IMG/VR virus record: IMGVR_UViG_3300031419_000581
Origin: a virus
Lineage: Duplodnaviria; Heunggongvirae; Uroviricota; Caudoviricetes
Strand: one strand, 5' to 3'
DNA: 64,000 bases
Part shown: positions 1 to 64,000 of the stretch, piece by piece
How the letters are laid out: the number at the start of each line of letters is the position of its first letter
Position numbering within the stretch: position 1 is the stretch's first letter
Program-made: the position numbers and the translations under genes
The notes under the pieces: generated by a model
Told to the model about the DNA's origin: nothing
The model's database searches: none
What the model saw: only the letters and a program-made list of their open reading frames with translations

Positions 1-1174
1 CATAATCACGGTATTGCTTATGTAGAATAGTACCCCATTGATTCCATTTTTTATTTTTCTCAAAATAAACAGATTTTTTCAAAAGTTGTTCAATTGCTTT
101 TCCGTTGTTGACAGAAAATTTCCATTCATTAAGGTAATCAATATTTTTATCCTTACGAAGAAGCAACGTGAGAATAGCCTCTTTTTGTTTATCATCAGGT
201 TCAAGGTTATATTTATCCAGTGTCCCCATATATTTTACAATGCCAGTAACTCCATTAGTAACAAATAATTCTGCGAGTAACATTTCTTTACTGGGTAAAG
301 CAGGAAGAGATTTTTCCTCTTCTGGATTATATCGATAAAAGGAATCTGTTGCGCGAGAAGTAAGAATGGAATTTATAATAATGTTTGAAATTCCATCCTG
401 TTCCCATTGAGCAATAATTTCTTCCATTTGGTGTTCTTTCGCCTGTTTAATAAATTCATTGTAAAGGTCGTCTTTTTTCATTTTTTCCATAAGTTCAGGA
501 GAAATTTCCTGTCCAAATTTACTTTCAATGCTATCCGGGCAGTACGCAAGTGGCACCCACCATTGATTGCCAATTGTGTCAAATTCTTTTGAAGGACTAA
601 AAGACATAAAATCACAGGCAGGATGGCGAGAATGAAGGCAATCAATTTTACTTAATATCTGATAGTCATCCGTGAACTTAGCCCCATATTCTATAAGCTT
701 AAACATAACAGCAAAAGCGTCATTATGTATCGCGACCATAAGCGGCCATGTTTTAACGCCACCTTTATCATTGTTGGTTCCAGAAACTTCCCATCGTATC
801 TGTTCCTGAATCATAGCGTTAACATCTATGTTATGTGTATCGTTGAGAACGAGATTGAGAAGATTAACACTATTTTCCTTAATCGCTTCTTCGTAGAGGA
901 AATGCTGAAGGCTATCAATCAGTTTTTCATTAAAGCCTAAATTGATAAATCCTGTTTTAAAAAAAGCAAACTGCTGCTTATCCATTTCAACGAGGAATGG
1001 ATTGTCTTTATGGTGCTTGTTTTCTATAACGGTATTCTGCCAACTGTTAAACATTTCAATAAAACCTGATAATGCAGAATAATCGATGGGTTTTGTTGCG
1101 TCGGTAAGGTAATCGGTAATTTTTTCCGTTCTTTCTTCATAGAAAGCATAACTGATAATATCTGTAAATTTCAT
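1..1174 (-). CDS. hypothetical protein with degenerate ankyrin-like repeats (3' end lies outside the window)
   Basis: Absent from the ORF track because it runs off the left edge. ATG at 1174-1172 follows AAGGA by 6 nt. My translation starts MKFTDIISYAFYEERTEK and stays open to position 1. It contains the ankyrin-like segment TWPLMVAIHNDAFAVMFKLIEYGAKF. The C-terminus is unseen, so tail status is unknown. Confidence 0.6.
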   Translation of the reverse strand, partial: MKFTDIISYAFYEERTEKITDYLTDATKPIDYSALSGFIEMFNSWQNTVIENKHHKDNPFLVEMDKQQFAFFKTGFINLGFNEKLIDSLQHFLYEEAIKENSVNLLNLVLNDTHNIDVNAMIQEQIRWEVSGTNNDKGGVKTWPLMVAIHNDAFAVMFKLIEYGAKFTDDYQILSKIDCLHSRHPACDFMSFSPSKEFDTIGNQWWVPLAYCPDSIESKFGQEISPELMEKMKKDDLYNEFIKQAKEHQMEEIIAQWEQDGISNIIINSILTSRATDSFYRYNPEEEKSLPALPSKEMLLAELFVTNGVTGIVKYMGTLDKYNLEPDDKQKEAILTLLLRKDKNIDYLNEWKFSVNNGKAIEQLLKKSVYFEKNKKWNQWGTILHKQYRDY

Positions 1175-1232
1175 ATTGTTTCCTTATTTATAATCTTATC
1201 ATTATATCCGTTCAGGCAATAAAGATAAAGAG

Positions 1233-2279
1233 TTAAAGCCTGTTTACAGTGTTTTTGTTTGGTAATTGAGGCATATCTTTTTGTAAATCATAATGTATTT
1301 TTACTTTCTCATAATGTGCTGAAAGTGACTTGTTTCGACGACAGGAACTCAGATAATCTTCGTCAAAAAAGCGCATATCAAAAAAAGGATTATCGACACA
1401 AAGAAAGCGTTGCATGTCCTGATTATCATTAAGCATTTTTTGGCAAAATGTAGAACAAAAACATTCAAGATTATCCTGAATTTTATAATCATCCATATTG
1501 GAAAGAGAAGTAAAAAAATGTGTATAAATCTGTTTGATTTCATCTACTGTGAATACATCAAACATAGCTTCATGGTTGTTTTCTTTAAATTTTGAATTGA
1601 AATTTATGAGCATGAAGCATTCATGGATTGAAATATTCATTGTTTCTTTAAAAAAAGCATTTCTTAAATCCGCAGGCTGTTTCAATAATGCATTCATGTC
1701 ATCATTCATACTGAACAAGGAAGATAAAATATATTTATCGTTAATTTCTTCTTTGAAATAATCTTTAAAAAAGAAAAAATTATCAGACAGGTCTTTTGAA
1801 TAAGCGTGTTTTTTATTGAATTGACATGTCATTTCCATAAGCATATTTCGGATAAATGCGTTTTCTATAATTTTAATATCCTCAGACTGACTTCCAATCG
1901 TATAAAACAGTTGAGTGAATGAAAGGGGCTGATGAAAAGCACAGAGACTTAAGTTTATTGCTGAAAGAGAAAGTTGTCCATTAGAAAAGCCTGCTGCCAG
2001 AAAATCCATATTACCTTGTATAATAGCGACCTGAAATAAATCAATTTCACGGAAATTTGGTTCATGATCAAAAATAATGGTATCAGGTGTAATGCCTAAT
2101 AAATAAATAAGAAGGTAAAAAGTTTCATTATTCAACTTTAACCCCTGAATAAGAGGATCCATTTCATTATATTTATTAATATGTGAATAATGCTTATGTA
2201 GTTCATCACCATGTTGTTGAACATAACATTTTAGTTTTTCACTATCATTATTAATTATAATTTGAGTTAATTCATTCAT
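1233..2279 (-). CDS. hypothetical protein, R-[LIM]-COOH tail family (ends ...PNKNTVNRL)
   Basis: 348-aa ORF, N/K/F-rich, no signal peptide. Has the ankyrin-like stretch EIDLFQVAIIQGNMDFLAAG. C-terminal YEKVKIHYDL...NKNTVNRL-stop. Confidence 0.75.
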   Translation of the reverse strand: MNELTQIIINNDSEKLKCYVQQHGDELHKHYSHINKYNEMDPLIQGLKLNNETFYLLIYLLGITPDTIIFDHEPNFREIDLFQVAIIQGNMDFLAAGFSNGQLSLSAINLSLCAFHQPLSFTQLFYTIGSQSEDIKIIENAFIRNMLMEMTCQFNKKHAYSKDLSDNFFFFKDYFKEEINDKYILSSLFSMNDDMNALLKQPADLRNAFFKETMNISIHECFMLINFNSKFKENNHEAMFDVFTVDEIKQIYTHFFTSLSNMDDYKIQDNLECFCSTFCQKMLNDNQDMQRFLCVDNPFFDMRFFDEDYLSSCRRNKSLSAHYEKVKIHYDLQKDMPQLPNKNTVNRL

Positions 2280-2347
2280 TTAAAAGATTTCCATTTAAAA
2301 GTCATAATCAATTATAAAATATTAATGCGTTTTGAGCCAGAAATATT

Positions 2348-2376
2348 TTGACAAATTAAGTGATTAAAGGTATACA
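2348..2376 (+). promoter_or_regulatory. sigma70-type promoter for 2409..3089
   Basis: TTGACA (2348-2353), 17-nt spacer, TATACA (2371-2376), about 30 nt upstream of the SD and ATG. Confidence 0.6.
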
Positions 2377-2408
2377 TTGCATGATTTTATCTCAATAAGG
2401 AATTTATT

Positions 2409-3089
2409 ATGAAAAAAACCATGTTTGCAGTAAGTGCTATTGCATTAAGCCTTATGTCAGCTTCCGTTTTTGCAGGACCTGCTGAGAAGTCAGAAGCTGC
2501 GCAGGAAAAATTTGTAAGTTATAGTTTTTACGGTGTGGCTGTTCCAGCAGATAATGCAAAGAATATTAAATACACCGATTTACAGAAAATTAAAGACCAG
2601 AAAGCTATGGCGGCTTATCTGAAAGATATTACCAAAAGTGAAAACGCAAAGCTGATTACTTCTGGTGGAGGCATGGATCTTTCGGGAAAAGATTTGGCTC
2701 TTAGTGTAAACAAAGAAATTCCGTATACCAAAAGTGTAACAATGAAAACTGATGCTGCAGATAAAACTTTAACGCAAACTGTGACTATGAAGCAGGATGT
2801 GTTTAATGAAGGCGTTAATCTATTAATGAATTCAAAAGAAGATAATGGTTTTATTCGCACAAAAATGAATCTTAATACAAATACACTGTTATTGATAACA
2901 AAAGGTGATGTAAAAGAGGGAACGCCGGATTCACTGGATACGCATTCAGTTAAAATAGATACATCATTTATCGTAAAACCTAATCAGGTAGTTAAGTTTG
3001 ATAGCCCTGTTTACGAGCGTGAAGGTAAAGAATATAAAGATATTTATTTCATTCAACAGAGCCTGGGAACAACTGCGGTTAAAGGTTAA
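2409..3089 (+). CDS. secreted protein of unknown function, tandem paralog A
   Basis: SD AAGGA. Signal peptide MKKTMFAVSAIALSLMSASVFA/GP. Colinear similarity to 3221..3862 (IPYTKSV vs IPYKEKV; VFNEGVNL vs VFKEGVKI; GFIRTKMN vs GLIKTKID; VVKFDSPV vs VIKFNSFV; KDIYFIQQS vs QNIYFIQEK). Confidence 0.8.
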   Translation: MKKTMFAVSAIALSLMSASVFAGPAEKSEAAQEKFVSYSFYGVAVPADNAKNIKYTDLQKIKDQKAMAAYLKDITKSENAKLITSGGGMDLSGKDLALSVNKEIPYTKSVTMKTDAADKTLTQTVTMKQDVFNEGVNLLMNSKEDNGFIRTKMNLNTNTLLLITKGDVKEGTPDSLDTHSVKIDTSFIVKPNQVVKFDSPVYEREGKEYKDIYFIQQSLGTTAVKG

Positions 3090-3111
3090 AAATAAGAGAT
3101 TAATGACAGAG

Positions 3112-3133
3112 ACCTGCTTCGGAAGGTTTTTTT
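3112..3133 (+). terminator. rho-independent terminator
   Basis: ACCTGC-ttcg-GAAGGT stem-loop (one mismatch) followed by a T7 run. Confidence 0.65.
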
Positions 3134-3158
3134 ATTTATTAATCTATATAACAAATCC

Positions 3159-3189
3159 TTTGACATGAAAATTGGCATGATGTTAATAT
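3159..3189 (+). promoter_or_regulatory. sigma70-type promoter (extended -10) for 3221..3862
   Basis: TTGACA at 3159-3164. TGtTAATAT at 3181-3189. The -35 to -10 spacing is 19 nt, so the extended -10 is the stronger element. Confidence 0.5.
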
Positions 3190-3220
3190 TCATGTCATTT
3201 TATCAGAAAAGGAATATCTC

Positions 3221-3862
3221 ATGAAAAAATTGATTATTGCATTATCTGTTATTTTTTCTGGCTTTGTTTCATTTTCAGCGTTGTCTGCTGATCTGTCTGA
3301 TAAAAGTGAAAAAGTTATTTATTATAATGTGATTGGAATTGAAGTACCCGTTGATAAAGCATCCAATATTAATAATACAGATTTAAAGAATATTCAGAAT
3401 GATGAAGAGCTATTTCATTATATGGAAGATTTATTGGATAAAAATACGGGAAATGTCATTCTTTTTTCTCAAGGTAAGATAATTAACAACAAACCTGTTG
3501 TCATTGAAAATTCGAATGATATTCCATATAAAGAGAAGGTTTCTATAACAAGTTTTGAAGACGGTTCACGCTTAACTGAAAACCAGGTGAATGTATTTAA
3601 AGAAGGTGTAAAAATTGTTTTAACTGCACAGGAAGAGAAAGGATTAATTAAGACAAAAATTGATTTCACTGATTCTCATGTGTTATCAACAAAAAGAAGT
3701 GAATATAGTAATACTGAGCCTGATTATATGAATATAAAATCAATTAATATGCGTCAAAATTTTATAACACAATCGGGTCAGGTTATAAAATTTAATTCTT
3801 TTGTTGTTTCGAAAGCGGGTAAGGATTATCAGAATATTTATTTTATTCAGGAAAAATTATAA
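3221..3862 (+). CDS. secreted protein of unknown function, tandem paralog B
   Basis: SD AAGGA. Signal peptide MKKLIIALSVIFSGFVSFSALSA/DL. Paralogous to 2409..3089 over its full length. Confidence 0.8.
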   Translation: MKKLIIALSVIFSGFVSFSALSADLSDKSEKVIYYNVIGIEVPVDKASNINNTDLKNIQNDEELFHYMEDLLDKNTGNVILFSQGKIINNKPVVIENSNDIPYKEKVSITSFEDGSRLTENQVNVFKEGVKIVLTAQEEKGLIKTKIDFTDSHVLSTKRSEYSNTEPDYMNIKSINMRQNFITQSGQVIKFNSFVVSKAGKDYQNIYFIQEKL

Positions 3863-3899
3863 ATCAGATTAATATCAGAAAAATACGTTGTATTAAAAG

Positions 3900-3920
3900 A
3901 CCTGCTCCGGCAGGTTTTTT
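3900..3920 (+). terminator. rho-independent terminator
   Basis: Perfect ACCTGC-tccg-GCAGGT stem followed by a T6 run. Near-copy of the terminator at 3112. Confidence 0.8.
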
Positions 3921-4002
3921 GCTTTTAGAGTTTACTTTTGCTGAGTATCCTATATATAAGGAGGTATTCCTGTCAAAATAATAAAATAAAATGGATTCCT
4001 GA

Positions 4003-6918
4003 ATGCCTTATATAAAAAATTCTCGTGGAGTCAAAGAAAAATATACTCCCGTAAAAATATCTAAAACCCTGTCTGAACTTTATTTCTATATGTATGGTAA
4101 AAAAGCCATTCAATACAGAGGTAAAGTTATAGAAATGACTAAGCGAATTTATGATCGTCTTGCTGATAGATTTGGTAATGATGAAACCAGTGAATGGCCT
4201 TTAGCTGAAATAAGAAATTACACAGAAAGAGAAGTCAGACAAAATACAAATGAAACAATCCACAAAACCTTTTTGTTATTAAATCCGCCTATTATTGATA
4301 GAAAGAATAAAGAAGAAGATGAAGATCTTTTAGGATATAGCTCCAGAAATATACTTGGAAACTTTGAAATTGATCCGGTATGGAATGTTATAACAGAACA
4401 GGAATTTGTTGAGCCTATTTTTGAAAATAATGAAACTCTTCTTGATTTAGGTACAACGATACGTATTAAAAAGCCCAGAACAGCAAAACCTGAAAAGAAA
4501 AAGAAAGAGGGTATTCGTCGCATTCATATTGCGAAGAGGCGTTCTGACTGGATCCAGTTCTGGAAAAAACTTTCTGTATTAACTGATCAAGTTTTCAATA
4601 TAAGCGTTCTGGAAAAAATTGTATCCAGAGAAGATAAACCTTATACCTTCGATTCAGAAGGTTGGTGGATATTTTGGGAAAATGCTATTTTTGAAGCCAT
4701 AAAAGAAGATCCTCGTTTATTCGTTTTATTAAGACTTGCGCAGCAAAGAAAGGCAAGAGCTTGTCTGGTGGGTCAGGATTGGTTGGATGGCTCAGGATTA
4801 AATCAAAAAGAAGGCGACATCCCCACAACGTTATATCTCATGGATCACAGTGAGCAAAACGATCTATATAGACTTTTGTGGAAGGAAAATATGAAACGTC
4901 TGGCAGAAGAAGGTCAGATAGATTCTATTCTGCTTAAAATATTTAATCTTGATAAATTATCCGTATTTATCGATCCCGGAAGAGATAAGCTTATTGACTG
5001 GCGCGGTTATCAGTATCTTAGATTAGGTGGCTGTCTCTGGGATATTCCGTCAAATCATAACTGGAATGTTATTACTTACCCTGGTATCAAAACACAGAAA
5101 GGCTCAAAAGAACCTCCTCAATGGGCATTTATGCGCCTTGCAATGGCATTGTGTGTTAATGAAGCAAACCCCTGGGGTTTTGTATTAGATTTTTATAATC
5201 AATTTTCACAACTTACGATTATTCCTTCTGAAAGTATGCTAAGGCAAGCGGGACGTAAACATGCAAATTTTCTTGAAGATAAATCAACAAAGGTTGAAGA
5301 TAAATTTGAGTCTATTTATGAAGCGATTCACCAGTCAGCAGTCGGAACAAAATGGACGGGAACGGTAAGTATGGACTGGTCAAAAGTCCGTTCAGTGGGG
5401 TCTCCTGTTAAAAATGGTGTGCGTAAATCCAGAGGAATATTACAGTTTGCCAAAACAATTAATGAATCATTGCTGGCGCAAAACAGAACCACTGATGACA
5501 GACCTGTAACAATGGCGCTTCCTCTGTGGCATTTGGAGGTATTAAAACTTATCAGAAATAAAGAAGAACAAATTCCAAATCTGCAATCTGTAATTTATGT
5601 AAGCGATTTATTTATGAAAAGACTGATGAATAACGAGTCATGGACATTATTCGATCCTGTATTTTTCCCTGAATTACAACAAAGCAGCAGTGAAGGTTAT
5701 TTGTTAGCAGAAAGTCTGGCTGATGAGCGAATGAAAATTTATAGTGGATGCGTTAAAAAAATAAGTTCACAAAAATTATGGGGAAGAATATTAAATAATT
5801 TACGTAAAGGCGAGCATTCTCTTGTTTTTGAAGATTCAAATAAAGCCTATGAGTTTTTCCCTAAAATAGCCCCAGGAATAACTGGTTTAGACGGTGTAGG
5901 TCTGTTTCCTTTGCCTGCTTCGAAAGATAATGAACTTTCATGGATAAAATGGCCGTCTATGGCGGTTAACTTATTAAAATGTATTGATGAAAAAGGCATG
6001 CCTCAATTAGATAAGTTAAATGAGATAGTCAGTTTTTCCCTAAGAATGCTGGATAATGCCATAACATTATCACTGAGTGATCAGGATAAGATAACCCATG
6101 ATTTTCGTTCTATTTGTCTGGGTAATATCGGATTTTATGAAGCTATAGATAAAATTATAGAGAATCAGGATGACGATAGAACATCGGTATTAAATCAATG
6201 GATTTCAGGTTTAACAGAAGCATGGTCTATGGCTATTTTAATAGCCGATCAGGAACTGGTAAAAGAAAGAGGTGCGGCAAAAGCATGTGAATTATATAAA
6301 TCAGATTTATCTTTATTTGACCCCATTAAAAATATGGAAAAACTGAAAGAAATGCGTGGTGGAGCATTAAAGATAAATATAAAACAGAATCCGGTCTGGA
6401 ATAGTTTAAATAAACAGGCTGAAATATCAGGATATCGTTTTATTAATAAAAGCTGCTGGGCTCCTTTTAAAAATATGGCAGGAATAGCGGGTGTTTCACC
6501 TGGTGGAATAGGTTCATTGCAGCCTGTTGAAAATATAGAAGATGAAAAAGGTATTTCTCGATGGATTCCTACTCCTTTATTATTAAATAAATGTTTTAGC
6601 TATCCTGACAAAATAAAAGAATATAATAAATCAATGAAACAACCGGGTGTGCCAAGGGTATGGGAGAGCAGTATAAACGATGTGGCGTATCCAAATGAAG
6701 AAAACTGGAAAATGCTAATGGAACAAGCTGCTTTAATACGTCCGTGGAACGATCAGGGTGTATCGGTAACATTACCTATTGGTTTACCTGTAAACAGATT
6801 GAATATATTAATACAGGAAGCCTGGTGGTATGGATTAAATGTAATAAGGTTTGAGAAAGCATTAAAACGAATTGAAAATAAAAATAATGATGAAGAAAAT
6901 GAAATTGAGGAAATATAA
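4003..6918 (+). CDS. ribonucleotide reductase large-subunit (NrdA/NrdJ-fold) homolog, apparently catalytically degenerate
   Basis: 971 aa. The block FMRLAMAL...IYEAIHQSAVGTKWTGTVSMDWSKVRSVGSPVKNG...LWHLEVLKLIRNK...YVSDLFMKRLMNNESWTLFDP is colinear with the RNR alpha core as I recall it (FMRVAM...IYEAIKDNALLSKYAGGLG.DW..VRA.GS.IKGTNG...WH.DI.EFL.LRKN...WIPDLFMKRV..DG.WTLF.P). The conserved SSC(F/Y)L cysteine is ANFLE here. GG(L/I)G is TGTVS. QGG.RKGA is DDRPVT. NLC.E is SICLG. The C-terminal YY and CxxC tail are absent. Confidence 0.6.
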   Translation: MPYIKNSRGVKEKYTPVKISKTLSELYFYMYGKKAIQYRGKVIEMTKRIYDRLADRFGNDETSEWPLAEIRNYTEREVRQNTNETIHKTFLLLNPPIIDRKNKEEDEDLLGYSSRNILGNFEIDPVWNVITEQEFVEPIFENNETLLDLGTTIRIKKPRTAKPEKKKKEGIRRIHIAKRRSDWIQFWKKLSVLTDQVFNISVLEKIVSREDKPYTFDSEGWWIFWENAIFEAIKEDPRLFVLLRLAQQRKARACLVGQDWLDGSGLNQKEGDIPTTLYLMDHSEQNDLYRLLWKENMKRLAEEGQIDSILLKIFNLDKLSVFIDPGRDKLIDWRGYQYLRLGGCLWDIPSNHNWNVITYPGIKTQKGSKEPPQWAFMRLAMALCVNEANPWGFVLDFYNQFSQLTIIPSESMLRQAGRKHANFLEDKSTKVEDKFESIYEAIHQSAVGTKWTGTVSMDWSKVRSVGSPVKNGVRKSRGILQFAKTINESLLAQNRTTDDRPVTMALPLWHLEVLKLIRNKEEQIPNLQSVIYVSDLFMKRLMNNESWTLFDPVFFPELQQSSSEGYLLAESLADERMKIYSGCVKKISSQKLWGRILNNLRKGEHSLVFEDSNKAYEFFPKIAPGITGLDGVGLFPLPASKDNELSWIKWPSMAVNLLKCIDEKGMPQLDKLNEIVSFSLRMLDNAITLSLSDQDKITHDFRSICLGNIGFYEAIDKIIENQDDDRTSVLNQWISGLTEAWSMAILIADQELVKERGAAKACELYKSDLSLFDPIKNMEKLKEMRGGALKINIKQNPVWNSLNKQAEISGYRFINKSCWAPFKNMAGIAGVSPGGIGSLQPVENIEDEKGISRWIPTPLLLNKCFSYPDKIKEYNKSMKQPGVPRVWESSINDVAYPNEENWKMLMEQAALIRPWNDQGVSVTLPIGLPVNRLNILIQEAWWYGLNVIRFEKALKRIENKNNDEENEIEEI

Positions 6919-7028
6919 AATAAGCCTGGCTTAATTGACTCAAAAGCAAAATCGTTTATTCTTTTATAGAGTCTAAATTTTCATAATAATAAATTAAATA
7001 TAAATTAAATAAAAAAGGTAGGGTTTTT

Positions 7029-8363
7029 GTGCAGATAAAATTTGGTTATGATTCGGCTACGCTGAAAAGTGGTCAGCCCAAAGAAATAATATGGGATTCT
7101 CAAAGATTAATAAATGGTCACGTATTAATTATGGGTAAAAGTGGTACGGGTAAAACATTTACCCTGAAAAAGATGTTAAATCAATTATCGAGCCAGACAA
7201 ATGGAAATTTTCGTTGTCATATAATGGATGTTCATGGGGATATTGATATAGAAGGTTCTTCCACTGTAAAGTTCTCAGAATCAACGGATTATGGATTTAA
7301 TCCTTTAAAAATAAACCCAGATCCTGATTTTGGTGGAGTAAGAAAACGTATTCAATCATTTATTTCAGCCTTGGGTAGAACCGGTTTTAAGTTGGGTCCA
7401 AAACAGGAAGCAGCACTACGAAATGTATTGAATGATTTATATTCTGCCAATGGTTTTTATGACGGTGATCCTAAATCATGGAAATTAAATGATGGAGTAA
7501 AAAGAGCTTACGATAAAAAAAATCCGACAATGGAAGATGCTGTGCGTTATGCTAATTCGAAGTTAAAATCCATGATGCTTGGAACCTCTTCTGCAGCAAT
7601 TACAGCACTGGAAAAATTAAACCGTAAGCAGGCTCAGTTTTATAAAAAAATGAAGCAGGTAAATAAATCATCTCATGATCCTGTTGAAGTCGAAATATTA
7701 AAAAAAGAAGTAGAGAAACTATCGAATGAAGCTCAGACATTATTTGAAGAGCATTTAAAAAATATTCAAACAGGATTTGAATTTACTGACTTGATGAAGT
7801 ATGATTCTAAAGAGGTTATGAAATCTGTTGTGGACAGGCTGGAAAACCTGAATAATATCGGTATATTCAAGCCTAAAAATCCACCGTTTGATCCGAAGAA
7901 TCCGATATGGCGTTATGATATAAAATCATTATCAACGGATGAAAAAAGGCTTTTTGTTTCTTTTATTCTGGAAGCAATTTTTCACAAAGCGGTTCAGCGT
8001 GGTGTTCAAAGTGATGTTGTTGAAGTTGTTATTCTGGACGAAGCGCACTTATTCCTGACAGCAGATGACGATAACCCAATTAATATTATTGCGAAAGAAG
8101 CAAGAAAATTTGGTCTTGGATTATTTGCAGCAAGTCAGTCACCTACTCACTTCTCGGATGACTTTTTGTCAAACGTAAGTACGAAGATCATTTTAGGTAT
8201 TGACCAGATGTACTGGGATAATTCAGTCAGGAAACTTAAAATGGATCAGGCTGCTCTTGAATGGCTGGTGCCACATAAAAGTCTGTTAATACAATTAAAT
8301 AACAAGGGTGAAACGAGAAATCGTTTTATATGGGCAGTCAATGATGTCTATGGCAGAAAATGA
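7029..8363 (+). CDS. P-loop ATPase, HerA/FtsK-like (DUF87-type)
   Basis: GTG start after AAGGTAG. Walker A HVLIMGKSGTGKTF, Walker B VVILDEAHLF, then EARKFGLGLFAASQSP. This is the usual layout of HerA/VirB4/FtsK-superfamily NTPases. No TM segments. Confidence 0.6.
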   Translation: MQIKFGYDSATLKSGQPKEIIWDSQRLINGHVLIMGKSGTGKTFTLKKMLNQLSSQTNGNFRCHIMDVHGDIDIEGSSTVKFSESTDYGFNPLKINPDPDFGGVRKRIQSFISALGRTGFKLGPKQEAALRNVLNDLYSANGFYDGDPKSWKLNDGVKRAYDKKNPTMEDAVRYANSKLKSMMLGTSSAAITALEKLNRKQAQFYKKMKQVNKSSHDPVEVEILKKEVEKLSNEAQTLFEEHLKNIQTGFEFTDLMKYDSKEVMKSVVDRLENLNNIGIFKPKNPPFDPKNPIWRYDIKSLSTDEKRLFVSFILEAIFHKAVQRGVQSDVVEVVILDEAHLFLTADDDNPINIIAKEARKFGLGLFAASQSPTHFSDDFLSNVSTKIILGIDQMYWDNSVRKLKMDQAALEWLVPHKSLLIQLNNKGETRNRFIWAVNDVYGRK

Positions 8364-8547
8364 GTTAACAGTGAAAACGGAGGAAACAGAAAAGAATGGA
8401 CTCTCCTGTATTCCTTCACCTTGTTTAGTGCCATCTAAACGCTTATTAATGCAATTGCATAGTAAAGGTGAAAAAAGAAATAAAAGAAATGGTTTCACGT
8501 GGGTCAAAAATCGTAATGATATTTATAATATGGAGGAAATTATATGA
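8341..8547 (+). CDS. small ORF carrying a diverged copy of the upstream ATPase C-terminus
   Basis: Its frame is offset by one nucleotide from 7029..8363. Encodes ...LVPSKRLLMQLHSKGEKRNKRNGFTWVKNRNDIY, which resembles the ATPase end LVPHKSLLIQLNNKGETRNRFIWAVNDVY. Its stop overlaps the next ATG (ATGA at 8544) just after GGAGGA. The start is uncertain: ATGs at 8341, 8344 and 8350, GTG at 8308. Confidence 0.35.
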   Translation: MMSMAENELTVKTEETEKNGLSCIPSPCLVPSKRLLMQLHSKGEKRNKRNGFTWVKNRNDIYNMEEII

Positions 8548-8951
8548 CCGAACAAAAAAAATCAGTAAAAAGCAGTGGTCAAAATGGAATTTTAGTAGAT
8601 ATCATCGTTCACCCTATGGTAATGCGCTGGCTTTCTCAGACGGCGCATCAGGATACAGATGGGTTTTGCAGACTGGTGGAATCCAATAATAGTCGTTTTC
8701 GTAAAATGTTTGGTGTTCCGACCTGGCATGCTGACGGGAAAGACGGCTGGACGGAAGGCTGGGCAATCAGTGAAAGTGGATTAAACTGGATGGTCTTAAG
8801 TAGTCCAAAGACTTCGACGAGTCCTGGTATAACAAAATTTAAGATAGTATTATCTATTTCTGAAGAAGAATTTAAAAATAATGCAAAAATGGCGTTAGGT
8901 ATAACAGAATATTTGCAGTATTTAATGCAAACTTTAATGGGTGAAGAATAA
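8544..8951 (+). CDS. hypothetical protein
   Basis: 135-aa ORF, GGAGGA SD, ATGA overlap with the preceding ORF. W-rich (WHADGKDGWTEGWAISESGLNW). No family recognised. Confidence 0.6.
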   Translation: MTEQKKSVKSSGQNGILVDIIVHPMVMRWLSQTAHQDTDGFCRLVESNNSRFRKMFGVPTWHADGKDGWTEGWAISESGLNWMVLSSPKTSTSPGITKFKIVLSISEEEFKNNAKMALGITEYLQYLMQTLMGEE

Positions 8952-8964
8952 CGGAGGAAGAGTT

Positions 8965-9318
8965 ATGAGTTTACTTATCGATGATAGTGCAAAAAAACGA
9001 CTTGAAGAATTACATAAAGAAGATAAAGCCTCTAACCGGATATTGTTGATTGACCTAAATCAGTCAGGATGTTCTGGCTGGGCATATCACTATTCATGGC
9101 TTGTTTCTCAGGAAGCGTCAAAGAAAAAACTGATCGTTGAAGAAATTGAAATGAACGGTCATCATTTTAGTGTAGGCTATCCAGAAATGTATGCTGATTA
9201 TTTTAAAGGCGCGACATTAATTTATAAAAAAGAAGGATTAAATACGCGTCTGTTAATTGATAATCCGAATGTCATGTCTGAGTGTGGGTGTGGTGAAAGT
9301 GTCAATTTTCAGCAATAG
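8965..9318 (+). CDS. A-type iron-sulfur cluster carrier (HesB/IscA/ErpA family)
   Basis: ATG at 8965 after GGAGGA (the track's GTG at 8941 is less likely). Family signature GCSG...NPN...CGCGES with the three conserved cysteines. Confidence 0.75.
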   Translation: MSLLIDDSAKKRLEELHKEDKASNRILLIDLNQSGCSGWAYHYSWLVSQEASKKKLIVEEIEMNGHHFSVGYPEMYADYFKGATLIYKKEGLNTRLLIDNPNVMSECGCGESVNFQQ

Positions 9319-9470
9319 TTTTAAAAAAACTAAATAGCAATCTGATAAATGAGAAGCGTTTTTAATAAAGCGCTTTTTTTTATGTTCAAAATATCAAAAA
9401 AGCTGTATTAATTGAAAAAAAGCGGTTAAAATAATAGAGATGATAATTCAAAACATAAAAGGTAATTGAT

Positions 9471-11231
9471 ATGCAAATTTCAGTATCATATGAAGATATG
9501 AAAAAACAGGTTCCTGATCTGGTTGAATCTGTTGAAAGTCGTGCAAAAGGTGTAAAAAATGGTAGTTTTGATGGTTCTTCTGATCCACAAAGCTGGAAGT
9601 GGTTTGTGGAAGTTGAAGATAAGTTTGCAGATAATAACATTCCTGCACTTATGTATTACAATCAGCCTATCGATAAAAACTCACCAGATGTTAAAAGTGA
9701 AAGATTGGTCGATAATGACAAGCTTGCATTGTCAAACGAAGATTTTGTAAAAAAATATATGTCTATGGGAGTCATTAACGCCCGTTTAGGTGTTATTGCA
9801 GGAAAAGCAAAAGTTGATACCTCTATTACGCATGTGGATAGCATTCCAACAGATCTTCTGCAAATGTATGCTATGAAAGAAAACAATGCTCAGCCTACCG
9901 GTCATAAATTGTTGTCAGTTTATAAGGGAGAAAGAAATCCAGGTCAGCCAGGTGTTGCAAAAGTTGCTATTGTTGCGGCATTTGAAAAAGAAGATGGTCA
10001 GTTCATGTTGTTAACCAAAGAAAGCAACAATATGGAGAGACTGTTTATTCGTGGGATTGATGAAAAAACCAATAGTGTTATGACTTATGGAACAATTCTG
10101 GAAAATTCGCAAGGCTGGGATGTTGAAGAAGGTAAATACTGGAAAGACGTTTCTACTGTTGGCTGGAAAAGAATTTCAGCAGATGAAATTGAGAAAAAAT
10201 TTGCAAAAGATGTTCTGAAAGAAGAATTCGATTTCGACAAATGGTCAAATCTTTCAAAAGGCATGGCTCTGGCAGCAGTATTCGGTGATGATTTTACAGT
10301 AGATGCAAGGGTAGCTCCATTTGACGCAGATGCACTAAATGATTCGGTTCGTTATTTTGAATATGGTGAAGAATTATCTGATCGCGAGTTTATCGAAAAT
10401 AAATGGGCGATGTTTGATAAGTTAACGCCAGATGGTCTCGACAGAGGCAAAAAGCCTATGTCAATTGGAGAGATCATCAAAAATGGTGATACTGAAGGTC
10501 TGCGTATTATGATTGAAGAATATAAAACAACAGGTGCGTATGACAAAATCTTTGTTGAAAATAACGAAGAACAAAATATTTCAACGCTGCTGTTCCATAC
10601 TGCAGCAACGGGTACACCTGAAATGATGCAAATGCTGATTGATCTTGGCGCTGACCCAAGCCGTGAATTTATTAAAGAAATTGCAAAAGGTATGTTCTCG
10701 CATTATCCAGTTATGCATAATGCAATTATGGGTGAAAATACAGAAGTTGTTAAATTCATGATTGAGAAAGGTTATGAAGGTATTGAAAATCGTTTCACCA
10801 GCACTGAGACATGGTTAATGTTTGCCGTAACAGAAGGTAAACTGAAAAGTGCTGATATGCTTCTTGAAATGGGTGCTGACATTAATGCTACAACTTTCCA
10901 TGGCAATACGGCATTGCATCTTGCGGCAAGTAAGGCAAATGCATTAGCTCTGGAATGGCTGATTAAGCATGACGCAGATCCAACGATTGAAAATCCTGCT
11001 GGAAAATTATATTCAGAAATGTTGGATGATGGTGAAGAATGGAATGAACTGTATAATTTCCTGGAAGATTACCGTGAAGCGAAAGAAAATGGAACTGAGT
11101 TCACGTTGCCAGAAGATTTTTATGATCGTGTAACTTACAAAAAAGAAGATGACGCAGCAGAACAACAGAAAAATATGCTTGCTCAGTTGCTTGCCAAAAT
11201 GCCAGGCGCTTCTAAAAAGCCAAGTCCATAA
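9471..11231 (+). CDS. ankyrin-repeat protein with a large unknown N-terminal domain (no R-[LIM] tail)
   Basis: 586 aa. The C-terminal third has clear ANK repeats (STLLFHTAATGTPEMMQMLIDLGADP; HYPVMHNAIMGENTEVVKFMIEKG; GNTALHLAASKANALALEWLIKHDADP). Ends ...ASKKPSP. Its codon usage looks less AT-skewed than the tail-family genes. Confidence 0.8.
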   Translation: MQISVSYEDMKKQVPDLVESVESRAKGVKNGSFDGSSDPQSWKWFVEVEDKFADNNIPALMYYNQPIDKNSPDVKSERLVDNDKLALSNEDFVKKYMSMGVINARLGVIAGKAKVDTSITHVDSIPTDLLQMYAMKENNAQPTGHKLLSVYKGERNPGQPGVAKVAIVAAFEKEDGQFMLLTKESNNMERLFIRGIDEKTNSVMTYGTILENSQGWDVEEGKYWKDVSTVGWKRISADEIEKKFAKDVLKEEFDFDKWSNLSKGMALAAVFGDDFTVDARVAPFDADALNDSVRYFEYGEELSDREFIENKWAMFDKLTPDGLDRGKKPMSIGEIIKNGDTEGLRIMIEEYKTTGAYDKIFVENNEEQNISTLLFHTAATGTPEMMQMLIDLGADPSREFIKEIAKGMFSHYPVMHNAIMGENTEVVKFMIEKGYEGIENRFTSTETWLMFAVTEGKLKSADMLLEMGADINATTFHGNTALHLAASKANALALEWLIKHDADPTIENPAGKLYSEMLDDGEEWNELYNFLEDYREAKENGTEFTLPEDFYDRVTYKKEDDAAEQQKNMLAQLLAKMPGASKKPSP

Positions 11232-11240
11232 AGTTAATTA

Positions 11241-11265
11241 ACTCTCCCTTATGGGGGAGTTTTTA
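11241..11265 (+). terminator. rho-independent terminator
   Basis: ACTCTCCC-ttat-GGGGGAGT stem (one G-U pair) followed by TTTTT. Confidence 0.75.
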
Positions 11266-11289
11266 TTATGGAGTTTTGACAGGTTTATA

Positions 11290-11317
11290 AAAAAATAAAG
11301 AGGTCTTTCGACCTCTT
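11290..11317 (-). terminator. hairpin with its T-run on the minus strand (possible terminator of a leftward transcript)
   Basis: AAGAGGTC-tttc-GACCTCTT perfect stem at 11298-11317. The A-run at 11290-11297 reads as a T-run only on the minus strand. No annotated minus-strand gene lies to its right. Confidence 0.4.
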
Positions 11318-11787
11318 AAAATTTTAAATTTTTATAAACTGAGACTACGTTTATAACGTTGCTTCTTTTGACAGAGATTGTCATAATTACTGCGTTAGTA
11401 AAATTACAGTAATTTGGCCTCTATCGTATCCACTTTGAAGTAAAGCAACACGACCGCATTTATCAAGGTCCTGCATTTGACCTGTCATATATTGCTACTC
11501 AACTTATCATAATCTGTTATTCCAGTTATTAATATGTGTTATATCAGCATTATGTAAATCAACTGATTAAAAATCAGACTCGGTTTATCCAAGTTTTAGG
11601 TCGCTTTATCACAATATACCGCCGCGCACGGCAAAATCGTAAATGTTTATTTTATTATTGTTGAAGGGTTTTATTATGAATTGTATTAATAGTGTACTTT
11701 TATAAGGTAACAATGAAGAACTGTCAATGGTCTTCTCTAAAAAATGTCTAATAAGTAAGCAAACGAATGAATTATAAAATAAAGTTC

Positions 11788-11817
11788 TTGCAAAGAAAAA
11801 AAGAACTACGCTATAAT
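11788..11817 (+). promoter_or_regulatory. sigma70 promoter of clpP
   Basis: TTGCAA (11788-11793), 18-nt spacer, TATAAT (11812-11817). It lies inside the ORF track's N-terminal extension, which argues against the 11767 start. Confidence 0.6.
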
Positions 11818-11850
11818 AGCGCCATGTTGAACAATAAAAGGAAAGTAAAT

Positions 11851-12435
11851 ATGGCTGTTATTCCAATGGTAATTGAGCAAACTTCTCGCGGTGAACGTTC
11901 TTATGATATTTATTCCCGCCTGCTAAAAGAGCGTATTATCTTTCTGAATGGTCAGGTTGAAGACAATATGGCAAACGTGATTGTTGCACAAATGCTGTTC
12001 CTGGAAGCAGAAAATCCTGAAAAAGATATTTATCTGTATATCAACTCGCCAGGTGGTGTCATTACTGCTGGTATGGCTATTTTCGATACCATGAAATTCA
12101 TTAAGCCTGATGTCAGCACCATTTGTCAGGGTCAGGCATGTTCTATGGGTGCTTTCCTGCTGGGTGCAGGCACCAAAGGCAAGCGTTTTTGTCTGCCAAG
12201 TGCACGAGTTATGATCCATCAGCCTCTGGGTGGTTATCAGGGTCAGGCGACAGACATTGAAATTCATGCGCGTGAGATGCTGAAAGTTAAAGCACGAATG
12301 AATGAGCTTATGGCTGAACATACCGGTAAGCCGGTTGAAGAGATTGAACGTGATACTGAACGAGATCGTTTCATGTCAGCACAGGAAGCTATGGACTATG
12401 GTCTGATTGACGGTATTCTTGATAAGCGTAAATAA
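11851..12435 (+). CDS. clpP: ATP-dependent Clp protease proteolytic subunit ClpP
   Basis: [28 protein letters not shown]...[14 protein letters not shown]...[11 protein letters not shown]...[20 protein letters not shown]... is colinear and mostly identical to E. coli ClpP as I recall it, with the catalytic Ser (SMG), His and Asp contexts present. Start at 11851 (AAGGA SD) or 11824. No clpX follows. Confidence 0.95.
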
Positions 12436-12450
12436 TAAACGATAAGAAAG

Positions 12451-12478
12451 AAAAAAGAGAGCATTTGCTCTCTTTTTT
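12451..12478. terminator. bidirectional rho-independent terminator
   Basis: A6-GAGAGC-attt-GCTCTC-T6, between the convergent clpP and 12489..12959. Confidence 0.85.
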
Positions 12479-12488
12479 ATTATGTCTG

Positions 12489-12959
12489 TTATGAAGGTGC
12501 GTAACTGACCTGACGTTTTACCAATCCGCGATCAACAAATTCATCAAGCCACGGTTTAGCTAAATCAGGATAATTTCCATTACGTCCACCTGCCAGTTTC
12601 CAGTGTTCATAATTCAGCAATACTAAGTCATCAAGATCATTAATCTGAGTGCGGATCCCTTTTTTATCAACAGAGAACAGAATACCGTTTTCAGCTTCTT
12701 CCAGTATCATAGCACCATTTTTGTAAAAACCGTCAACGTGGAAATGACCTGAAAGAATATCATATTTACATGAAATACTGTGATCTATCAGTTCAAGAAT
12801 GACAGGGTGGAGCCTTCTTTGAGAAGGTTTATAGTCTTCAAGTCTGAACTCTTTAGGTTGAGTATGTTCTTCCTGTTCCTTGCGATGTTCTTCAATGACC
12901 ATCCCAAGATTATCTAACTGAGAACTGGCAGGTTCATTATAATTATTTTCGTGTTCCAT
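12489..12959 (-). CDS. hypothetical protein
   Basis: 156-aa ORF with AGAGG SD and an acidic N-terminus. No family recognised. Ends ...VSYAPS (no tail). Confidence 0.65.
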   Translation of the reverse strand: MEHENNYNEPASSQLDNLGMVIEEHRKEQEEHTQPKEFRLEDYKPSQRRLHPVILELIDHSISCKYDILSGHFHVDGFYKNGAMILEEAENGILFSVDKKGIRTQINDLDDLVLLNYEHWKLAGGRNGNYPDLAKPWLDEFVDRGLVKRQVSYAPS

Positions 12960-13049
12960 TGTTACCTCTTATTATTTTGTTATTTCCTATATCGCTAAAA
13001 TAACAAAATATATAAAATGATCAACCTCAATAATGAAAATTATTCATTA

Positions 13050-14420
13050 TTAAAGGCGAGAAATGTTTTTTTGAGCAAGAGAAACAGGAGAATCATTATG
13101 CCAGTTATTCAGTGTGTTTTCTGCATCCATAATTCTGGTAATGTATTTTCGTTGACTGTCAGGCGTTAACGTTTCGTGTAAATCAAATTTCAAATGAAGC
13201 GCTTCACGAATTTTATTTCTGGAATATTCAATATCCATTATTTTGAAATTATGTTTATCTGCTAAATGATCATGCATTTTTATCAGATTATCAGTCTGGG
13301 CAAAAAGCAGTTCAATATAACCAGGATTAGTTGTATCTCTGTTTTCTGCAACAATATGTTTTACAAAATTAACACGTGAAACCAGCCATAAATTAATAAT
13401 GTCACAGTTTTCATTGTTTTGCATATCATGTAGAATATGAGAATGTTGATTAAAAATAAGATCAGCTAATGGATTGTATGTTGGTGTCTCATCATCTTCA
13501 AACGTGATAAAGCAATCTCCCATGCTTCTATAAATAGGCAATCCCGATTCACCATAAAAATCAAAATCATTAAATATTTGTACTGCTGTTTTTTCAAGGT
13601 TTCCATTATTTTTACTGAAACATTTTGTTCCGATAGCACATGCCAATAGTTCATCAGATTGTTTTTTACTTAAAGTTAATCCCATATCATTAAAGAAGTT
13701 AATGATATCAACTCTTTCCTGCATTGCTTCAACATCTTTTTGACAATCAAAATCCAGAAGTCCTAATGCGTTAAAATACAGATTAAGTAAGAATTGAGAT
13801 TTATAAAGCGGTCCGTCTTGTTTTAAATTAAGTGATTCCTGTTTTCTTCTATCTGGTCTGCGGCTATCCAGTATCGCAGCGCCTGCATTAAAATCTTCGA
13901 TAAAATTATTAACTAAACTGTCATTTGGTGTTTCGGGTAATTGATTAATAATGTCAATCCATTCGCTGTTGAAAACTTCTTTGAGAACAGGAACTGTCAT
14001 TTTATTATGGAGTAAACTTAATAATGGGTTTTCCATAGAATGGATAAGAGTAAATGCATTTTTGTCTATGTTATTAAGCGTTTTTTTAATCAGTGAAATA
14101 TTACCAGAATTGATAAATTTATTTAACATAAACTGCTGAAAGCTATTATGGTCAATATAGGGAATTTGTTTAATCTCCTCCGTGAGTTTATCATAGCAAT
14201 AATGAAGAGTTTCTTGATGTCTTTCATAATATTGATAAGTATTAGACGCAGTAAGAAACTGAGCAGTTTCACGAATGTAAAAGAATTGAGAATGATAATG
14301 GCTTTTTTCTTCTTCGTTTTCAAATTTATCAAATAAGGTGTAGGCATTAAGTTGTGTTGAAAAATCGCTTTGTTTTTTCATAAAATCAACAAATTTGTTA
14401 TTGTTCATAATAATAGGCAT
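13050..14420 (-). CDS. hypothetical protein, R-[LIM]-COOH tail family (ends ...LAQKNISRL)
   Basis: 456-aa ORF, no signal peptide, N/F/K-rich. C-terminal MDAENTLNNW...SLAQKNISRL-stop. Confidence 0.75.
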   Translation of the reverse strand: MPIIMNNNKFVDFMKKQSDFSTQLNAYTLFDKFENEEEKSHYHSQFFYIRETAQFLTASNTYQYYERHQETLHYCYDKLTEEIKQIPYIDHNSFQQFMLNKFINSGNISLIKKTLNNIDKNAFTLIHSMENPLLSLLHNKMTVPVLKEVFNSEWIDIINQLPETPNDSLVNNFIEDFNAGAAILDSRRPDRRKQESLNLKQDGPLYKSQFLLNLYFNALGLLDFDCQKDVEAMQERVDIINFFNDMGLTLSKKQSDELLACAIGTKCFSKNNGNLEKTAVQIFNDFDFYGESGLPIYRSMGDCFITFEDDETPTYNPLADLIFNQHSHILHDMQNNENCDIINLWLVSRVNFVKHIVAENRDTTNPGYIELLFAQTDNLIKMHDHLADKHNFKIMDIEYSRNKIREALHLKFDLHETLTPDSQRKYITRIMDAENTLNNWHNDSPVSLAQKNISRL

Positions 14421-14528
14421 CCTGAATATATTTATACTTATATTCTACAAGTATATTCGCGTTCCTACAATAAAAGGTTGAATAAAGATAGCATACAAGT
14501 TTATAATATAATAAAAAGAGGAATAAAT

Positions 14529-15062
14529 ATGTTATTTATTAAAAAAATATTTGCATTTTTTTCTTTGAAACAACAACGTCGTCTTTTGAATGAAAGTCGT
14601 GAAAAAGCAAACAGAGAGTATTTTTTTGTTGATGTATCTATTTATCGTTTAATTATCAATCCTGTTATGTTAATACAGTTGATATTACTTTTATTTAAAG
14701 GCAAAAAGCAGAATATTCAGCGTTCAATTATGCTAAATGGTTTTTTGCGAGAAAATACTCTTGTTATCTTTAATCTCTTTGCCATGCCTGTTGGATTATC
14801 ATTAGGCATATTCGCTAATCATTGGCCATTATTTTTGTTTACCTGTATTGCTATAACAACTATGCTGGTTATCGTATATCTGATTTATGCCAAAATAAAT
14901 GGTTTGTTAGTTTATGCTTCACATATTGATAAGATTGAGCCTTTTGGATTGTCTGAATGGCTCGAACTACATTGTGTATCATGTCAATCAGAAATTTTGC
15001 ATAAATGTATAAAAGATAATCATGATAATCCATTCGCTCCTTCGAAAAAAAATAGACTTTAA
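14529..15062 (+). CDS. small membrane protein, R-[LIM]-COOH tail family (ends ...APSKKNRL)
   Basis: ATG at 14529 after AGAGGA. The track start at 14370 overlaps the divergent gene and is unlikely. Hydrophobic segments LIINPVMLIQLILLLF, LVIFNLFAMPVGLSLGIFA and LFLFTCIAITTMLVIVYLIYA. Cytosolic-looking C-terminal region ending KKNRL. Confidence 0.65.
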   Translation: MLFIKKIFAFFSLKQQRRLLNESREKANREYFFVDVSIYRLIINPVMLIQLILLLFKGKKQNIQRSIMLNGFLRENTLVIFNLFAMPVGLSLGIFANHWPLFLFTCIAITTMLVIVYLIYAKINGLLVYASHIDKIEPFGLSEWLELHCVSCQSEILHKCIKDNHDNPFAPSKKNRL

Positions 15063-15188
15063 TTTAGTAGAAAAATAGGCATAGTGCTAATTGATTTTAG
15101 CGATAAAGCATGTATATTAATATCTATCGCTATTAATTTGTATTAATTACAATACATTCATTTTTAAATCAGAGTCTATGGGATAACA

Positions 15189-15806
15189 ATGTATAACAAA
15201 AGGTCACGCAATTATTATATAAACGCGAATAAATTTATTTCTTTTGCATCCTGGAAAAATAACGAAGAAATGTTTTCTTTGTTTCCCAGTTTTTTCATTC
15301 AGTTAAATATTGATAAAGGTCTTGAAATAAAGATTAATAAATATATTTTCTGTCTGGGGAAAAACCGGTTTGAAATCAATACTGGTGTATATACACCAAG
15401 AAATAAGATATTAAACTGGAAGTCATCGGGATTGGAAGATTTTATTGTCTGGATAAGAAAAAATGTAAATGCTAAATTTGATAAGTATGATATGGAAGTG
15501 TTTTTGAATAACAGTCCTGAATGGAAAAAAATAATTACTCAATCAAATTGTAATAATCATTATATCCGAATATTACTGGCAAAAGAACTCGCGGATTTTT
15601 CAAATAACAAGAAAGAAGAAATAAAATCGACTACAGAAAATAAAACAAAAAATTCTTCAATAGCCAAAGATGCACTTTTATCTTCACTGGATAGCCTTGG
15701 TCAGAATGACATACCAAACGTTCCTGTTGATCCACTGGATCAGTTAGGCGATGCACTGAATATTTCTAAAGTAGATATTGAATCATGGGAAAATCATAAA
15801 AAATAA
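15189..15806 (+). CDS. hypothetical protein
   Basis: 205-aa ORF followed directly by a terminator. No family recognised and no tail. Confidence 0.6.
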   Translation: MYNKRSRNYYINANKFISFASWKNNEEMFSLFPSFFIQLNIDKGLEIKINKYIFCLGKNRFEINTGVYTPRNKILNWKSSGLEDFIVWIRKNVNAKFDKYDMEVFLNNSPEWKKIITQSNCNNHYIRILLAKELADFSNNKKEEIKSTTENKTKNSSIAKDALLSSLDSLGQNDIPNVPVDPLDQLGDALNISKVDIESWENHKK

Positions 15807-15807
15807 A

Positions 15808-15830
15808 AGAACCGAGAGGTTCTTTTATTT
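15808..15830. terminator. rho-independent terminator between convergent genes
   Basis: AGAACC-gaga-GGTTCT stem followed by TTTTATTT. Confidence 0.7.
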
Positions 15831-15838
15831 TAAGTATA

Positions 15839-16162
15839 TTATTTACGGTTTTTATAATTAACAGACGTCTCTTTCTTCCTGTTTTTTTCACATTGATAAC
15901 CTTTCTCTATATCAGTGTTGAATTCAACTTTCAGATATTCTTTTAATTTTTCTTTGCGCATACGGTGTGGGCTATCGTCTCTGGAAGAATGAGAAAGGTC
16001 AGAGACTTCATGTTTGTTGACAATAGCTTTTTCGTCACCTTTTTCGATTATGCGTTTAACATGTTGACGCATTTTTTTATGCCAAAAATTTTTAAAAAAT
16101 CTGTCGGTAGGGCGTTTATTTTTCCCCCAGGAAGGAGCATTTTTATTATAAGAACGAGACAT
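15839..16162 (-). CDS. small, highly basic hypothetical protein
   Basis: 107-aa ORF, AAGGA SD, very K/R-rich (KNKRPTDRFFKNFWHKKMRQHVKR). No family recognised. Confidence 0.55.
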   Translation of the reverse strand: MSRSYNKNAPSWGKNKRPTDRFFKNFWHKKMRQHVKRIIEKGDEKAIVNKHEVSDLSHSSRDDSPHRMRKEKLKEYLKVEFNTDIEKGYQCEKNRKKETSVNYKNRK

Positions 16163-16322
16163 ATATGTTTCCTTTTATTGATTACATTCATAATCGAAAC
16201 ATAGTGTTGACCCTCTTGTTATTAAAAAAGATATAATACTGACATTTTTATTTAGCGTCAATAAATTTTTTGATTTTTTTATTGAGAAAGTTTATACTCA
16301 CAGGAATATAAAGGAGACAAAA

Positions 16323-17660
16323 ATGAATATCAATTTTAATCAACTAGCTAGTTGTCAGAGGTTTATGGATTTTGAGCTCTATGAGAAATTCAGAAAAGAA
16401 AATGTATTCAATATCGAAAATAAATTTATAAAGAAAAAAACGAGCATACCTTTTTCGTTAGAAGAAGAAAATTTGGAATCCTATATTTTGTTAACAAAAG
16501 GGGAAGATTTAACGAAATTTGCAAAAAAATATCCCCAGGAATGTATTATAGATAAACGATCCGTAGATTGTATAAAATGGGATCAAGTTGATGTTGATTT
16601 TTTACATTGTATGGAATCCTTTATAAAAACAGAAGAAGAGGAACAAATTTTTTTAATAAAAATGGTTGAGAAAAGTTCTCATAATCCTGTTGTTGAAATG
16701 TTTTTTAAAGACTTTATCCATTGTAAAAAAATAAATATGGTAGATTTTCTTCTTCGTAATACAGAATCTCCCAAAAATTTCAAATTAATGATTATGGATG
16801 AAGTAGGATATTACAACAACCGTCCAATGGAATCTATGATAGACAAGATCTTATATTACGTAGAAGATGGTGAAAAATATAATGTATTAAGTGATTACTT
16901 TAATAAGGTTAAAAAAACGGCAGAAATACCTGTTTTAAATAAAGACGTTTCAGTATTTATTGCAAACAATTTTACTCAGGAAGAATGCAAAAATTTGTTT
17001 AAAGAACAAAAATTATCTTTGCAGAATATCAGTGAAATTGTTGCTATTGCTAAATGGGAAAAAACCTTTTTTTACAGCTTACAATATGGACAGGATCCAC
17101 TTTATATTCATTTCAATATCGGTATTCTGATTATTAACGACCTTCTGGATATAAACATAATTCGCAAGGATATACCTAACAAAAAAGTAAGAGATTATCT
17201 TACCAGTATAGGTATGTATTCGTCTTTATGTAGCGAAAATATACATCATGCTATGATTACGGAAAATATGCAAAATGATGAAGGTGATTCTCTGTTACAT
17301 TATTCTGCTGGTCTCTCTGTGGGGAATACCAATATTTATGACCTTTATAAATATTTTTATAGCAACAAATCATATTTGATTTTAAAAAACAAAAAAGGGA
17401 AAACGTTTATTGATGAGTTATTAGATAACTATAATTATGTAGAAATAATAGAAATATTGTATAAGGATAAAAATATTGAAACCGATAATCAGGAGATTTT
17501 TCAAAACATACTTGATTATGTTAATAATGACGAACGTATTTGTTCTTCGGGAGAGAATAAAATTATTATAAGTCTGCTTATAGATAAACAAAAAAATATA
17601 TTAAATGAAAGTTCAAAAATAAATCATTCATTATTGTCTTCATCTCTGGCACGATTATAA
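16323..17660 (+). CDS. hypothetical protein with ankyrin-like repeats, R-[LIM]-COOH tail family (ends ...LSSSLARL)
   Basis: AAGGAGA SD, 445 aa. ANK-like EGDSLLHYSAGLS... and KKGKTFIDELLDNYNYVEIIEILY. C-terminal IDKQKNILNES...SSSLARL-stop. Confidence 0.75.
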   Translation: MNINFNQLASCQRFMDFELYEKFRKENVFNIENKFIKKKTSIPFSLEEENLESYILLTKGEDLTKFAKKYPQECIIDKRSVDCIKWDQVDVDFLHCMESFIKTEEEEQIFLIKMVEKSSHNPVVEMFFKDFIHCKKINMVDFLLRNTESPKNFKLMIMDEVGYYNNRPMESMIDKILYYVEDGEKYNVLSDYFNKVKKTAEIPVLNKDVSVFIANNFTQEECKNLFKEQKLSLQNISEIVAIAKWEKTFFYSLQYGQDPLYIHFNIGILIINDLLDINIIRKDIPNKKVRDYLTSIGMYSSLCSENIHHAMITENMQNDEGDSLLHYSAGLSVGNTNIYDLYKYFYSNKSYLILKNKKGKTFIDELLDNYNYVEIIEILYKDKNIETDNQEIFQNILDYVNNDERICSSGENKIIISLLIDKQKNILNESSKINHSLLSSSLARL

Positions 17661-17734
17661 AAAGGATAAATTTGCTTTTTAAGCTGCAATATATTATCGT
17701 TCAGATTATGTAATACTATTCAGGAGAGATAGAC

Positions 17735-18910
17735 GTGAAGAAAAAAATTATATTATTAAGTCTTTTATCTGGCCTGTTGTCTGTTTCTGCTTTTTCTCAT
17801 GCTGACATGAAATTTTTAACAGCGAATGATTATAATAACAGTCAAATAAGAGGCTTTAATATTGGTGTTCTGGAAACTCACAGCGACACCTACTACAAAG
17901 AATTAAGTGAAACTAAAATTAATGCAGTAAGGGTAATTGTCCCTTTCAGACGTTGTACCTTAGAAACACAACAACCAAAGGATATTGATAAAAAGAAAAT
18001 TACCAGTGTTAATGATGTCAAAGCTGATGCTATGACAGGTGTGCCTAAATGTGTTTATGAAATATCTCCTGAAAACAGTGATAAATTCAAAGCATTATTG
18101 AAAAAAGCCGTTGAGTATAATTTCTATGTTATTCCTGTTGCTGAATTCCAGCAAAATCCTGCGGGTGATTTCTGGACAGTCCCTAAGCTTCAACAGGGAC
18201 TTACAGAAGCCTGGAAAGACTTTGCAAATCAATATAAAGAATATTCGGTAATAGCAGGTTATGATCTTATGGATAATCCTTCTGCTGAGGGACTTCCTGC
18301 CGGTTCGAATGTCAGTGAATACTGGCAAAAGGGTGCGAGTTACATGATTCAGGGCATACGTTCTGTTGATAAAAAACATACAATTATTTATCCTATGGCT
18401 CCTTCTGGCATGCCTGTTGCCTTTAAAGATTTCAAACCTTTTGAAGATAAAAACGTGGTTTACGGTATAAATATGTATTATCCACTGGATCTTACTATGC
18501 AGGGAACCAGTGAAAACTTTTCTTATCGTATACCTTATCCAGCAGGTCTTGAATATGGCATACAGCCTATTCCTAATCAACCTCCTCGCGTAATAGATGT
18601 AAATGATTTAAGATTATATCTTCAGGATGCAGGATTATTTGCAAAAACAAACAATGTTCCGGTTATGGTTCTTGAATTTGGTATCGTCCATTATGCTCCT
18701 AATGGTTCTTCGTTCCGTTATGTCAGTGACACAACAAAGATATTTGAAGACAATGGCTGGTCGTGGACTTATCAGGGGTTCCGGGTTTCAGCAGCATTTG
18801 ATCCTTATATAGGTTCTGATGACCCTGAAAATACTACGCGTAGTTTTACGTCTCCGATTATGAACGTACTAACTTCTTATTTCCAGAAAAACAGTTTATA
18901 TTATAAATAA
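17735..18910 (+). CDS. secreted glycoside hydrolase family 5 (cellulase-superfamily)-like protein
   Basis: GTG start after AGGAGAG. Signal peptide MKKKIILLSLLSGLLSVSAFSHA. GH5-like landmarks INAVRVIVPF, GYDLMDNPS (where NEP is expected), NMYYP, VMVLEFGI (nucleophile Glu context) and GWSWTYQGF. Confidence 0.5.
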   Translation: MKKKIILLSLLSGLLSVSAFSHADMKFLTANDYNNSQIRGFNIGVLETHSDTYYKELSETKINAVRVIVPFRRCTLETQQPKDIDKKKITSVNDVKADAMTGVPKCVYEISPENSDKFKALLKKAVEYNFYVIPVAEFQQNPAGDFWTVPKLQQGLTEAWKDFANQYKEYSVIAGYDLMDNPSAEGLPAGSNVSEYWQKGASYMIQGIRSVDKKHTIIYPMAPSGMPVAFKDFKPFEDKNVVYGINMYYPLDLTMQGTSENFSYRIPYPAGLEYGIQPIPNQPPRVIDVNDLRLYLQDAGLFAKTNNVPVMVLEFGIVHYAPNGSSFRYVSDTTKIFEDNGWSWTYQGFRVSAAFDPYIGSDDPENTTRSFTSPIMNVLTSYFQKNSLYYK

Positions 18911-19025
18911 AAAGAACTGATTCTGGTTGTTATTTAAGCAATTAGCAGCCAGAATCATAGTATGTTCTTGATTATTCCTCAGAATAAGCTATGTATAGAT
19001 AAACCCATAATCAGAAAGCAGAACT

Positions 19026-19595
19026 ATGATAACAGACAAATATTTACAAAAAACATTTACAGAAAGACCGATTATCTGGCTGGTTACTCACCCTTATCCT
19101 GATCAGGATAATACAGCATGGGTATTAGATGAAAAAGAGCAATCGTGGAATCATATAAAAACAGGTTGGCTCGATATTAATGATTGTTGTGTCGGTTTAC
19201 CCGAAAAGCCCTGGCCGACAGAAATACAGGAGTGGGTTGCCTCTGGTATAAATCCTATCTTATATCCTATTAACGATTTTAAATATGTATCTGAAAAATA
19301 CAAAGAATGGTGGAAGGAACTTTACAAAAACGACCTGTTTCGTATATGGGTGTTAGGGTGGAATCCGGTCACTGATATTAATTTAAAAAAACAATGGAAA
19401 AAAGCAGAATTAGAATATAAAATAATGATTCTTGAAACAACCATTGAATTAAAGAAGAAAATGAAATTACGTCCTACAAAAGACAGATTTGATTATGTTT
19501 GTAAGGATGTTATTGCTTCTGTTGAAAAACAGGAAAACAAATTACTTCATGGTGTTATTATATCAATGGTAGAAGAATGGAAAAAGGAGGCATAG
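19026..19595 (+). CDS. hypothetical protein
   Basis: 189-aa W-rich ORF. Its stop sits in the loop of the terminator at 19581. No family recognised. Confidence 0.55.
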   Translation: MITDKYLQKTFTERPIIWLVTHPYPDQDNTAWVLDEKEQSWNHIKTGWLDINDCCVGLPEKPWPTEIQEWVASGINPILYPINDFKYVSEKYKEWWKELYKNDLFRIWVLGWNPVTDINLKKQWKKAELEYKIMILETTIELKKKMKLRPTKDRFDYVCKDVIASVEKQENKLLHGVIISMVEEWKKEA

Positions 19596-19606
19596 CCTCC
19601 TTTTTT
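19581..19606. terminator. bidirectional rho-independent terminator
   Basis: A5-GGAGGC-ata-GCCTCC-T6, between the convergent 19026..19595 and the helicase gene. Confidence 0.85.
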
Positions 19607-19607
19607 A

Positions 19608-21890
19608 TTATTTGAAATAGTTTCTCTGCTTTTTAGAAATAGATTTTCCTTCAAGTTCTTTTTTTCTTACTGCGGCATGAAGCATTTCTTCAATTTTAGC
19701 ATTAAGTTTTGCATGCTGAATTAAGGCATCTTCATTCCCAGTATAAACGTCAGGAAAACGCTGAGTCAGCCAGCGATAAACAGTAAGTAGTTTTACTTTT
19801 TTCTCTGCATCCAGCAATGCTTCGTCTTTACTGTGATAACTTTCTTTTTCAGTCATAGCTTCTTTAACAATTTCCCAGTCAATAATCTGTCCCTGAGAAT
19901 GACGAATCGCCCAGTTTAACAAAATTTCTTCATCATCAATATCGTTAGAATCGACCGGAGCTGTTGCATAGGAATATTGCTCAGTAATAGAAAGATTATT
20001 AAGATTAACAAGTTTATAAGAACGTTCTATTGCATCAGTCATAGGGCATGCTTTGAAAACAGGATGATTTTTCAACAAGTGATTAGCGAAGAATGATAAC
20101 CATTGTGGAAGAGTGCCACCTAATTTTTCATGCCATAATGCAATCTGATCGGGTAGAGGCTGAACCCACCATTTTAAATCACGAGGAGGCTCGTCTTTTG
20201 AATCAAGAAGCTGCCAGAGCATAGCTTCATCATTATCCGACCATGTCGTCACGCCACCTTCAACAACCCAGCCTTTTCTGCCTGCACGGTTAGCAATTTG
20301 CCACACTTCGGAAGGTTTAAGTAGTCTTTCAACGTCACCATCAAATTTTACAAGTGTTGACAGTACAATACGTTTTATAGGAAGATTTAATCCCAACCCA
20401 ATAGCATCAGTTGCAATCAGATAGTCAGTCTCTCCGTCGCGGAATTTCCTTGCTTCTTCACGTCTGACCTCAGGGGAAAGGTGTCCATAAATAACCGAAA
20501 CTTTGAGTCCTCTTTGTTCAGCTTCTTCTTTCCATGCCAACACATCTTTACGTGAGAATGCAATGATTGCATCACCTTGTTGGACACGTTTCCATGACAT
20601 AAGTGCTTTATCTCGTCTTAACTCTTTTTCTGCTGTGAGTTTAACGACATTCAGTTCATCACCTAAATATTTAACCATACGTTCCACATAGGGTAATGCT
20701 GCCTCAGAACCCGTAAGTACTAATTGATTTGTTGGTGCTGAAAGAACGGCTTGTGTCCATGCCCAGCCACGACCAGGATCCGCAAGAAGCTGAACCTCAT
20801 CAAGAACAGAAGCGCCAACACGTTTGTTCCAGCGAGCCATTTCAACAGTAGAGGAAACAAAAGTGCTACCTAATGAACGGCGTCTTTCTTCACCTGTGAT
20901 AAGATCATTAAGTACGCCTTTTTCGAGTAGGGTCTCATGACCTTCAAGTGCTAAAAGTCGTAAAGGTGCAAGGTAATAGCCACTATCAGCAGCAGTAAGT
21001 ATCTGGAATGAACGATATGTTTTTCCTGTATTCGGTGGTCCCATAAAGAAAGTCCATACACGTTTTTCACTTCTTGCTATTTTAAAATGTTGTTCGAATT
21101 TATCAAAATTAACCAGTTTTTCTGCGGCGATCATTGCTGCTTCTTTTTCCTGACGCTTAATACGTGAGCTTTCTTTTTCAATAAAAGCAGTAAAAGCTGC
21201 CGTTATTTTTTTATGTTCATCACCAGAGAAATAGACCTTAGAAATTGTTTGTGTTAACCAGCTAAGCCATGGTGATTTTTGTGCATTATTTAAAAGGCTG
21301 ACTTTTTCAGACCAAACAGAAAAAATATTCGAATGTAAAAATGAGACAAGTTCTGAAAATTTGTTTTCAACCTGCAATTCTTTTTGAATCTCAGTTGAAT
21401 CGAGTTCTTTTGTATTGTGGTAAGCAAATACCCAGTTTTCAAAGGTTTTTTTAGGAACCGGAATATAAAAGAGTGAATTGAGAACAACAGTACTATCAGA
21501 AAGGTTTTCCAGCCATTCTTTTTTGGTGATAACAGCAACCATATCTTTTTTATTATCTTTGAAGGATACGCCCTCTATAATACGATGAAGTTTAGCTGCT
21601 TCAATCCACTCATTGGTAGCCTGTTCTTTATTAAGTTGATTGATATGTTTTTTGAAGGCATTCAGAACTTTATTCCAGTCTTCTGGTTTTATCCAAAGGG
21701 AATTAACGGATATTTTATCGGTTTGGGAATGATATAACTGAGGGGTCAGGCATGTCCAGCCTTCATTAATTTTACTTTCGTAAAAGGCATTATCTTTTTT
21801 ATTAACTTTTGTGATTCCGTCCAACAGGGGTAATTCAATCCATTCTTTTTCAGTAAGGTCGTCAAAGTTTGTAACACTGGAGAATTTCAT
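19608..21890 (-). CDS. SUV3-like superfamily-2 helicase with an N-terminal extension of about 270 aa
   Basis: Motif I GPPNTGKTY, motif II LDEVQ. C-terminal block VIYGHLSPEVRREEARKFRDGETDYLIATDAIGLGLNLPIKRIVL...QIANRAGRKG matches the SUV3/SUPV3L1 pattern as I recall it (VIYGSLPP...KFN......LVATDAIGMGLNL.I.R.IF...Q..GRAGR). Confidence 0.65.
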   Translation of the reverse strand: MKFSSVTNFDDLTEKEWIELPLLDGITKVNKKDNAFYESKINEGWTCLTPQLYHSQTDKISVNSLWIKPEDWNKVLNAFKKHINQLNKEQATNEWIEAAKLHRIIEGVSFKDNKKDMVAVITKKEWLENLSDSTVVLNSLFYIPVPKKTFENWVFAYHNTKELDSTEIQKELQVENKFSELVSFLHSNIFSVWSEKVSLLNNAQKSPWLSWLTQTISKVYFSGDEHKKITAAFTAFIEKESSRIKRQEKEAAMIAAEKLVNFDKFEQHFKIARSEKRVWTFFMGPPNTGKTYRSFQILTAADSGYYLAPLRLLALEGHETLLEKGVLNDLITGEERRRSLGSTFVSSTVEMARWNKRVGASVLDEVQLLADPGRGWAWTQAVLSAPTNQLVLTGSEAALPYVERMVKYLGDELNVVKLTAEKELRRDKALMSWKRVQQGDAIIAFSRKDVLAWKEEAEQRGLKVSVIYGHLSPEVRREEARKFRDGETDYLIATDAIGLGLNLPIKRIVLSTLVKFDGDVERLLKPSEVWQIANRAGRKGWVVEGGVTTWSDNDEAMLWQLLDSKDEPPRDLKWWVQPLPDQIALWHEKLGGTLPQWLSFFANHLLKNHPVFKACPMTDAIERSYKLVNLNNLSITEQYSYATAPVDSNDIDDEEILLNWAIRHSQGQIIDWEIVKEAMTEKESYHSKDEALLDAEKKVKLLTVYRWLTQRFPDVYTGNEDALIQHAKLNAKIEEMLHAAVRKKELEGKSISKKQRNYFK

Positions 21891-22032
21891 ATAGTCGGTT
21901 CCTCATGTATGTTGTTTTTTTTTACTGCAAGATAGGGTCTGAGGCTACTCCTTTTTAAATCCAACATAATCTATTAATAACAGAAAAATAAATAAAGATC
22001 CAATAATAAAATGCAATATTTTAAGAGAATAT

Positions 22033-22061
22033 TAAAAAAAGAGACGTTGACGTCTCTTTTT
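22033..22061. terminator. rho-independent terminator downstream of the FtsH-like gene
   Basis: A7-GAGACG-ttga-CGTCTC-T6. Confidence 0.8.
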
Positions 22062-22077
22062 TATTTAGGATTATATA

Positions 22078-24081
22078 TTATTTTTTATTAAACCAAACGG
22101 GATAAACATTTTTATGTTTTTTCCAGAGTTCGGCCACATCCTGTTTATCAAGCGTTTCGTTATTCATTAATTCATTTGCCATATCTTCAACAAAGACAGA
22201 ATGGTTAGTAACCAGAAGTTTAACATCATCATACATTCGCTGAACAAGTGTTGCAGCTTCATCTTCTATTTTAGATCGTGTAATGTCACTTAGTGTACTC
22301 ATGTCAGAAACCGCAGATGTTCTGAGTACGTTTCCTAATCCCCATGAGGCAGACATTCGCATAGCCAAGTCAAATGCTTTTTCCATATCACTGGATGCCC
22401 CAGTAGTAATGGCTCCCATGAATACTTCTTCTGCCGCTCTTCCTGCCATGATAATCTTAATTGTATTTTTAATCTCCTGTTCACTGATAGATACAATCTC
22501 TCTTTCACGAACCTGAAGCATAAGTCCCAGTGCCATCTTACGGGGTGTTATAGTAACTTTTTCAATAGGGTCATGGGAAAGGATTAATGCGGCAACAGCG
22601 TGTCCTGTTTCGTGATAAGCGGTATTTCTTTTTTCGATTTCCAGCATTTCAAGATCGTGTCTTGGATCGCCTAAAAGCATTTTATCACGTGCTTCCATGA
22701 GGTGTTGCTGGGTTAAATGGTTCGCGTTTTCTTTACCTGCCCGAATCAATGCTTCATTAACAAGGTTGGCAAGTTCTGCTCCTGAGAAACCGTTGGTTAG
22801 TCTGGAAAGTGTTTTAACGTCAACATTATCCTGATCAATAACGTGCCCTTCTTTTTCCTGATTTTTAATGGCTTTATTTAGATAGACATTAAGAATATCT
22901 TCTCGTCCTTTTTGATTAGGTTTACCAACAAACACCTGACGGTCAAAACGTCCTGGTCTTAATAATGCATCATCTAATGTTTCAATACGGTTGGTCGCCG
23001 CAATAATCAGCAAATCATGTTTTGAAGCATTAAATCCGTCCATCTCAATTAATAACTGATTTAATGTTTGATCTCGTTCTCCATGTGAGTTATTTGCACC
23101 ACGCTTACCGCCTACTGCGTCAATTTCATCAATAAAAATAACAGATTTTTTAGAACGTCTTGCTTTCTTAAACAGACTTCTTACTCTTGAAGCACCTAAT
23201 CCAACATACATTTCGACAAACTCTGAACCTGAGATTTGATAAAAATCAGCATCAGCTTCTTTTGCAACAGCCTTAGCAAGCATGGTTTTACCATTACCAG
23301 GATCACCCGCAAGAATAATTCCTTTTGGAATCTGTGCTCCAAATTTATCAAAGGATTTTTTATTATTAAGAAACTGGACAACTTCCCTTACATCGCGTTT
23401 GGCATCATCAACACCTGCGATATCTGCAAATGAAATTTTTATATCTTTTGCTTTGACTTTTTTACCACTTTTACTCATAGAACGCATAGCAAAACGTTGT
23501 ACAAAAATAAGAATAAAGGCAAAGAGTGCAACCATAATTATTATATTTAAAAGGGTAATAAGCCAGTTAAGAAACGTTGACCACATACTGGATTTTTCAT
23601 CCTCTGTTGAAACAGAGATATTCATATAATCAGAAAAATCTTTTACAACTTTTATATGTGCTTTACTGCTGTTCAGTAAATCAAGGAAAGTATCACTCAA
23701 GCGACTTATTAAAAATACCTCAGCTTTGGTGCCATCTTTCATGTATACATGAACAGTCATAGCCTGCTCACGATCATTGGATAACATGATAGTATCTACT
23801 TTATCTTCTTTAAGATTACTGAGTAATGTAGAATAGTCCATTTGTTGGGCATTTGATGGCCACAAGTATTTTGCTTTATCCGCAGGTTCAGTTGTTGGAG
23901 ATTTTTTTTTATCATTCGCAATCTTTGTATTTTTCTCTGAAAACTGGGTTTGTTTATTAATCGAAATATTACTTTCAGGGGTTATTGTCTGACTTTGTGT
24001 GTCAGCGCTTGCTGAAAAGGGTAAAAGCATAACGGTAAGCGAACACGCTACGATTAAGTTTTTGATAAATTTAAAAGACAT
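22078..24081 (-). CDS. ftsH: FtsH-family membrane AAA+ zinc metalloprotease
   Basis: N-terminal TM or signal segment, a periplasmic region of about 140 aa, and a second TM (LITLLNIIIMVALFAFILIFV). Walker A GDPGNGKT, Walker B IFIDEIDA, SRH ATNRIETLDDALLRPGRFDR, zinc site HETGHA. The N-terminal and periplasmic part is diverged from E. coli FtsH. Confidence 0.85.
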   Translation of the reverse strand: MSFKFIKNLIVACSLTVMLLPFSASADTQSQTITPESNISINKQTQFSEKNTKIANDKKKSPTTEPADKAKYLWPSNAQQMDYSTLLSNLKEDKVDTIMLSNDREQAMTVHVYMKDGTKAEVFLISRLSDTFLDLLNSSKAHIKVVKDFSDYMNISVSTEDEKSSMWSTFLNWLITLLNIIIMVALFAFILIFVQRFAMRSMSKSGKKVKAKDIKISFADIAGVDDAKRDVREVVQFLNNKKSFDKFGAQIPKGIILAGDPGNGKTMLAKAVAKEADADFYQISGSEFVEMYVGLGASRVRSLFKKARRSKKSVIFIDEIDAVGGKRGANNSHGERDQTLNQLLIEMDGFNASKHDLLIIAATNRIETLDDALLRPGRFDRQVFVGKPNQKGREDILNVYLNKAIKNQEKEGHVIDQDNVDVKTLSRLTNGFSGAELANLVNEALIRAGKENANHLTQQHLMEARDKMLLGDPRHDLEMLEIEKRNTAYHETGHAVAALILSHDPIEKVTITPRKMALGLMLQVREREIVSISEQEIKNTIKIIMAGRAAEEVFMGAITTGASSDMEKAFDLAMRMSASWGLGNVLRTSAVSDMSTLSDITRSKIEDEAATLVQRMYDDVKLLVTNHSVFVEDMANELMNNETLDKQDVAELWKKHKNVYPVWFNKK

Positions 24082-24256
24082 ATTATTCTCCTGGATATAT
24101 TCACCAAATTACATAGTAATAAAAAAATTTATAATAGCAATCAGCCTATCCTTTATTTACGTGAAATTTGCCAGTATTTCCATTTTTTTATGATTAAGTA
24201 AGGTGAAGTTTCTAAAATATTTGTTATAATAGAATAAATAAAAGAGGCAAAATAAT

Positions 24257-25969
24257 ATGGCGTTTAGTACACAAGAAAAAAAGATATATAATCTTATCAG
24301 TAAGCCTGAGATAAAAGAAAAAGAAATGAACATGATTATTTCTTTTATTAAAGAAAATCCTGAATTTTTGTTTGTTCAGACAAAAATGAATAGCACAACA
24401 AAAACTTCTTTATTGTTTCATGCAGTAGAACACAATTTATCGCTTGCAGAAAAAATAATAGATGAATGCAATCCTGACATAATTAAAATAACAAACGCCC
24501 AATCTGATAGATGTAATATAGTACATTACCTCGCAAAAAATAAAGAAGGCATAAGTGGTCAATTCATTTTAAATTTATTTAAAGAAGGTCGGCAATTGCA
24601 TTCTGAGAGATCTCAGTTAATGAATGATATTAATATGTTTCTTGACTCCCCTGTTATGCATGCACTTGAAAATGGAAATAATAAAAGAGCAAAAGAAATT
24701 ACGGATCACATTAAAAATAACCTATTAGGTGTTGGGAAAATGTTCAGTGATGAATCCCATATTGTTTATTTAACTGGTAAAAACCAAATGGATATATATT
24801 CAAGTTTTGCAGATAATTTAGCCATGGTTGAGTTTGCAGATAAAAATATTTATCCACTAAAAGACTACCTTAAATCAATAATGTTACCTTATTTTATAAA
24901 AAAAATGTTCAGTAATGATATTGATACGTTCAAAAAAATTACATATTTACACGAAAATGTTTCACAAATTAATGTTAATAAAAATTCACAGAACAAAGAA
25001 AAATTAGAGGAAATTTTTTCGCACTTTGTTAAAAAGACACAATGTGACGCACAAAGTATGGAACATTTTTTAACCTGGTTAATAAAAAATTATGGTGACT
25101 TTGATTTTAAATTGAATAAACCAGAGGCAATAGCACTTTTTCACTCAGATGTTCCATTGGATGAAAGAGTCAAGAAACTAAATGTTTTATTTGAGACATT
25201 TGGAAAAGAATGTTATCCCAGTGCGCTTTACACTGATTACCAGGGGAAATCTTCTAATGTAGATTTCACTATGATTAAATTTATGTTAGAAAAAGATATA
25301 GTGCTAAGTGTGGGAAATTATAAAAAAAATTCAGTATCAGAAGTTTATTTAAATAAATTTATTGACAGCTTTCCTTTTGATATAGAGACCGTTTGTCTTT
25401 TTATTGAGAAACATAAAGCAATTTATCAGCAACCAAATAACACAGCTTTAAATTTACTTTGCAAAGCTTATAATTACCATTATGAGGATCAACAGGAAAA
25501 TGGTATAAAAACCTCAAAAATGAATAATAAAGACGTTATATTTGCATTGTTAGAAAATAATGCAAATGCCCTTTGTAATTATTCACTGAGTCCTTATTTT
25601 GACGTTCCAAAGGCAATGCAGGAAAAGTTTCCAGATACAGAAGAATTTAAAAGAGGATTGTTTGAAAACATCATAGTCAATATTGAAGGAAAAATAAAAA
25701 ATGATATAGCAAAACAATTTAAGAACGTGTGTAAATTTACTTCTTCGGGGAAAATAAATCCTGTTATGATTTTTTTACTTGAAAATGAAAAATTCATAAG
25801 AAATGACCTTCAATGTCAGCAGTACTTGACTAAATTTTTAGAAAAGGAGCATGATATCCCAGAGGAAATTCATGACGTTATGAATTATATGCACAAAATG
25901 TATCTGAATAATAGTTTGAATAAACATGATTTAATGATACCTGATAAAATAGTAAGGAGCAGAATATAA
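24257..25969 (+). CDS. hypothetical protein with ankyrin-like repeats, R-[LIM]-COOH tail family (ends ...DKIVRSRI)
   Basis: 570 aa, AGAGG SD. ANK-like KTSLLFHAVEHNLSLAEKIIDE and DSPVMHALENGNNKRAKEI. Ends RSRI-stop. Its stop overlaps the next start (TAATG). Confidence 0.75.
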   Translation: MAFSTQEKKIYNLISKPEIKEKEMNMIISFIKENPEFLFVQTKMNSTTKTSLLFHAVEHNLSLAEKIIDECNPDIIKITNAQSDRCNIVHYLAKNKEGISGQFILNLFKEGRQLHSERSQLMNDINMFLDSPVMHALENGNNKRAKEITDHIKNNLLGVGKMFSDESHIVYLTGKNQMDIYSSFADNLAMVEFADKNIYPLKDYLKSIMLPYFIKKMFSNDIDTFKKITYLHENVSQINVNKNSQNKEKLEEIFSHFVKKTQCDAQSMEHFLTWLIKNYGDFDFKLNKPEAIALFHSDVPLDERVKKLNVLFETFGKECYPSALYTDYQGKSSNVDFTMIKFMLEKDIVLSVGNYKKNSVSEVYLNKFIDSFPFDIETVCLFIEKHKAIYQQPNNTALNLLCKAYNYHYEDQQENGIKTSKMNNKDVIFALLENNANALCNYSLSPYFDVPKAMQEKFPDTEEFKRGLFENIIVNIEGKIKNDIAKQFKNVCKFTSSGKINPVMIFLLENEKFIRNDLQCQQYLTKFLEKEHDIPEEIHDVMNYMHKMYLNNSLNKHDLMIPDKIVRSRI

Positions 25970-27075
25970 TGTATAGTAATCAATCATTAGAAGAATATTA
26001 TAATGGAAAATTAGAAGGGACTTTGGATATTTTTGCAAAATTGCGTGAAAAAAATGTTTCAAAAGAAGCGATAATAGAATTGTTTTATAAAGATTTGGAT
26101 TCTGAGAAGCTGAAAAAAGAATTTGAAGACCTATTAAATTATTTTGCTGCATGTGAGTTAATGCCGAAAACAATAGACAAGTATAAGGGCCAGGACATTC
26201 TTTTTTATTCTGATAAAGTCAATACAGCTAATTTTATTCACGAACTAGAGTTATTATTACAAGAGGCAATCGCTGAAAAACCAGAATTTTATAATGATTA
26301 CTTTGAACATTTAATAAAACTAAACGATCATGGTTTTTATCCAGAAAAACGCATTATAGATTCGTTCGCCACCATACTCACAGAAAGAAATGTTTCATAT
26401 AAAGACTTACTTACTGAAAAATTAATTGAAGGTATTGATAATTTTGAAAGAATAAACACTATTTTATATTTTCAGGATTCAACATCAGTTATAGATAATT
26501 ACCTGGTAAAAACTGAAATAAATGACGATATATTATTATTTTATATGCTGAATAGTCCTGAATTCAAATATCGTCCAGGCATATCAAATTTTTTAAAGCA
26601 TGCTGATACTGATTATTTGTTAAATCTTCGTTCATCAACTAACCAAAATTTATTGATGACATTATTGAAAATAGTGGATAAAGATCTGAAAAACAGAATT
26701 TCTTTTAAAACAACCAAGGGAATTGAAAGTAAGGAACGAAGTGATATCTATGAAGTGATAAAAAACTTAATAGAAAAATGTAAAGATTTCGAAAATTATA
26801 AAGATGATAAAGGTAATAATATAACCTATTATATGGGTAATAACATATTATTGTTAGAAGAATTTTACGTTTCGTTGAAAGAAATAAACAACTATCAGGC
26901 ATTATTCCTTAAAGAAAATAATAAAGGACTCAGTGCTTATGATTGTCTGATAAAAAACAGTGAAAGTAAAAAATCTGAAAACGCCGAATCATTAATTATT
27001 GATATTGAGAAGCAGATTCTAAAAAATCAAATTCCTCCCGATAATATCAGTAAAATGAAAGTTAACAGACTTTAA
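25969..27075 (+). CDS. hypothetical protein, R-[LIM]-COOH tail family (ends ...SKMKVNRL)
   Basis: 368 aa, translationally coupled to 24257..25969. C-terminal IDIEKQILKNQIPPDNISKMKVNRL-stop. Confidence 0.75.
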   Translation: MYSNQSLEEYYNGKLEGTLDIFAKLREKNVSKEAIIELFYKDLDSEKLKKEFEDLLNYFAACELMPKTIDKYKGQDILFYSDKVNTANFIHELELLLQEAIAEKPEFYNDYFEHLIKLNDHGFYPEKRIIDSFATILTERNVSYKDLLTEKLIEGIDNFERINTILYFQDSTSVIDNYLVKTEINDDILLFYMLNSPEFKYRPGISNFLKHADTDYLLNLRSSTNQNLLMTLLKIVDKDLKNRISFKTTKGIESKERSDIYEVIKNLIEKCKDFENYKDDKGNNITYYMGNNILLLEEFYVSLKEINNYQALFLKENNKGLSAYDCLIKNSESKKSENAESLIIDIEKQILKNQIPPDNISKMKVNRL

Positions 27076-27083
27076 TGCCTTAG

Positions 27084-27533
27084 TTAAGCGGCCTGTTTTT
27101 TATTAGCAGGCTTTTTTACTTCAGCATCATTCATGAAACTGAATTTTGTTTTTTTCCAGATTATGTCAAACACGTTGCCTGAAATTTCAAACCAGCCAGT
27201 CTCTTTGTTGTAAACGATATGAACAACATGTTCCTGATTATCAAATTCGACATCAATTGAAATAGGGTCGAGGATCTCGGCACAATTGTGTCCATGAAAC
27301 CAGAAAGAAACGGCTTCAGAGAAGACAGAAGAGGAATGAACGTATAAAACAGGAGAATCTTTTTCTTTTTTGAACATATTCATTGATTTAACAGCAGCAG
27401 AACAGGAAAAAATGCGATCTTTTTCATTAAACTGTACATGCTGATTAATATGTTCAACAACATTGTTAGAAAAATAACTATCAATCAGAAATTTAAAAGT
27501 TTCGCTTACGATATTTTTAACTTGTTCTTTCAT
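27084..27533 (-). CDS. hypothetical small cytosolic protein
   Basis: ATG at 27533 after AGGAGA (the track start at 27548 is also possible). About 149 aa. No family recognised and no tail (ends NKKQAA). Confidence 0.6.
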   Translation of the reverse strand: MKEQVKNIVSETFKFLIDSYFSNNVVEHINQHVQFNEKDRIFSCSAAVKSMNMFKKEKDSPVLYVHSSSVFSEAVSFWFHGHNCAEILDPISIDVEFDNQEHVVHIVYNKETGWFEISGNVFDIIWKKTKFSFMNDAEVKKPANKKQAA

Positions 27534-27611
27534 GATTCGTCTCCTCATTTTTTTCTTTATAAATTCATGTTAGTGTATAAAATACAATAAGTCAATTATA
27601 TTTGAAAATAT

Positions 27612-28004
27612 TTAGAATTTAAAATTATCAGGAAATTCAGAGTTTAATTTTTGTGAATCAGGCAGCGTTTCTTGTAAGGATTTTTTTTCAAATTCAGCTG
27701 CTCGCTCATGTTGGATAGCATAAAATTCAGAAGAAATATCATTAAGTTTGGTTCCTTTTTGAGAAAAACATTCCACATTTTTAACTTTTATCGTATCTTC
27801 ATAAAAATCGACATAGAAAAAAAAGGCACCTTTTAAATCACGTTCTTTATGGCGAATTAATTGTTTTGGAATTTCCAGAGCAAATTCAGAACCTGAAATA
27901 TTCCATGGAAGATTATCTGACACAGTAAAGTGATACTGTTTATTTTCGTTCAGATAATCATTTAATATTTTATTAGCTTCCTGATTACGTATTTCTTGTA
28001 ACAT
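27612..28004 (-). CDS. hypothetical small cytosolic protein
   Basis: 130 aa. AAGGA SD lies inside the end of the upstream gene, with a 4-nt gap from 28009..28452. Ends DNFKF (no tail). Confidence 0.6.
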   Translation of the reverse strand: MLQEIRNQEANKILNDYLNENKQYHFTVSDNLPWNISGSEFALEIPKQLIRHKERDLKGAFFFYVDFYEDTIKVKNVECFSQKGTKLNDISSEFYAIQHERAAEFEKKSLQETLPDSQKLNSEFPDNFKF

Positions 28005-28008
28005 GATT

Positions 28009-37817: not shown

Positions 37818-37841
37818 AAAAAAGCTCCGAAGAGCTTTTTT
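37818..37841 (-). terminator. rho-independent terminator serving 37875..38066
   Basis: A-run, AGCTC-cgaa-GAGCT, T-run. Symmetric, so usable in both directions. Confidence 0.75.
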
Positions 37842-37874
37842 ATTAATCTAATAACTTAATAATTTTAATCAGTA

Positions 37875-38066
37875 TTAATTATCATTAACCCACTGACCGT
37901 CAGCCTTAACTTCACCGAATCCATATTTTTCATAAGAACTGGGAATGTTATTCTGCTCAGTAGCAGTTGCTTTAGTCTGATCCGAGGGGACAGTTGCATG
38001 TGCCATATTCATAGCGCCAAACAAAGATGTCAATGCGATAGTTGTTGCAATAATTGTTTTTTTCAT
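37875..38066 (-). CDS. small secreted protein
   Basis: 63 aa, AAGGAGAAG SD. Signal peptide MKKTIIATTIALTSLFGAMNMAHA/TV. Confidence 0.65.
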   Translation of the reverse strand: MKKTIIATTIALTSLFGAMNMAHATVPSDQTKATATEQNNIPSSYEKYGFGEVKADGQWVNDN

Positions 38067-38205
38067 AGTGCTTCTCCTTTTCGATTGTTGTAAAAACGTG
38101 ATCTATATCACATTCTTACTAAGTGAGATAACAATAACATCCGTTATTAAAAAAATCAAGTGTATTTTTTAACCAAAAGTGCGGTATCAATAGATTTTAT
38201 TGATT

Positions 38206-38242
38206 AAAAAAAGAAAGATCAGCCAGGATCTTTCTTTTTTTT
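38206..38242 (-). terminator. rho-independent terminator serving 38257..38532
   Basis: AGAAAGATC-agccag-GATCTTTCT 9-bp stem flanked by A- and T-runs. Confidence 0.85.
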
Positions 38243-38256
38243 ATTTAGTCATCAAA

Positions 38257-38532
38257 TTAAAGATATTGAAAATCTTCGTCTAAAATATAAAATTCATTGG
38301 TTTCCAGTGCGAGGTTAACTGGTGCTGGTGAACCTTCTTCACTGATAACTCTCATAGGGGTTTTGGTGCTTGAACAAAACATGATAGATCGTAAGAGTTC
38401 ACGAAATTTTTTTGGATTTTCAAGTTCAATAATATGTTTACTGCCTTCTTTTCTTAATGACACAGGCAACTGATGTTCCACCTCAGCATCGTCAAAAAAT
38501 GAAACTTTAAATTGATTGTTATTGTCAGACAT
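38257..38532 (-). CDS. hypothetical small protein
   Basis: 91 aa, AAGGAGA SD. No family recognised and no tail. Confidence 0.6.
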   Translation of the reverse strand: MSDNNNQFKVSFFDDAEVEHQLPVSLRKEGSKHIIELENPKKFRELLRSIMFCSSTKTPMRVISEEGSPAPVNLALETNEFYILDEDFQYL

Positions 38533-38668
38533 GTTGATAATCTCCTTGTAATTATATATGTCTTTACTTATAACAATTAATAATTAAAAATCAACTTTTT
38601 GAGATATGTATTTGTAATGAATAACAAGAAAAGATATAATTAACGTATATATATAAGAGGATAATAAA

Positions 38669-40114
38669 ATGAGAGTGAGTTTTAAAACTATAAATGATGG
38701 TCAGGTTTCAGAAATACAACAAAATTCAACCATTGAATCGCATATTCTGGATTCTGCTTTTTCTCTTGAAAAAAATAACTTTGAAAGAGAAATTCAGCGA
38801 TATTATTCTGCAGGTGATAAAAAAACAGCCGCTAATATTGAAAATTTACAAAATATGGTAAGTTTTATTGTTCCTCTTTATGAAATTTTGAATCGAAATT
38901 TTGAAACGAAAGCTTATCACGTCAAAACATTTAAAAATATTTTTGAAATAGCCGTTTCAGCATGTAAAGCAGAAGGTTTACCTGAAGAGTATATAACTCA
39001 AAGGTTATTTTCACAAATGGTGATATCAAAAGCATTTAAAAGTATCTCACCTGAAATTGAACAATTTATTATATCAAAAACTAACTTTAATGCGGTAGAT
39101 TATACTTTGACAAATAGTTTTTGTCAGAGGTGGAGTCTTGCTACGGTTGCACAAATGAAAGATCTGGAATTACTGGAAAAATTACTTCCAGTTGTTAAAC
39201 TACATGAAGGTGGTAAGATACTAACTAACTGGAATGATGATTTTGAACAAAACCCTTTAATTCTGCAAAAAAAAGGTGGTGTTAATTTAAGGGCGACAGA
39301 ATTTGATATGATTTATGCTCATTCCTTTTATAAACCAGAGAAAAGATTGAAAAAGGGCGATATTGAAGAATTTGAGAATTTTAACCATATGTATCTTAGT
39401 TATGCTGCGGATAAAGATAAGTGTGCATTCTTAAGTAGAGAAATATTGTTGTATGCACTTTTTCTTGATATGCCATCTTTTTTACCTGATTCTTATAAAA
39501 CAGCAAAAAAAATGAATCAGATCAGAAGTTTTTGTAAAAAGAATGAATATTTAAAAATGACACCTTCTGACGAAGAAGCTGTTTTATATATGGCTGCAGC
39601 AATGGATATAGAAGAGCTGCCTTTGTTTTCAAAATGGAAATTTAATGCAGGAAAAGGAAAAGCATTTGAGGCATTGATAAAAAATGCCTGTATGAACAAA
39701 AACAATGCGTATAACATCCATCTGAATATTCTGATTGATCAGCTTGAAGAAGCTAAAAAATATACAGAAAAAAACAATAAAGACTTTTTGACATTATGGA
39801 CAAAAGACATAGATCCATATAGTTTTTATGCAAGAAACTTTAAAAGAGACCAGGAGAGCGATTTAATTCCATTTACAAATCTTCTGAAAGAAAACTTTGA
39901 ATTAATATCAAAACATTTTGGAAAGGAAGAAACACAAGAAATAAATCGTAAAAATTTTAACGAAAAGGTGCTTAAATTTGTCAGTTCAGAAATATCTACG
40001 AACAGAAGATCTGATTCTCCTGAAAGACAAAAAACGTTACTTGATATAAGTTTCCAGGTTGAAGAAATTTTAAAAAATCAAGCATTGCCTAAGTTAAGCA
40101 AGAATAGAATGTAA
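38669..40114 (+). CDS. hypothetical protein, R-[LIM]-COOH tail family (ends ...PKLSKNRM); paralog of 32316..33680
   Basis: 481 aa, AAGAGGA SD. C-terminal QVEEILKNQALPKLSKNRM-stop. Shared blocks with 32316..33680 are listed under that feature. Confidence 0.75.
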   Translation: MRVSFKTINDGQVSEIQQNSTIESHILDSAFSLEKNNFEREIQRYYSAGDKKTAANIENLQNMVSFIVPLYEILNRNFETKAYHVKTFKNIFEIAVSACKAEGLPEEYITQRLFSQMVISKAFKSISPEIEQFIISKTNFNAVDYTLTNSFCQRWSLATVAQMKDLELLEKLLPVVKLHEGGKILTNWNDDFEQNPLILQKKGGVNLRATEFDMIYAHSFYKPEKRLKKGDIEEFENFNHMYLSYAADKDKCAFLSREILLYALFLDMPSFLPDSYKTAKKMNQIRSFCKKNEYLKMTPSDEEAVLYMAAAMDIEELPLFSKWKFNAGKGKAFEALIKNACMNKNNAYNIHLNILIDQLEEAKKYTEKNNKDFLTLWTKDIDPYSFYARNFKRDQESDLIPFTNLLKENFELISKHFGKEETQEINRKNFNEKVLKFVSSEISTNRRSDSPERQKTLLDISFQVEEILKNQALPKLSKNRM

Positions 40115-40130
40115 TGCTGATTCGTGGATG

Positions 40131-40157
40131 AAAAAAGACTGCATTTGCAGTCTTTTT
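40131..40157. terminator. bidirectional rho-independent terminator
   Basis: A6-GACTGC-attt-GCAGTC-T5. Confidence 0.85.
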
Positions 40158-40354
40158 CATTATTCTTCGCTATCTTATTTCTTATCTTCTGGCATATTCT
40201 TGTGTATTTTTTTTATTAAATTATTAATGGCTTCATTAAGCGGTAAAACTTTTTCTTCTGAGGGTGATTGTGGTTTTGTCATAAAAAAATCCTTATATAA
40301 TAATGCTATGCATTTATAATAAAGGATTTTTCATAAAAATAAAAGTACTCAAAG

Positions 40355-40789
40355 CTATCTTTTTCTTTTAGGAGTATTACTTATATTTTCGGCAACCTGA
40401 TTTTCTTCATTTTGTTGAAGGCGCTCTTTCATTTTTTCCAGCATAGTTTCTACTTTATGATGAGTAAAAAAATGAACTTCAGGTGATTTTAATCTTTGAC
40501 GCTGTGAAGGAACAAAATTGTTATAATCTTCATGACTGCCAACCCATAACCATAAGCAGCGATCAATACCTTCTTCACTTTTAGATTTAGCGCCTACAAC
40601 GCGATATTCTGTTCCATCAATCTTAAAGGCAATAGCGAAAACATTTCTGCTGCATCCTCCAAGCACATGACTGTTCACCATGGAAGGATCTTCTTTCCAC
40701 ATTTTAAACGTTTCTTTGGCTTTGTTTTGAACATTTTTAGGTAAACTTTGAATAAGTTTTAAAAAATTAGGGTGTCTTGCTGATTCCAT
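40355..40789 (-). CDS. RelE/ParE/HigB-superfamily toxin-like protein with a basic C-terminal extension
   Basis: The N-terminal ~90 aa fit the toxin pattern (KETFKMWKEDP...VFAIAFKIDGTEYRVVGAK...LWLWVGSHEDYNNF; compare ...FNIGGNKYRLI...FVGTHAEYD in HigB/RelE-type toxins). A ~50-aa extension ends NTPKRKR. Confidence 0.5.
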   Translation of the reverse strand: MESARHPNFLKLIQSLPKNVQNKAKETFKMWKEDPSMVNSHVLGGCSRNVFAIAFKIDGTEYRVVGAKSKSEEGIDRCLWLWVGSHEDYNNFVPSQRQRLKSPEVHFFTHHKVETMLEKMKERLQQNEENQVAENISNTPKRKR

Positions 40790-40795
40790 TTTATG

Positions 40796-40945
40796 TTATT
40801 CCCACTCATCATCTTCTGAATAATCGATATCGTCATCACTCATAGCTTCTTCTGCAAGTTTGCCCCATACGTCTGAATCGCTATCCAGTTGAGCATCCCA
40901 TTTTTGAGATTGTTCCTGTGCAGAATCTTCTTTTTTAATCGTCAT
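40796..40945 (-). CDS. small acidic protein upstream of the toxin-like gene (possible antitoxin)
   Basis: Below the ORF-track cutoff. My translation is MTIKKEDSAQEQSQKWDAQLDSDSDVWGKLAEEAMSDDDIDYSEDDEWE (49 aa). AAGGA SD 8 nt upstream. Its stop lies 6 nt before the ATG of 40355..40789. Confidence 0.45.
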   Translation of the reverse strand: MTIKKEDSAQEQSQKWDAQLDSDSDVWGKLAEEAMSDDDIDYSEDDEWE

Positions 40946-41009
40946 GTAAACGTATCCTTATTAGTGTATATAAAACGATTATAACAAAAAAAAATGTTAT
41001 CAGCAAGAA

Positions 41010-41037
41010 TTACATGCTTTTAAAAAAATGATATAAT
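41010..41037 (+). promoter_or_regulatory. sigma70 promoter (extended -10) for 41063..42214
   Basis: TTACAT (41010-41015), 16-nt spacer containing TG, TATAAT (41032-41037). Confidence 0.55.
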
Positions 41038-41062
41038 AGATCAAATAACAGGAGTATGTAAT

Positions 41063-42214
41063 ATGAATTTAATAACCGCCGAAGAAATTAATGAGGCAAT
41101 GCTACAAGAAGTTTATGCAGGAAACTCATATAATTTGAGGAAAATACTGGAAAGTGAATATATAAATAACTGGCTTGATTCTGAATATTCTATGTCTGCT
41201 AAACCTACTGTTAATCCTGTATTACTCTCAGCTTCACTTTTTGATGGATTAAGTTGTCTTAAAGAGTTTGTTTATCATTATAGTGATGTTTTGAAGTGGA
41301 CATTTAAAGAAGAAAATGAAAAACAAAGTCAGCGATTAAATTTACTTTCTCTTTCAATATTGAATAAAAATATGGCAGTGATTGATTTTATCGCAGAGCA
41401 GGAAGCTTTTACAGAAATACTCAATATGTCTGATAGCTTTAACGTAAGTCCATTAGCAATCCTGTCCAATGATGGCGATGTCGAATTCTTCAAAGAAATA
41501 GTTAACCTTGCGGAGGAAAAAAAGAGAAATAAGCCCATTGATATTTATGAAAATAATAAAATATTATATATTCTCGGATATAATGCGATTCAAAGAATTG
41601 ATAAAAAAGAGAATTTTTTAGAAATGATAGATTTCGCAATTAAAAAAGGCTATGCTTTTGGTATCGAAAATGGCTTCCATGGAAACTATCATAAAGATAA
41701 GTTTCAAAATTTTTTGAGCAATATGGTGTCATTAATTAACGATAATAGAAAAAAAGGAGATTCTTTTGAAATTTTTAACGAAAAAATGGAGACCCTTTTA
41801 AGTATACACACTCGTTATAATGCCATTTATAACATTAACAGTTCTTTTTCTCATAAGCTGGGACAGAACATTCATTGTGCATTTGCAAGCAGTAGCCAGA
41901 ATTTTATAGAAAGAAAAGACTATCTTGAAGGATTTAAAAGCAGAATGGATGAATATTTGACAGAAAAGCAAACAGATAAGTTAAAGCGAATATCAAGTAA
42001 AGTAATTGCCCTATGGGAAAAATTAGATTCAGAAGAAAAAAAAGATTTAATGATTTCAGGTTTTTCCAAAGATTTTTTATCTGATGTTTTTAAAAGTATT
42101 CAAAAAAATAAGTTCAATGATTTAAATGTATTGCTGGAAAAATATGAATTGGTTAAAAAAACCAATGAGTCTAAAAATCATGATATTGTTTACAGTAAAT
42201 CAGTAAGGATATAA
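41063..42214 (+). CDS. hypothetical protein with ankyrin-like repeats, R-[LIM]-COOH tail family (ends ...VYSKSVRI)
   Basis: 383 aa, AGGAG SD. ANK-like VSPLAILSNDGDVEFFKEIVNL. C-terminal LLEKYELVKKTNESKNHDIVYSKSVRI-stop. Confidence 0.75.
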   Translation: MNLITAEEINEAMLQEVYAGNSYNLRKILESEYINNWLDSEYSMSAKPTVNPVLLSASLFDGLSCLKEFVYHYSDVLKWTFKEENEKQSQRLNLLSLSILNKNMAVIDFIAEQEAFTEILNMSDSFNVSPLAILSNDGDVEFFKEIVNLAEEKKRNKPIDIYENNKILYILGYNAIQRIDKKENFLEMIDFAIKKGYAFGIENGFHGNYHKDKFQNFLSNMVSLINDNRKKGDSFEIFNEKMETLLSIHTRYNAIYNINSSFSHKLGQNIHCAFASSSQNFIERKDYLEGFKSRMDEYLTEKQTDKLKRISSKVIALWEKLDSEEKKDLMISGFSKDFLSDVFKSIQKNKFNDLNVLLEKYELVKKTNESKNHDIVYSKSVRI

Positions 42215-42241
42215 AAAAAAGAGAGCATAGCTCTCTTTTTT
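42214..42241. terminator. bidirectional rho-independent terminator
   Basis: A8-GAGAGC-ata-GCTCTC-T6, between convergent genes. Confidence 0.85.
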
Positions 42242-42256
42242 AATGGTTAAAATAAA

Positions 42257-42808
42257 TTATTCATGGTCTGGCTGCGGAGCCGGAGCCGGTGGAGGAGTAG
42301 GTTCACCTGCACGTGGCGAAGGCGGCATTGAATCACGTTTTTCTTCCATCCCTCTTTCTGGTCCTTTTTTAATTCTGTCCTGCATGGACTTGAATTTTTG
42401 TCTTTGTTCAGGCGTTAAGACCTGATAAATTTCGTGATCTGTTTTTGCACGATCTACTGCCCAGTCTGCGGCTTTATCTTTTTGATCGTCAATAATTGAT
42501 TTTGCTTTGTCGTCAGAGTAGTCGTCTGACCATGCTAGATCATGTAATTTTTTCTGCACATCCTGCATGTGTTCAAATGCTTCCTTGTTGTCATCGCGTG
42601 AGTCGGTCAGGATTTTATTAATTTTGTCCTGTTGCTCTTTACTGAGATCTAATCCCGCGAAAGGAGTTTTATGCCCCATAGAGCCAGGTTTAACGTGGTG
42701 AGGCTGAGGTGGCTGATTCGTTTGTTCAGCGGCATATACGGCGCTGTTAGCACCAACGATTAATCCTACAAAAAGTGCTAAGCTGGTTAGTTTTTTTGAT
42801 TTAGTCAT
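42257..42808 (-). CDS. periplasmic Spy/CpxP-family (LTxxQ) protein with a Pro-rich C-terminal tail
   Basis: Signal peptide MTKSKKLTSLALFVGLIVGANSAVYA/AE. LSKEQQDKI and LTPEQRQKF motifs typical of Spy/CpxP/ZraP. The C-terminus PPSPRAGEPTPPPAPAPQPDHE is a local GC-rich patch. Confidence 0.7.
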   Translation of the reverse strand: MTKSKKLTSLALFVGLIVGANSAVYAAEQTNQPPQPHHVKPGSMGHKTPFAGLDLSKEQQDKINKILTDSRDDNKEAFEHMQDVQKKLHDLAWSDDYSDDKAKSIIDDQKDKAADWAVDRAKTDHEIYQVLTPEQRQKFKSMQDRIKKGPERGMEEKRDSMPPSPRAGEPTPPPAPAPQPDHE

Positions 42809-42987
42809 AATAAGTCCCTCATTGTTGTTAATGTAATATTCTGTGTTTCAGTAAGAAGCATACTATACTATTATTTGTAAAAAAGGTTGAAGAAAGTGTG
42901 AAGAAAATAAGGAATTAAAAAAAATATAAATTGATTTTGGAATAATTCTTATTTATTATTAACTAATTCAATAATTAAGGTATAAAT

Positions 42988-43392
42988 ATGATAAATAGCC
43001 AGATACATATTTTAATGCAGTCTTTAAATACTGCGAATGATGATATAGACAAAGAGATATTAATAAAAGAATACAGGCGTGTATTAAAAAAATTTGCAAC
43101 TGAAATACTTAGACTTACCTCGTCAGATTTTATTTTATTGAATAGCAAAGGTGGTTGGGCTTCTGAAGCAGAAGTTATTCTGCATGCTGATAATATCTAT
43201 ATTTCAGTGTGTCCAAGAAAAGGTATGAGCAAAGAAGATCATCAGGTATTATATCGAAAATGCAAAGACAGAAACGATAATTGCGGCGGTATGAATCATT
43301 TTATTTCTGCTAAAGAAGCTTTTTCAGAAAATGGTTTGGACAAATTTGCTACAAAAATTGCAATGATTAGTGGAGAAAAAACAGGCTCCTGA
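42988..43392 (+). CDS. hypothetical protein
   Basis: 134-aa ORF with AAGGT SD. No family recognised and no tail. Confidence 0.55.
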   Translation: MINSQIHILMQSLNTANDDIDKEILIKEYRRVLKKFATEILRLTSSDFILLNSKGGWASEAEVILHADNIYISVCPRKGMSKEDHQVLYRKCKDRNDNCGGMNHFISAKEAFSENGLDKFATKIAMISGEKTGS

Positions 43393-43401
43393 TAGAGCCT
43401 G
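43375..43401 (-). terminator. rho-independent terminator of the sensor-regulator operon
   Basis: CAGGCTC-ctgata-GAGCCTG 7-bp stem. The T-run is present only on the minus strand (A6 at 43376-43381). It overlaps the 3' end of 42988..43392. Confidence 0.65.
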
Positions 43402-43409
43402 CTTCAAAA

Positions 43410-44066
43410 TTAGCCTAATTGATATCCACGGCCGTAAACGCCTTTAATCATTTCGTCATCGGGTCTTATTTCCATGAGCTTTTTGCGTAAATTTTTAACA
43501 TGACTATCCACGGTTCTGTCACTTACTACACGTTTGTCTTGGTAAAGTTTATCCAGAAGTTTTTCACGTGCAACCGGATAGCCTACATTCTGAGAGAGTG
43601 TATAAATTAAACGATATTCAACAGGCGTAAGATCAAGTCTGGTTTCATCAAGCCATACGATTTCTTTGTCATGATCAATTTTTAATCCTTTAAAGTTTTC
43701 ACTTGCAACTGTGCTTTCTCTTAACCTTGCTTTAACTCGTGCTACTACTTCACGGAAACTATCGAAAGGTTTACAGATATAATCATCTGCACCTAATTCA
43801 AGGCCAAGTATACGATCAACTTCTTCACTTTTTGCACTGATAAGAATAATAGGAATATCATATTTTGCTTTTATGTCTTTACATAAAGTCAATCCATTAG
43901 TCCCCGGAAGCATGATATCCAGAAGAATCAGATCGGGTTTATTTTTCTGAATTTCAGGTAATACGTCACTGCCATTATGAATTTGCTTTGTTTTATAGCC
44001 TGCATCGTGAAGATAATCACTTAATAAATTAGCTATTCTTTTTTCGTCATCCACTATAAATATCAT
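43410..44066 (-). CDS. baeR: OmpR-family response regulator, BaeR-like
   Basis: Receiver domain IFIVDDE...PDLILLDIMLPGTNGLTLCKDIK...LGLELGADDYICKPF closely tracks E. coli BaeR as I recall it ([23 protein letters not shown]...LGLEIGADDYICKPY). C-terminal winged helix ending VYGRGYQLG. Confidence 0.7.
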   Translation of the reverse strand: MIFIVDDEKRIANLLSDYLHDAGYKTKQIHNGSDVLPEIQKNKPDLILLDIMLPGTNGLTLCKDIKAKYDIPIILISAKSEEVDRILGLELGADDYICKPFDSFREVVARVKARLRESTVASENFKGLKIDHDKEIVWLDETRLDLTPVEYRLIYTLSQNVGYPVAREKLLDKLYQDKRVVSDRTVDSHVKNLRKKLMEIRPDDEMIKGVYGRGYQLG

Positions 44067-44077
44067 AAGATAAACCT

Positions 44078-45586
44078 CTATTTTTTATTTGCATATTTAG
44101 GTAAAATTACATGTAGACACAGTCCGTCCCATTCAGAACGTTCTGCTTCTATAAATCCCTGGTGCTTATCAACAATACCTTTACATAAAGTTAAACCTAA
44201 ACCGGATCCGCCATATGCCTTGCTTCTGGAACTTTCAAGTCGATAAAATCGTTCAAACAAGTTGGGCAGTAATTCTTCTGGCACACCCGGCTTTGAATCT
44301 TTAATACTTATTTTTACTTCTTTCTTGCTATCATAAACCTTTACCACTATACGACCATTAGGATTAGTATAACGATAAGAATTTTCCAATAAATTGGTCA
44401 AAAGTTGCGTAATACGTTGTTGATCTGCCCATATTTTAATATCACTATTATCATAATGAAAATAGAAGTCCAGATTTTTTTGTTGAAAACGTGTTTCAAA
44501 AGCCTGAATAACGTTTTCCATGGTATAAATAAGGTCAACATTTGAAAAAGTATATTTCCATCCATCGGCATCCATAAGAGCAACGTCATAAACGTCATTA
44601 ATTAACCCATTAAGGTTTTCTACATCATTAAGTAATGCTTCAAGATTATGTGCTGTTGGTTTTCTTATGCCATCAAGCATTGCCTGAAGCTCACCTTTGA
44701 TAATGGTAATAGGTGTCCTGAGTTCATGAGAAATATCAGCCATCATAGACTTTCTGAATATCTCATTACCTTCAATCGTTTGAACCATTTTATTAAAGTC
44801 TTTCGCCAGCTGTCCAAATTCGTCATTTCTTTCTGCAACCACAACGCCTGATTTATAATCTCCTTCGGCTAATGCATGCGTGGCTTTCGCAAGAGCCTTG
44901 ATGGGCTTTAATATTGTTTTGGAAATCCAGTAGCAGAAAAATGCCGCCAGAATACAACCAATGATAGTTATCCACAGCATGTTGGCAATCTGTGTAGCAG
45001 CAAATCTTTCATCCAGACCAGTTAATACTTCTTCTTTCATCTTTTCAGTTACAAGCCAGCCAATAACATGCTGATTAAAATAAAGAGGATTCCATTGAGC
45101 TTTATCTGAATCAGGAATAAACCCCGCAATAATATGGTTTTTATCAGCAGAAACAAGAGCAAGGAAAGGTTTATTTAAAGCATTTAAATTAGCTGGTTTT
45201 TTAATCATATCCATATAGGCTGGATTAAAAGTATCATAGATATCAGTATTCAGAGAAGGTTCTTCTGGATATGACGGAACCTCTTTGTTTAAAATCATAA
45301 GTCTCCACCATAAATCCTGATCTTCTCTTAAAATTTGCCAGTTATTATCATGTGTAAGGTATACATTTTCAAGAGATTTACTCCATGAAGAGACGCGTTG
45401 TTCCTCACGTTTATTAACATAATCTTTAAAGCCAGTATTGAAATTATATCGAACGGCCATTTCCATAATGAAGACAAATGCGAAAACAAAAGCAAGAAAT
45501 TTAATAAATAGTTGTGTAGTTAACCCCCAAAGTGCAGGAGGTGAAGGAGACCAATACATTTTCTTTTTTTTGCTTGATTTATCCAT
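44078..45586 (-). CDS. baeS: sensor histidine kinase, BaeS-like
   Basis: Two TM segments flank a periplasmic domain. HAMP domain (ILKPIKALAKATHALAEGDY). H-box ADISHELRTPITIIKGE. N-box LLTNLLENSYRYT. G-boxes IKDSKPGV and GGSGLGLTLCKGIV. The kinase-then-regulator order matches baeSR. Confidence 0.7.
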   Translation of the reverse strand: MDKSSKKKKMYWSPSPPALWGLTTQLFIKFLAFVFAFVFIMEMAVRYNFNTGFKDYVNKREEQRVSSWSKSLENVYLTHDNNWQILREDQDLWWRLMILNKEVPSYPEEPSLNTDIYDTFNPAYMDMIKKPANLNALNKPFLALVSADKNHIIAGFIPDSDKAQWNPLYFNQHVIGWLVTEKMKEEVLTGLDERFAATQIANMLWITIIGCILAAFFCYWISKTILKPIKALAKATHALAEGDYKSGVVVAERNDEFGQLAKDFNKMVQTIEGNEIFRKSMMADISHELRTPITIIKGELQAMLDGIRKPTAHNLEALLNDVENLNGLINDVYDVALMDADGWKYTFSNVDLIYTMENVIQAFETRFQQKNLDFYFHYDNSDIKIWADQQRITQLLTNLLENSYRYTNPNGRIVVKVYDSKKEVKISIKDSKPGVPEELLPNLFERFYRLESSRSKAYGGSGLGLTLCKGIVDKHQGFIEAERSEWDGLCLHVILPKYANKK

Positions 45587-45588
45587 AT

Positions 45589-46125
45589 TTATAATCTTCT
45601 CTGTTGAAAATTTGAGTTATTGTAAAGGGTATAGGCTTTTACTGTATTTTTCAATATTTTCTTCTCTTTATTTAGCTGATAAGCATTAAAAAGTGCTTTA
45701 CCAAAAACAGACTTGAGATAATCTGACTTATTATGACGATTCAGGCAGTAAGGCTGTTTGTTTTTGTAAAAAACAGGTAATCCTTCAAAATATTGAGCAA
45801 TCATAGCTTGATTATTTGCTTTGCCAGCAAATAATTTGCGTATTTCATGCAACTCTTTATTTATAGCTGACTCAGACTTTGAATTATATTCTATAAAATT
45901 AAATGAAATATCTTTTTTTATGTTTAAAAGAGGGCGCTGAATAAAAATGGTTTCAATTTCCTGAAAATTATCTAATAATTTAATTAAGCGTAAATGAAAA
46001 CACATAATATTATAAGCAGCAAACAGACGTGTATTGTTTTTTAATTCATAATAACTTGTATCGTTTTCCTGGTTAAGAAAAAAAATTATTTGCTGAATAT
46101 TGGTTGGTAACAGTTTATGTAACAT
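45589..46125 (-). CDS. hypothetical protein, R-[LIM]-COOH tail family (ends ...SNFQQRRL)
   Basis: 178 aa. C-terminal NKEKKILKNTVKAYTLYNNSNFQQRRL-stop. Its stop lies 2 nt before the baeS-like ATG. Confidence 0.65.
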   Translation of the reverse strand: MLHKLLPTNIQQIIFFLNQENDTSYYELKNNTRLFAAYNIMCFHLRLIKLLDNFQEIETIFIQRPLLNIKKDISFNFIEYNSKSESAINKELHEIRKLFAGKANNQAMIAQYFEGLPVFYKNKQPYCLNRHNKSDYLKSVFGKALFNAYQLNKEKKILKNTVKAYTLYNNSNFQQRRL

Positions 46126-46209
46126 AAAGACCTATCAAAAGTTTATAGAAATAGTATAATGAGAATACTACAAAAAAATACAAAATAAAATTTTAATCGG
46201 AAAAGAGAT

Positions 46210-47031
46210 ATGAATGATATAGAAATATTACATCAAATAACAGCAGAAATACCTGTATTAGGCGATTACGTTAGAAAAATAAATAAAGAATACGATTTTG
46301 AAGATTCATGTATAAACCAAAATCCATTGGTAGCTCTTATAAGATTAAGAAACAGAAAAATATTAGATAAAGATGATTTAAGTTTATTTTTAGCAGAAGA
46401 GTTGTTGAAATCAAAAATAGAGAAAATAGACGTTTTTGATAATGGCACCAGTGTCATGAACCTGTTGCATTTTTCCTGTTTGCATATAAAAGATACTCAA
46501 ATGTGTAAATTGATTTTGGAATATTGCCCAGAGCAAATAAATATGCTGACAAAATGTAAAAATCCAGAAAATCCACTTGCTTATGCACTAGGTCAAAATG
46601 CTTATGAATATAACGGGCCTCATCCTATTCTGAACAGATTATTAAAATCAGGTGCAAATATTCATGAAGATATAGCAAAAAAAGCGCTGTGGAAAGCTTA
46701 TACATCGTATGGTCAAGTAAAACATCTAAGGAAATGGAATGAATGGATTATTAGTAATGGAATCGATCCATATATGAAATATCAACATGGTGAGACAATA
46801 TTTCACCACATGGCTTCAGGAAAAGAACTAGATCCTCTTTTAGATATGTGGAAAAAAGGTTTTTTAAATATTGATATAGAAGCCAATACTGGACAAACGG
46901 TAAGAAAGTTATTAACGTCCACCTCAAATAAGCAAAAATCTTTTTTTCAGAATTATATAAAGCTGGAAAAGGAAAGTTTAAATAAAGATATAAATAAAAA
47001 GATATCGACTTCCAAAATCAATAGAATATGA
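46210..47031 (+). CDS. hypothetical protein with ankyrin-like repeats, R-[LIM]-COOH tail family (ends ...STSKINRI)
   Basis: 273 aa. ANK-like GTSVMNLLHFSCLHIKDTQMCKLILEY and ENPLAYALGQ...ILNRLLKSGANIHE. C-terminal LEKESLNKDINKKISTSKINRI-stop. Confidence 0.75.
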   Translation: MNDIEILHQITAEIPVLGDYVRKINKEYDFEDSCINQNPLVALIRLRNRKILDKDDLSLFLAEELLKSKIEKIDVFDNGTSVMNLLHFSCLHIKDTQMCKLILEYCPEQINMLTKCKNPENPLAYALGQNAYEYNGPHPILNRLLKSGANIHEDIAKKALWKAYTSYGQVKHLRKWNEWIISNGIDPYMKYQHGETIFHHMASGKELDPLLDMWKKGFLNIDIEANTGQTVRKLLTSTSNKQKSFFQNYIKLEKESLNKDINKKISTSKINRI

Positions 47032-47074
47032 TAAAATATAATTATATAAAGTTATCAGATAACAGGTATAAAAG

Positions 47075-47731
47075 ATGAATGAGATTCAGCAACAAAGAGA
47101 AAATTATAGAGTATTTTCACCAAATGGTAATATATTAAAAACGGCTCCTACTGATGACATAAGTATGGAAAACGCTGGTTTCGAAAAGGAAGTTAAAGTT
47201 TTCGGTCCATTTAAAGCCTATACCGCTCTCCCTGCTCTAAAACCAGAAGTTCTGGAAAAAGCACAAGTTGACGATAAAGGTAACATTCTTGACGAACAAG
47301 GTCAGCCTATAATTAATGAAAGTACTCTGTCAGATAGTTTGAGTGGTTCAGTAGGTGCATTAATACTGGGGCCGGTAATAGGCACCGCATTAGGTCAAAA
47401 TTTACATCTGGGGCCACATATGACAGAAAAAGTAGTTGGCTTTACTGAAAAGGCGATTCACATAGGCTTAGATGCCGTTGAAATATCTGATTCTTCGAAA
47501 GAAAATAAGGTAAATAAAAGTACGGTACAGGTAGCAAATGCAACGGTAAATACGAACTATGTATTTGGTGCAAGTGGTGTTCAGATTCCTGACAGAATGG
47601 AAGCAACGCAAAGAGTAGAAGATAAGGTAGCTATGCAGGCAAAAGAAGATAAAACAAGTAAAGTAAATATGTCAGAAAATGATAAGTTTAAGGCTCGTCA
47701 TTCAACATTTGGAAAAAGTGGTAAAAAATAA
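47075..47731 (+). CDS. hypothetical protein
   Basis: 218-aa ORF with one Gly-rich hydrophobic stretch (GSVGALILGPVIGTALG). No family recognised and no tail. Confidence 0.6.
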   Translation: MNEIQQQRENYRVFSPNGNILKTAPTDDISMENAGFEKEVKVFGPFKAYTALPALKPEVLEKAQVDDKGNILDEQGQPIINESTLSDSLSGSVGALILGPVIGTALGQNLHLGPHMTEKVVGFTEKAIHIGLDAVEISDSSKENKVNKSTVQVANATVNTNYVFGASGVQIPDRMEATQRVEDKVAMQAKEDKTSKVNMSENDKFKARHSTFGKSGKK

Positions 47732-47832
47732 CATAAATAAAAGAAGGTCGAGAGGCCTTTTTTTTATATCTGTAAATTGCCTTCTTTAAGATATATGTTA
47801 TATCTTTTTTAATAAAAAAATAAGGAAAAGTT

Positions 47833-48435
47833 ATGACAAAAAATTATGAAAACGATACAGATGTTGTGAACAATCTTGATCCTGATGAACATCTTATAGC
47901 AGTTGCCAGAATATCTTTATGGAATTATCGCTATAATTTTATATTTATAGGATTCTGGTTTCTTATTTTCTTCTTTTTGTTGTTCGGTGTCACCCAAAGC
48001 AATCTTAATATATGGGCAGGCGATGGCGTTAATGGTATTCTCGCTGCTCCTCGTTATGAATATTTAACGATGCTTGCTCCTTACGCAAATAAATGGTGGT
48101 TCTGGATTCTGAAATTTATTCCACTCTGGTTTGTATGGTCAAGTCTGAGCAGTCTTCTTTATGGTTATGCTGCAATAAAATTGATTTTAACAGATCAGAG
48201 AGTAATTGCTTCTTCTAATTTTTTTCAACAGGACGTTGAATACTATAGATTAACCAAATTAGAAAGTGTAGTATTATCTCAGGATATGAATGGAAAAATA
48301 TTTGGTTATGGTGATTTACGTTTACGAGGAGAAGGTGGCAACATTACGCTTTTACAGGGGTTTAAAGACGTTCATGGATTTAGAAAAAAATTAATTACCG
48401 CACAAAAAAAAGCACTTGAAAAAGAAAAATCATAA
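47833..48435 (+). CDS. membrane protein, possibly with a bacterial PH-like (YdbS/YdbT, DUF304-type) C-terminal region
   Basis: AAGGAAAAG SD. Hydrophobic segments FIFIGFWFLIFFFLLFGV and WWFWILKFIPLWFVW. The C-terminal GYGDLRLRGEGGNITLLQGFKDVHGFRKKL resembles bPH_2 proteins. The family call is tentative. Confidence 0.5.
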   Translation: MTKNYENDTDVVNNLDPDEHLIAVARISLWNYRYNFIFIGFWFLIFFFLLFGVTQSNLNIWAGDGVNGILAAPRYEYLTMLAPYANKWWFWILKFIPLWFVWSSLSSLLYGYAAIKLILTDQRVIASSNFFQQDVEYYRLTKLESVVLSQDMNGKIFGYGDLRLRGEGGNITLLQGFKDVHGFRKKLITAQKKALEKEKS

Positions 48436-48439
48436 AATA

Positions 48440-48469
48440 AAAAAACAGAGGATGAGTTCTCTGTTTTTT
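48440..48469 (+). terminator. rho-independent terminator
   Basis: ACAGAG-gatgagtt-CTCTGT followed by T5. Confidence 0.7.
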
Positions 48470-48512
48470 ATTTTAGGTTATAATAGTAGAAATACAAAAA
48501 GAGTAAAAAAAT

Positions 48513-49586
48513 ATGAATGAAGAACTTAACAGGCTAATAGAAAAAAATACCACTGGAATATTTGGTCAAAAAGGAAGTAAGCTAACATTTGGCAATAAAG
48601 ATTTACTGAATTTTATTGAAAAACAAAAAGATCATGCGACAAAATCAGATTTTTTTTATCAGGTTATGGACGCTCATATTATAGAAAAAAAAGGCATTCA
48701 AAACATTCGCAAGCTTATGAAGGAGTTTTCAAGTAATCATGATCTGAATGACAATATTGCAGTAGAGTATATAAAAGAGCATGTTGCGAAAAAATATAAA
48801 GAGAACGACATTAATGAGATATTACATAGTTTACAACTATTAAAAGATGAAGTCGATTTTAAAATATCTGATTACGATTTATCTTATCAGTTTATGTCTT
48901 CGGCTCGCCTAAGAAAAGAACAAATTCAGTCAGTAAAGCCTGAGTTTGCAGTCATGGCATTAGCATATTTAAGCGAGAATCTTAGTTTATGGAATAGTTT
49001 TAATGGTCATGAACAAACACGATTTTTGAAAGATTGTATTTCACATATGCCTTATGTTGGCAGTCAATATTATCGAAAACATGTTAATGTGTTAATAAAA
49101 AAAGCAGACATTAACTGGTTTGATAACAAAACTGATAATTTATTAATAATCTGTTGTAATCTTGATCAAATTAAAATATCGAGTTTTATTATTTCACGAA
49201 TGAAGAAAGAAATACCAGAAAATCTTATGGATACAAGTGAACTTTTTGCAAATGTATCCCGTTCAGATAGCGTATCTCCTGTCTACGACTTTTTAATGGC
49301 TAACAGCAATATACAAAAAATCTATGAACAAAATAGTATAAATAAAGAAAAACTGAATATAGAATTAATTGCTGAGAAAAGACAATCATTTAAAAATCAG
49401 GATGTCGATATTATTGAATATTACATAAATCATATGAATTATGAAAAACGTATATCTGATGCTATTTCGGTATGGTTTGAGAAAAATAATTTACCAGAAA
49501 TAGAAAGAATAAAAATAGAAAATATGCTTTTGAAAAAAGATTCAGAAAGTATAAAATTTAATGTAAAAACAACAAATAGATTATAA
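48513..49586 (+). CDS. hypothetical protein, R-[LIM]-COOH tail family (ends ...NVKTTNRL)
   Basis: 357 aa. C-terminal IKIENMLLKKDSESIKFNVKTTNRL-stop. Confidence 0.75.
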   Translation: MNEELNRLIEKNTTGIFGQKGSKLTFGNKDLLNFIEKQKDHATKSDFFYQVMDAHIIEKKGIQNIRKLMKEFSSNHDLNDNIAVEYIKEHVAKKYKENDINEILHSLQLLKDEVDFKISDYDLSYQFMSSARLRKEQIQSVKPEFAVMALAYLSENLSLWNSFNGHEQTRFLKDCISHMPYVGSQYYRKHVNVLIKKADINWFDNKTDNLLIICCNLDQIKISSFIISRMKKEIPENLMDTSELFANVSRSDSVSPVYDFLMANSNIQKIYEQNSINKEKLNIELIAEKRQSFKNQDVDIIEYYINHMNYEKRISDAISVWFEKNNLPEIERIKIENMLLKKDSESIKFNVKTTNRL

Positions 49587-49592
49587 TGAATG

Positions 49593-49619
49593 AAAAAAGG
49601 ACTTTTCAAGTCCTTTTTT
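49593..49619. terminator. bidirectional rho-independent terminator
   Basis: A6-GGACTT-ttc-AAGTCC-T6, between the convergent 48513..49586 and tdk. Confidence 0.85.
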
Positions 49620-49631
49620 ATTTTAGTTATT

Positions 49632-50258
49632 TTAGTTTTTAAAAGGATCGGGAATACCTAATTGGTCATAAATTTTAGGTCCAAGATTACCATCTTTCCA
49701 GTGTTTCCTGCATACCGAACGATAAAGAGATTCAGATCCTACTACAATAGAACTTCCTCCTCGTTGTATGTTTCCTTGATTGTCATAACGCAAAACCATA
49801 TTGGCTTTTTTTGTACAATGACACACCTGCTTTAATTCACGTATATCCGTAGTGATTGCAAGCAGTCGGGCTATACTATCAAAAAGTTCACCTTTAAAAT
49901 TAGTTTTAAGGCCATAGCACATAACTGTAATATCAAAATCATCAACAACGTCAGACAACTGCATAATTTGATCAACGGTATAGAACTGAACTTCATCAGC
50001 GAAAATACAATCAATCTCACCCTGTTCACGTAGCTGAGATTGGACATATTCATAGATATTAGTGTTTTCGTCTATGCTAACGCATGGAGAAGATAATCCT
50101 AGTCTCGATGCAATAACACCTTCTCCAAATCGATTATCTATTTTATGAGACAACAGGATTGTTTTTTTATCTTCATTAATATAATTGTAATTGGCCTGAA
50201 GGAGAGAAACACTTTTTCCAGAATTCATAACGGCATGGGTAAAAATAAGTTTTGACAT
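49632..50258 (-). CDS. tdk: thymidine kinase
   Basis: MSKLIFTHAVMNSGKSVSLLQANYNY...DNRFGEGVIASRLGLSS...DEVQF...LKQVCHCTKKANMVLR...YRSVCRKH is colinear with E. coli Tdk as I recall it (P-loop plus zinc-ribbon cysteines). ATG at 50258 is preferred over the track's TTG at 50300. Confidence 0.9.
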   Translation of the reverse strand: MSKLIFTHAVMNSGKSVSLLQANYNYINEDKKTILLSHKIDNRFGEGVIASRLGLSSPCVSIDENTNIYEYVQSQLREQGEIDCIFADEVQFYTVDQIMQLSDVVDDFDITVMCYGLKTNFKGELFDSIARLLAITTDIRELKQVCHCTKKANMVLRYDNQGNIQRGGSSIVVGSESLYRSVCRKHWKDGNLGPKIYDQLGIPDPFKN

Positions 50259-50381
50259 GAAAGTATCCAGTTTTTTATAGTTATAAAGGGGGGCTATCAA
50301 AATTATAATAAATAAAAAATAAAAATCAAATAAAGACGGATAAATAAAATTGAGATATAATTAGAGATATAAAATTAAGAA

Positions 50382-51512
50382 ATGAGAAGCGATATGAAAA
50401 AAGAATATATAGTTAGCCAAAAAGATAATGATTTTATTAAAGCGGTAAAAAATGGAGATTTAGAAAGTGTTATGAACTTTGTCAATAATGAGGACATTAA
50501 CATTAATGCAATATCACCACAATTTGGAAATGGTGATTTGTCAGCAATCTATATTGCATTAGGGAATGGGCATAATGATATTGTTGAATTTTTGCTGGAC
50601 ATGGGAGCCTGTATAGATGTAAAAAATATGAGTGAAAATCATTTATTACATCGTGTAAATAACAAAACATCATTCGAAATTGCAAAAAAAATAATTGAGA
50701 AAGAAACACCGCAATCACTAATGAGTATTGAAAATGCATTTGGTGTAAATATAATGCGCAGTATGTTGTGGTCATTTACTCCCTTAAATATAGTACAATT
50801 TTTTTATGATAAGGTGAAACCTTTTAACAGTAATTTCAGATTTAACTCATATTTAACTGATCTGGAAGTGAATTCGCCACATTATGACCTTTATTTTAAC
50901 CAGGCTTTATCTTTTTGTAGAGAAAATAACATTTCATTACAGGGTGATGATTTTCTCTTTATATGTTTCATGAAAAAGAATAAAGACGTTATAAAAAGAA
51001 TAAAAGAGTATTATCCTGAGGAGCTGACACCCCTTATACAAGAATTTAAGCATAATATATCTAAAAAAAATAAAATGTTAAGTAAATATATCTCTATTTC
51101 AGATATGTTCAGTATTTATCCTTCAAAAGAAGATTGGTGTGATAAAAATATTGATATCTGTAATCATGCAATAAAAAATAATCAACCTCATATGTTAGCT
51201 TATATGTTAAAGAATGGTTTATCTCCGAATGAAAGACCTCTATTAAAATTACTTTTAGAAGAATCAAAAAATACCAGTTTCAAAAATGCAGATAAATTAT
51301 CTGACGTTAAATATGGTTTTAATGAGCTGATTGCACATAAAGATCTTAAAATTAACAGACCTATGGAATTGTTGATACAAATGTATATTTCTTCTGATGA
51401 AGGTGATGAAAGTGTAAAATCAGCATTAAAGCAGAGAGTTGCGCTACTGGAAAAAGAAAGGCTTGAGTCAACAATAGCAACGTCAAAAAATAAATTGGCT
51501 AACAGGATATAA
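50382..51512 (+). CDS. ankyrin-repeat protein, R-[LIM]-COOH tail family (ends ...KNKLANRI)
   Basis: Clear ANK repeats at the N-terminus (DNDFIKAVKNGDLESVMNFVNNEDININA; LSAIYIALGNGHNDIVEFLLDMGACIDVKN). C-terminal LEKERLESTIATSKNKLANRI-stop. An alternative start is at 50394. Confidence 0.8.
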   Translation: MRSDMKKEYIVSQKDNDFIKAVKNGDLESVMNFVNNEDININAISPQFGNGDLSAIYIALGNGHNDIVEFLLDMGACIDVKNMSENHLLHRVNNKTSFEIAKKIIEKETPQSLMSIENAFGVNIMRSMLWSFTPLNIVQFFYDKVKPFNSNFRFNSYLTDLEVNSPHYDLYFNQALSFCRENNISLQGDDFLFICFMKKNKDVIKRIKEYYPEELTPLIQEFKHNISKKNKMLSKYISISDMFSIYPSKEDWCDKNIDICNHAIKNNQPHMLAYMLKNGLSPNERPLLKLLLEESKNTSFKNADKLSDVKYGFNELIAHKDLKINRPMELLIQMYISSDEGDESVKSALKQRVALLEKERLESTIATSKNKLANRI

Positions 51513-51515
51513 ATT

Positions 51516-52739
51516 ATGTCATTTGAAAAAATAAAAGAAATGAATGCAGAACAAATTAAAGATGTGATAAAAAATAATCCTGTTATTCTTTATCAAATGA
51601 TAGATGAAAAAAATCAGGATAGAGTAATCTGGAATAAAATTATATCAGCAGACCCAACAATATTGGATAATATGCATCCTAAATTTCTTCACCCTTTATT
51701 ACATCATGCTATGAAGCAGTATGAATATGATACCGTCTATTTTTTATTAGATTACTCAGATAAAATAAACCATCTCAATGGTGAGCAATTTTATAATTAT
51801 CATTTTTTGACAGAAGTAGATAAGGATACCGATATTATTGCATATAAACATATTTATAATAAATTCCAAAAGAAGCATCCTACGGATGTTAAAAGCATAA
51901 TTTCTGATGTAGGCGATAATTTATTGAGTAATGCCATTCTTAACAATAATTATGAAGTTGTTAAATTTTATAAAGAATTAGGAATAGCTCCTAATCAAGA
52001 AACTCAGTATAAAAATGCACTGTTTGCATTAGTTGGAACTTGTATGATTAATAGCATGGTAGATGAAAACTATAAAATATTTATTGAAAATACAATTAAG
52101 TTATTTGAAAAAAATGATGTTGAAGCTGATGTGAAAAACAGTGATAACAAGAATTTTTTTGAAGCGGCATGGGAAGATAATCCAGTCTTAGTTCATTATG
52201 TATTAAAGCACAAGGCAGACGTTTTCAAAGAACAGATTGAAGATTTTGCAACCCGATTGGAAAAAAATAAAAGAACAGCCTATATTTTTTTACCAAGACA
52301 AAGTTTAGAAACAATCCAGTTTTTCGAGAATAAAATTAACTGGAATTATTATTTGTCAGAAGAAAATTTAATTGATTTTTTTGCTATGGGTTTTTATTCA
52401 AATCCAAAAGCCTTTAATTATTTTATTAAAAATATGTCGGACATATTCAATAATAAAGACTATCAAGAAAAAATCATGTTGAAATTTATGGAAAATACCA
52501 AAGAATATAATAAAGAAGATATGGAAAAATATATTATTCCTGAATTTAGACTGATTACAGAAGATCCTGAATTATTGAGAAAAATAATCGTAAAAGGTCA
52601 TAACCAAAATAAAAATAATGCCAACCTAATTGAGTCGCTTGAATTTATACTTGCAAACACTGAAAAAAAATCATTAAATAATATTCTTGATACTAAGAAT
52701 AATGAATTTAAAACAAAGATTAAACTAAACAGAATTTAG
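51516..52739 (+). CDS. hypothetical protein with ankyrin-like repeats, R-[LIM]-COOH tail family (ends ...KTKIKLNRI)
   Basis: 407 aa, 3 nt after the upstream stop. ANK-like GDNLLSNAILNNNYEVVKFYKELGIAPN and DNKNFFEAAWEDNPVLVHYVLKHKADV. C-terminal TEKKSLNNILDTKNNEFKTKIKLNRI-stop. Confidence 0.75.
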   Translation: MSFEKIKEMNAEQIKDVIKNNPVILYQMIDEKNQDRVIWNKIISADPTILDNMHPKFLHPLLHHAMKQYEYDTVYFLLDYSDKINHLNGEQFYNYHFLTEVDKDTDIIAYKHIYNKFQKKHPTDVKSIISDVGDNLLSNAILNNNYEVVKFYKELGIAPNQETQYKNALFALVGTCMINSMVDENYKIFIENTIKLFEKNDVEADVKNSDNKNFFEAAWEDNPVLVHYVLKHKADVFKEQIEDFATRLEKNKRTAYIFLPRQSLETIQFFENKINWNYYLSEENLIDFFAMGFYSNPKAFNYFIKNMSDIFNNKDYQEKIMLKFMENTKEYNKEDMEKYIIPEFRLITEDPELLRKIIVKGHNQNKNNANLIESLEFILANTEKKSLNNILDTKNNEFKTKIKLNRI

Positions 52740-52863
52740 TGATACCTTTCTCTCTGAAGTTGAGGTTTTAATTGTTTGGTTGGTAAAAAGTTGACTAAAT
52801 ACATATTTATAATATTATATTCTCTTTATCGCTATTACGAGAAATAATAAAGAGGATCATATT

Positions 52864-53403
52864 ATGAATGAAGACATAAAATCCGAAGTTGTACAAAATG
52901 CAAAAAGAACCTCTCCACTCAACGTATGGAAAGCCCTCGAAGCAGCAAGCCCTTTCTTAACCATGGTAAATTTACCAGTCGCTGTGGTGGTTGGTGTCGT
53001 TGGTATTGCGGGAGATAGTCTGAGCAAAGGTAAAGAGCTTGATAAGAAGAGAATGCCTGATAGCTGGTTAAATAAAGTTGCCAAAGCAAAAACGTCTGAG
53101 GAAGGTTTATTCTTTTTATCACAGGCATTAAAAATAAAAGGATATGTTTCTGTTTCAGAAGCATTCACTTTTTTAGAAATAGAAAAAAAATATAATCATT
53201 TAACAGAAGAAAAAGAACTTGATAAAACTAATGGTGCAGAAGCTATATTATCTAAATTTGAAAAAAATGGAAAAATACCAGAAGGATTTCAAGTCCCGAA
53301 TACCAAACTATCGACTCACTTAAAAGAAACGTTGCCCAAAATAGCAGGTATATTACTGAGTGCAAAATTATCGAAGGGTAAAAAGATAAAAAAAGTTAAA
53401 TAA
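52864..53403 (+). CDS. hypothetical protein with one hydrophobic segment
   Basis: AGAGGA SD, 179 aa. Hydrophobic segment LTMVNLPVAVVVGVVGIAG. K-rich C-terminus. No family recognised. Confidence 0.6.
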   Translation: MNEDIKSEVVQNAKRTSPLNVWKALEAASPFLTMVNLPVAVVVGVVGIAGDSLSKGKELDKKRMPDSWLNKVAKAKTSEEGLFFLSQALKIKGYVSVSEAFTFLEIEKKYNHLTEEKELDKTNGAEAILSKFEKNGKIPEGFQVPNTKLSTHLKETLPKIAGILLSAKLSKGKKIKKVK

Positions 53404-53472
53404 ATCACTTTCTTTTTAAATTTTATAAGCTATATATAAATTCTTAATAATAATAAAGACAAAGGAATCATT

Positions 53473-53910
53473 ATGCAGAAACTGGTAAGTGCAAAGACAT
53501 TAGTTGAACAACTGGAAAAGGGTAAAGCTAAAGGTTATTTGAGTACTGTAAAAAAAATAAATGAAGGTATCGAAAAACATAAAAACGTAAAAGAAGTTTT
53601 AGTTATAGCTATAGATTTGTCAGATAAAAAAGTAAATGTTAATGGACAAAAAACATTTGAGACAGAGGTTCCGGTTAAAGATTCATATGAAGAGGCTTAC
53701 AAGTCAATAATTGAATCCCTTGTTCTGACTACAAAAAAAGATGTTGATCTTGTCAGGCTAAAAGAATCACTACTATCACAAGAAATATTAACTAAATTAA
53801 AAAATGAAAAACAGTTTGTTATTTCAGACAAAAAACCTTTTTTAGAAGTACTTATTGAAGATACTCGTTATATGGAGATGGGTAATATTACTATTGATTT
53901 TGCTATATAA
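53473..53910 (+). CDS. hypothetical protein
   Basis: AAGGAA SD, 145 aa, followed by a strong terminator. No family recognised. Confidence 0.6.
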   Translation: MQKLVSAKTLVEQLEKGKAKGYLSTVKKINEGIEKHKNVKEVLVIAIDLSDKKVNVNGQKTFETEVPVKDSYEEAYKSIIESLVLTTKKDVDLVRLKESLLSQEILTKLKNEKQFVISDKKPFLEVLIEDTRYMEMGNITIDFAI

Positions 53911-53924
53911 TAAACTATGAATCA

Positions 53925-53953
53925 AAAATAGAACCTGATGGTTCTATTTTTTT
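53925..53953 (+). terminator. rho-independent terminator
   Basis: ATAGAACC-tgat-GGTTCTAT 8-bp stem followed by T6. Confidence 0.85.
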
Positions 53954-54029
53954 ATATTTTTTTTGCATAAATTGTACGTTTTATGATAGTGTATTATTCA
54001 TTCGTTTTATTAACAGTAGGTAAAATATT

Positions 54030-54806
54030 ATGAAGATAAATAAGTCATTAATATTAGTATTAAGTAGTGTTTTGATTCTAAGTAGCTGTGCTATGAATAA
54101 AAAGGGTGCAACTGCTGAAAGTGAAACTCCTGGTCAGGGTGCTATGTTAAGTCAGATTGACCCAGCAAAAGCCAGTTTGAAACCATCTGATATCCCACAG
54201 AACTACGAACAACAGGTTAATCTGAATAAGCTTGTAGGTATGCCACAATTAAATGCTGAACAGTCAGCATCGTTGTTAAAAATGTTACAAGGAAAAGAGC
54301 CTGAGTATCGCAAACTAGTAGAACAGGATTTAGTCAAGCAAAATTTGAAATACGAAGAGATTTGCCTCGGTTTAAATGGGACTTTGTGTGATTTTAATAA
54401 TGAAATCTACAAAGGTTCTCGTTTTGGTATTATGATTTATGATAATGTAACTAAAAAGAAGATGATAAAAGAAAAAAATGCATTAAATCCTGCTCAGGTA
54501 TGGTCAGTTAACTGGATAAATGTTTCTGTCGATCATGGTGTAAAATTAATTTCTACCTGCAGTCAGGAAAAAGAATTTGCAAGTTGCGTATCTAAAAATA
54601 GTGAAAACCCTATAACTGCTCTGTATGCGATTTGTTCCTATAGTGGAAAAGATTCTACCGAAATTGATAAGTGTCTTGCAGATGGCTTATTATCGAAACA
54701 AGGCAGAGATTTTGCCTTTGACATAGGTTTCGTATCAGGCTACTCAATCGCTTATAGTGCAGATAATAATGTTAAATATAAAGATATGTTTAATCGAAAG
54801 CTTTAA
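54030..54806 (+). CDS. lipoprotein of unknown function
   Basis: Signal peptide with lipobox MKINKSLILVLSSVLILSS/C. The mature part is Cys-rich. No family recognised. Confidence 0.7.
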   Translation: MKINKSLILVLSSVLILSSCAMNKKGATAESETPGQGAMLSQIDPAKASLKPSDIPQNYEQQVNLNKLVGMPQLNAEQSASLLKMLQGKEPEYRKLVEQDLVKQNLKYEEICLGLNGTLCDFNNEIYKGSRFGIMIYDNVTKKKMIKEKNALNPAQVWSVNWINVSVDHGVKLISTCSQEKEFASCVSKNSENPITALYAICSYSGKDSTEIDKCLADGLLSKQGRDFAFDIGFVSGYSIAYSADNNVKYKDMFNRKL

Positions 54807-54822
54807 TATAATCAATTACAAT

Positions 54823-54851
54823 AAAAAGAGAGACTCAGGTCTCTCTTTTTA
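54823..54851 (+). terminator. rho-independent terminator
   Basis: AGAGAGAC-tcag-GTCTCTCT 8-bp stem followed by a T-run. Confidence 0.85.
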
Positions 54852-55039
54852 TTTATAAATTCCATAATTTATTCTTTTTTAATGAGTTGTATTTATTCAA
54901 AATAAGAGTATTTATAAAACGATAGTAATCACTTAGTCCAAACCAGACAATATTAAAATTTTTCATTGTTTATTTTGCACTATAAACAAAACAACCATTG
55001 AAAAAGTATGACCATCTTTAATACAGTTCAGAGGAAATT

Positions 55040-55402
55040 ATGAGAAAATTATTACTTATCTGTTTATTTATCACACAGTTTACTTATGCTGCTATAATCC
55101 CCGATCAATACTGGAATCTTAATTTAAGTCGTGAGCAGATTTATACACTCAATATGATAGGAGATAAGTATGAAAGAGCGATACGTTATCAGGAAAGTAT
55201 AATGATAAACTTAAGCAGAAGTGTAACTGCACTAAATAATATCAAAAATAAAACTCCCGAACAACTTCAGTCTCTTTCATTAAGTATGGAAGGATTAAGT
55301 CTTGCTAATGACAGACGTGGAATTTTGATTATGCAAAAAAATGCAGAAATGCAAAAATATCTTACACCGGATCAATTAAATAAACTTTATCAGTACAGGT
55401 AA
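55040..55402 (+). CDS. small periplasmic LTxxQ-motif protein (Spy/CpxP-like)
   Basis: Signal peptide MRKLLLICLFITQFTYA/A. LSREQIYTL and LTPDQLNKL motifs. 120 aa. Confidence 0.55.
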   Translation: MRKLLLICLFITQFTYAAIIPDQYWNLNLSREQIYTLNMIGDKYERAIRYQESIMINLSRSVTALNNIKNKTPEQLQSLSLSMEGLSLANDRRGILIMQKNAEMQKYLTPDQLNKLYQYR

Positions 55403-55414
55403 AAAGGAGAAGAA

Positions 55415-55882
55415 ATGAATATGGAAAAGAGAAGTTTATGGGAAATGTATACTCCTTATGGTATTTATACTTTAATAGGAAACTATCAGGAGGTAACAGT
55501 TGTTTCAATATTATTAACACAGGGAGAATATAAAATAAAAGAAGCTTTCAGTCAAAGTCAACGGAATGTTCCAATGCTTTCTTCGGGAGACTATGAGAAC
55601 TGGGCTGTTGAGAACTTTAATATGTCTATTGACGATATTGTCAAAAATACAGATAAGATCGCGCTTTCAGAAGTGTTAAATTCAGTAATTAAAGCAAATA
55701 AATACCAGCGTATGAAGTTTGAAGAACAAATGAAAATTATGATAACGCCGGAAGAAAAAGAGAAATACAAGATTGAATGGAATGAAGAAAACGATTCTGG
55801 TATTCATGGTATAACAGAGCAAGCCTGGTTGCTTTCTGGATATTTTAAAAACTCAAAGAATGCTTCACAAATATTTGTTTAA
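55415..55882 (+). CDS. hypothetical protein
   Basis: AAGGAGAAG SD 12 nt after the upstream stop, 155 aa. No family recognised. Confidence 0.6.
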   Translation: MNMEKRSLWEMYTPYGIYTLIGNYQEVTVVSILLTQGEYKIKEAFSQSQRNVPMLSSGDYENWAVENFNMSIDDIVKNTDKIALSEVLNSVIKANKYQRMKFEEQMKIMITPEEKEKYKIEWNEENDSGIHGITEQAWLLSGYFKNSKNASQIFV

Positions 55883-55917
55883 ATAATTTAAGGCAGGAAA
55901 TAATCCTGCTTTAAATA

Positions 55918-64000: not shown

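Follow-up and report, generated by a model that had tools for sequence, protein, structure and literature searches.

What does a protein with the framework of a ribonucleotide reductase (RNR) large subunit do when the residues of RNR catalysis have been lost and it is encoded beside an ATPase? The question is raised by a locus in the window (the whole 64-kb stretch of DNA analyzed), which belongs to an uncultured low-GC bacterium. The features of the locus are collected in Table 1. The ORFs for the RNR-like protein (RNRL), the ATPase, a small protein (SM) and an A-type Fe-S carrier are co-directional, with SD-like sequences and gaps of 110, 180 and 13 nt. A first-pass annotation described a co-directional operon of five genes. 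Its ORF coordinates, strand and SDs stand, but one of its two small ORFs is a duplicate of the 3′ end of the ATPase gene. This remnant is 53% identical over 34 aa to ATPase residues 413–441 (BLASTP, E = 1e-7), has no counterpart in the other loci and is probably not a functional gene.

Table 1. Coordinates and supporting evidence for the features of the RNRL locus.
Feature	Position	Strand	Detail	Evidence
RNRL, RNR-like pseudoenzyme (predicted)	4003..6918	+	971 aa	Pfam, 5im3 match, AF2/Foldseek
ATP-cone-like N-terminal domain of RNRL	4003..4287	+	aa 1–95; beta-hairpin and helices	Alignment, Pfam, AF2
Best-conserved stretch of RNRL	5263..5532	+	aa 421–510	Conservation profile 0.67–0.68
Counterpart of thiyl-radical finger loop	5884..5907	+	GLDGVGLF for SSNLCTEI	Alignments
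Soluble FtsK/HerA-superfamily (DUF87) P-loop ATPase	7029..8363	+	444 aa	Pfam DUF87 3.7e-12
Remnant ORF, degenerate tandem duplicate of ATPase 3′ end	8341..8547	+	Start 8308/8341	BLASTP
SM, small conserved partner protein	8544..8951	+	135 aa	Gene order, alignment
Divergent A-type Fe-S carrier (IscA/SufA/ErpA superfamily)	8965..9318	+	117 aa	Pfam Fe-S_biosyn 2.5e-10
Terminator-like hairpin closing the operon	9351..9378	+	12-bp stem, then T run	

RNRL is genuinely homologous to class Ia NrdA, with a similarity far beyond chance. It matches the Pfam families Ribonuc_red_lgC (5.2e-36) and lgN (2.8e-7), and aligns with Pseudomonas aeruginosa NrdA (PDB 5IM3) at 2e-41, collinear over residues 282–956. 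An AF2 model (pLDDT 86.4) superposes on solved R1 structures with TM values of 0.65–0.78, and Foldseek places 5im3 first among solved structures (E = 1e-43). The colinearity with the RNR alpha core noted earlier is thus borne out by both sequence and modeled structure. RNRL descends from a class Ia NrdA with multiple ATP cones, of the P. aeruginosa type (PRK07207), and has kept the R1 fold. The two proteins share the all-alpha and ten-stranded barrel domains, the loop-1/specificity-site residues and the motifs EPPQW.MR.AM, DW..VR..GS, LP.WH, SDLFM.R, R.LDN, ERG and DQ. They also share an N-terminal ATP-cone-like domain. The alignment pairs this region of RNRL with the first ATP cone of true NrdAs, 4 of the 24 family members give Pfam ATP-cone matches (best E = 3.3e-6), and the AF2 secondary structure is E3-5, E11-13, H16-57, H67-81 and H84-93. 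In contrast, the second ATP cone of NrdA is replaced by ~160 residues of new sequence, and loop 2 and the phosphate-binding APTAT loop are remodeled. No NCBIfam NrdA model gives more than 174 bits, with cut-offs that are all at least 341 (965 for the best-scoring model), and a score gap divides the RNRL family from true RNRs.

The catalytic residues were compared in a motif table of ~65 RNRL members, whose alignment was also set against true NrdAs. SSC has become LED (C225 = D426), GGLG is TGTV, NQGGKRKGA is NRTTDDR-P, and AVCNLGS is IKWPSMA (C462 = W650). The SNLCTE thiyl loop aligns with LDGVGLF beginning at G628, so that N437 is D630, C439 is V632 and E441 is L634. An initial assignment of SICLG as the thiyl loop was right about the loss of Asn and Glu but not about the position, SICLG being the counterpart of RPVGLG. 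TTYYLR is VIRFEK, so the Tyr-Tyr pair becomes R-F, and the C-terminal tail is acidic with no CxxC in the RNRL alignment, both as had been reported from the sequence. The replacements are themselves maintained in the ~65 relatives (C225 to D, N437 to D, C439 to V, E441 to L, S or A, C462 to W and YY to R-F), and none of these proteins has Cys at the position of C225, C439 or C462. Thus the proposal that the catalytic landmarks are substituted is upheld by alignment with NrdA, which recovers no intact catalytic Cys, Asn or Glu. Compared with NrdA, RNRL therefore lacks the thiyl Cys, the N/E catalytic pair, the redox Cys pair, the Tyr-Tyr relay and the CxxC tail. Since the residues of radical chemistry and disulfide turnover are all swapped for conserved non-redox ones, RNRL should be unable to reduce ribonucleotides, and it is very probably a conserved pseudoenzyme without RNR activity. 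Nor is there an nrdB, nrdI or nrdH gene adjacent in the window or within 8–10 kb in related loci, so the lack of neighboring beta-subunit, NrdI and NrdH genes extends beyond this genome.

Loss of every catalytic residue is what might be expected of a decaying, functionless nrdA pseudogene. Yet the reading frame is intact at 900–1000 aa in dozens of lineages with GC contents of 25–69%, the AF2 fold is confident, and 86 columns are invariant among 24 RNRL sequences that are 31–77% identical to the window protein. The family comprises ~23 full-length and ~6 degenerate clusters at 50% identity, and is under purifying selection. Decay is effectively refuted by these conservation and family data.

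Inactive RNR large subunits maintained for another purpose have a precedent in the betaherpesvirus R1 homologues HCMV UL45 and MCMV M45, which have lost catalytic residues and are kept for a non-enzymatic role as host-signaling decoys (PMC5469499). RNRL could similarly be a secreted decoy of a host-associated bacterium, and ankyrin-repeat proteins and orphan genes abound in the surrounding genome region. We consider this very improbable. RNRL is tightly linked to the operon of a cytoplasmic ATPase, whereas UL45 and M45 have host signaling targets and no ATPase partner, and neither a secretion signal nor a eukaryote-like interaction motif was seen in RNRL. The viral proteins moreover have an independent viral/eukaryotic R1 origin. 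A Foldseek search of BFVD ranks the first betaherpesvirus R1-like proteins 28th and 31st (E = 1e-17 to 5e-17), behind the large subunits of other viral RNRs (E as low as 4e-28), and it is the bacterial class Ia NrdA that leads the solved structures.

RNRL, the ATPase and SM (~125 aa, translationally coupled) follow one another in this conserved order in 15 distinct loci, whose GC contents span 25–69%, and the wider synteny extends to ClpP and an Ank-repeat gene. SM starts between −22 and +33 nt from the end of the ATPase gene in nearly all related loci. W29, N48 and W73 of SM are invariant (alignment A4), but the protein matches nothing in Pfam or PADLOC, belongs to no known family and gives a weak AF2 model (pLDDT 57.8). 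In three loci (L006, L028 and L029) the ATPase occurs with no RNRL nearby, SM being present in L006 and L029, and in L008 and L009 two opposite-strand genes lie between RNRL and the ATPase. The ATPase may thus be able to do without RNRL. Neither the literature nor the family libraries yielded a described bacterial counterpart, in keeping with the earlier statement that none was known. Given the lost catalytic residues and the conserved ATPase and SM neighbors, the locus looks like an undescribed bacterial module and not like that of an enzyme that makes nucleotides.

The catalytic motifs of the ATPase are intact, and it is predicted to be active. Walker A (G36–T43), Walker B (D337–E338) and the arginine finger (R359 in EARKFG) are invariant across its alignment. 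It is 64–84% identical to members of >120 clusters, compared with 33–77% for its module partners, and is thus far more conserved than they are; against one related locus (L001) the window ATPase is 67% identical, RNRL 36% and SM 28%. Its description as HerA/FtsK-like is correct at the level of the superfamily and in the intact Walker motifs, but it is not a canonical HerA, because Walker A begins at residue 36 and leaves no space for a HAS barrel. Like the HerA complexes of repair (HerA-NurA) and defence (Sir2-HerA, DUF4297-HerA), the module has a superfamily ATPase beside a large partner in one operon. Unlike them it has no HAS-barrel N-domain and no nuclease or NADase partner, its ATPase is very highly conserved at a fixed chromosomal site, and the family models score it at ~1/20 of their cut-offs.

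These comparisons bear on the suggestion that the locus serves in defence against phages or plasmids as a HerA-plus-effector system, with RNRL sensing or depleting nucleotides. HerA-type ATPases are paired with effectors in known defence systems, the window ATPase matches HerA and DndH/DptH models (PADLOC, NCBIfam), and its relatives occur on mobile elements, some beside a Tad2-like gene. But the matches are generic and partial (45–78 bits against cut-offs of at least 800), RNRL, SM and the IscA-like carrier have no PADLOC match, and an effector of the nuclease, Sir2 or TIR kind is missing. Patchy distribution and fast evolution are typical of defence genes, whereas here chromosomal synteny persists across a very broad span of GC contents and the ATPase shows high conservation between lineages. 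RNRL also has no match in plasmid and viral (IMG/VR) collections. A defence role is accordingly improbable.

Other full-length homologues of the ATPase are the DUF87/‘DUF5710’ ATPases of conjugative plasmids and ICEs (41–51% identity, with the same motifs), relatives at 44–51% identity occurring on 145 plasmids. These differ in length (490–505 aa), in location on mobile elements and in the lack of RNRL or SM; hhalign of SM against their neighbors was negative. Examples are found on Pseudomonas syringae and Xanthomonas plasmids, and a Methylobacter plasmid copy lies beside MobH and TraD. The neighbors of the distant relatives include MobH relaxase, TraD, LPD1 polyvalent proteins, TopoIII, UvrD and HU-like genes. 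As these are DNA-processing genes, the substrate of the motor would most likely be DNA or nucleoprotein.

In the explanation that we favor the locus would be a module that is chromosomal and inherited vertically, with RNRL, ATPase and SM as its three-gene core. RNRL, presumed still to bind nucleotides, would be a regulatory or scaffold subunit, responsive to dNTP or ATP, of an active FtsK/HerA-superfamily ring ATPase, with SM as the obligate ATPase partner. The role would be housekeeping and not immunity, for which the basis is the conservation of the ATPase, the ClpP/Ank synteny and the absence of RNRL from the plasmid and viral collections. We put the probability of this whole mechanism at roughly 0.4. 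It draws on the ATP-cone-like N-terminus, on retention of D433 and DW..VR463..GS, and on conserved stretches that line the former effector and substrate pockets. Conservation peaks at residues 421–510, 811–840 and 901–930. The first of these contains LED (D426), D433, TKWTGTV, DWSKVRSVGS and the remodeled loop 2. DWSKVRSVGS corresponds to loop 1 and the specificity site (R463), an assignment made from E. coli numbering (D232, R262) mapped by alignment rather than from a ligand-bound model. D433, D458, W459, R463 and G466 are invariant even when true NrdAs are included, and DWxxVRxxG is present in every RNRL member of the motif table, the most degenerate included. A nucleotide-sensing role, as had been proposed, is therefore plausible from the retained motif and ATP-cone remnant. 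The remodeling of loop 2 and the APTAT loop, seen in the motif table, means that, if there is a ligand, it may be something other than a nucleotide.

Conservation of a remodeled pocket fits a new enzymatic activity equally well. RNRL might have placed a non-radical active site (D426, D630, W650, R949 and new loops) in the R1 barrel and catalyze a different reaction on a nucleotide or other phosphorylated ligand, with the ATPase as partner or mere neighbor. The substitutions at former catalytic positions are near-invariant, the highest conservation (including WAPF...GVSPGGIG in 811–840) lines the former active site and phosphate loop, and constraint of this strength is unusual in a pure scaffold. 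However, no known catalytic motif is recognizable. Furthermore, in degenerate members (P0254, P0256, P0260 and P0268, and the RNRLs of L007, L016 and L020) the signature of the C-terminal half of the barrel is gone, yet these proteins keep the 430–510 region and their site beside the ATPase. The pocket as a whole thus appears dispensable, and a new enzyme is on balance unlikely.

The sensor or scaffold reading treats the genes 3′ of SM as passengers of the operon. The IscA-type gene and both small ORFs had been included in the module, but neither the former nor the remnant ORF belongs to the core. An IscA-like carrier lies within ~5 kb of the module in 13 loci, directly 3′ of SM in several, and PilD directly follows SM, co-operonic (−4 to +71 nt), in nine; both are variable passengers. 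PilD nevertheless raises the idea of an accessory of type IV pili, type II secretion or DNA uptake, in which ATPase and SM act with the pilus apparatus (e.g. in DNA translocation) and RNRL is an adaptor. PilMNOP adjoin the module in L007, SLT and M23 cell-wall enzymes lie nearby in related loci, and L019 and L020 share two unannotated clusters (c130 and c131) on the minus strand just downstream of SM. The best partial NCBIfam matches of the ATPase include the archaeal DNA-import ATPases CedD and CedB, although these are generic P-loop matches at ~1/10 of the cut-off score. PilD is, however, a general housekeeping peptidase, the window has no pil gene close to the module, and nothing in its 64 kb matches HMMs made from the PilD and SLT clusters. 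We therefore regard a pilus function as improbable, on a par with defence.

The carrier might instead point to an iron-sulfur or metal-cofactor function, echoing the RNR/Fe-S link of nrdAB-yfaE. It shares the Fe-S_biosyn fold and the three ligand Cys with IscA, SufA and ErpA (GC.G and CGCG are visible in the alignment) and passes TIGR00049 (60.2 against a cut-off of 58.8). It is not their orthologue, the equivalog models scoring 46–55 bits against cut-offs of 117–181, and its presence at the locus is variable. A cofactor role for the module has very little probability: RNRL, ATPase and SM have no invariant Cys in their alignments (C705 of RNRL alone reaches ~90%), and many loci lack the carrier or have PilD in its place. 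The neighboring carrier of L006 and L007 resembles the ordinary ErpA type.

Alignment of the 971-aa ribonucleotide-reductase-like protein (RNRL) with ribonucleotide reductase (RNR) profiles confirmed the relation to the RNR alpha core proposed in the first-pass annotation, although the curated NrdA cut-offs are missed. Pfam finds the RNR barrel domain (E = 5.2e-36) and the all-alpha domain (E = 2.8e-7). The NCBIfam NrdA models give at most 174 bits against cut-offs of at least 341, with the top model PRK07207 at 174 bits (cut-off 965) and TIGR02506 at 142 bits (cut-off 341). The closest solved relative is the class Ia NrdA of P. aeruginosa (5im3; E = 2e-41), collinear over 282-956. On these profile matches RNRL is a true homologue of the RNR alpha subunit. 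An AlphaFold2 model calculated from 24 family sequences (pLDDT 86.4, pTM 0.80) superposes on 5im3 (Foldseek E = 1e-43, TM 0.65/0.72) and on E. coli R1 (TM 0.78, normalised to target length). In the model the R1 fold, comprising the all-alpha domain and the ten-stranded alpha/beta barrel, is retained.

We aligned RNRL with true NrdAs, and extended the resulting motif comparison to ~65 members of the family.

Catalytic motifs of NrdA and their counterparts in RNRL. Residue numbers for NrdA follow the E. coli enzyme.
NrdA motif	RNRL counterpart	Change
QLSSCYL	NFLEDKS	C225 to D426
AGGLG	TGTVS	
NQGGKRKGA	NRTTDDR-P	loop 2 remodelled
SSNLCTEI	GLDGVGLF	N437 to D630, C439 to V632, E441 to L634
AVCNLGS	IKWPSMA	C462 to W650
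IAPTATI	WAPFKNM	phosphate loop remodelled
KTTYYLR	NVIRFEK	Y730/Y731 to R949/F950

Not one of the ~65 members has a cysteine at any of the three catalytic positions (C225, C439 and C462). The substitutes at the catalytic positions are nearly fixed across the family, as D, D/E, V/I, W and R-F/L, and the two residues that replace the redox pair C225/C462, D426 and W650, are both conserved. There is no C-terminal CxxC shuttle in RNRL; the tail is acidic, lacks cysteine, and is left disordered in the AlphaFold2 model. The list of catalytic losses drawn up earlier is correct by the NrdA alignment for every loss that had been placed, except that SICLG had been taken as the thiyl-radical loop. SICLG aligns with RPVGLG, and the true counterpart of the loop is GLDGVGLF. 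The comparison shows RNRL to be a pseudo-RNR with a retained fold. The main rival to a regulatory role is that the remodelled pocket has become a new active site, i.e. neofunctionalisation, which we consider rather unlikely.

A word-indexed search returned 25 close relatives of RNRL at 417-2197 bits, followed by a gap, with real RNRs scoring 150 bits or less. Searched exhaustively with a profile, 1.84 billion representatives gave ~23 full-length RNRL clusters (678-1350 bits) and ~6 degenerate clusters (257-370 bits), with true RNRs appearing from 293 bits down. Among 24 sequences that are 31-77% identical to the window protein there are 86 invariant columns. Conservation peaks at residues 421-510, 811-840 and 901-930; in RNR the first catalytic cysteine, loops 1 and 2, the loop for the substrate phosphate and an inner barrel strand are found in these elements. 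Adding true NrdAs to the alignment leaves D433, D458-W459, R463 and G466 invariant; judged by motif position, D433 and R463 are presumably the equivalents of D232 and R262 in the specificity (effector) site of the E. coli enzyme. D433 and a DW..VR..GS motif are retained in the RNRL alignments, and DWxxVRxxG is kept by the most eroded members too, which are very AT-rich and have no recognisable C-terminal half. Residues 1 to ~95 can be aligned with the first NrdA ATP cone and are modelled by AlphaFold2 as a hairpin plus helices, and Pfam matches an ATP cone at the N-terminus in 4 of the 24 members (best E = 3.3e-6). The RNRL family is under purifying selection and is not a wreck; that the gene is a pseudogene is highly improbable.

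The family was not found in IMG/VR or on plasmids, the latter yielding only true NrdA at ~26% identity. A scan of the GTDB species representatives with two strict RNRL peptide patterns returned a single fragment, on a 1.1-kb contig binned as a 'Sphingomonas' MAG (L004, QFPK01000155.1). Another RNRL, of full length (P0099, HCJ8468348.1), comes from a TPA assembly under the name Escherichia coli. Both labels look like mis-binning or contamination by the host lineage.

The layout of the operon and its immediate flanks, in a window of ~32% G+C, is collected in the following table.

Features of the locus, in window positions. SM, small partner protein.
Feature	Position	Strand	Product	Remark
First tandem paralogous gene	2409-3089		226 aa	directly upstream of operon
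Second tandem paralogous gene	3221-3862		213 aa	directly upstream of operon
RNRL ORF	4003-6918	+	971 aa	
ATPase ORF	7029-8363	+	444 aa	GTG start behind AAGGTAGGG
Small remnant ORF	8308/8341-8547	+	68-79 aa	in gap 3' of ATPase gene
SM ORF	8544-8951	+	135 aa	
IscA-like ORF	8965-9318	+	117 aa	
Hairpin	9351-9378			12-bp stem, then T run; closes operon
Ankyrin-repeat protein	9471-11231			downstream of operon
clpP	11767-12435			downstream of operon; no clpX after clpP

The products of the two upstream paralogues have signal-peptide-like starts, and lack a convincing family in Pfam or NCBIfam. In the public gene call clpP begins at 11851 (194 aa) rather than with the long ORF. As stated in the first-pass annotation, there is no nrdB, nrdI or nrdH among the flanking genes scanned; nor is an NrdB beta subunit encoded in the operon or within 8-10 kb of the module in related loci. 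The annotation had also listed two small ORFs. One of these encodes SM, a conserved partner. The other was ruled out as a gene in its 79-aa form, being a degenerate copy of the 3' end of the ATPase gene. Its shorter, 68-aa form (from 8341) repeats residues 413-441 of the ATPase with 53% identity, and overlaps both the stop region of the ATPase gene and the start codon of SM. By this resemblance the ORF arose by a partial tandem duplication, which copied ~30 codons from the end of the ATPase gene, and has since decayed. It has no counterpart in the other loci, and is confined to the window lineage.

We looked up the contigs encoding relatives, and fetched 80 metagenomic loci through ATPase alignment. 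ORFs were then called and searched with HMMs of the four proteins, and all neighbours were clustered. Neighbourhood counts refer to loci with an ATPase ~56% or more identical to that of the window. The order RNRL-ATPase-SM is found in 15 distinct loci with G+C contents from 25% to 69% (the window, L001, L002, L005, L007, L008, L010, L012, L016, L020, L021, L023, L026, L027 and L030). The three-gene core is conserved. The five-gene order that had been proposed survives only as this core, the IscA-like gene being variable and one small ORF restricted to a lineage.

SM lies at -22 to +33 nt after the ATPase gene almost everywhere, which indicates translational coupling. The 180-nt gap in the window is the exception, and results from the partial duplication of the ATPase 3' end. 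The link of RNRL to the ATPase gene is looser than that of SM. The RNRL-ATPase gap ranges from 0 to 834 nt, and two genes intervene on the opposite strand in L008 and L009, and on the same strand in L030. Three distinct loci (L006, L028 and L029) have no RNRL despite enough upstream sequence, and SM is still present in L006 and L029. We weighed whether a 523-aa protein encoded 3' of the ATPase gene in L006 could be a degenerate RNRL, and discarded the idea. In L007, L016 and L020 the upstream RNR-barrel protein is barely alignable with the window RNRL, with ATPases that are 64-67% identical. The ATPases of the window and L001 are 67% identical, against 36% for their RNRL and 28% for their SM proteins. 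In many loci the synteny is wider, taking in an ankyrin-repeat gene, ClpP and two orphan genes, with clpP in the block around the module in 9 loci. The ankyrin-repeat protein adjoins the module in 8 loci (5 distinct; including L001, L005, L023, L026 and L008) despite rearrangements, its gene lying, depending on the locus, either upstream of RNRL in divergent orientation or downstream of the IscA-like gene. The clustering of these proteins may be due solely to their repeats.

The ATPase is a DUF87 P-loop protein of the FtsK/HerA superfamily (Pfam DUF87, E = 3.7e-12). The Walker A motif (G36-T43, GKSGTGKT), the Walker B motif (D337-E338 within (V/I)(L/I)DEAH) and the arginine of EARKFG (the Arg finger) are all invariant. 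These motifs show a protein that should be catalytically competent. The original description as a HerA/FtsK-like ATPase is sound for the P-loop core, but this is not a canonical HerA. It has no HAS barrel, because the Walker A motif begins at residue 36 of 444 and leaves no room for one. HerA models align only from their residue ~140 on, and score 45-48 bits against cut-offs of 800-970. The partial matches to HerA, VirB4, CedB/CedD and DndH models reach about one tenth or less of the cut-offs, and the neighbours contain no domain of a HerA-type partner effector (NurA, Sir2 or DUF4297). Type IV coupling proteins have an N-terminal membrane anchor, VirB4 is a protein of ~800 aa with an N-domain, and both are encoded within a T4SS cluster. 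With 444 aa, a hydrophilic N-terminus and a VirB4 score of 35 bits against 643 the ATPase is neither of these, and there are no T4SS genes in the flanks.

The ATPase is strikingly conserved, with >120 clusters at 61-84% identity and 1107 proteins at E = 1e-3 or better. Relatives at 41-46% identity are longer, with 490-505 aa. Their genes (L048-L087) lie among those for LPD1 polyvalent proteins, topoisomerase III, UvrD-type helicases, DsbC-like proteins and HTH_35 genes, a context that is ICE-like. Using tblastn, full-length relatives were found on 145 plasmids at 44-51% identity (including those of Pseudomonas, Xanthomonas, Methylobacter, Salmonella and cyanobacteria). In the plasmid loci L089 and L090 they are next to a MobH relaxase and TraD, or to an HU-like gene and an LPD1 protein. 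The plasmid and ICE proteins are annotated only as 'DUF5710/DUF87/ATP-binding protein'. One cyanophage encodes a relative. In a separate group (L041, L044, L045 and L046) a Tad2-like gene lies immediately upstream of ATPase homologues 51-52% identical to that of the window, with BamA just upstream of it; in L045, for example, a 101-aa Tad2-like protein (Thoeris anti-defence 2, DUF2829; 9571-9876) occupies the position of RNRL in the window clade.

The last gene of the operon had been assigned to an A-type Fe-S carrier, and by profile and motif it is a real one. It passes Pfam Fe-S_biosyn (41 bits against 26.3) and TIGR00049 (60.2 against 58.8), and has all three ligand cysteines and the SGCSG and CGCGES motifs. 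As an orthologue of IscA, SufA or ErpA it was rejected (46-55 bits against cut-offs of 117-181). An IscA-like gene occurs within ~5 kb of the module in 13 loci and PilD directly follows SM in 9; the order in L001 is RNRL, ATPase, SM, PilD, IscA. The family alignments of RNRL, ATPase and SM contain no invariant cysteine, and we therefore treat the carrier and PilD as variable 3' members of the operon. A link of the module to pili or DNA uptake is improbable, and an Fe-S reading still more so.

With a remnant of an ATP cone, the loop-1 motif and conserved elements of the pocket, RNRL would keep a capacity to bind ligands. It might then respond to nucleotides as a regulator or scaffold of the ATPase-SM pair. 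The motor probably acts on DNA, given the gene company of its plasmid and ICE relatives. We give this sensor or scaffold model as a whole a probability of roughly 40%. A bolder version has the dead RNR alpha binding dNTP/ATP effectors as a sensor of the nucleotide pool, gating an FtsK/HerA-type DNA motor with its small partner, and coupling nucleotide supply to chromosome handling in an uncultured, probably host-dependent clade. Such a previously unrecognised bacterial machine is a doubtful proposition.

A role in defence had been floated in the first-pass annotation. PADLOC (PADLOC-DB 2.0) gave only generic, partial HerA, DndH and mad8 matches, all to the ATPase, with no full system set; RNRL, SM and the carrier had no match. 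Along with this result, several further points make a defence island unlikely: the chromosomal surroundings of the module are fixed, its ATPase evolves slowly, it has no nuclease or NADase effector, and RNRL is not in mobile-element collections. We hold out little prospect for a defence system.

Betaherpesviruses are known to encode dead R1 homologues (PMC5469499). A structural search of BFVD with RNRL placed the first betaherpesvirus R1-like entries at ranks 28 and 31, behind other viral RNR large subunits, and the top match among solved structures is a bacterial NrdA. The loss of activity in RNRL is therefore separate from that in the betaherpesviruses. That RNRL is a secreted decoy is scarcely credible. 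HerA-plus-partner complexes are also known, but the ATPase of the module falls outside HerA by HAS barrel, effector and score. We found no curated family for RNRL as such, for SM or for the ATPase clade in Pfam, NCBIfam or PADLOC, and the literature on a bacterial inactive RNR or an RNR-HerA combination gave herpesvirus and unrelated papers only. We class RNRL-ATPase-SM as a variant of dead RNR homologues and of FtsK/HerA ATPase-partner modules, and there is a genuine possibility that it is a machine of a new type. Few allosteric enzymes have been studied as thoroughly as RNR. Bacteria that keep an R1 scaffold under selection without radical chemistry would provide the first counterpart, in cells, to the dead R1 proteins of herpesviruses, and the allosteric apparatus of RNR would have been reused as a stand-alone sensor or adaptor. 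Since the ATPase clade is large, uncharacterised, and also common on conjugative plasmids and ICEs of Pseudomonas, Xanthomonas and other bacteria, a functional handle would reach beyond the host organism. The three-gene module is compact, and makes clear predictions on binding, complex formation and ATPase regulation that are directly testable with recombinant proteins.

ClpP scores 364 bits against the best solved ClpP entries, which we take to be those of E. coli, and 287-294 bits against other entries, presumably from Coxiella, Francisella and Neisseria. This resemblance suggests a gammaproteobacterium-like host, as a coarse hint. Its ankyrin-repeat proteins and orphan genes point to a bacterium living in association with a host. 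No family was found for 16 of 20 further window ORFs (10 scanned with NCBIfam and 10 with Pfam), and no tRNA or Rfam family reaches threshold across the 64 kb, which indicates a poorly sampled lineage. The region 17735-24081 encodes a GH5 cellulase, a Suv3-like DEXQ helicase with a SUV3_C domain and an FtsH-type AAA/M41 protease, and is syntenic with positions 1-5349 of L002. A Suv3-type helicase seems unusual for bacterial gene content. At 35803-36774 and 36861-37751 a Dcm-type cytosine-5 DNA methyltransferase (TIGR00675, 296 bits) adjoins an HflC/HflK-like band-7 protein.

Follow-up and report, generated by a model that had tools for sequence, protein, structure and literature searches.

To judge from gene content and profile matches, the locus is an ordinary BaeS-BaeR envelope-stress pair, adjoined by the gene of its target chaperone, spy, in an uncultured low-GC bacterium. 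The system itself is already known, and we describe here one more member of the BaeSR type. We consider it probable, at roughly 70%, that spy was kept adjoining baeSR, that a gene encoding a C-terminal tag entered the module later, and that its coupling to baeSR came about by insertion and compaction, not through control of the tagged family. This reading is built on gene content, spacing, conservation, and a BaeR-type box and its uniqueness, all of which were observed directly in the sequences of the window (the whole 64-kb stretch of DNA that was analysed) and of its relatives.

The BaeSR-type pair and its adjoining spy gene

Reading the minus strand, we find the order tagged gene, 2 nt, baeS-like gene, 11 nt, baeR-like gene, a terminator and, 601 nt from baeR, the spy-like gene. 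All four ORFs listed in the first-pass annotation were recovered on this strand, and both short gaps could be read at the junctions. The BaeS-like sensor histidine kinase (44078-45586, 502 aa) has two transmembrane segments, a periplasmic loop, and HAMP, HisKA and HATPase_c domains; the two hydrophobic segments (around residues 22-46 and 198-222) flank a loop of about 150 aa. Its best NCBIfam match was BaeS, full-length at 361 bits, compared with 155-161 bits for CpxA. The BaeS_SmeS model was the top kinase match, AdeS/AdeR scored lower, and the named database homologues were all BaeS, with 32-36% identity. The OmpR/PhoB-family response regulator (43410-44066, 218 aa; Response_reg and Trans_reg_C) scored 262 bits for BaeR versus 155 for CpxR. 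Searching the PDB placed E. coli BaeR (4b09) first at 213 bits, with the runner-up at 137. The regulator shares 53% identity with E. coli BaeR, and its recognition-helix stretch, DRTVDSHVKNLRKKL, pairs with a near-identical DRTIDSHIKNLRRKL in E. coli. These scores bear out the earlier assignment to the BaeSR and not the CpxRA type.

The Spy-like periplasmic LTxxQ chaperone (42257-42808, minus strand, 183 aa) is encoded by a monocistronic gene and has a signal peptide and a Pro-rich tail. It matched Pfam LTXXQ at 41.7 bits (cut-off 24.3), which agrees with the Spy/CpxP-family gene placed earlier about 600 bp away. It preferred the NCBIfam Spy model (88 bits) to three CpxP models (34-48 bits); the BaeS, BaeR and Spy scores all fall below the NCBIfam equivalog cut-offs, so we call these proteins "-like" and not certified equivalogs. 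The tail had been called unusual, but all clade members and one named Pantoea Spy have the same tail. A second LTxxQ protein had also been proposed at 55040-55402. Its product has a signal-peptide-like N-terminus and LSREQ/LTPDQ strings, but it matched none of the LTXXQ, Spy and CpxP profiles at a threshold as loose as E≤1; compared by BLASTP with the Spy-like protein, it gave an E value of 0.3.

The baeR-spy distance stands as first given; the interval, however, is not empty. It holds a conserved plus-strand gene of unknown function (42988-43392, 134 aa), divergent from spy, that the first-pass annotation did not mention. Compared with its L005 copy, this gene shows 61% identity and a dN/dS of 0.19. 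It is confined to the sub-clade of the window and L005 and was not found between baeR and spy in L007, L008, L011, L012 and L013. Family and profile searches with its product gave no match, and its AF2 model was of low confidence. Directly 3′ of baeR, the expected intrinsic terminator is present on the minus strand at 43376-43405 (hairpin of -17.7 kcal/mol, z -4.45, then U6). Reading directly 3′ of spy, we noticed another hairpin (42213-42240) with A/T runs on either side, common to spy and the convergent gene 41063-42214; the equivalent hairpin was flagged in L005.

The comparison set comprised seven related metagenomic lineages of uncultured, low-GC (27-37%), Gammaproteobacteria-like organisms. 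The baeS-baeR-spy adjacency was seen in L005, L007, L011, L012 and L013/14, and baeR-spy only in L008, whose contig stops inside baeR. By this distribution, baeS-baeR-spy is the ancestral, conserved unit of the clade.

The tagged gene and its junction with baeS

The tagged gene (45589-46125, minus strand, 178 aa, ending ...NFQQRRL) is a real coding gene (dN/dS 0.27). Its product is an orphan protein, cytoplasmic by sequence, having neither a signal peptide nor a transmembrane segment, and our searches for a known fold or family found none. The disordered C-terminal tail carries the full bipartite clade tag, NKEKKILKN ... QQRRL, and the same tag is present on 20 other, unrelated proteins. Its rate of evolution is about 7-10 times that of BaeS (dN 0.13 vs 0.018; dN/dS 0.27 vs 0.03).

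The junction (45581-45600, minus strand) reads AGAAGATTA-TAA-AT-ATG, that is, the tagged stop, 2 nt and the baeS start. Written in codons, it is AGA AGA TTA TAA AT ATG, the purine-rich AGAAGA standing 10 nt ahead of the baeS ATG. The two genes are 2 nt apart in the window and L002 and 1 nt apart in L005/L001, and no terminator-like site lies between them on that strand. Upstream of the tagged gene, within an 84-nt divergent intergenic region (46126-46209), a candidate -10 hexamer, TATACT (46153-46158, minus strand), precedes the ATG by 27-32 nt; L002 has the identical hexamer, and TATAAT stands at the aligned position in L005. A consensus promoter scan flagged nothing in these 84 nt, and promoter-like matches there were no commoner than in shuffles; TATACT may nonetheless act as the promoter element. 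The 1-2 nt gap in three lineages, the lack of a terminator and the conserved -10-like hexamer suggest that tagged gene, baeS and baeR are likely co-transcribed with the tagged gene as the first cistron, as the first-pass annotation had proposed.

The abutment occurs in one sub-clade only (window, L002, L005/L001). It was not found in L011, a 60%-identity lineage, or in the outgroups L012 and L013; in L007 and L008 the contig stops short of the 5′ end of baeS, so this distribution rests on few lineages. Upstream of baeS, L011 has an 89-nt non-coding leader that contains TATAAT and the ribosome-binding sequence AAGGGG; in L012 and L013 a divergent, untagged gene of 157 aa occupies this place. 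P0037, a remote homologue of the tagged protein (31% identity, ending KKRI), does not adjoin baeS; in L009, the homologue lies among other tagged genes with no kinase. Because the abutment is absent from L011, L012 and L013 and the remote homologue is away from any baeS, we regard the abutment as derived.

The alternative that survives best, although we hold it unlikely, is that baeSR is expressed mainly from its own promoter within the 3′-terminal ~90 nt of the tagged gene, which would then be independent, with little or no read-through. These ~90 nt are the most conserved DNA of the gene (89% column identity, where the protein identity of the lineages is 49%). Synonymous differences fall there (pS 0.06 vs 0.29-0.55), with one change in 16.3 synonymous sites over the last 28 codons between the window and L002. 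A TTGAAA and a TATAC(C/T) are conserved 43-68 nt before the baeS ATG, and in L011 a TATAAT promoter clearly belongs to baeS itself. Another internal candidate, TACAAT, is found in the window only, whereas TTGAAA-N15-TATAC(C/T) is conserved. However, this element has a 15-nt spacer and went unflagged in the scan. The same stretch also encodes the bipartite tag and has a strong bias in its K/N/E codons, two features that account for much of the DNA conservation. After correcting for per-amino-acid codon conservation, 27 codons were identical where 22.1 would be expected, and 16 where the expectation was 12.9. As no terminator separates the genes, read-through would be expected anyway.

The BaeR-type box and the tagged family

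A candidate BaeR-type operator (42881-42916, minus strand) consists of 11-bp phased direct repeats, AATTCCTTATT / TTCTTCACACT / TTCTTCAACCT, followed by TTTT, with the repeat core TTCT(T/C)C. It overlaps the -35 position of the putative spy promoter, whose overlapping -10 candidates, TAGTATAGTAT, lie at 42860-42870 on the same strand. Perfect TTCTTCA-N4-TTCTTCA occurs once in the window, at this promoter. In a scan covering 64 kb of the genome, the spy operator was also the sole PWM match above shuffles (29-38 bits vs 18 for the best shuffle), using a matrix from 4-6 related sites that degenerate BaeR sites may escape. A core of TTTCTTCA..CTTTT is invariant in 7 lineages, in intergenic DNA that is otherwise 59% identical. 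A TAnnnT hexamer lies exactly 29 nt past the proximal-repeat start in all six lineages measured; the E. coli offsets are 29 for spy and 24 and 27 for mdtA. The window repeats are similar to the BaeR sites of E. coli at mdtA (TTCCTCCATTT / TTCTCCCTTATTGGC) and spy (TCTCCATCAAA / TTTTCTTTTTT / TCTCCATAATTGGC). The published BaeR consensus sequences are TTTTTCTCCATDATTGGC and TCTNCANAA, with a conserved CTNCA element (PMC3799227), and the direct BaeR targets in E. coli are spy and mdtABCD-baeSR (PMC7657598). By analogy, BaeR may bind the spy repeats and induce Spy.

The first-pass annotation had suggested a link between the BaeSR regulon and the tagged family, with the tagged first cistron as a visible part of a regulon of effector-like genes. 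CpxR and PmrA control Dot/Icm effectors in Legionella and Coxiella. Such a role for BaeSR looks improbable to us. The physical coupling of one tagged gene to baeSR in three lineages speaks for it, as does a weak half-site, CTTTATTCAACCTTTT, 52-78 nt upstream of the tagged gene 13050-14420. In direct-repeat and PWM scans, no BaeR-type box rose above the shuffle level ahead of the tagged-baeSR operon or in front of any of the 20 other tagged genes. What the tagged-gene upstream regions share is not a direct repeat but a perfect TATAAT (13/16 vs 6/32), placed 25-40 nt before the ATG in the other tagged genes. The sole BaeR-type direct-repeat box of the window stands at the spy promoter, the abutment is derived, and the homologue is unlinked to baeS. 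The outgroups, moreover, have the BaeSR-Spy module, but the tag is on none of the 14-15 ORFs read around it. BaeR control of the tagged family is therefore unsupported in these sequences. If there is any regulatory arrow, the sequence points the other way, to a sigma-70 promoter of the tagged-gene type driving baeSR.

It is highly improbable that the spy repeats are bound by another OmpR/PhoB-family regulator encoded elsewhere, for example a CpxR-like one, and not by the adjoining BaeR. The CpxR consensus is GTAAA-N5-GTAAA, and the repeat core fits the BaeR sites (CTNCA / TCTNCA) instead. In every lineage the box is found with baeSR directly upstream of it, and the recognition helix is conserved with E. 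coli BaeR. On the other side, E. coli spy is under the control of both CpxR and BaeR (PMC7657598). We give hardly any weight to the tagged protein being a cytoplasmic accessory or modulator co-translated with BaeS, and not an exported effector: the 1-2 nt spacing kept in three lineages is typical of co-translated partners and the protein is cytoplasmic by sequence, but it evolves much faster than BaeS, is missing before an intact baeS in L011, L012 and L013, lies without a kinase in L009, shares its tag with 20 unrelated proteins and matched no known fold or family.

In the insertion reading that we prefer, BaeS would sense periplasmic or envelope damage via its ~150-aa periplasmic loop and phosphorylate BaeR, and phosphorylated BaeR would bind the 11-bp phased TTCT(T/C)C repeats over the spy -35 and turn on the Spy chaperone, by analogy with E. 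coli. In one sub-clade (window, L002, L005/L001), two lineage-specific genes would have entered the module: the fast-evolving tagged gene, 1-2 nt upstream of baeS, and the 134-aa gene, between baeR and spy on the opposite strand. Transcription of tagged-baeS-baeR would begin at an ordinary sigma-70 promoter like those of other tagged genes and end at the hairpin past baeR. The coupling thus seems to have come about by chance, through gene insertion and genome compaction, and at most puts baeSR under a promoter of the tagged-gene type.

Comparison with known systems

The Legionella/Coxiella PmrAB and CpxRA regulons are similar in idea only, pairing a response regulator with effector-like genes in a host-associated-looking genome; there, many effector genes share a regulator box, while none was found at the tagged genes of the window. 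The Acinetobacter/Stenotrophomonas efflux regulators BaeSR/AdeRS/SmeSR resemble the module in the top BaeS_SmeS kinase match, with AdeS/AdeR lower. Unlike those, no efflux genes lie near the module, and its conserved target is a chaperone gene. CpxRA-CpxP likewise places an envelope-stress two-component system beside an induced LTxxQ-family periplasmic protein. However, the cpx regulator comes first and the window kinase comes first, the window kinase and regulator favour BaeS/BaeR by about 100-200 bits, the LTxxQ protein scores 88 against 34-48, and the box is not a GTAAA repeat.

The closest known system is BaeSR of E. coli and Salmonella, from which the module differs in several ways. The family-scanned ORFs of the window (most of the large ones) include no mdtABCD or other RND pump gene, and the operon is led by an orphan tagged gene instead of an efflux gene. 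The scores stay below equivalog cut-offs, and the operon promoter shows no BaeR box, so that autoregulation is not evident. The spy gene adjoins baeR in the whole clade, while it is ~340 kb away in E. coli. The likenesses include the kinase-then-regulator order, a full-length BaeS profile match that covers the periplasmic sensor, a 53% identical BaeR with a near-identical recognition helix, and a Spy-family target gene. In both, moreover, TTCTCC-type direct repeats spaced by about 10-11 bp shortly precede the -10, and baeSR forms the distal cistrons behind a non-regulatory gene.

The BaeS-, BaeR- and Spy-like proteins and their neighbours

Four minus-strand ORFs, namely the tagged gene (45589-46125), baeS (44078-45586), baeR (43410-44066) and spy (42257-42808), lie at the coordinates proposed in the first-pass annotation, whose reading of the anatomy was largely right. 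Its choice of a baeSR-type rather than a cpxRA-type pair also holds. The kinase carries HAMP, HisKA and HATPase_c domains (Pfam), and its H-box reads SHELRTP in the translation. Hydrophobic segments at residues ~22-46 and ~198-222 enclose a loop of ~150 residues, giving the two-TM layout of the BaeS type. BaeS was the best NCBIfam kinase family by ~150 bits with full-length coverage, the CpxA models scoring far lower (155-161 bits), and all named homologues of the kinase are BaeS proteins (32-36% identity) from Gamma- or Betaproteobacteria. The regulator consists of receiver and winged-helix domains (Pfam) of the OmpR/PhoB family. It scored 262 bits with the NCBIfam BaeR model, compared with 196 for the next family and 155 for CpxR. 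Its best solved structure is E. coli BaeR (PDB 4b09, 213 bits; runner-up 137), which shares 53% identity with the window's BaeR and has an almost unchanged recognition helix.

The Spy-like protein has a Sec signal peptide and two LTxxQ motifs, and it matches PF07813 (LTXXQ) at 41.7 bits against a gathering score of 24.3. The motifs LDLSKEQ and VLTPEQ are kept across the clade and in Pantoea Spy. The Spy model (88 bits) exceeds CpxP (34-48 bits), yet it stays below the Spy equivalog cut-off of 174. The kinase (361.7 bits vs 500 for NF012163; 361 vs 603 for NF007837) and the regulator (cut-off 380) likewise score under the NCBIfam equivalog cut-offs, so we call the three proteins BaeS-, BaeR- and Spy-like and not certified equivalogs. 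The Pro-rich tail of Spy had been described as unusual; we find the same tail in the whole clade and in a named Pantoea Spy. The proposed second LTxxQ protein, at 55040-55402 (+), did not stand either. It is a small protein with a signal-peptide-like N-terminus that contains only the strings LSREQ and LTPDQ. It gave zero Pfam or NCBIfam matches to LTXXQ, Spy or CpxP, and a BLASTP E of 0.3 against the Spy-like protein.

The distance of about 600 bp between baeR and spy was confirmed (601 nt); the interval itself is not empty, and at 42988-43392 it holds a plus-strand gene of 134 aa. The gene is conserved among relatives but is found between baeR and spy only in the sub-clade of the window and the related locus L005, whose copy is 61% identical (dN/dS 0.19). 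No family match was found for the 134-aa protein, and its AF2 model is poor (pLDDT 63). The final codons of the gene are complementary to the terminator hairpin of baeR. At its other end it diverges from spy across a 179-nt region carrying the BaeR-type box, and the 134-aa gene might share control by that box.

A conserved, putative direct-repeat operator upstream of spy

The spy promoter carries direct repeats at 42881-42916 (-), and TTCTTCAcacTTTCTTCA is the sole perfect match to that repeat in the 64 kb. Aligning the spy intergenic DNA from seven lineages, we find 59% identity overall and a nearly invariant core, CTTTnTyC-N4-CTTTCTTCA-N2-CTTTT. Several lineages show a third phased repeat upstream. 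The distal repeat varies (TTTATTC, TTTCTCC, TTTCTTC), and the proximal TTTCTTCA is invariant. The operator is retained even where BaeS is only 43% identical to that of the window, and it was located in the related loci L012 (8169-8187), L013 (8171-8189), L007 (1950-1979) and L011 (2309-2338). A TAnnnT hexamer follows exactly 29 nt from the start of the proximal repeat in 6/6 lineages measured. With this geometry the repeats would fall near -52 and -41 and overlap the -35 region, as for class II activators of the OmpR/PhoB type.

Published work gives TTTTTCTCCATDATTGGC and TCTNCANAA as BaeR consensus sequences, in which a CTNCA element is conserved (PMC3799227), and the direct BaeR targets in E. 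coli are spy and mdtABCD-baeSR (PMC7657598). A predicted BaeR site of this kind, with TTCTCC-type direct repeats and a CTNCA core, is present in silico upstream of the window's spy. The E. coli mdtA site (TTCCTCCATTT|TTCTCCCTTATTGGC, TAnnnT hexamers at +24 and +27) and spy site (TCTCCATCAAA|TTTTCTTTTTT|TCTCCATAATTGGC, hexamer at +29) look the same as the window's box. Position weight matrices built from the conserved sites gave 29-38 bits at spy, where the best shuffle reached 18 bits; elsewhere in the 64-kb window no score exceeded that shuffle. Taken together, the uniqueness and conservation of the box, the hexamer offset, the E. coli-like sites and the BaeR recognition helix give the predicted control of spy by BaeR good in silico support. 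The operator is ready-made for binding tests, and the variation of its distal repeat could serve as a natural mutagenesis series for BaeR binding.

Two further sequences resemble parts of this operator. The first, TTGTATGCTATCTTTATTCAACCTTTT, is found at 14472-14498 (-), 52-78 nt ahead of the tagged gene 13050-14420. Its 3′ half agrees with the spy box's proximal half at 15/16 positions, but its total score is within the shuffle range. The second, TTCTCATTATAC upstream of the tagged gene next to baeS, approximates TTCTCCATDAT minus one base. It is not retained in L005 and scores under the shuffles, and we rejected it as a BaeR box.

The tagged gene as a probable, recent first cistron

The tagged gene runs into baeS with the junction AGA AGA TTA TAA AT ATG, a gap of 2 nt, and 11 nt separate the baeS stop from the baeR start. 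Immediately 3′ of baeR is a hairpin (-17.7 kcal/mol, z -4.45) with a U-run after it; the hairpin escaped the terminator scan and was established by folding. No terminator was found between the genes of the set. The three genes thus show the sequence features of an operon: the same strand, short conserved gaps and a terminator at the end. Among sequence features, a very short gap between genes on one strand predicts an operon best. With gaps of 1-2 nt conserved, no terminator between the genes and a strong one after baeR, the tagged gene, baeS and baeR are likely made as one tricistronic transcript. Upstream of the tagged gene, at the same position, we find TATACT in the window and in the related locus L002, and TATAAT in L005. 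With these hexamers and no BaeR box, the sequence favours a plain sigma-70 promoter of the tagged-gene type for the operon and gives no sign that BaeR drives tagged genes.

It is also possible that a promoter or translation-initiation region for baeS is embedded in the tagged gene, an arrangement compatible with read-through. The last ~90 nt of the gene show unusually high conservation at the DNA level, and synonymous differences fall there. However, the same nucleotides encode the conserved tag, and after correcting for codon conservation per amino acid the excess is modest (27 observed vs 22.1 expected; 16 vs 12.9). Codon bias and the constraint on the tag as protein sequence thus weaken the synonymous-site dip as proof that an internal promoter exists. 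The likely tricistronic transcript remains our preferred reading of the junction.

Exact look-ups of the window's own proteins gave no contig; we retrieved related loci by way of proteins homologous to the tagged protein, to Spy and to BaeS and compared the arrangement across lineages. In every readable lineage (L005, L007, L011, L012, L013/14) baeS, baeR and spy are adjacent, at BaeS identities to the window of 86% (L005), ~60% (L007, L011) and 43% (L012, L013/14). A further locus at ~60%, L008, offers only the baeR-spy part, as the contig breaks off within baeR. Abutment of the tagged gene on baeS, with 1-2 nt between them, is confined to the window, L002 and L005/L001. In L011 the non-coding DNA before baeS extends for at least 89 nt and contains TATAAT and an AAGGGG ribosome-binding sequence. 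L012 and L013 have, upstream of baeS, a 157-aa gene that is divergent and untagged. We considered this gene as an inverted homologue of the tagged gene and dismissed it, as it has no tag and no resemblance by eye.

A whole-library profile search with the tagged protein returned a single remote homologue, P0037 from locus L009 (31% identity over 134 residues, ending in KKRI), which has other tagged genes around it and no kinase close by. Two other hits, P0038 and P0039, were repetitive, unrelated sequences and were discarded. An ancestral linkage to the 357-aa gene was also rejected, since the L009 neighbour of P0037 is not homologous to the window's 48513-49586. Adjacency of baeS-baeR-spy everywhere, abutment of the tagged gene in a few lineages and an unlinked P0037 indicate that the module is old, the tagged first cistron recent and the family not bound to baeSR. 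From these comparisons we argue that the coupling of the tagged gene to baeSR is a recent local insertion.

The gene itself is, by its substitution pattern, real, under purifying selection and fast-evolving: against L002 its dN/dS is 0.27 and its dN 0.13, compared with 0.03 and 0.018 for baeS. Its 178-aa product is without a family match, and no signal peptide or TM segment was found in its sequence. The AF2 model has a pLDDT of 74, the tail being disordered from residue 156.

The tag, the regulon and comparison with known systems

The 178-aa protein ends in NKEKKILKNTVKAYTLYNNSNFQQRRL and has both elements by which we define the tag (NKEKKILKN...QQRRL), a terminal x-R-[L/I/M] and, further upstream in a tail rich in K, N and S, an element resembling E-[KR]-x-[IL]-L; among its homologues the C-termini read QQRRL, QQNRL and KKRI. 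The terminal element occurs in 21/60 ORFs of at least 100 aa and in 0/102 shadow ORFs. The upstream element, 13-32 residues from the end, occurs in 11/21 tagged and 2/39 untagged proteins. Arg, Leu, Ile and stop codons vary among the tags, which places the signal at the protein level. On these counts the tag is genuine, and the 178-aa protein is one of its carriers. Other tagged ORFs include 1233-2279 (-), 24257-27075 (+), 32316-35177 (+), 46210-47031 (+), 48513-49586 (+), 50382-52739 (+) and 55918-58364, and the housekeeping proteins of the window are without the tag. It is present in the relatives L001/L005, L007, L009 and L011. In the more distant L012 and L013, 14-15 ORFs each were read near the module, and none is tagged. 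The tag looks like an export or targeting signal; a literature search gave no relevant account of a C-terminal signal like it.

The first-pass annotation had linked the BaeSR regulon to the tagged family. We find no support in the DNA for this link: matrix scores above the shuffle level were absent from the 84-nt region upstream of the tagged-baeSR operon, from the region upstream of 55040-55402 and from the upstream regions of the 20 other tagged genes, and the coupling at baeSR looks local and recent. The direct-repeat box expected at tagged promoters did not appear in the window either, as a k-mer comparison of tagged with untagged upstream regions gave no common direct repeat. What the tagged genes share instead is a perfect TATAAT (13/16 tagged vs 6/32 untagged; Fisher 4.6e-5, 55 tests), which in most cases precedes the ATG by 25-40 nt; examples of such upstream regions are 2280-2410, 14421-14528, 24082-24256, 38469-38668, 40863-41062 and 48436-48512. 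TTGAGA was seen upstream of 5/16 tagged and 0/32 untagged genes. The regulator or export route of the tagged genes should be looked for elsewhere than BaeR, and the shared perfect TATAAT promoters are one lead.

For the sub-clade with the abutting genes, a joint reading can be drawn in which an exported tagged effector and BaeSR come from one promoter and the sensor is wired into a host-interaction programme. Kinase and regulator dosage would then follow the effector, or a degenerate BaeR site would let host envelope stress feed back on it, and the bipartite tag with its x-R-[L/I] end would mark substrates of an undescribed export or host-targeting route. We regard this combination as quite unlikely. 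The tag is the unusual feature of the window and a separate matter from the BaeSR-Spy locus. Found on about one third of the window's genes, it is the more interesting object of the two and merits its own study.

Proteins of the window are found on a metagenomic contig of 157 kb and in a few Logan/ENA assemblies; a full-text search for the SRA/ENA run accessions gave no paper. Within the reach of our scans the lineage is missing from the GTDB species genomes, where BaeS retrieved only two irrelevant kinases, and from the JGI metagenome contigs, where the tagged-protein alignment gave no match. The GC content is ~31%, and the window's ClpP matches that of E. coli best (364 bits vs 287-294 for Coxiella, Francisella and Neisseria). 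We read the source as an uncultured gammaproteobacterium rich in ankyrin and orphan genes. The window also encodes a Suv3-type DExQ helicase (19608-21890, -), a GH5 cellulase-like protein (17735-18910, +), a HerA/TrwB-like P-loop ATPase (7029-8363, +) and a strong ankyrin-repeat protein (9471-11231, +). This mix is unusual for a gammaproteobacterium and fits a host-associated lifestyle. No tRNA genes or above-threshold Rfam families were found in 1-64000.

In E. coli, baeSR lies with mdtABCD and is autoregulated from the mdtA promoter, and the window's baeSR differs on both counts. Neither in the window nor in any of its relatives does baeSR have RND or MFS genes beside it, and no box for autoregulation was found upstream of the operon. 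The locus is a BaeSR-Spy module of known type, minimal and physically compact, without efflux genes. It offers a clean, phylogenetically footprinted minimal BaeSR regulon (baeS-baeR-spy) in a reduced uncultured lineage, and it implies that what these organisms retained of the E. coli-type system is Spy induction, not efflux control.
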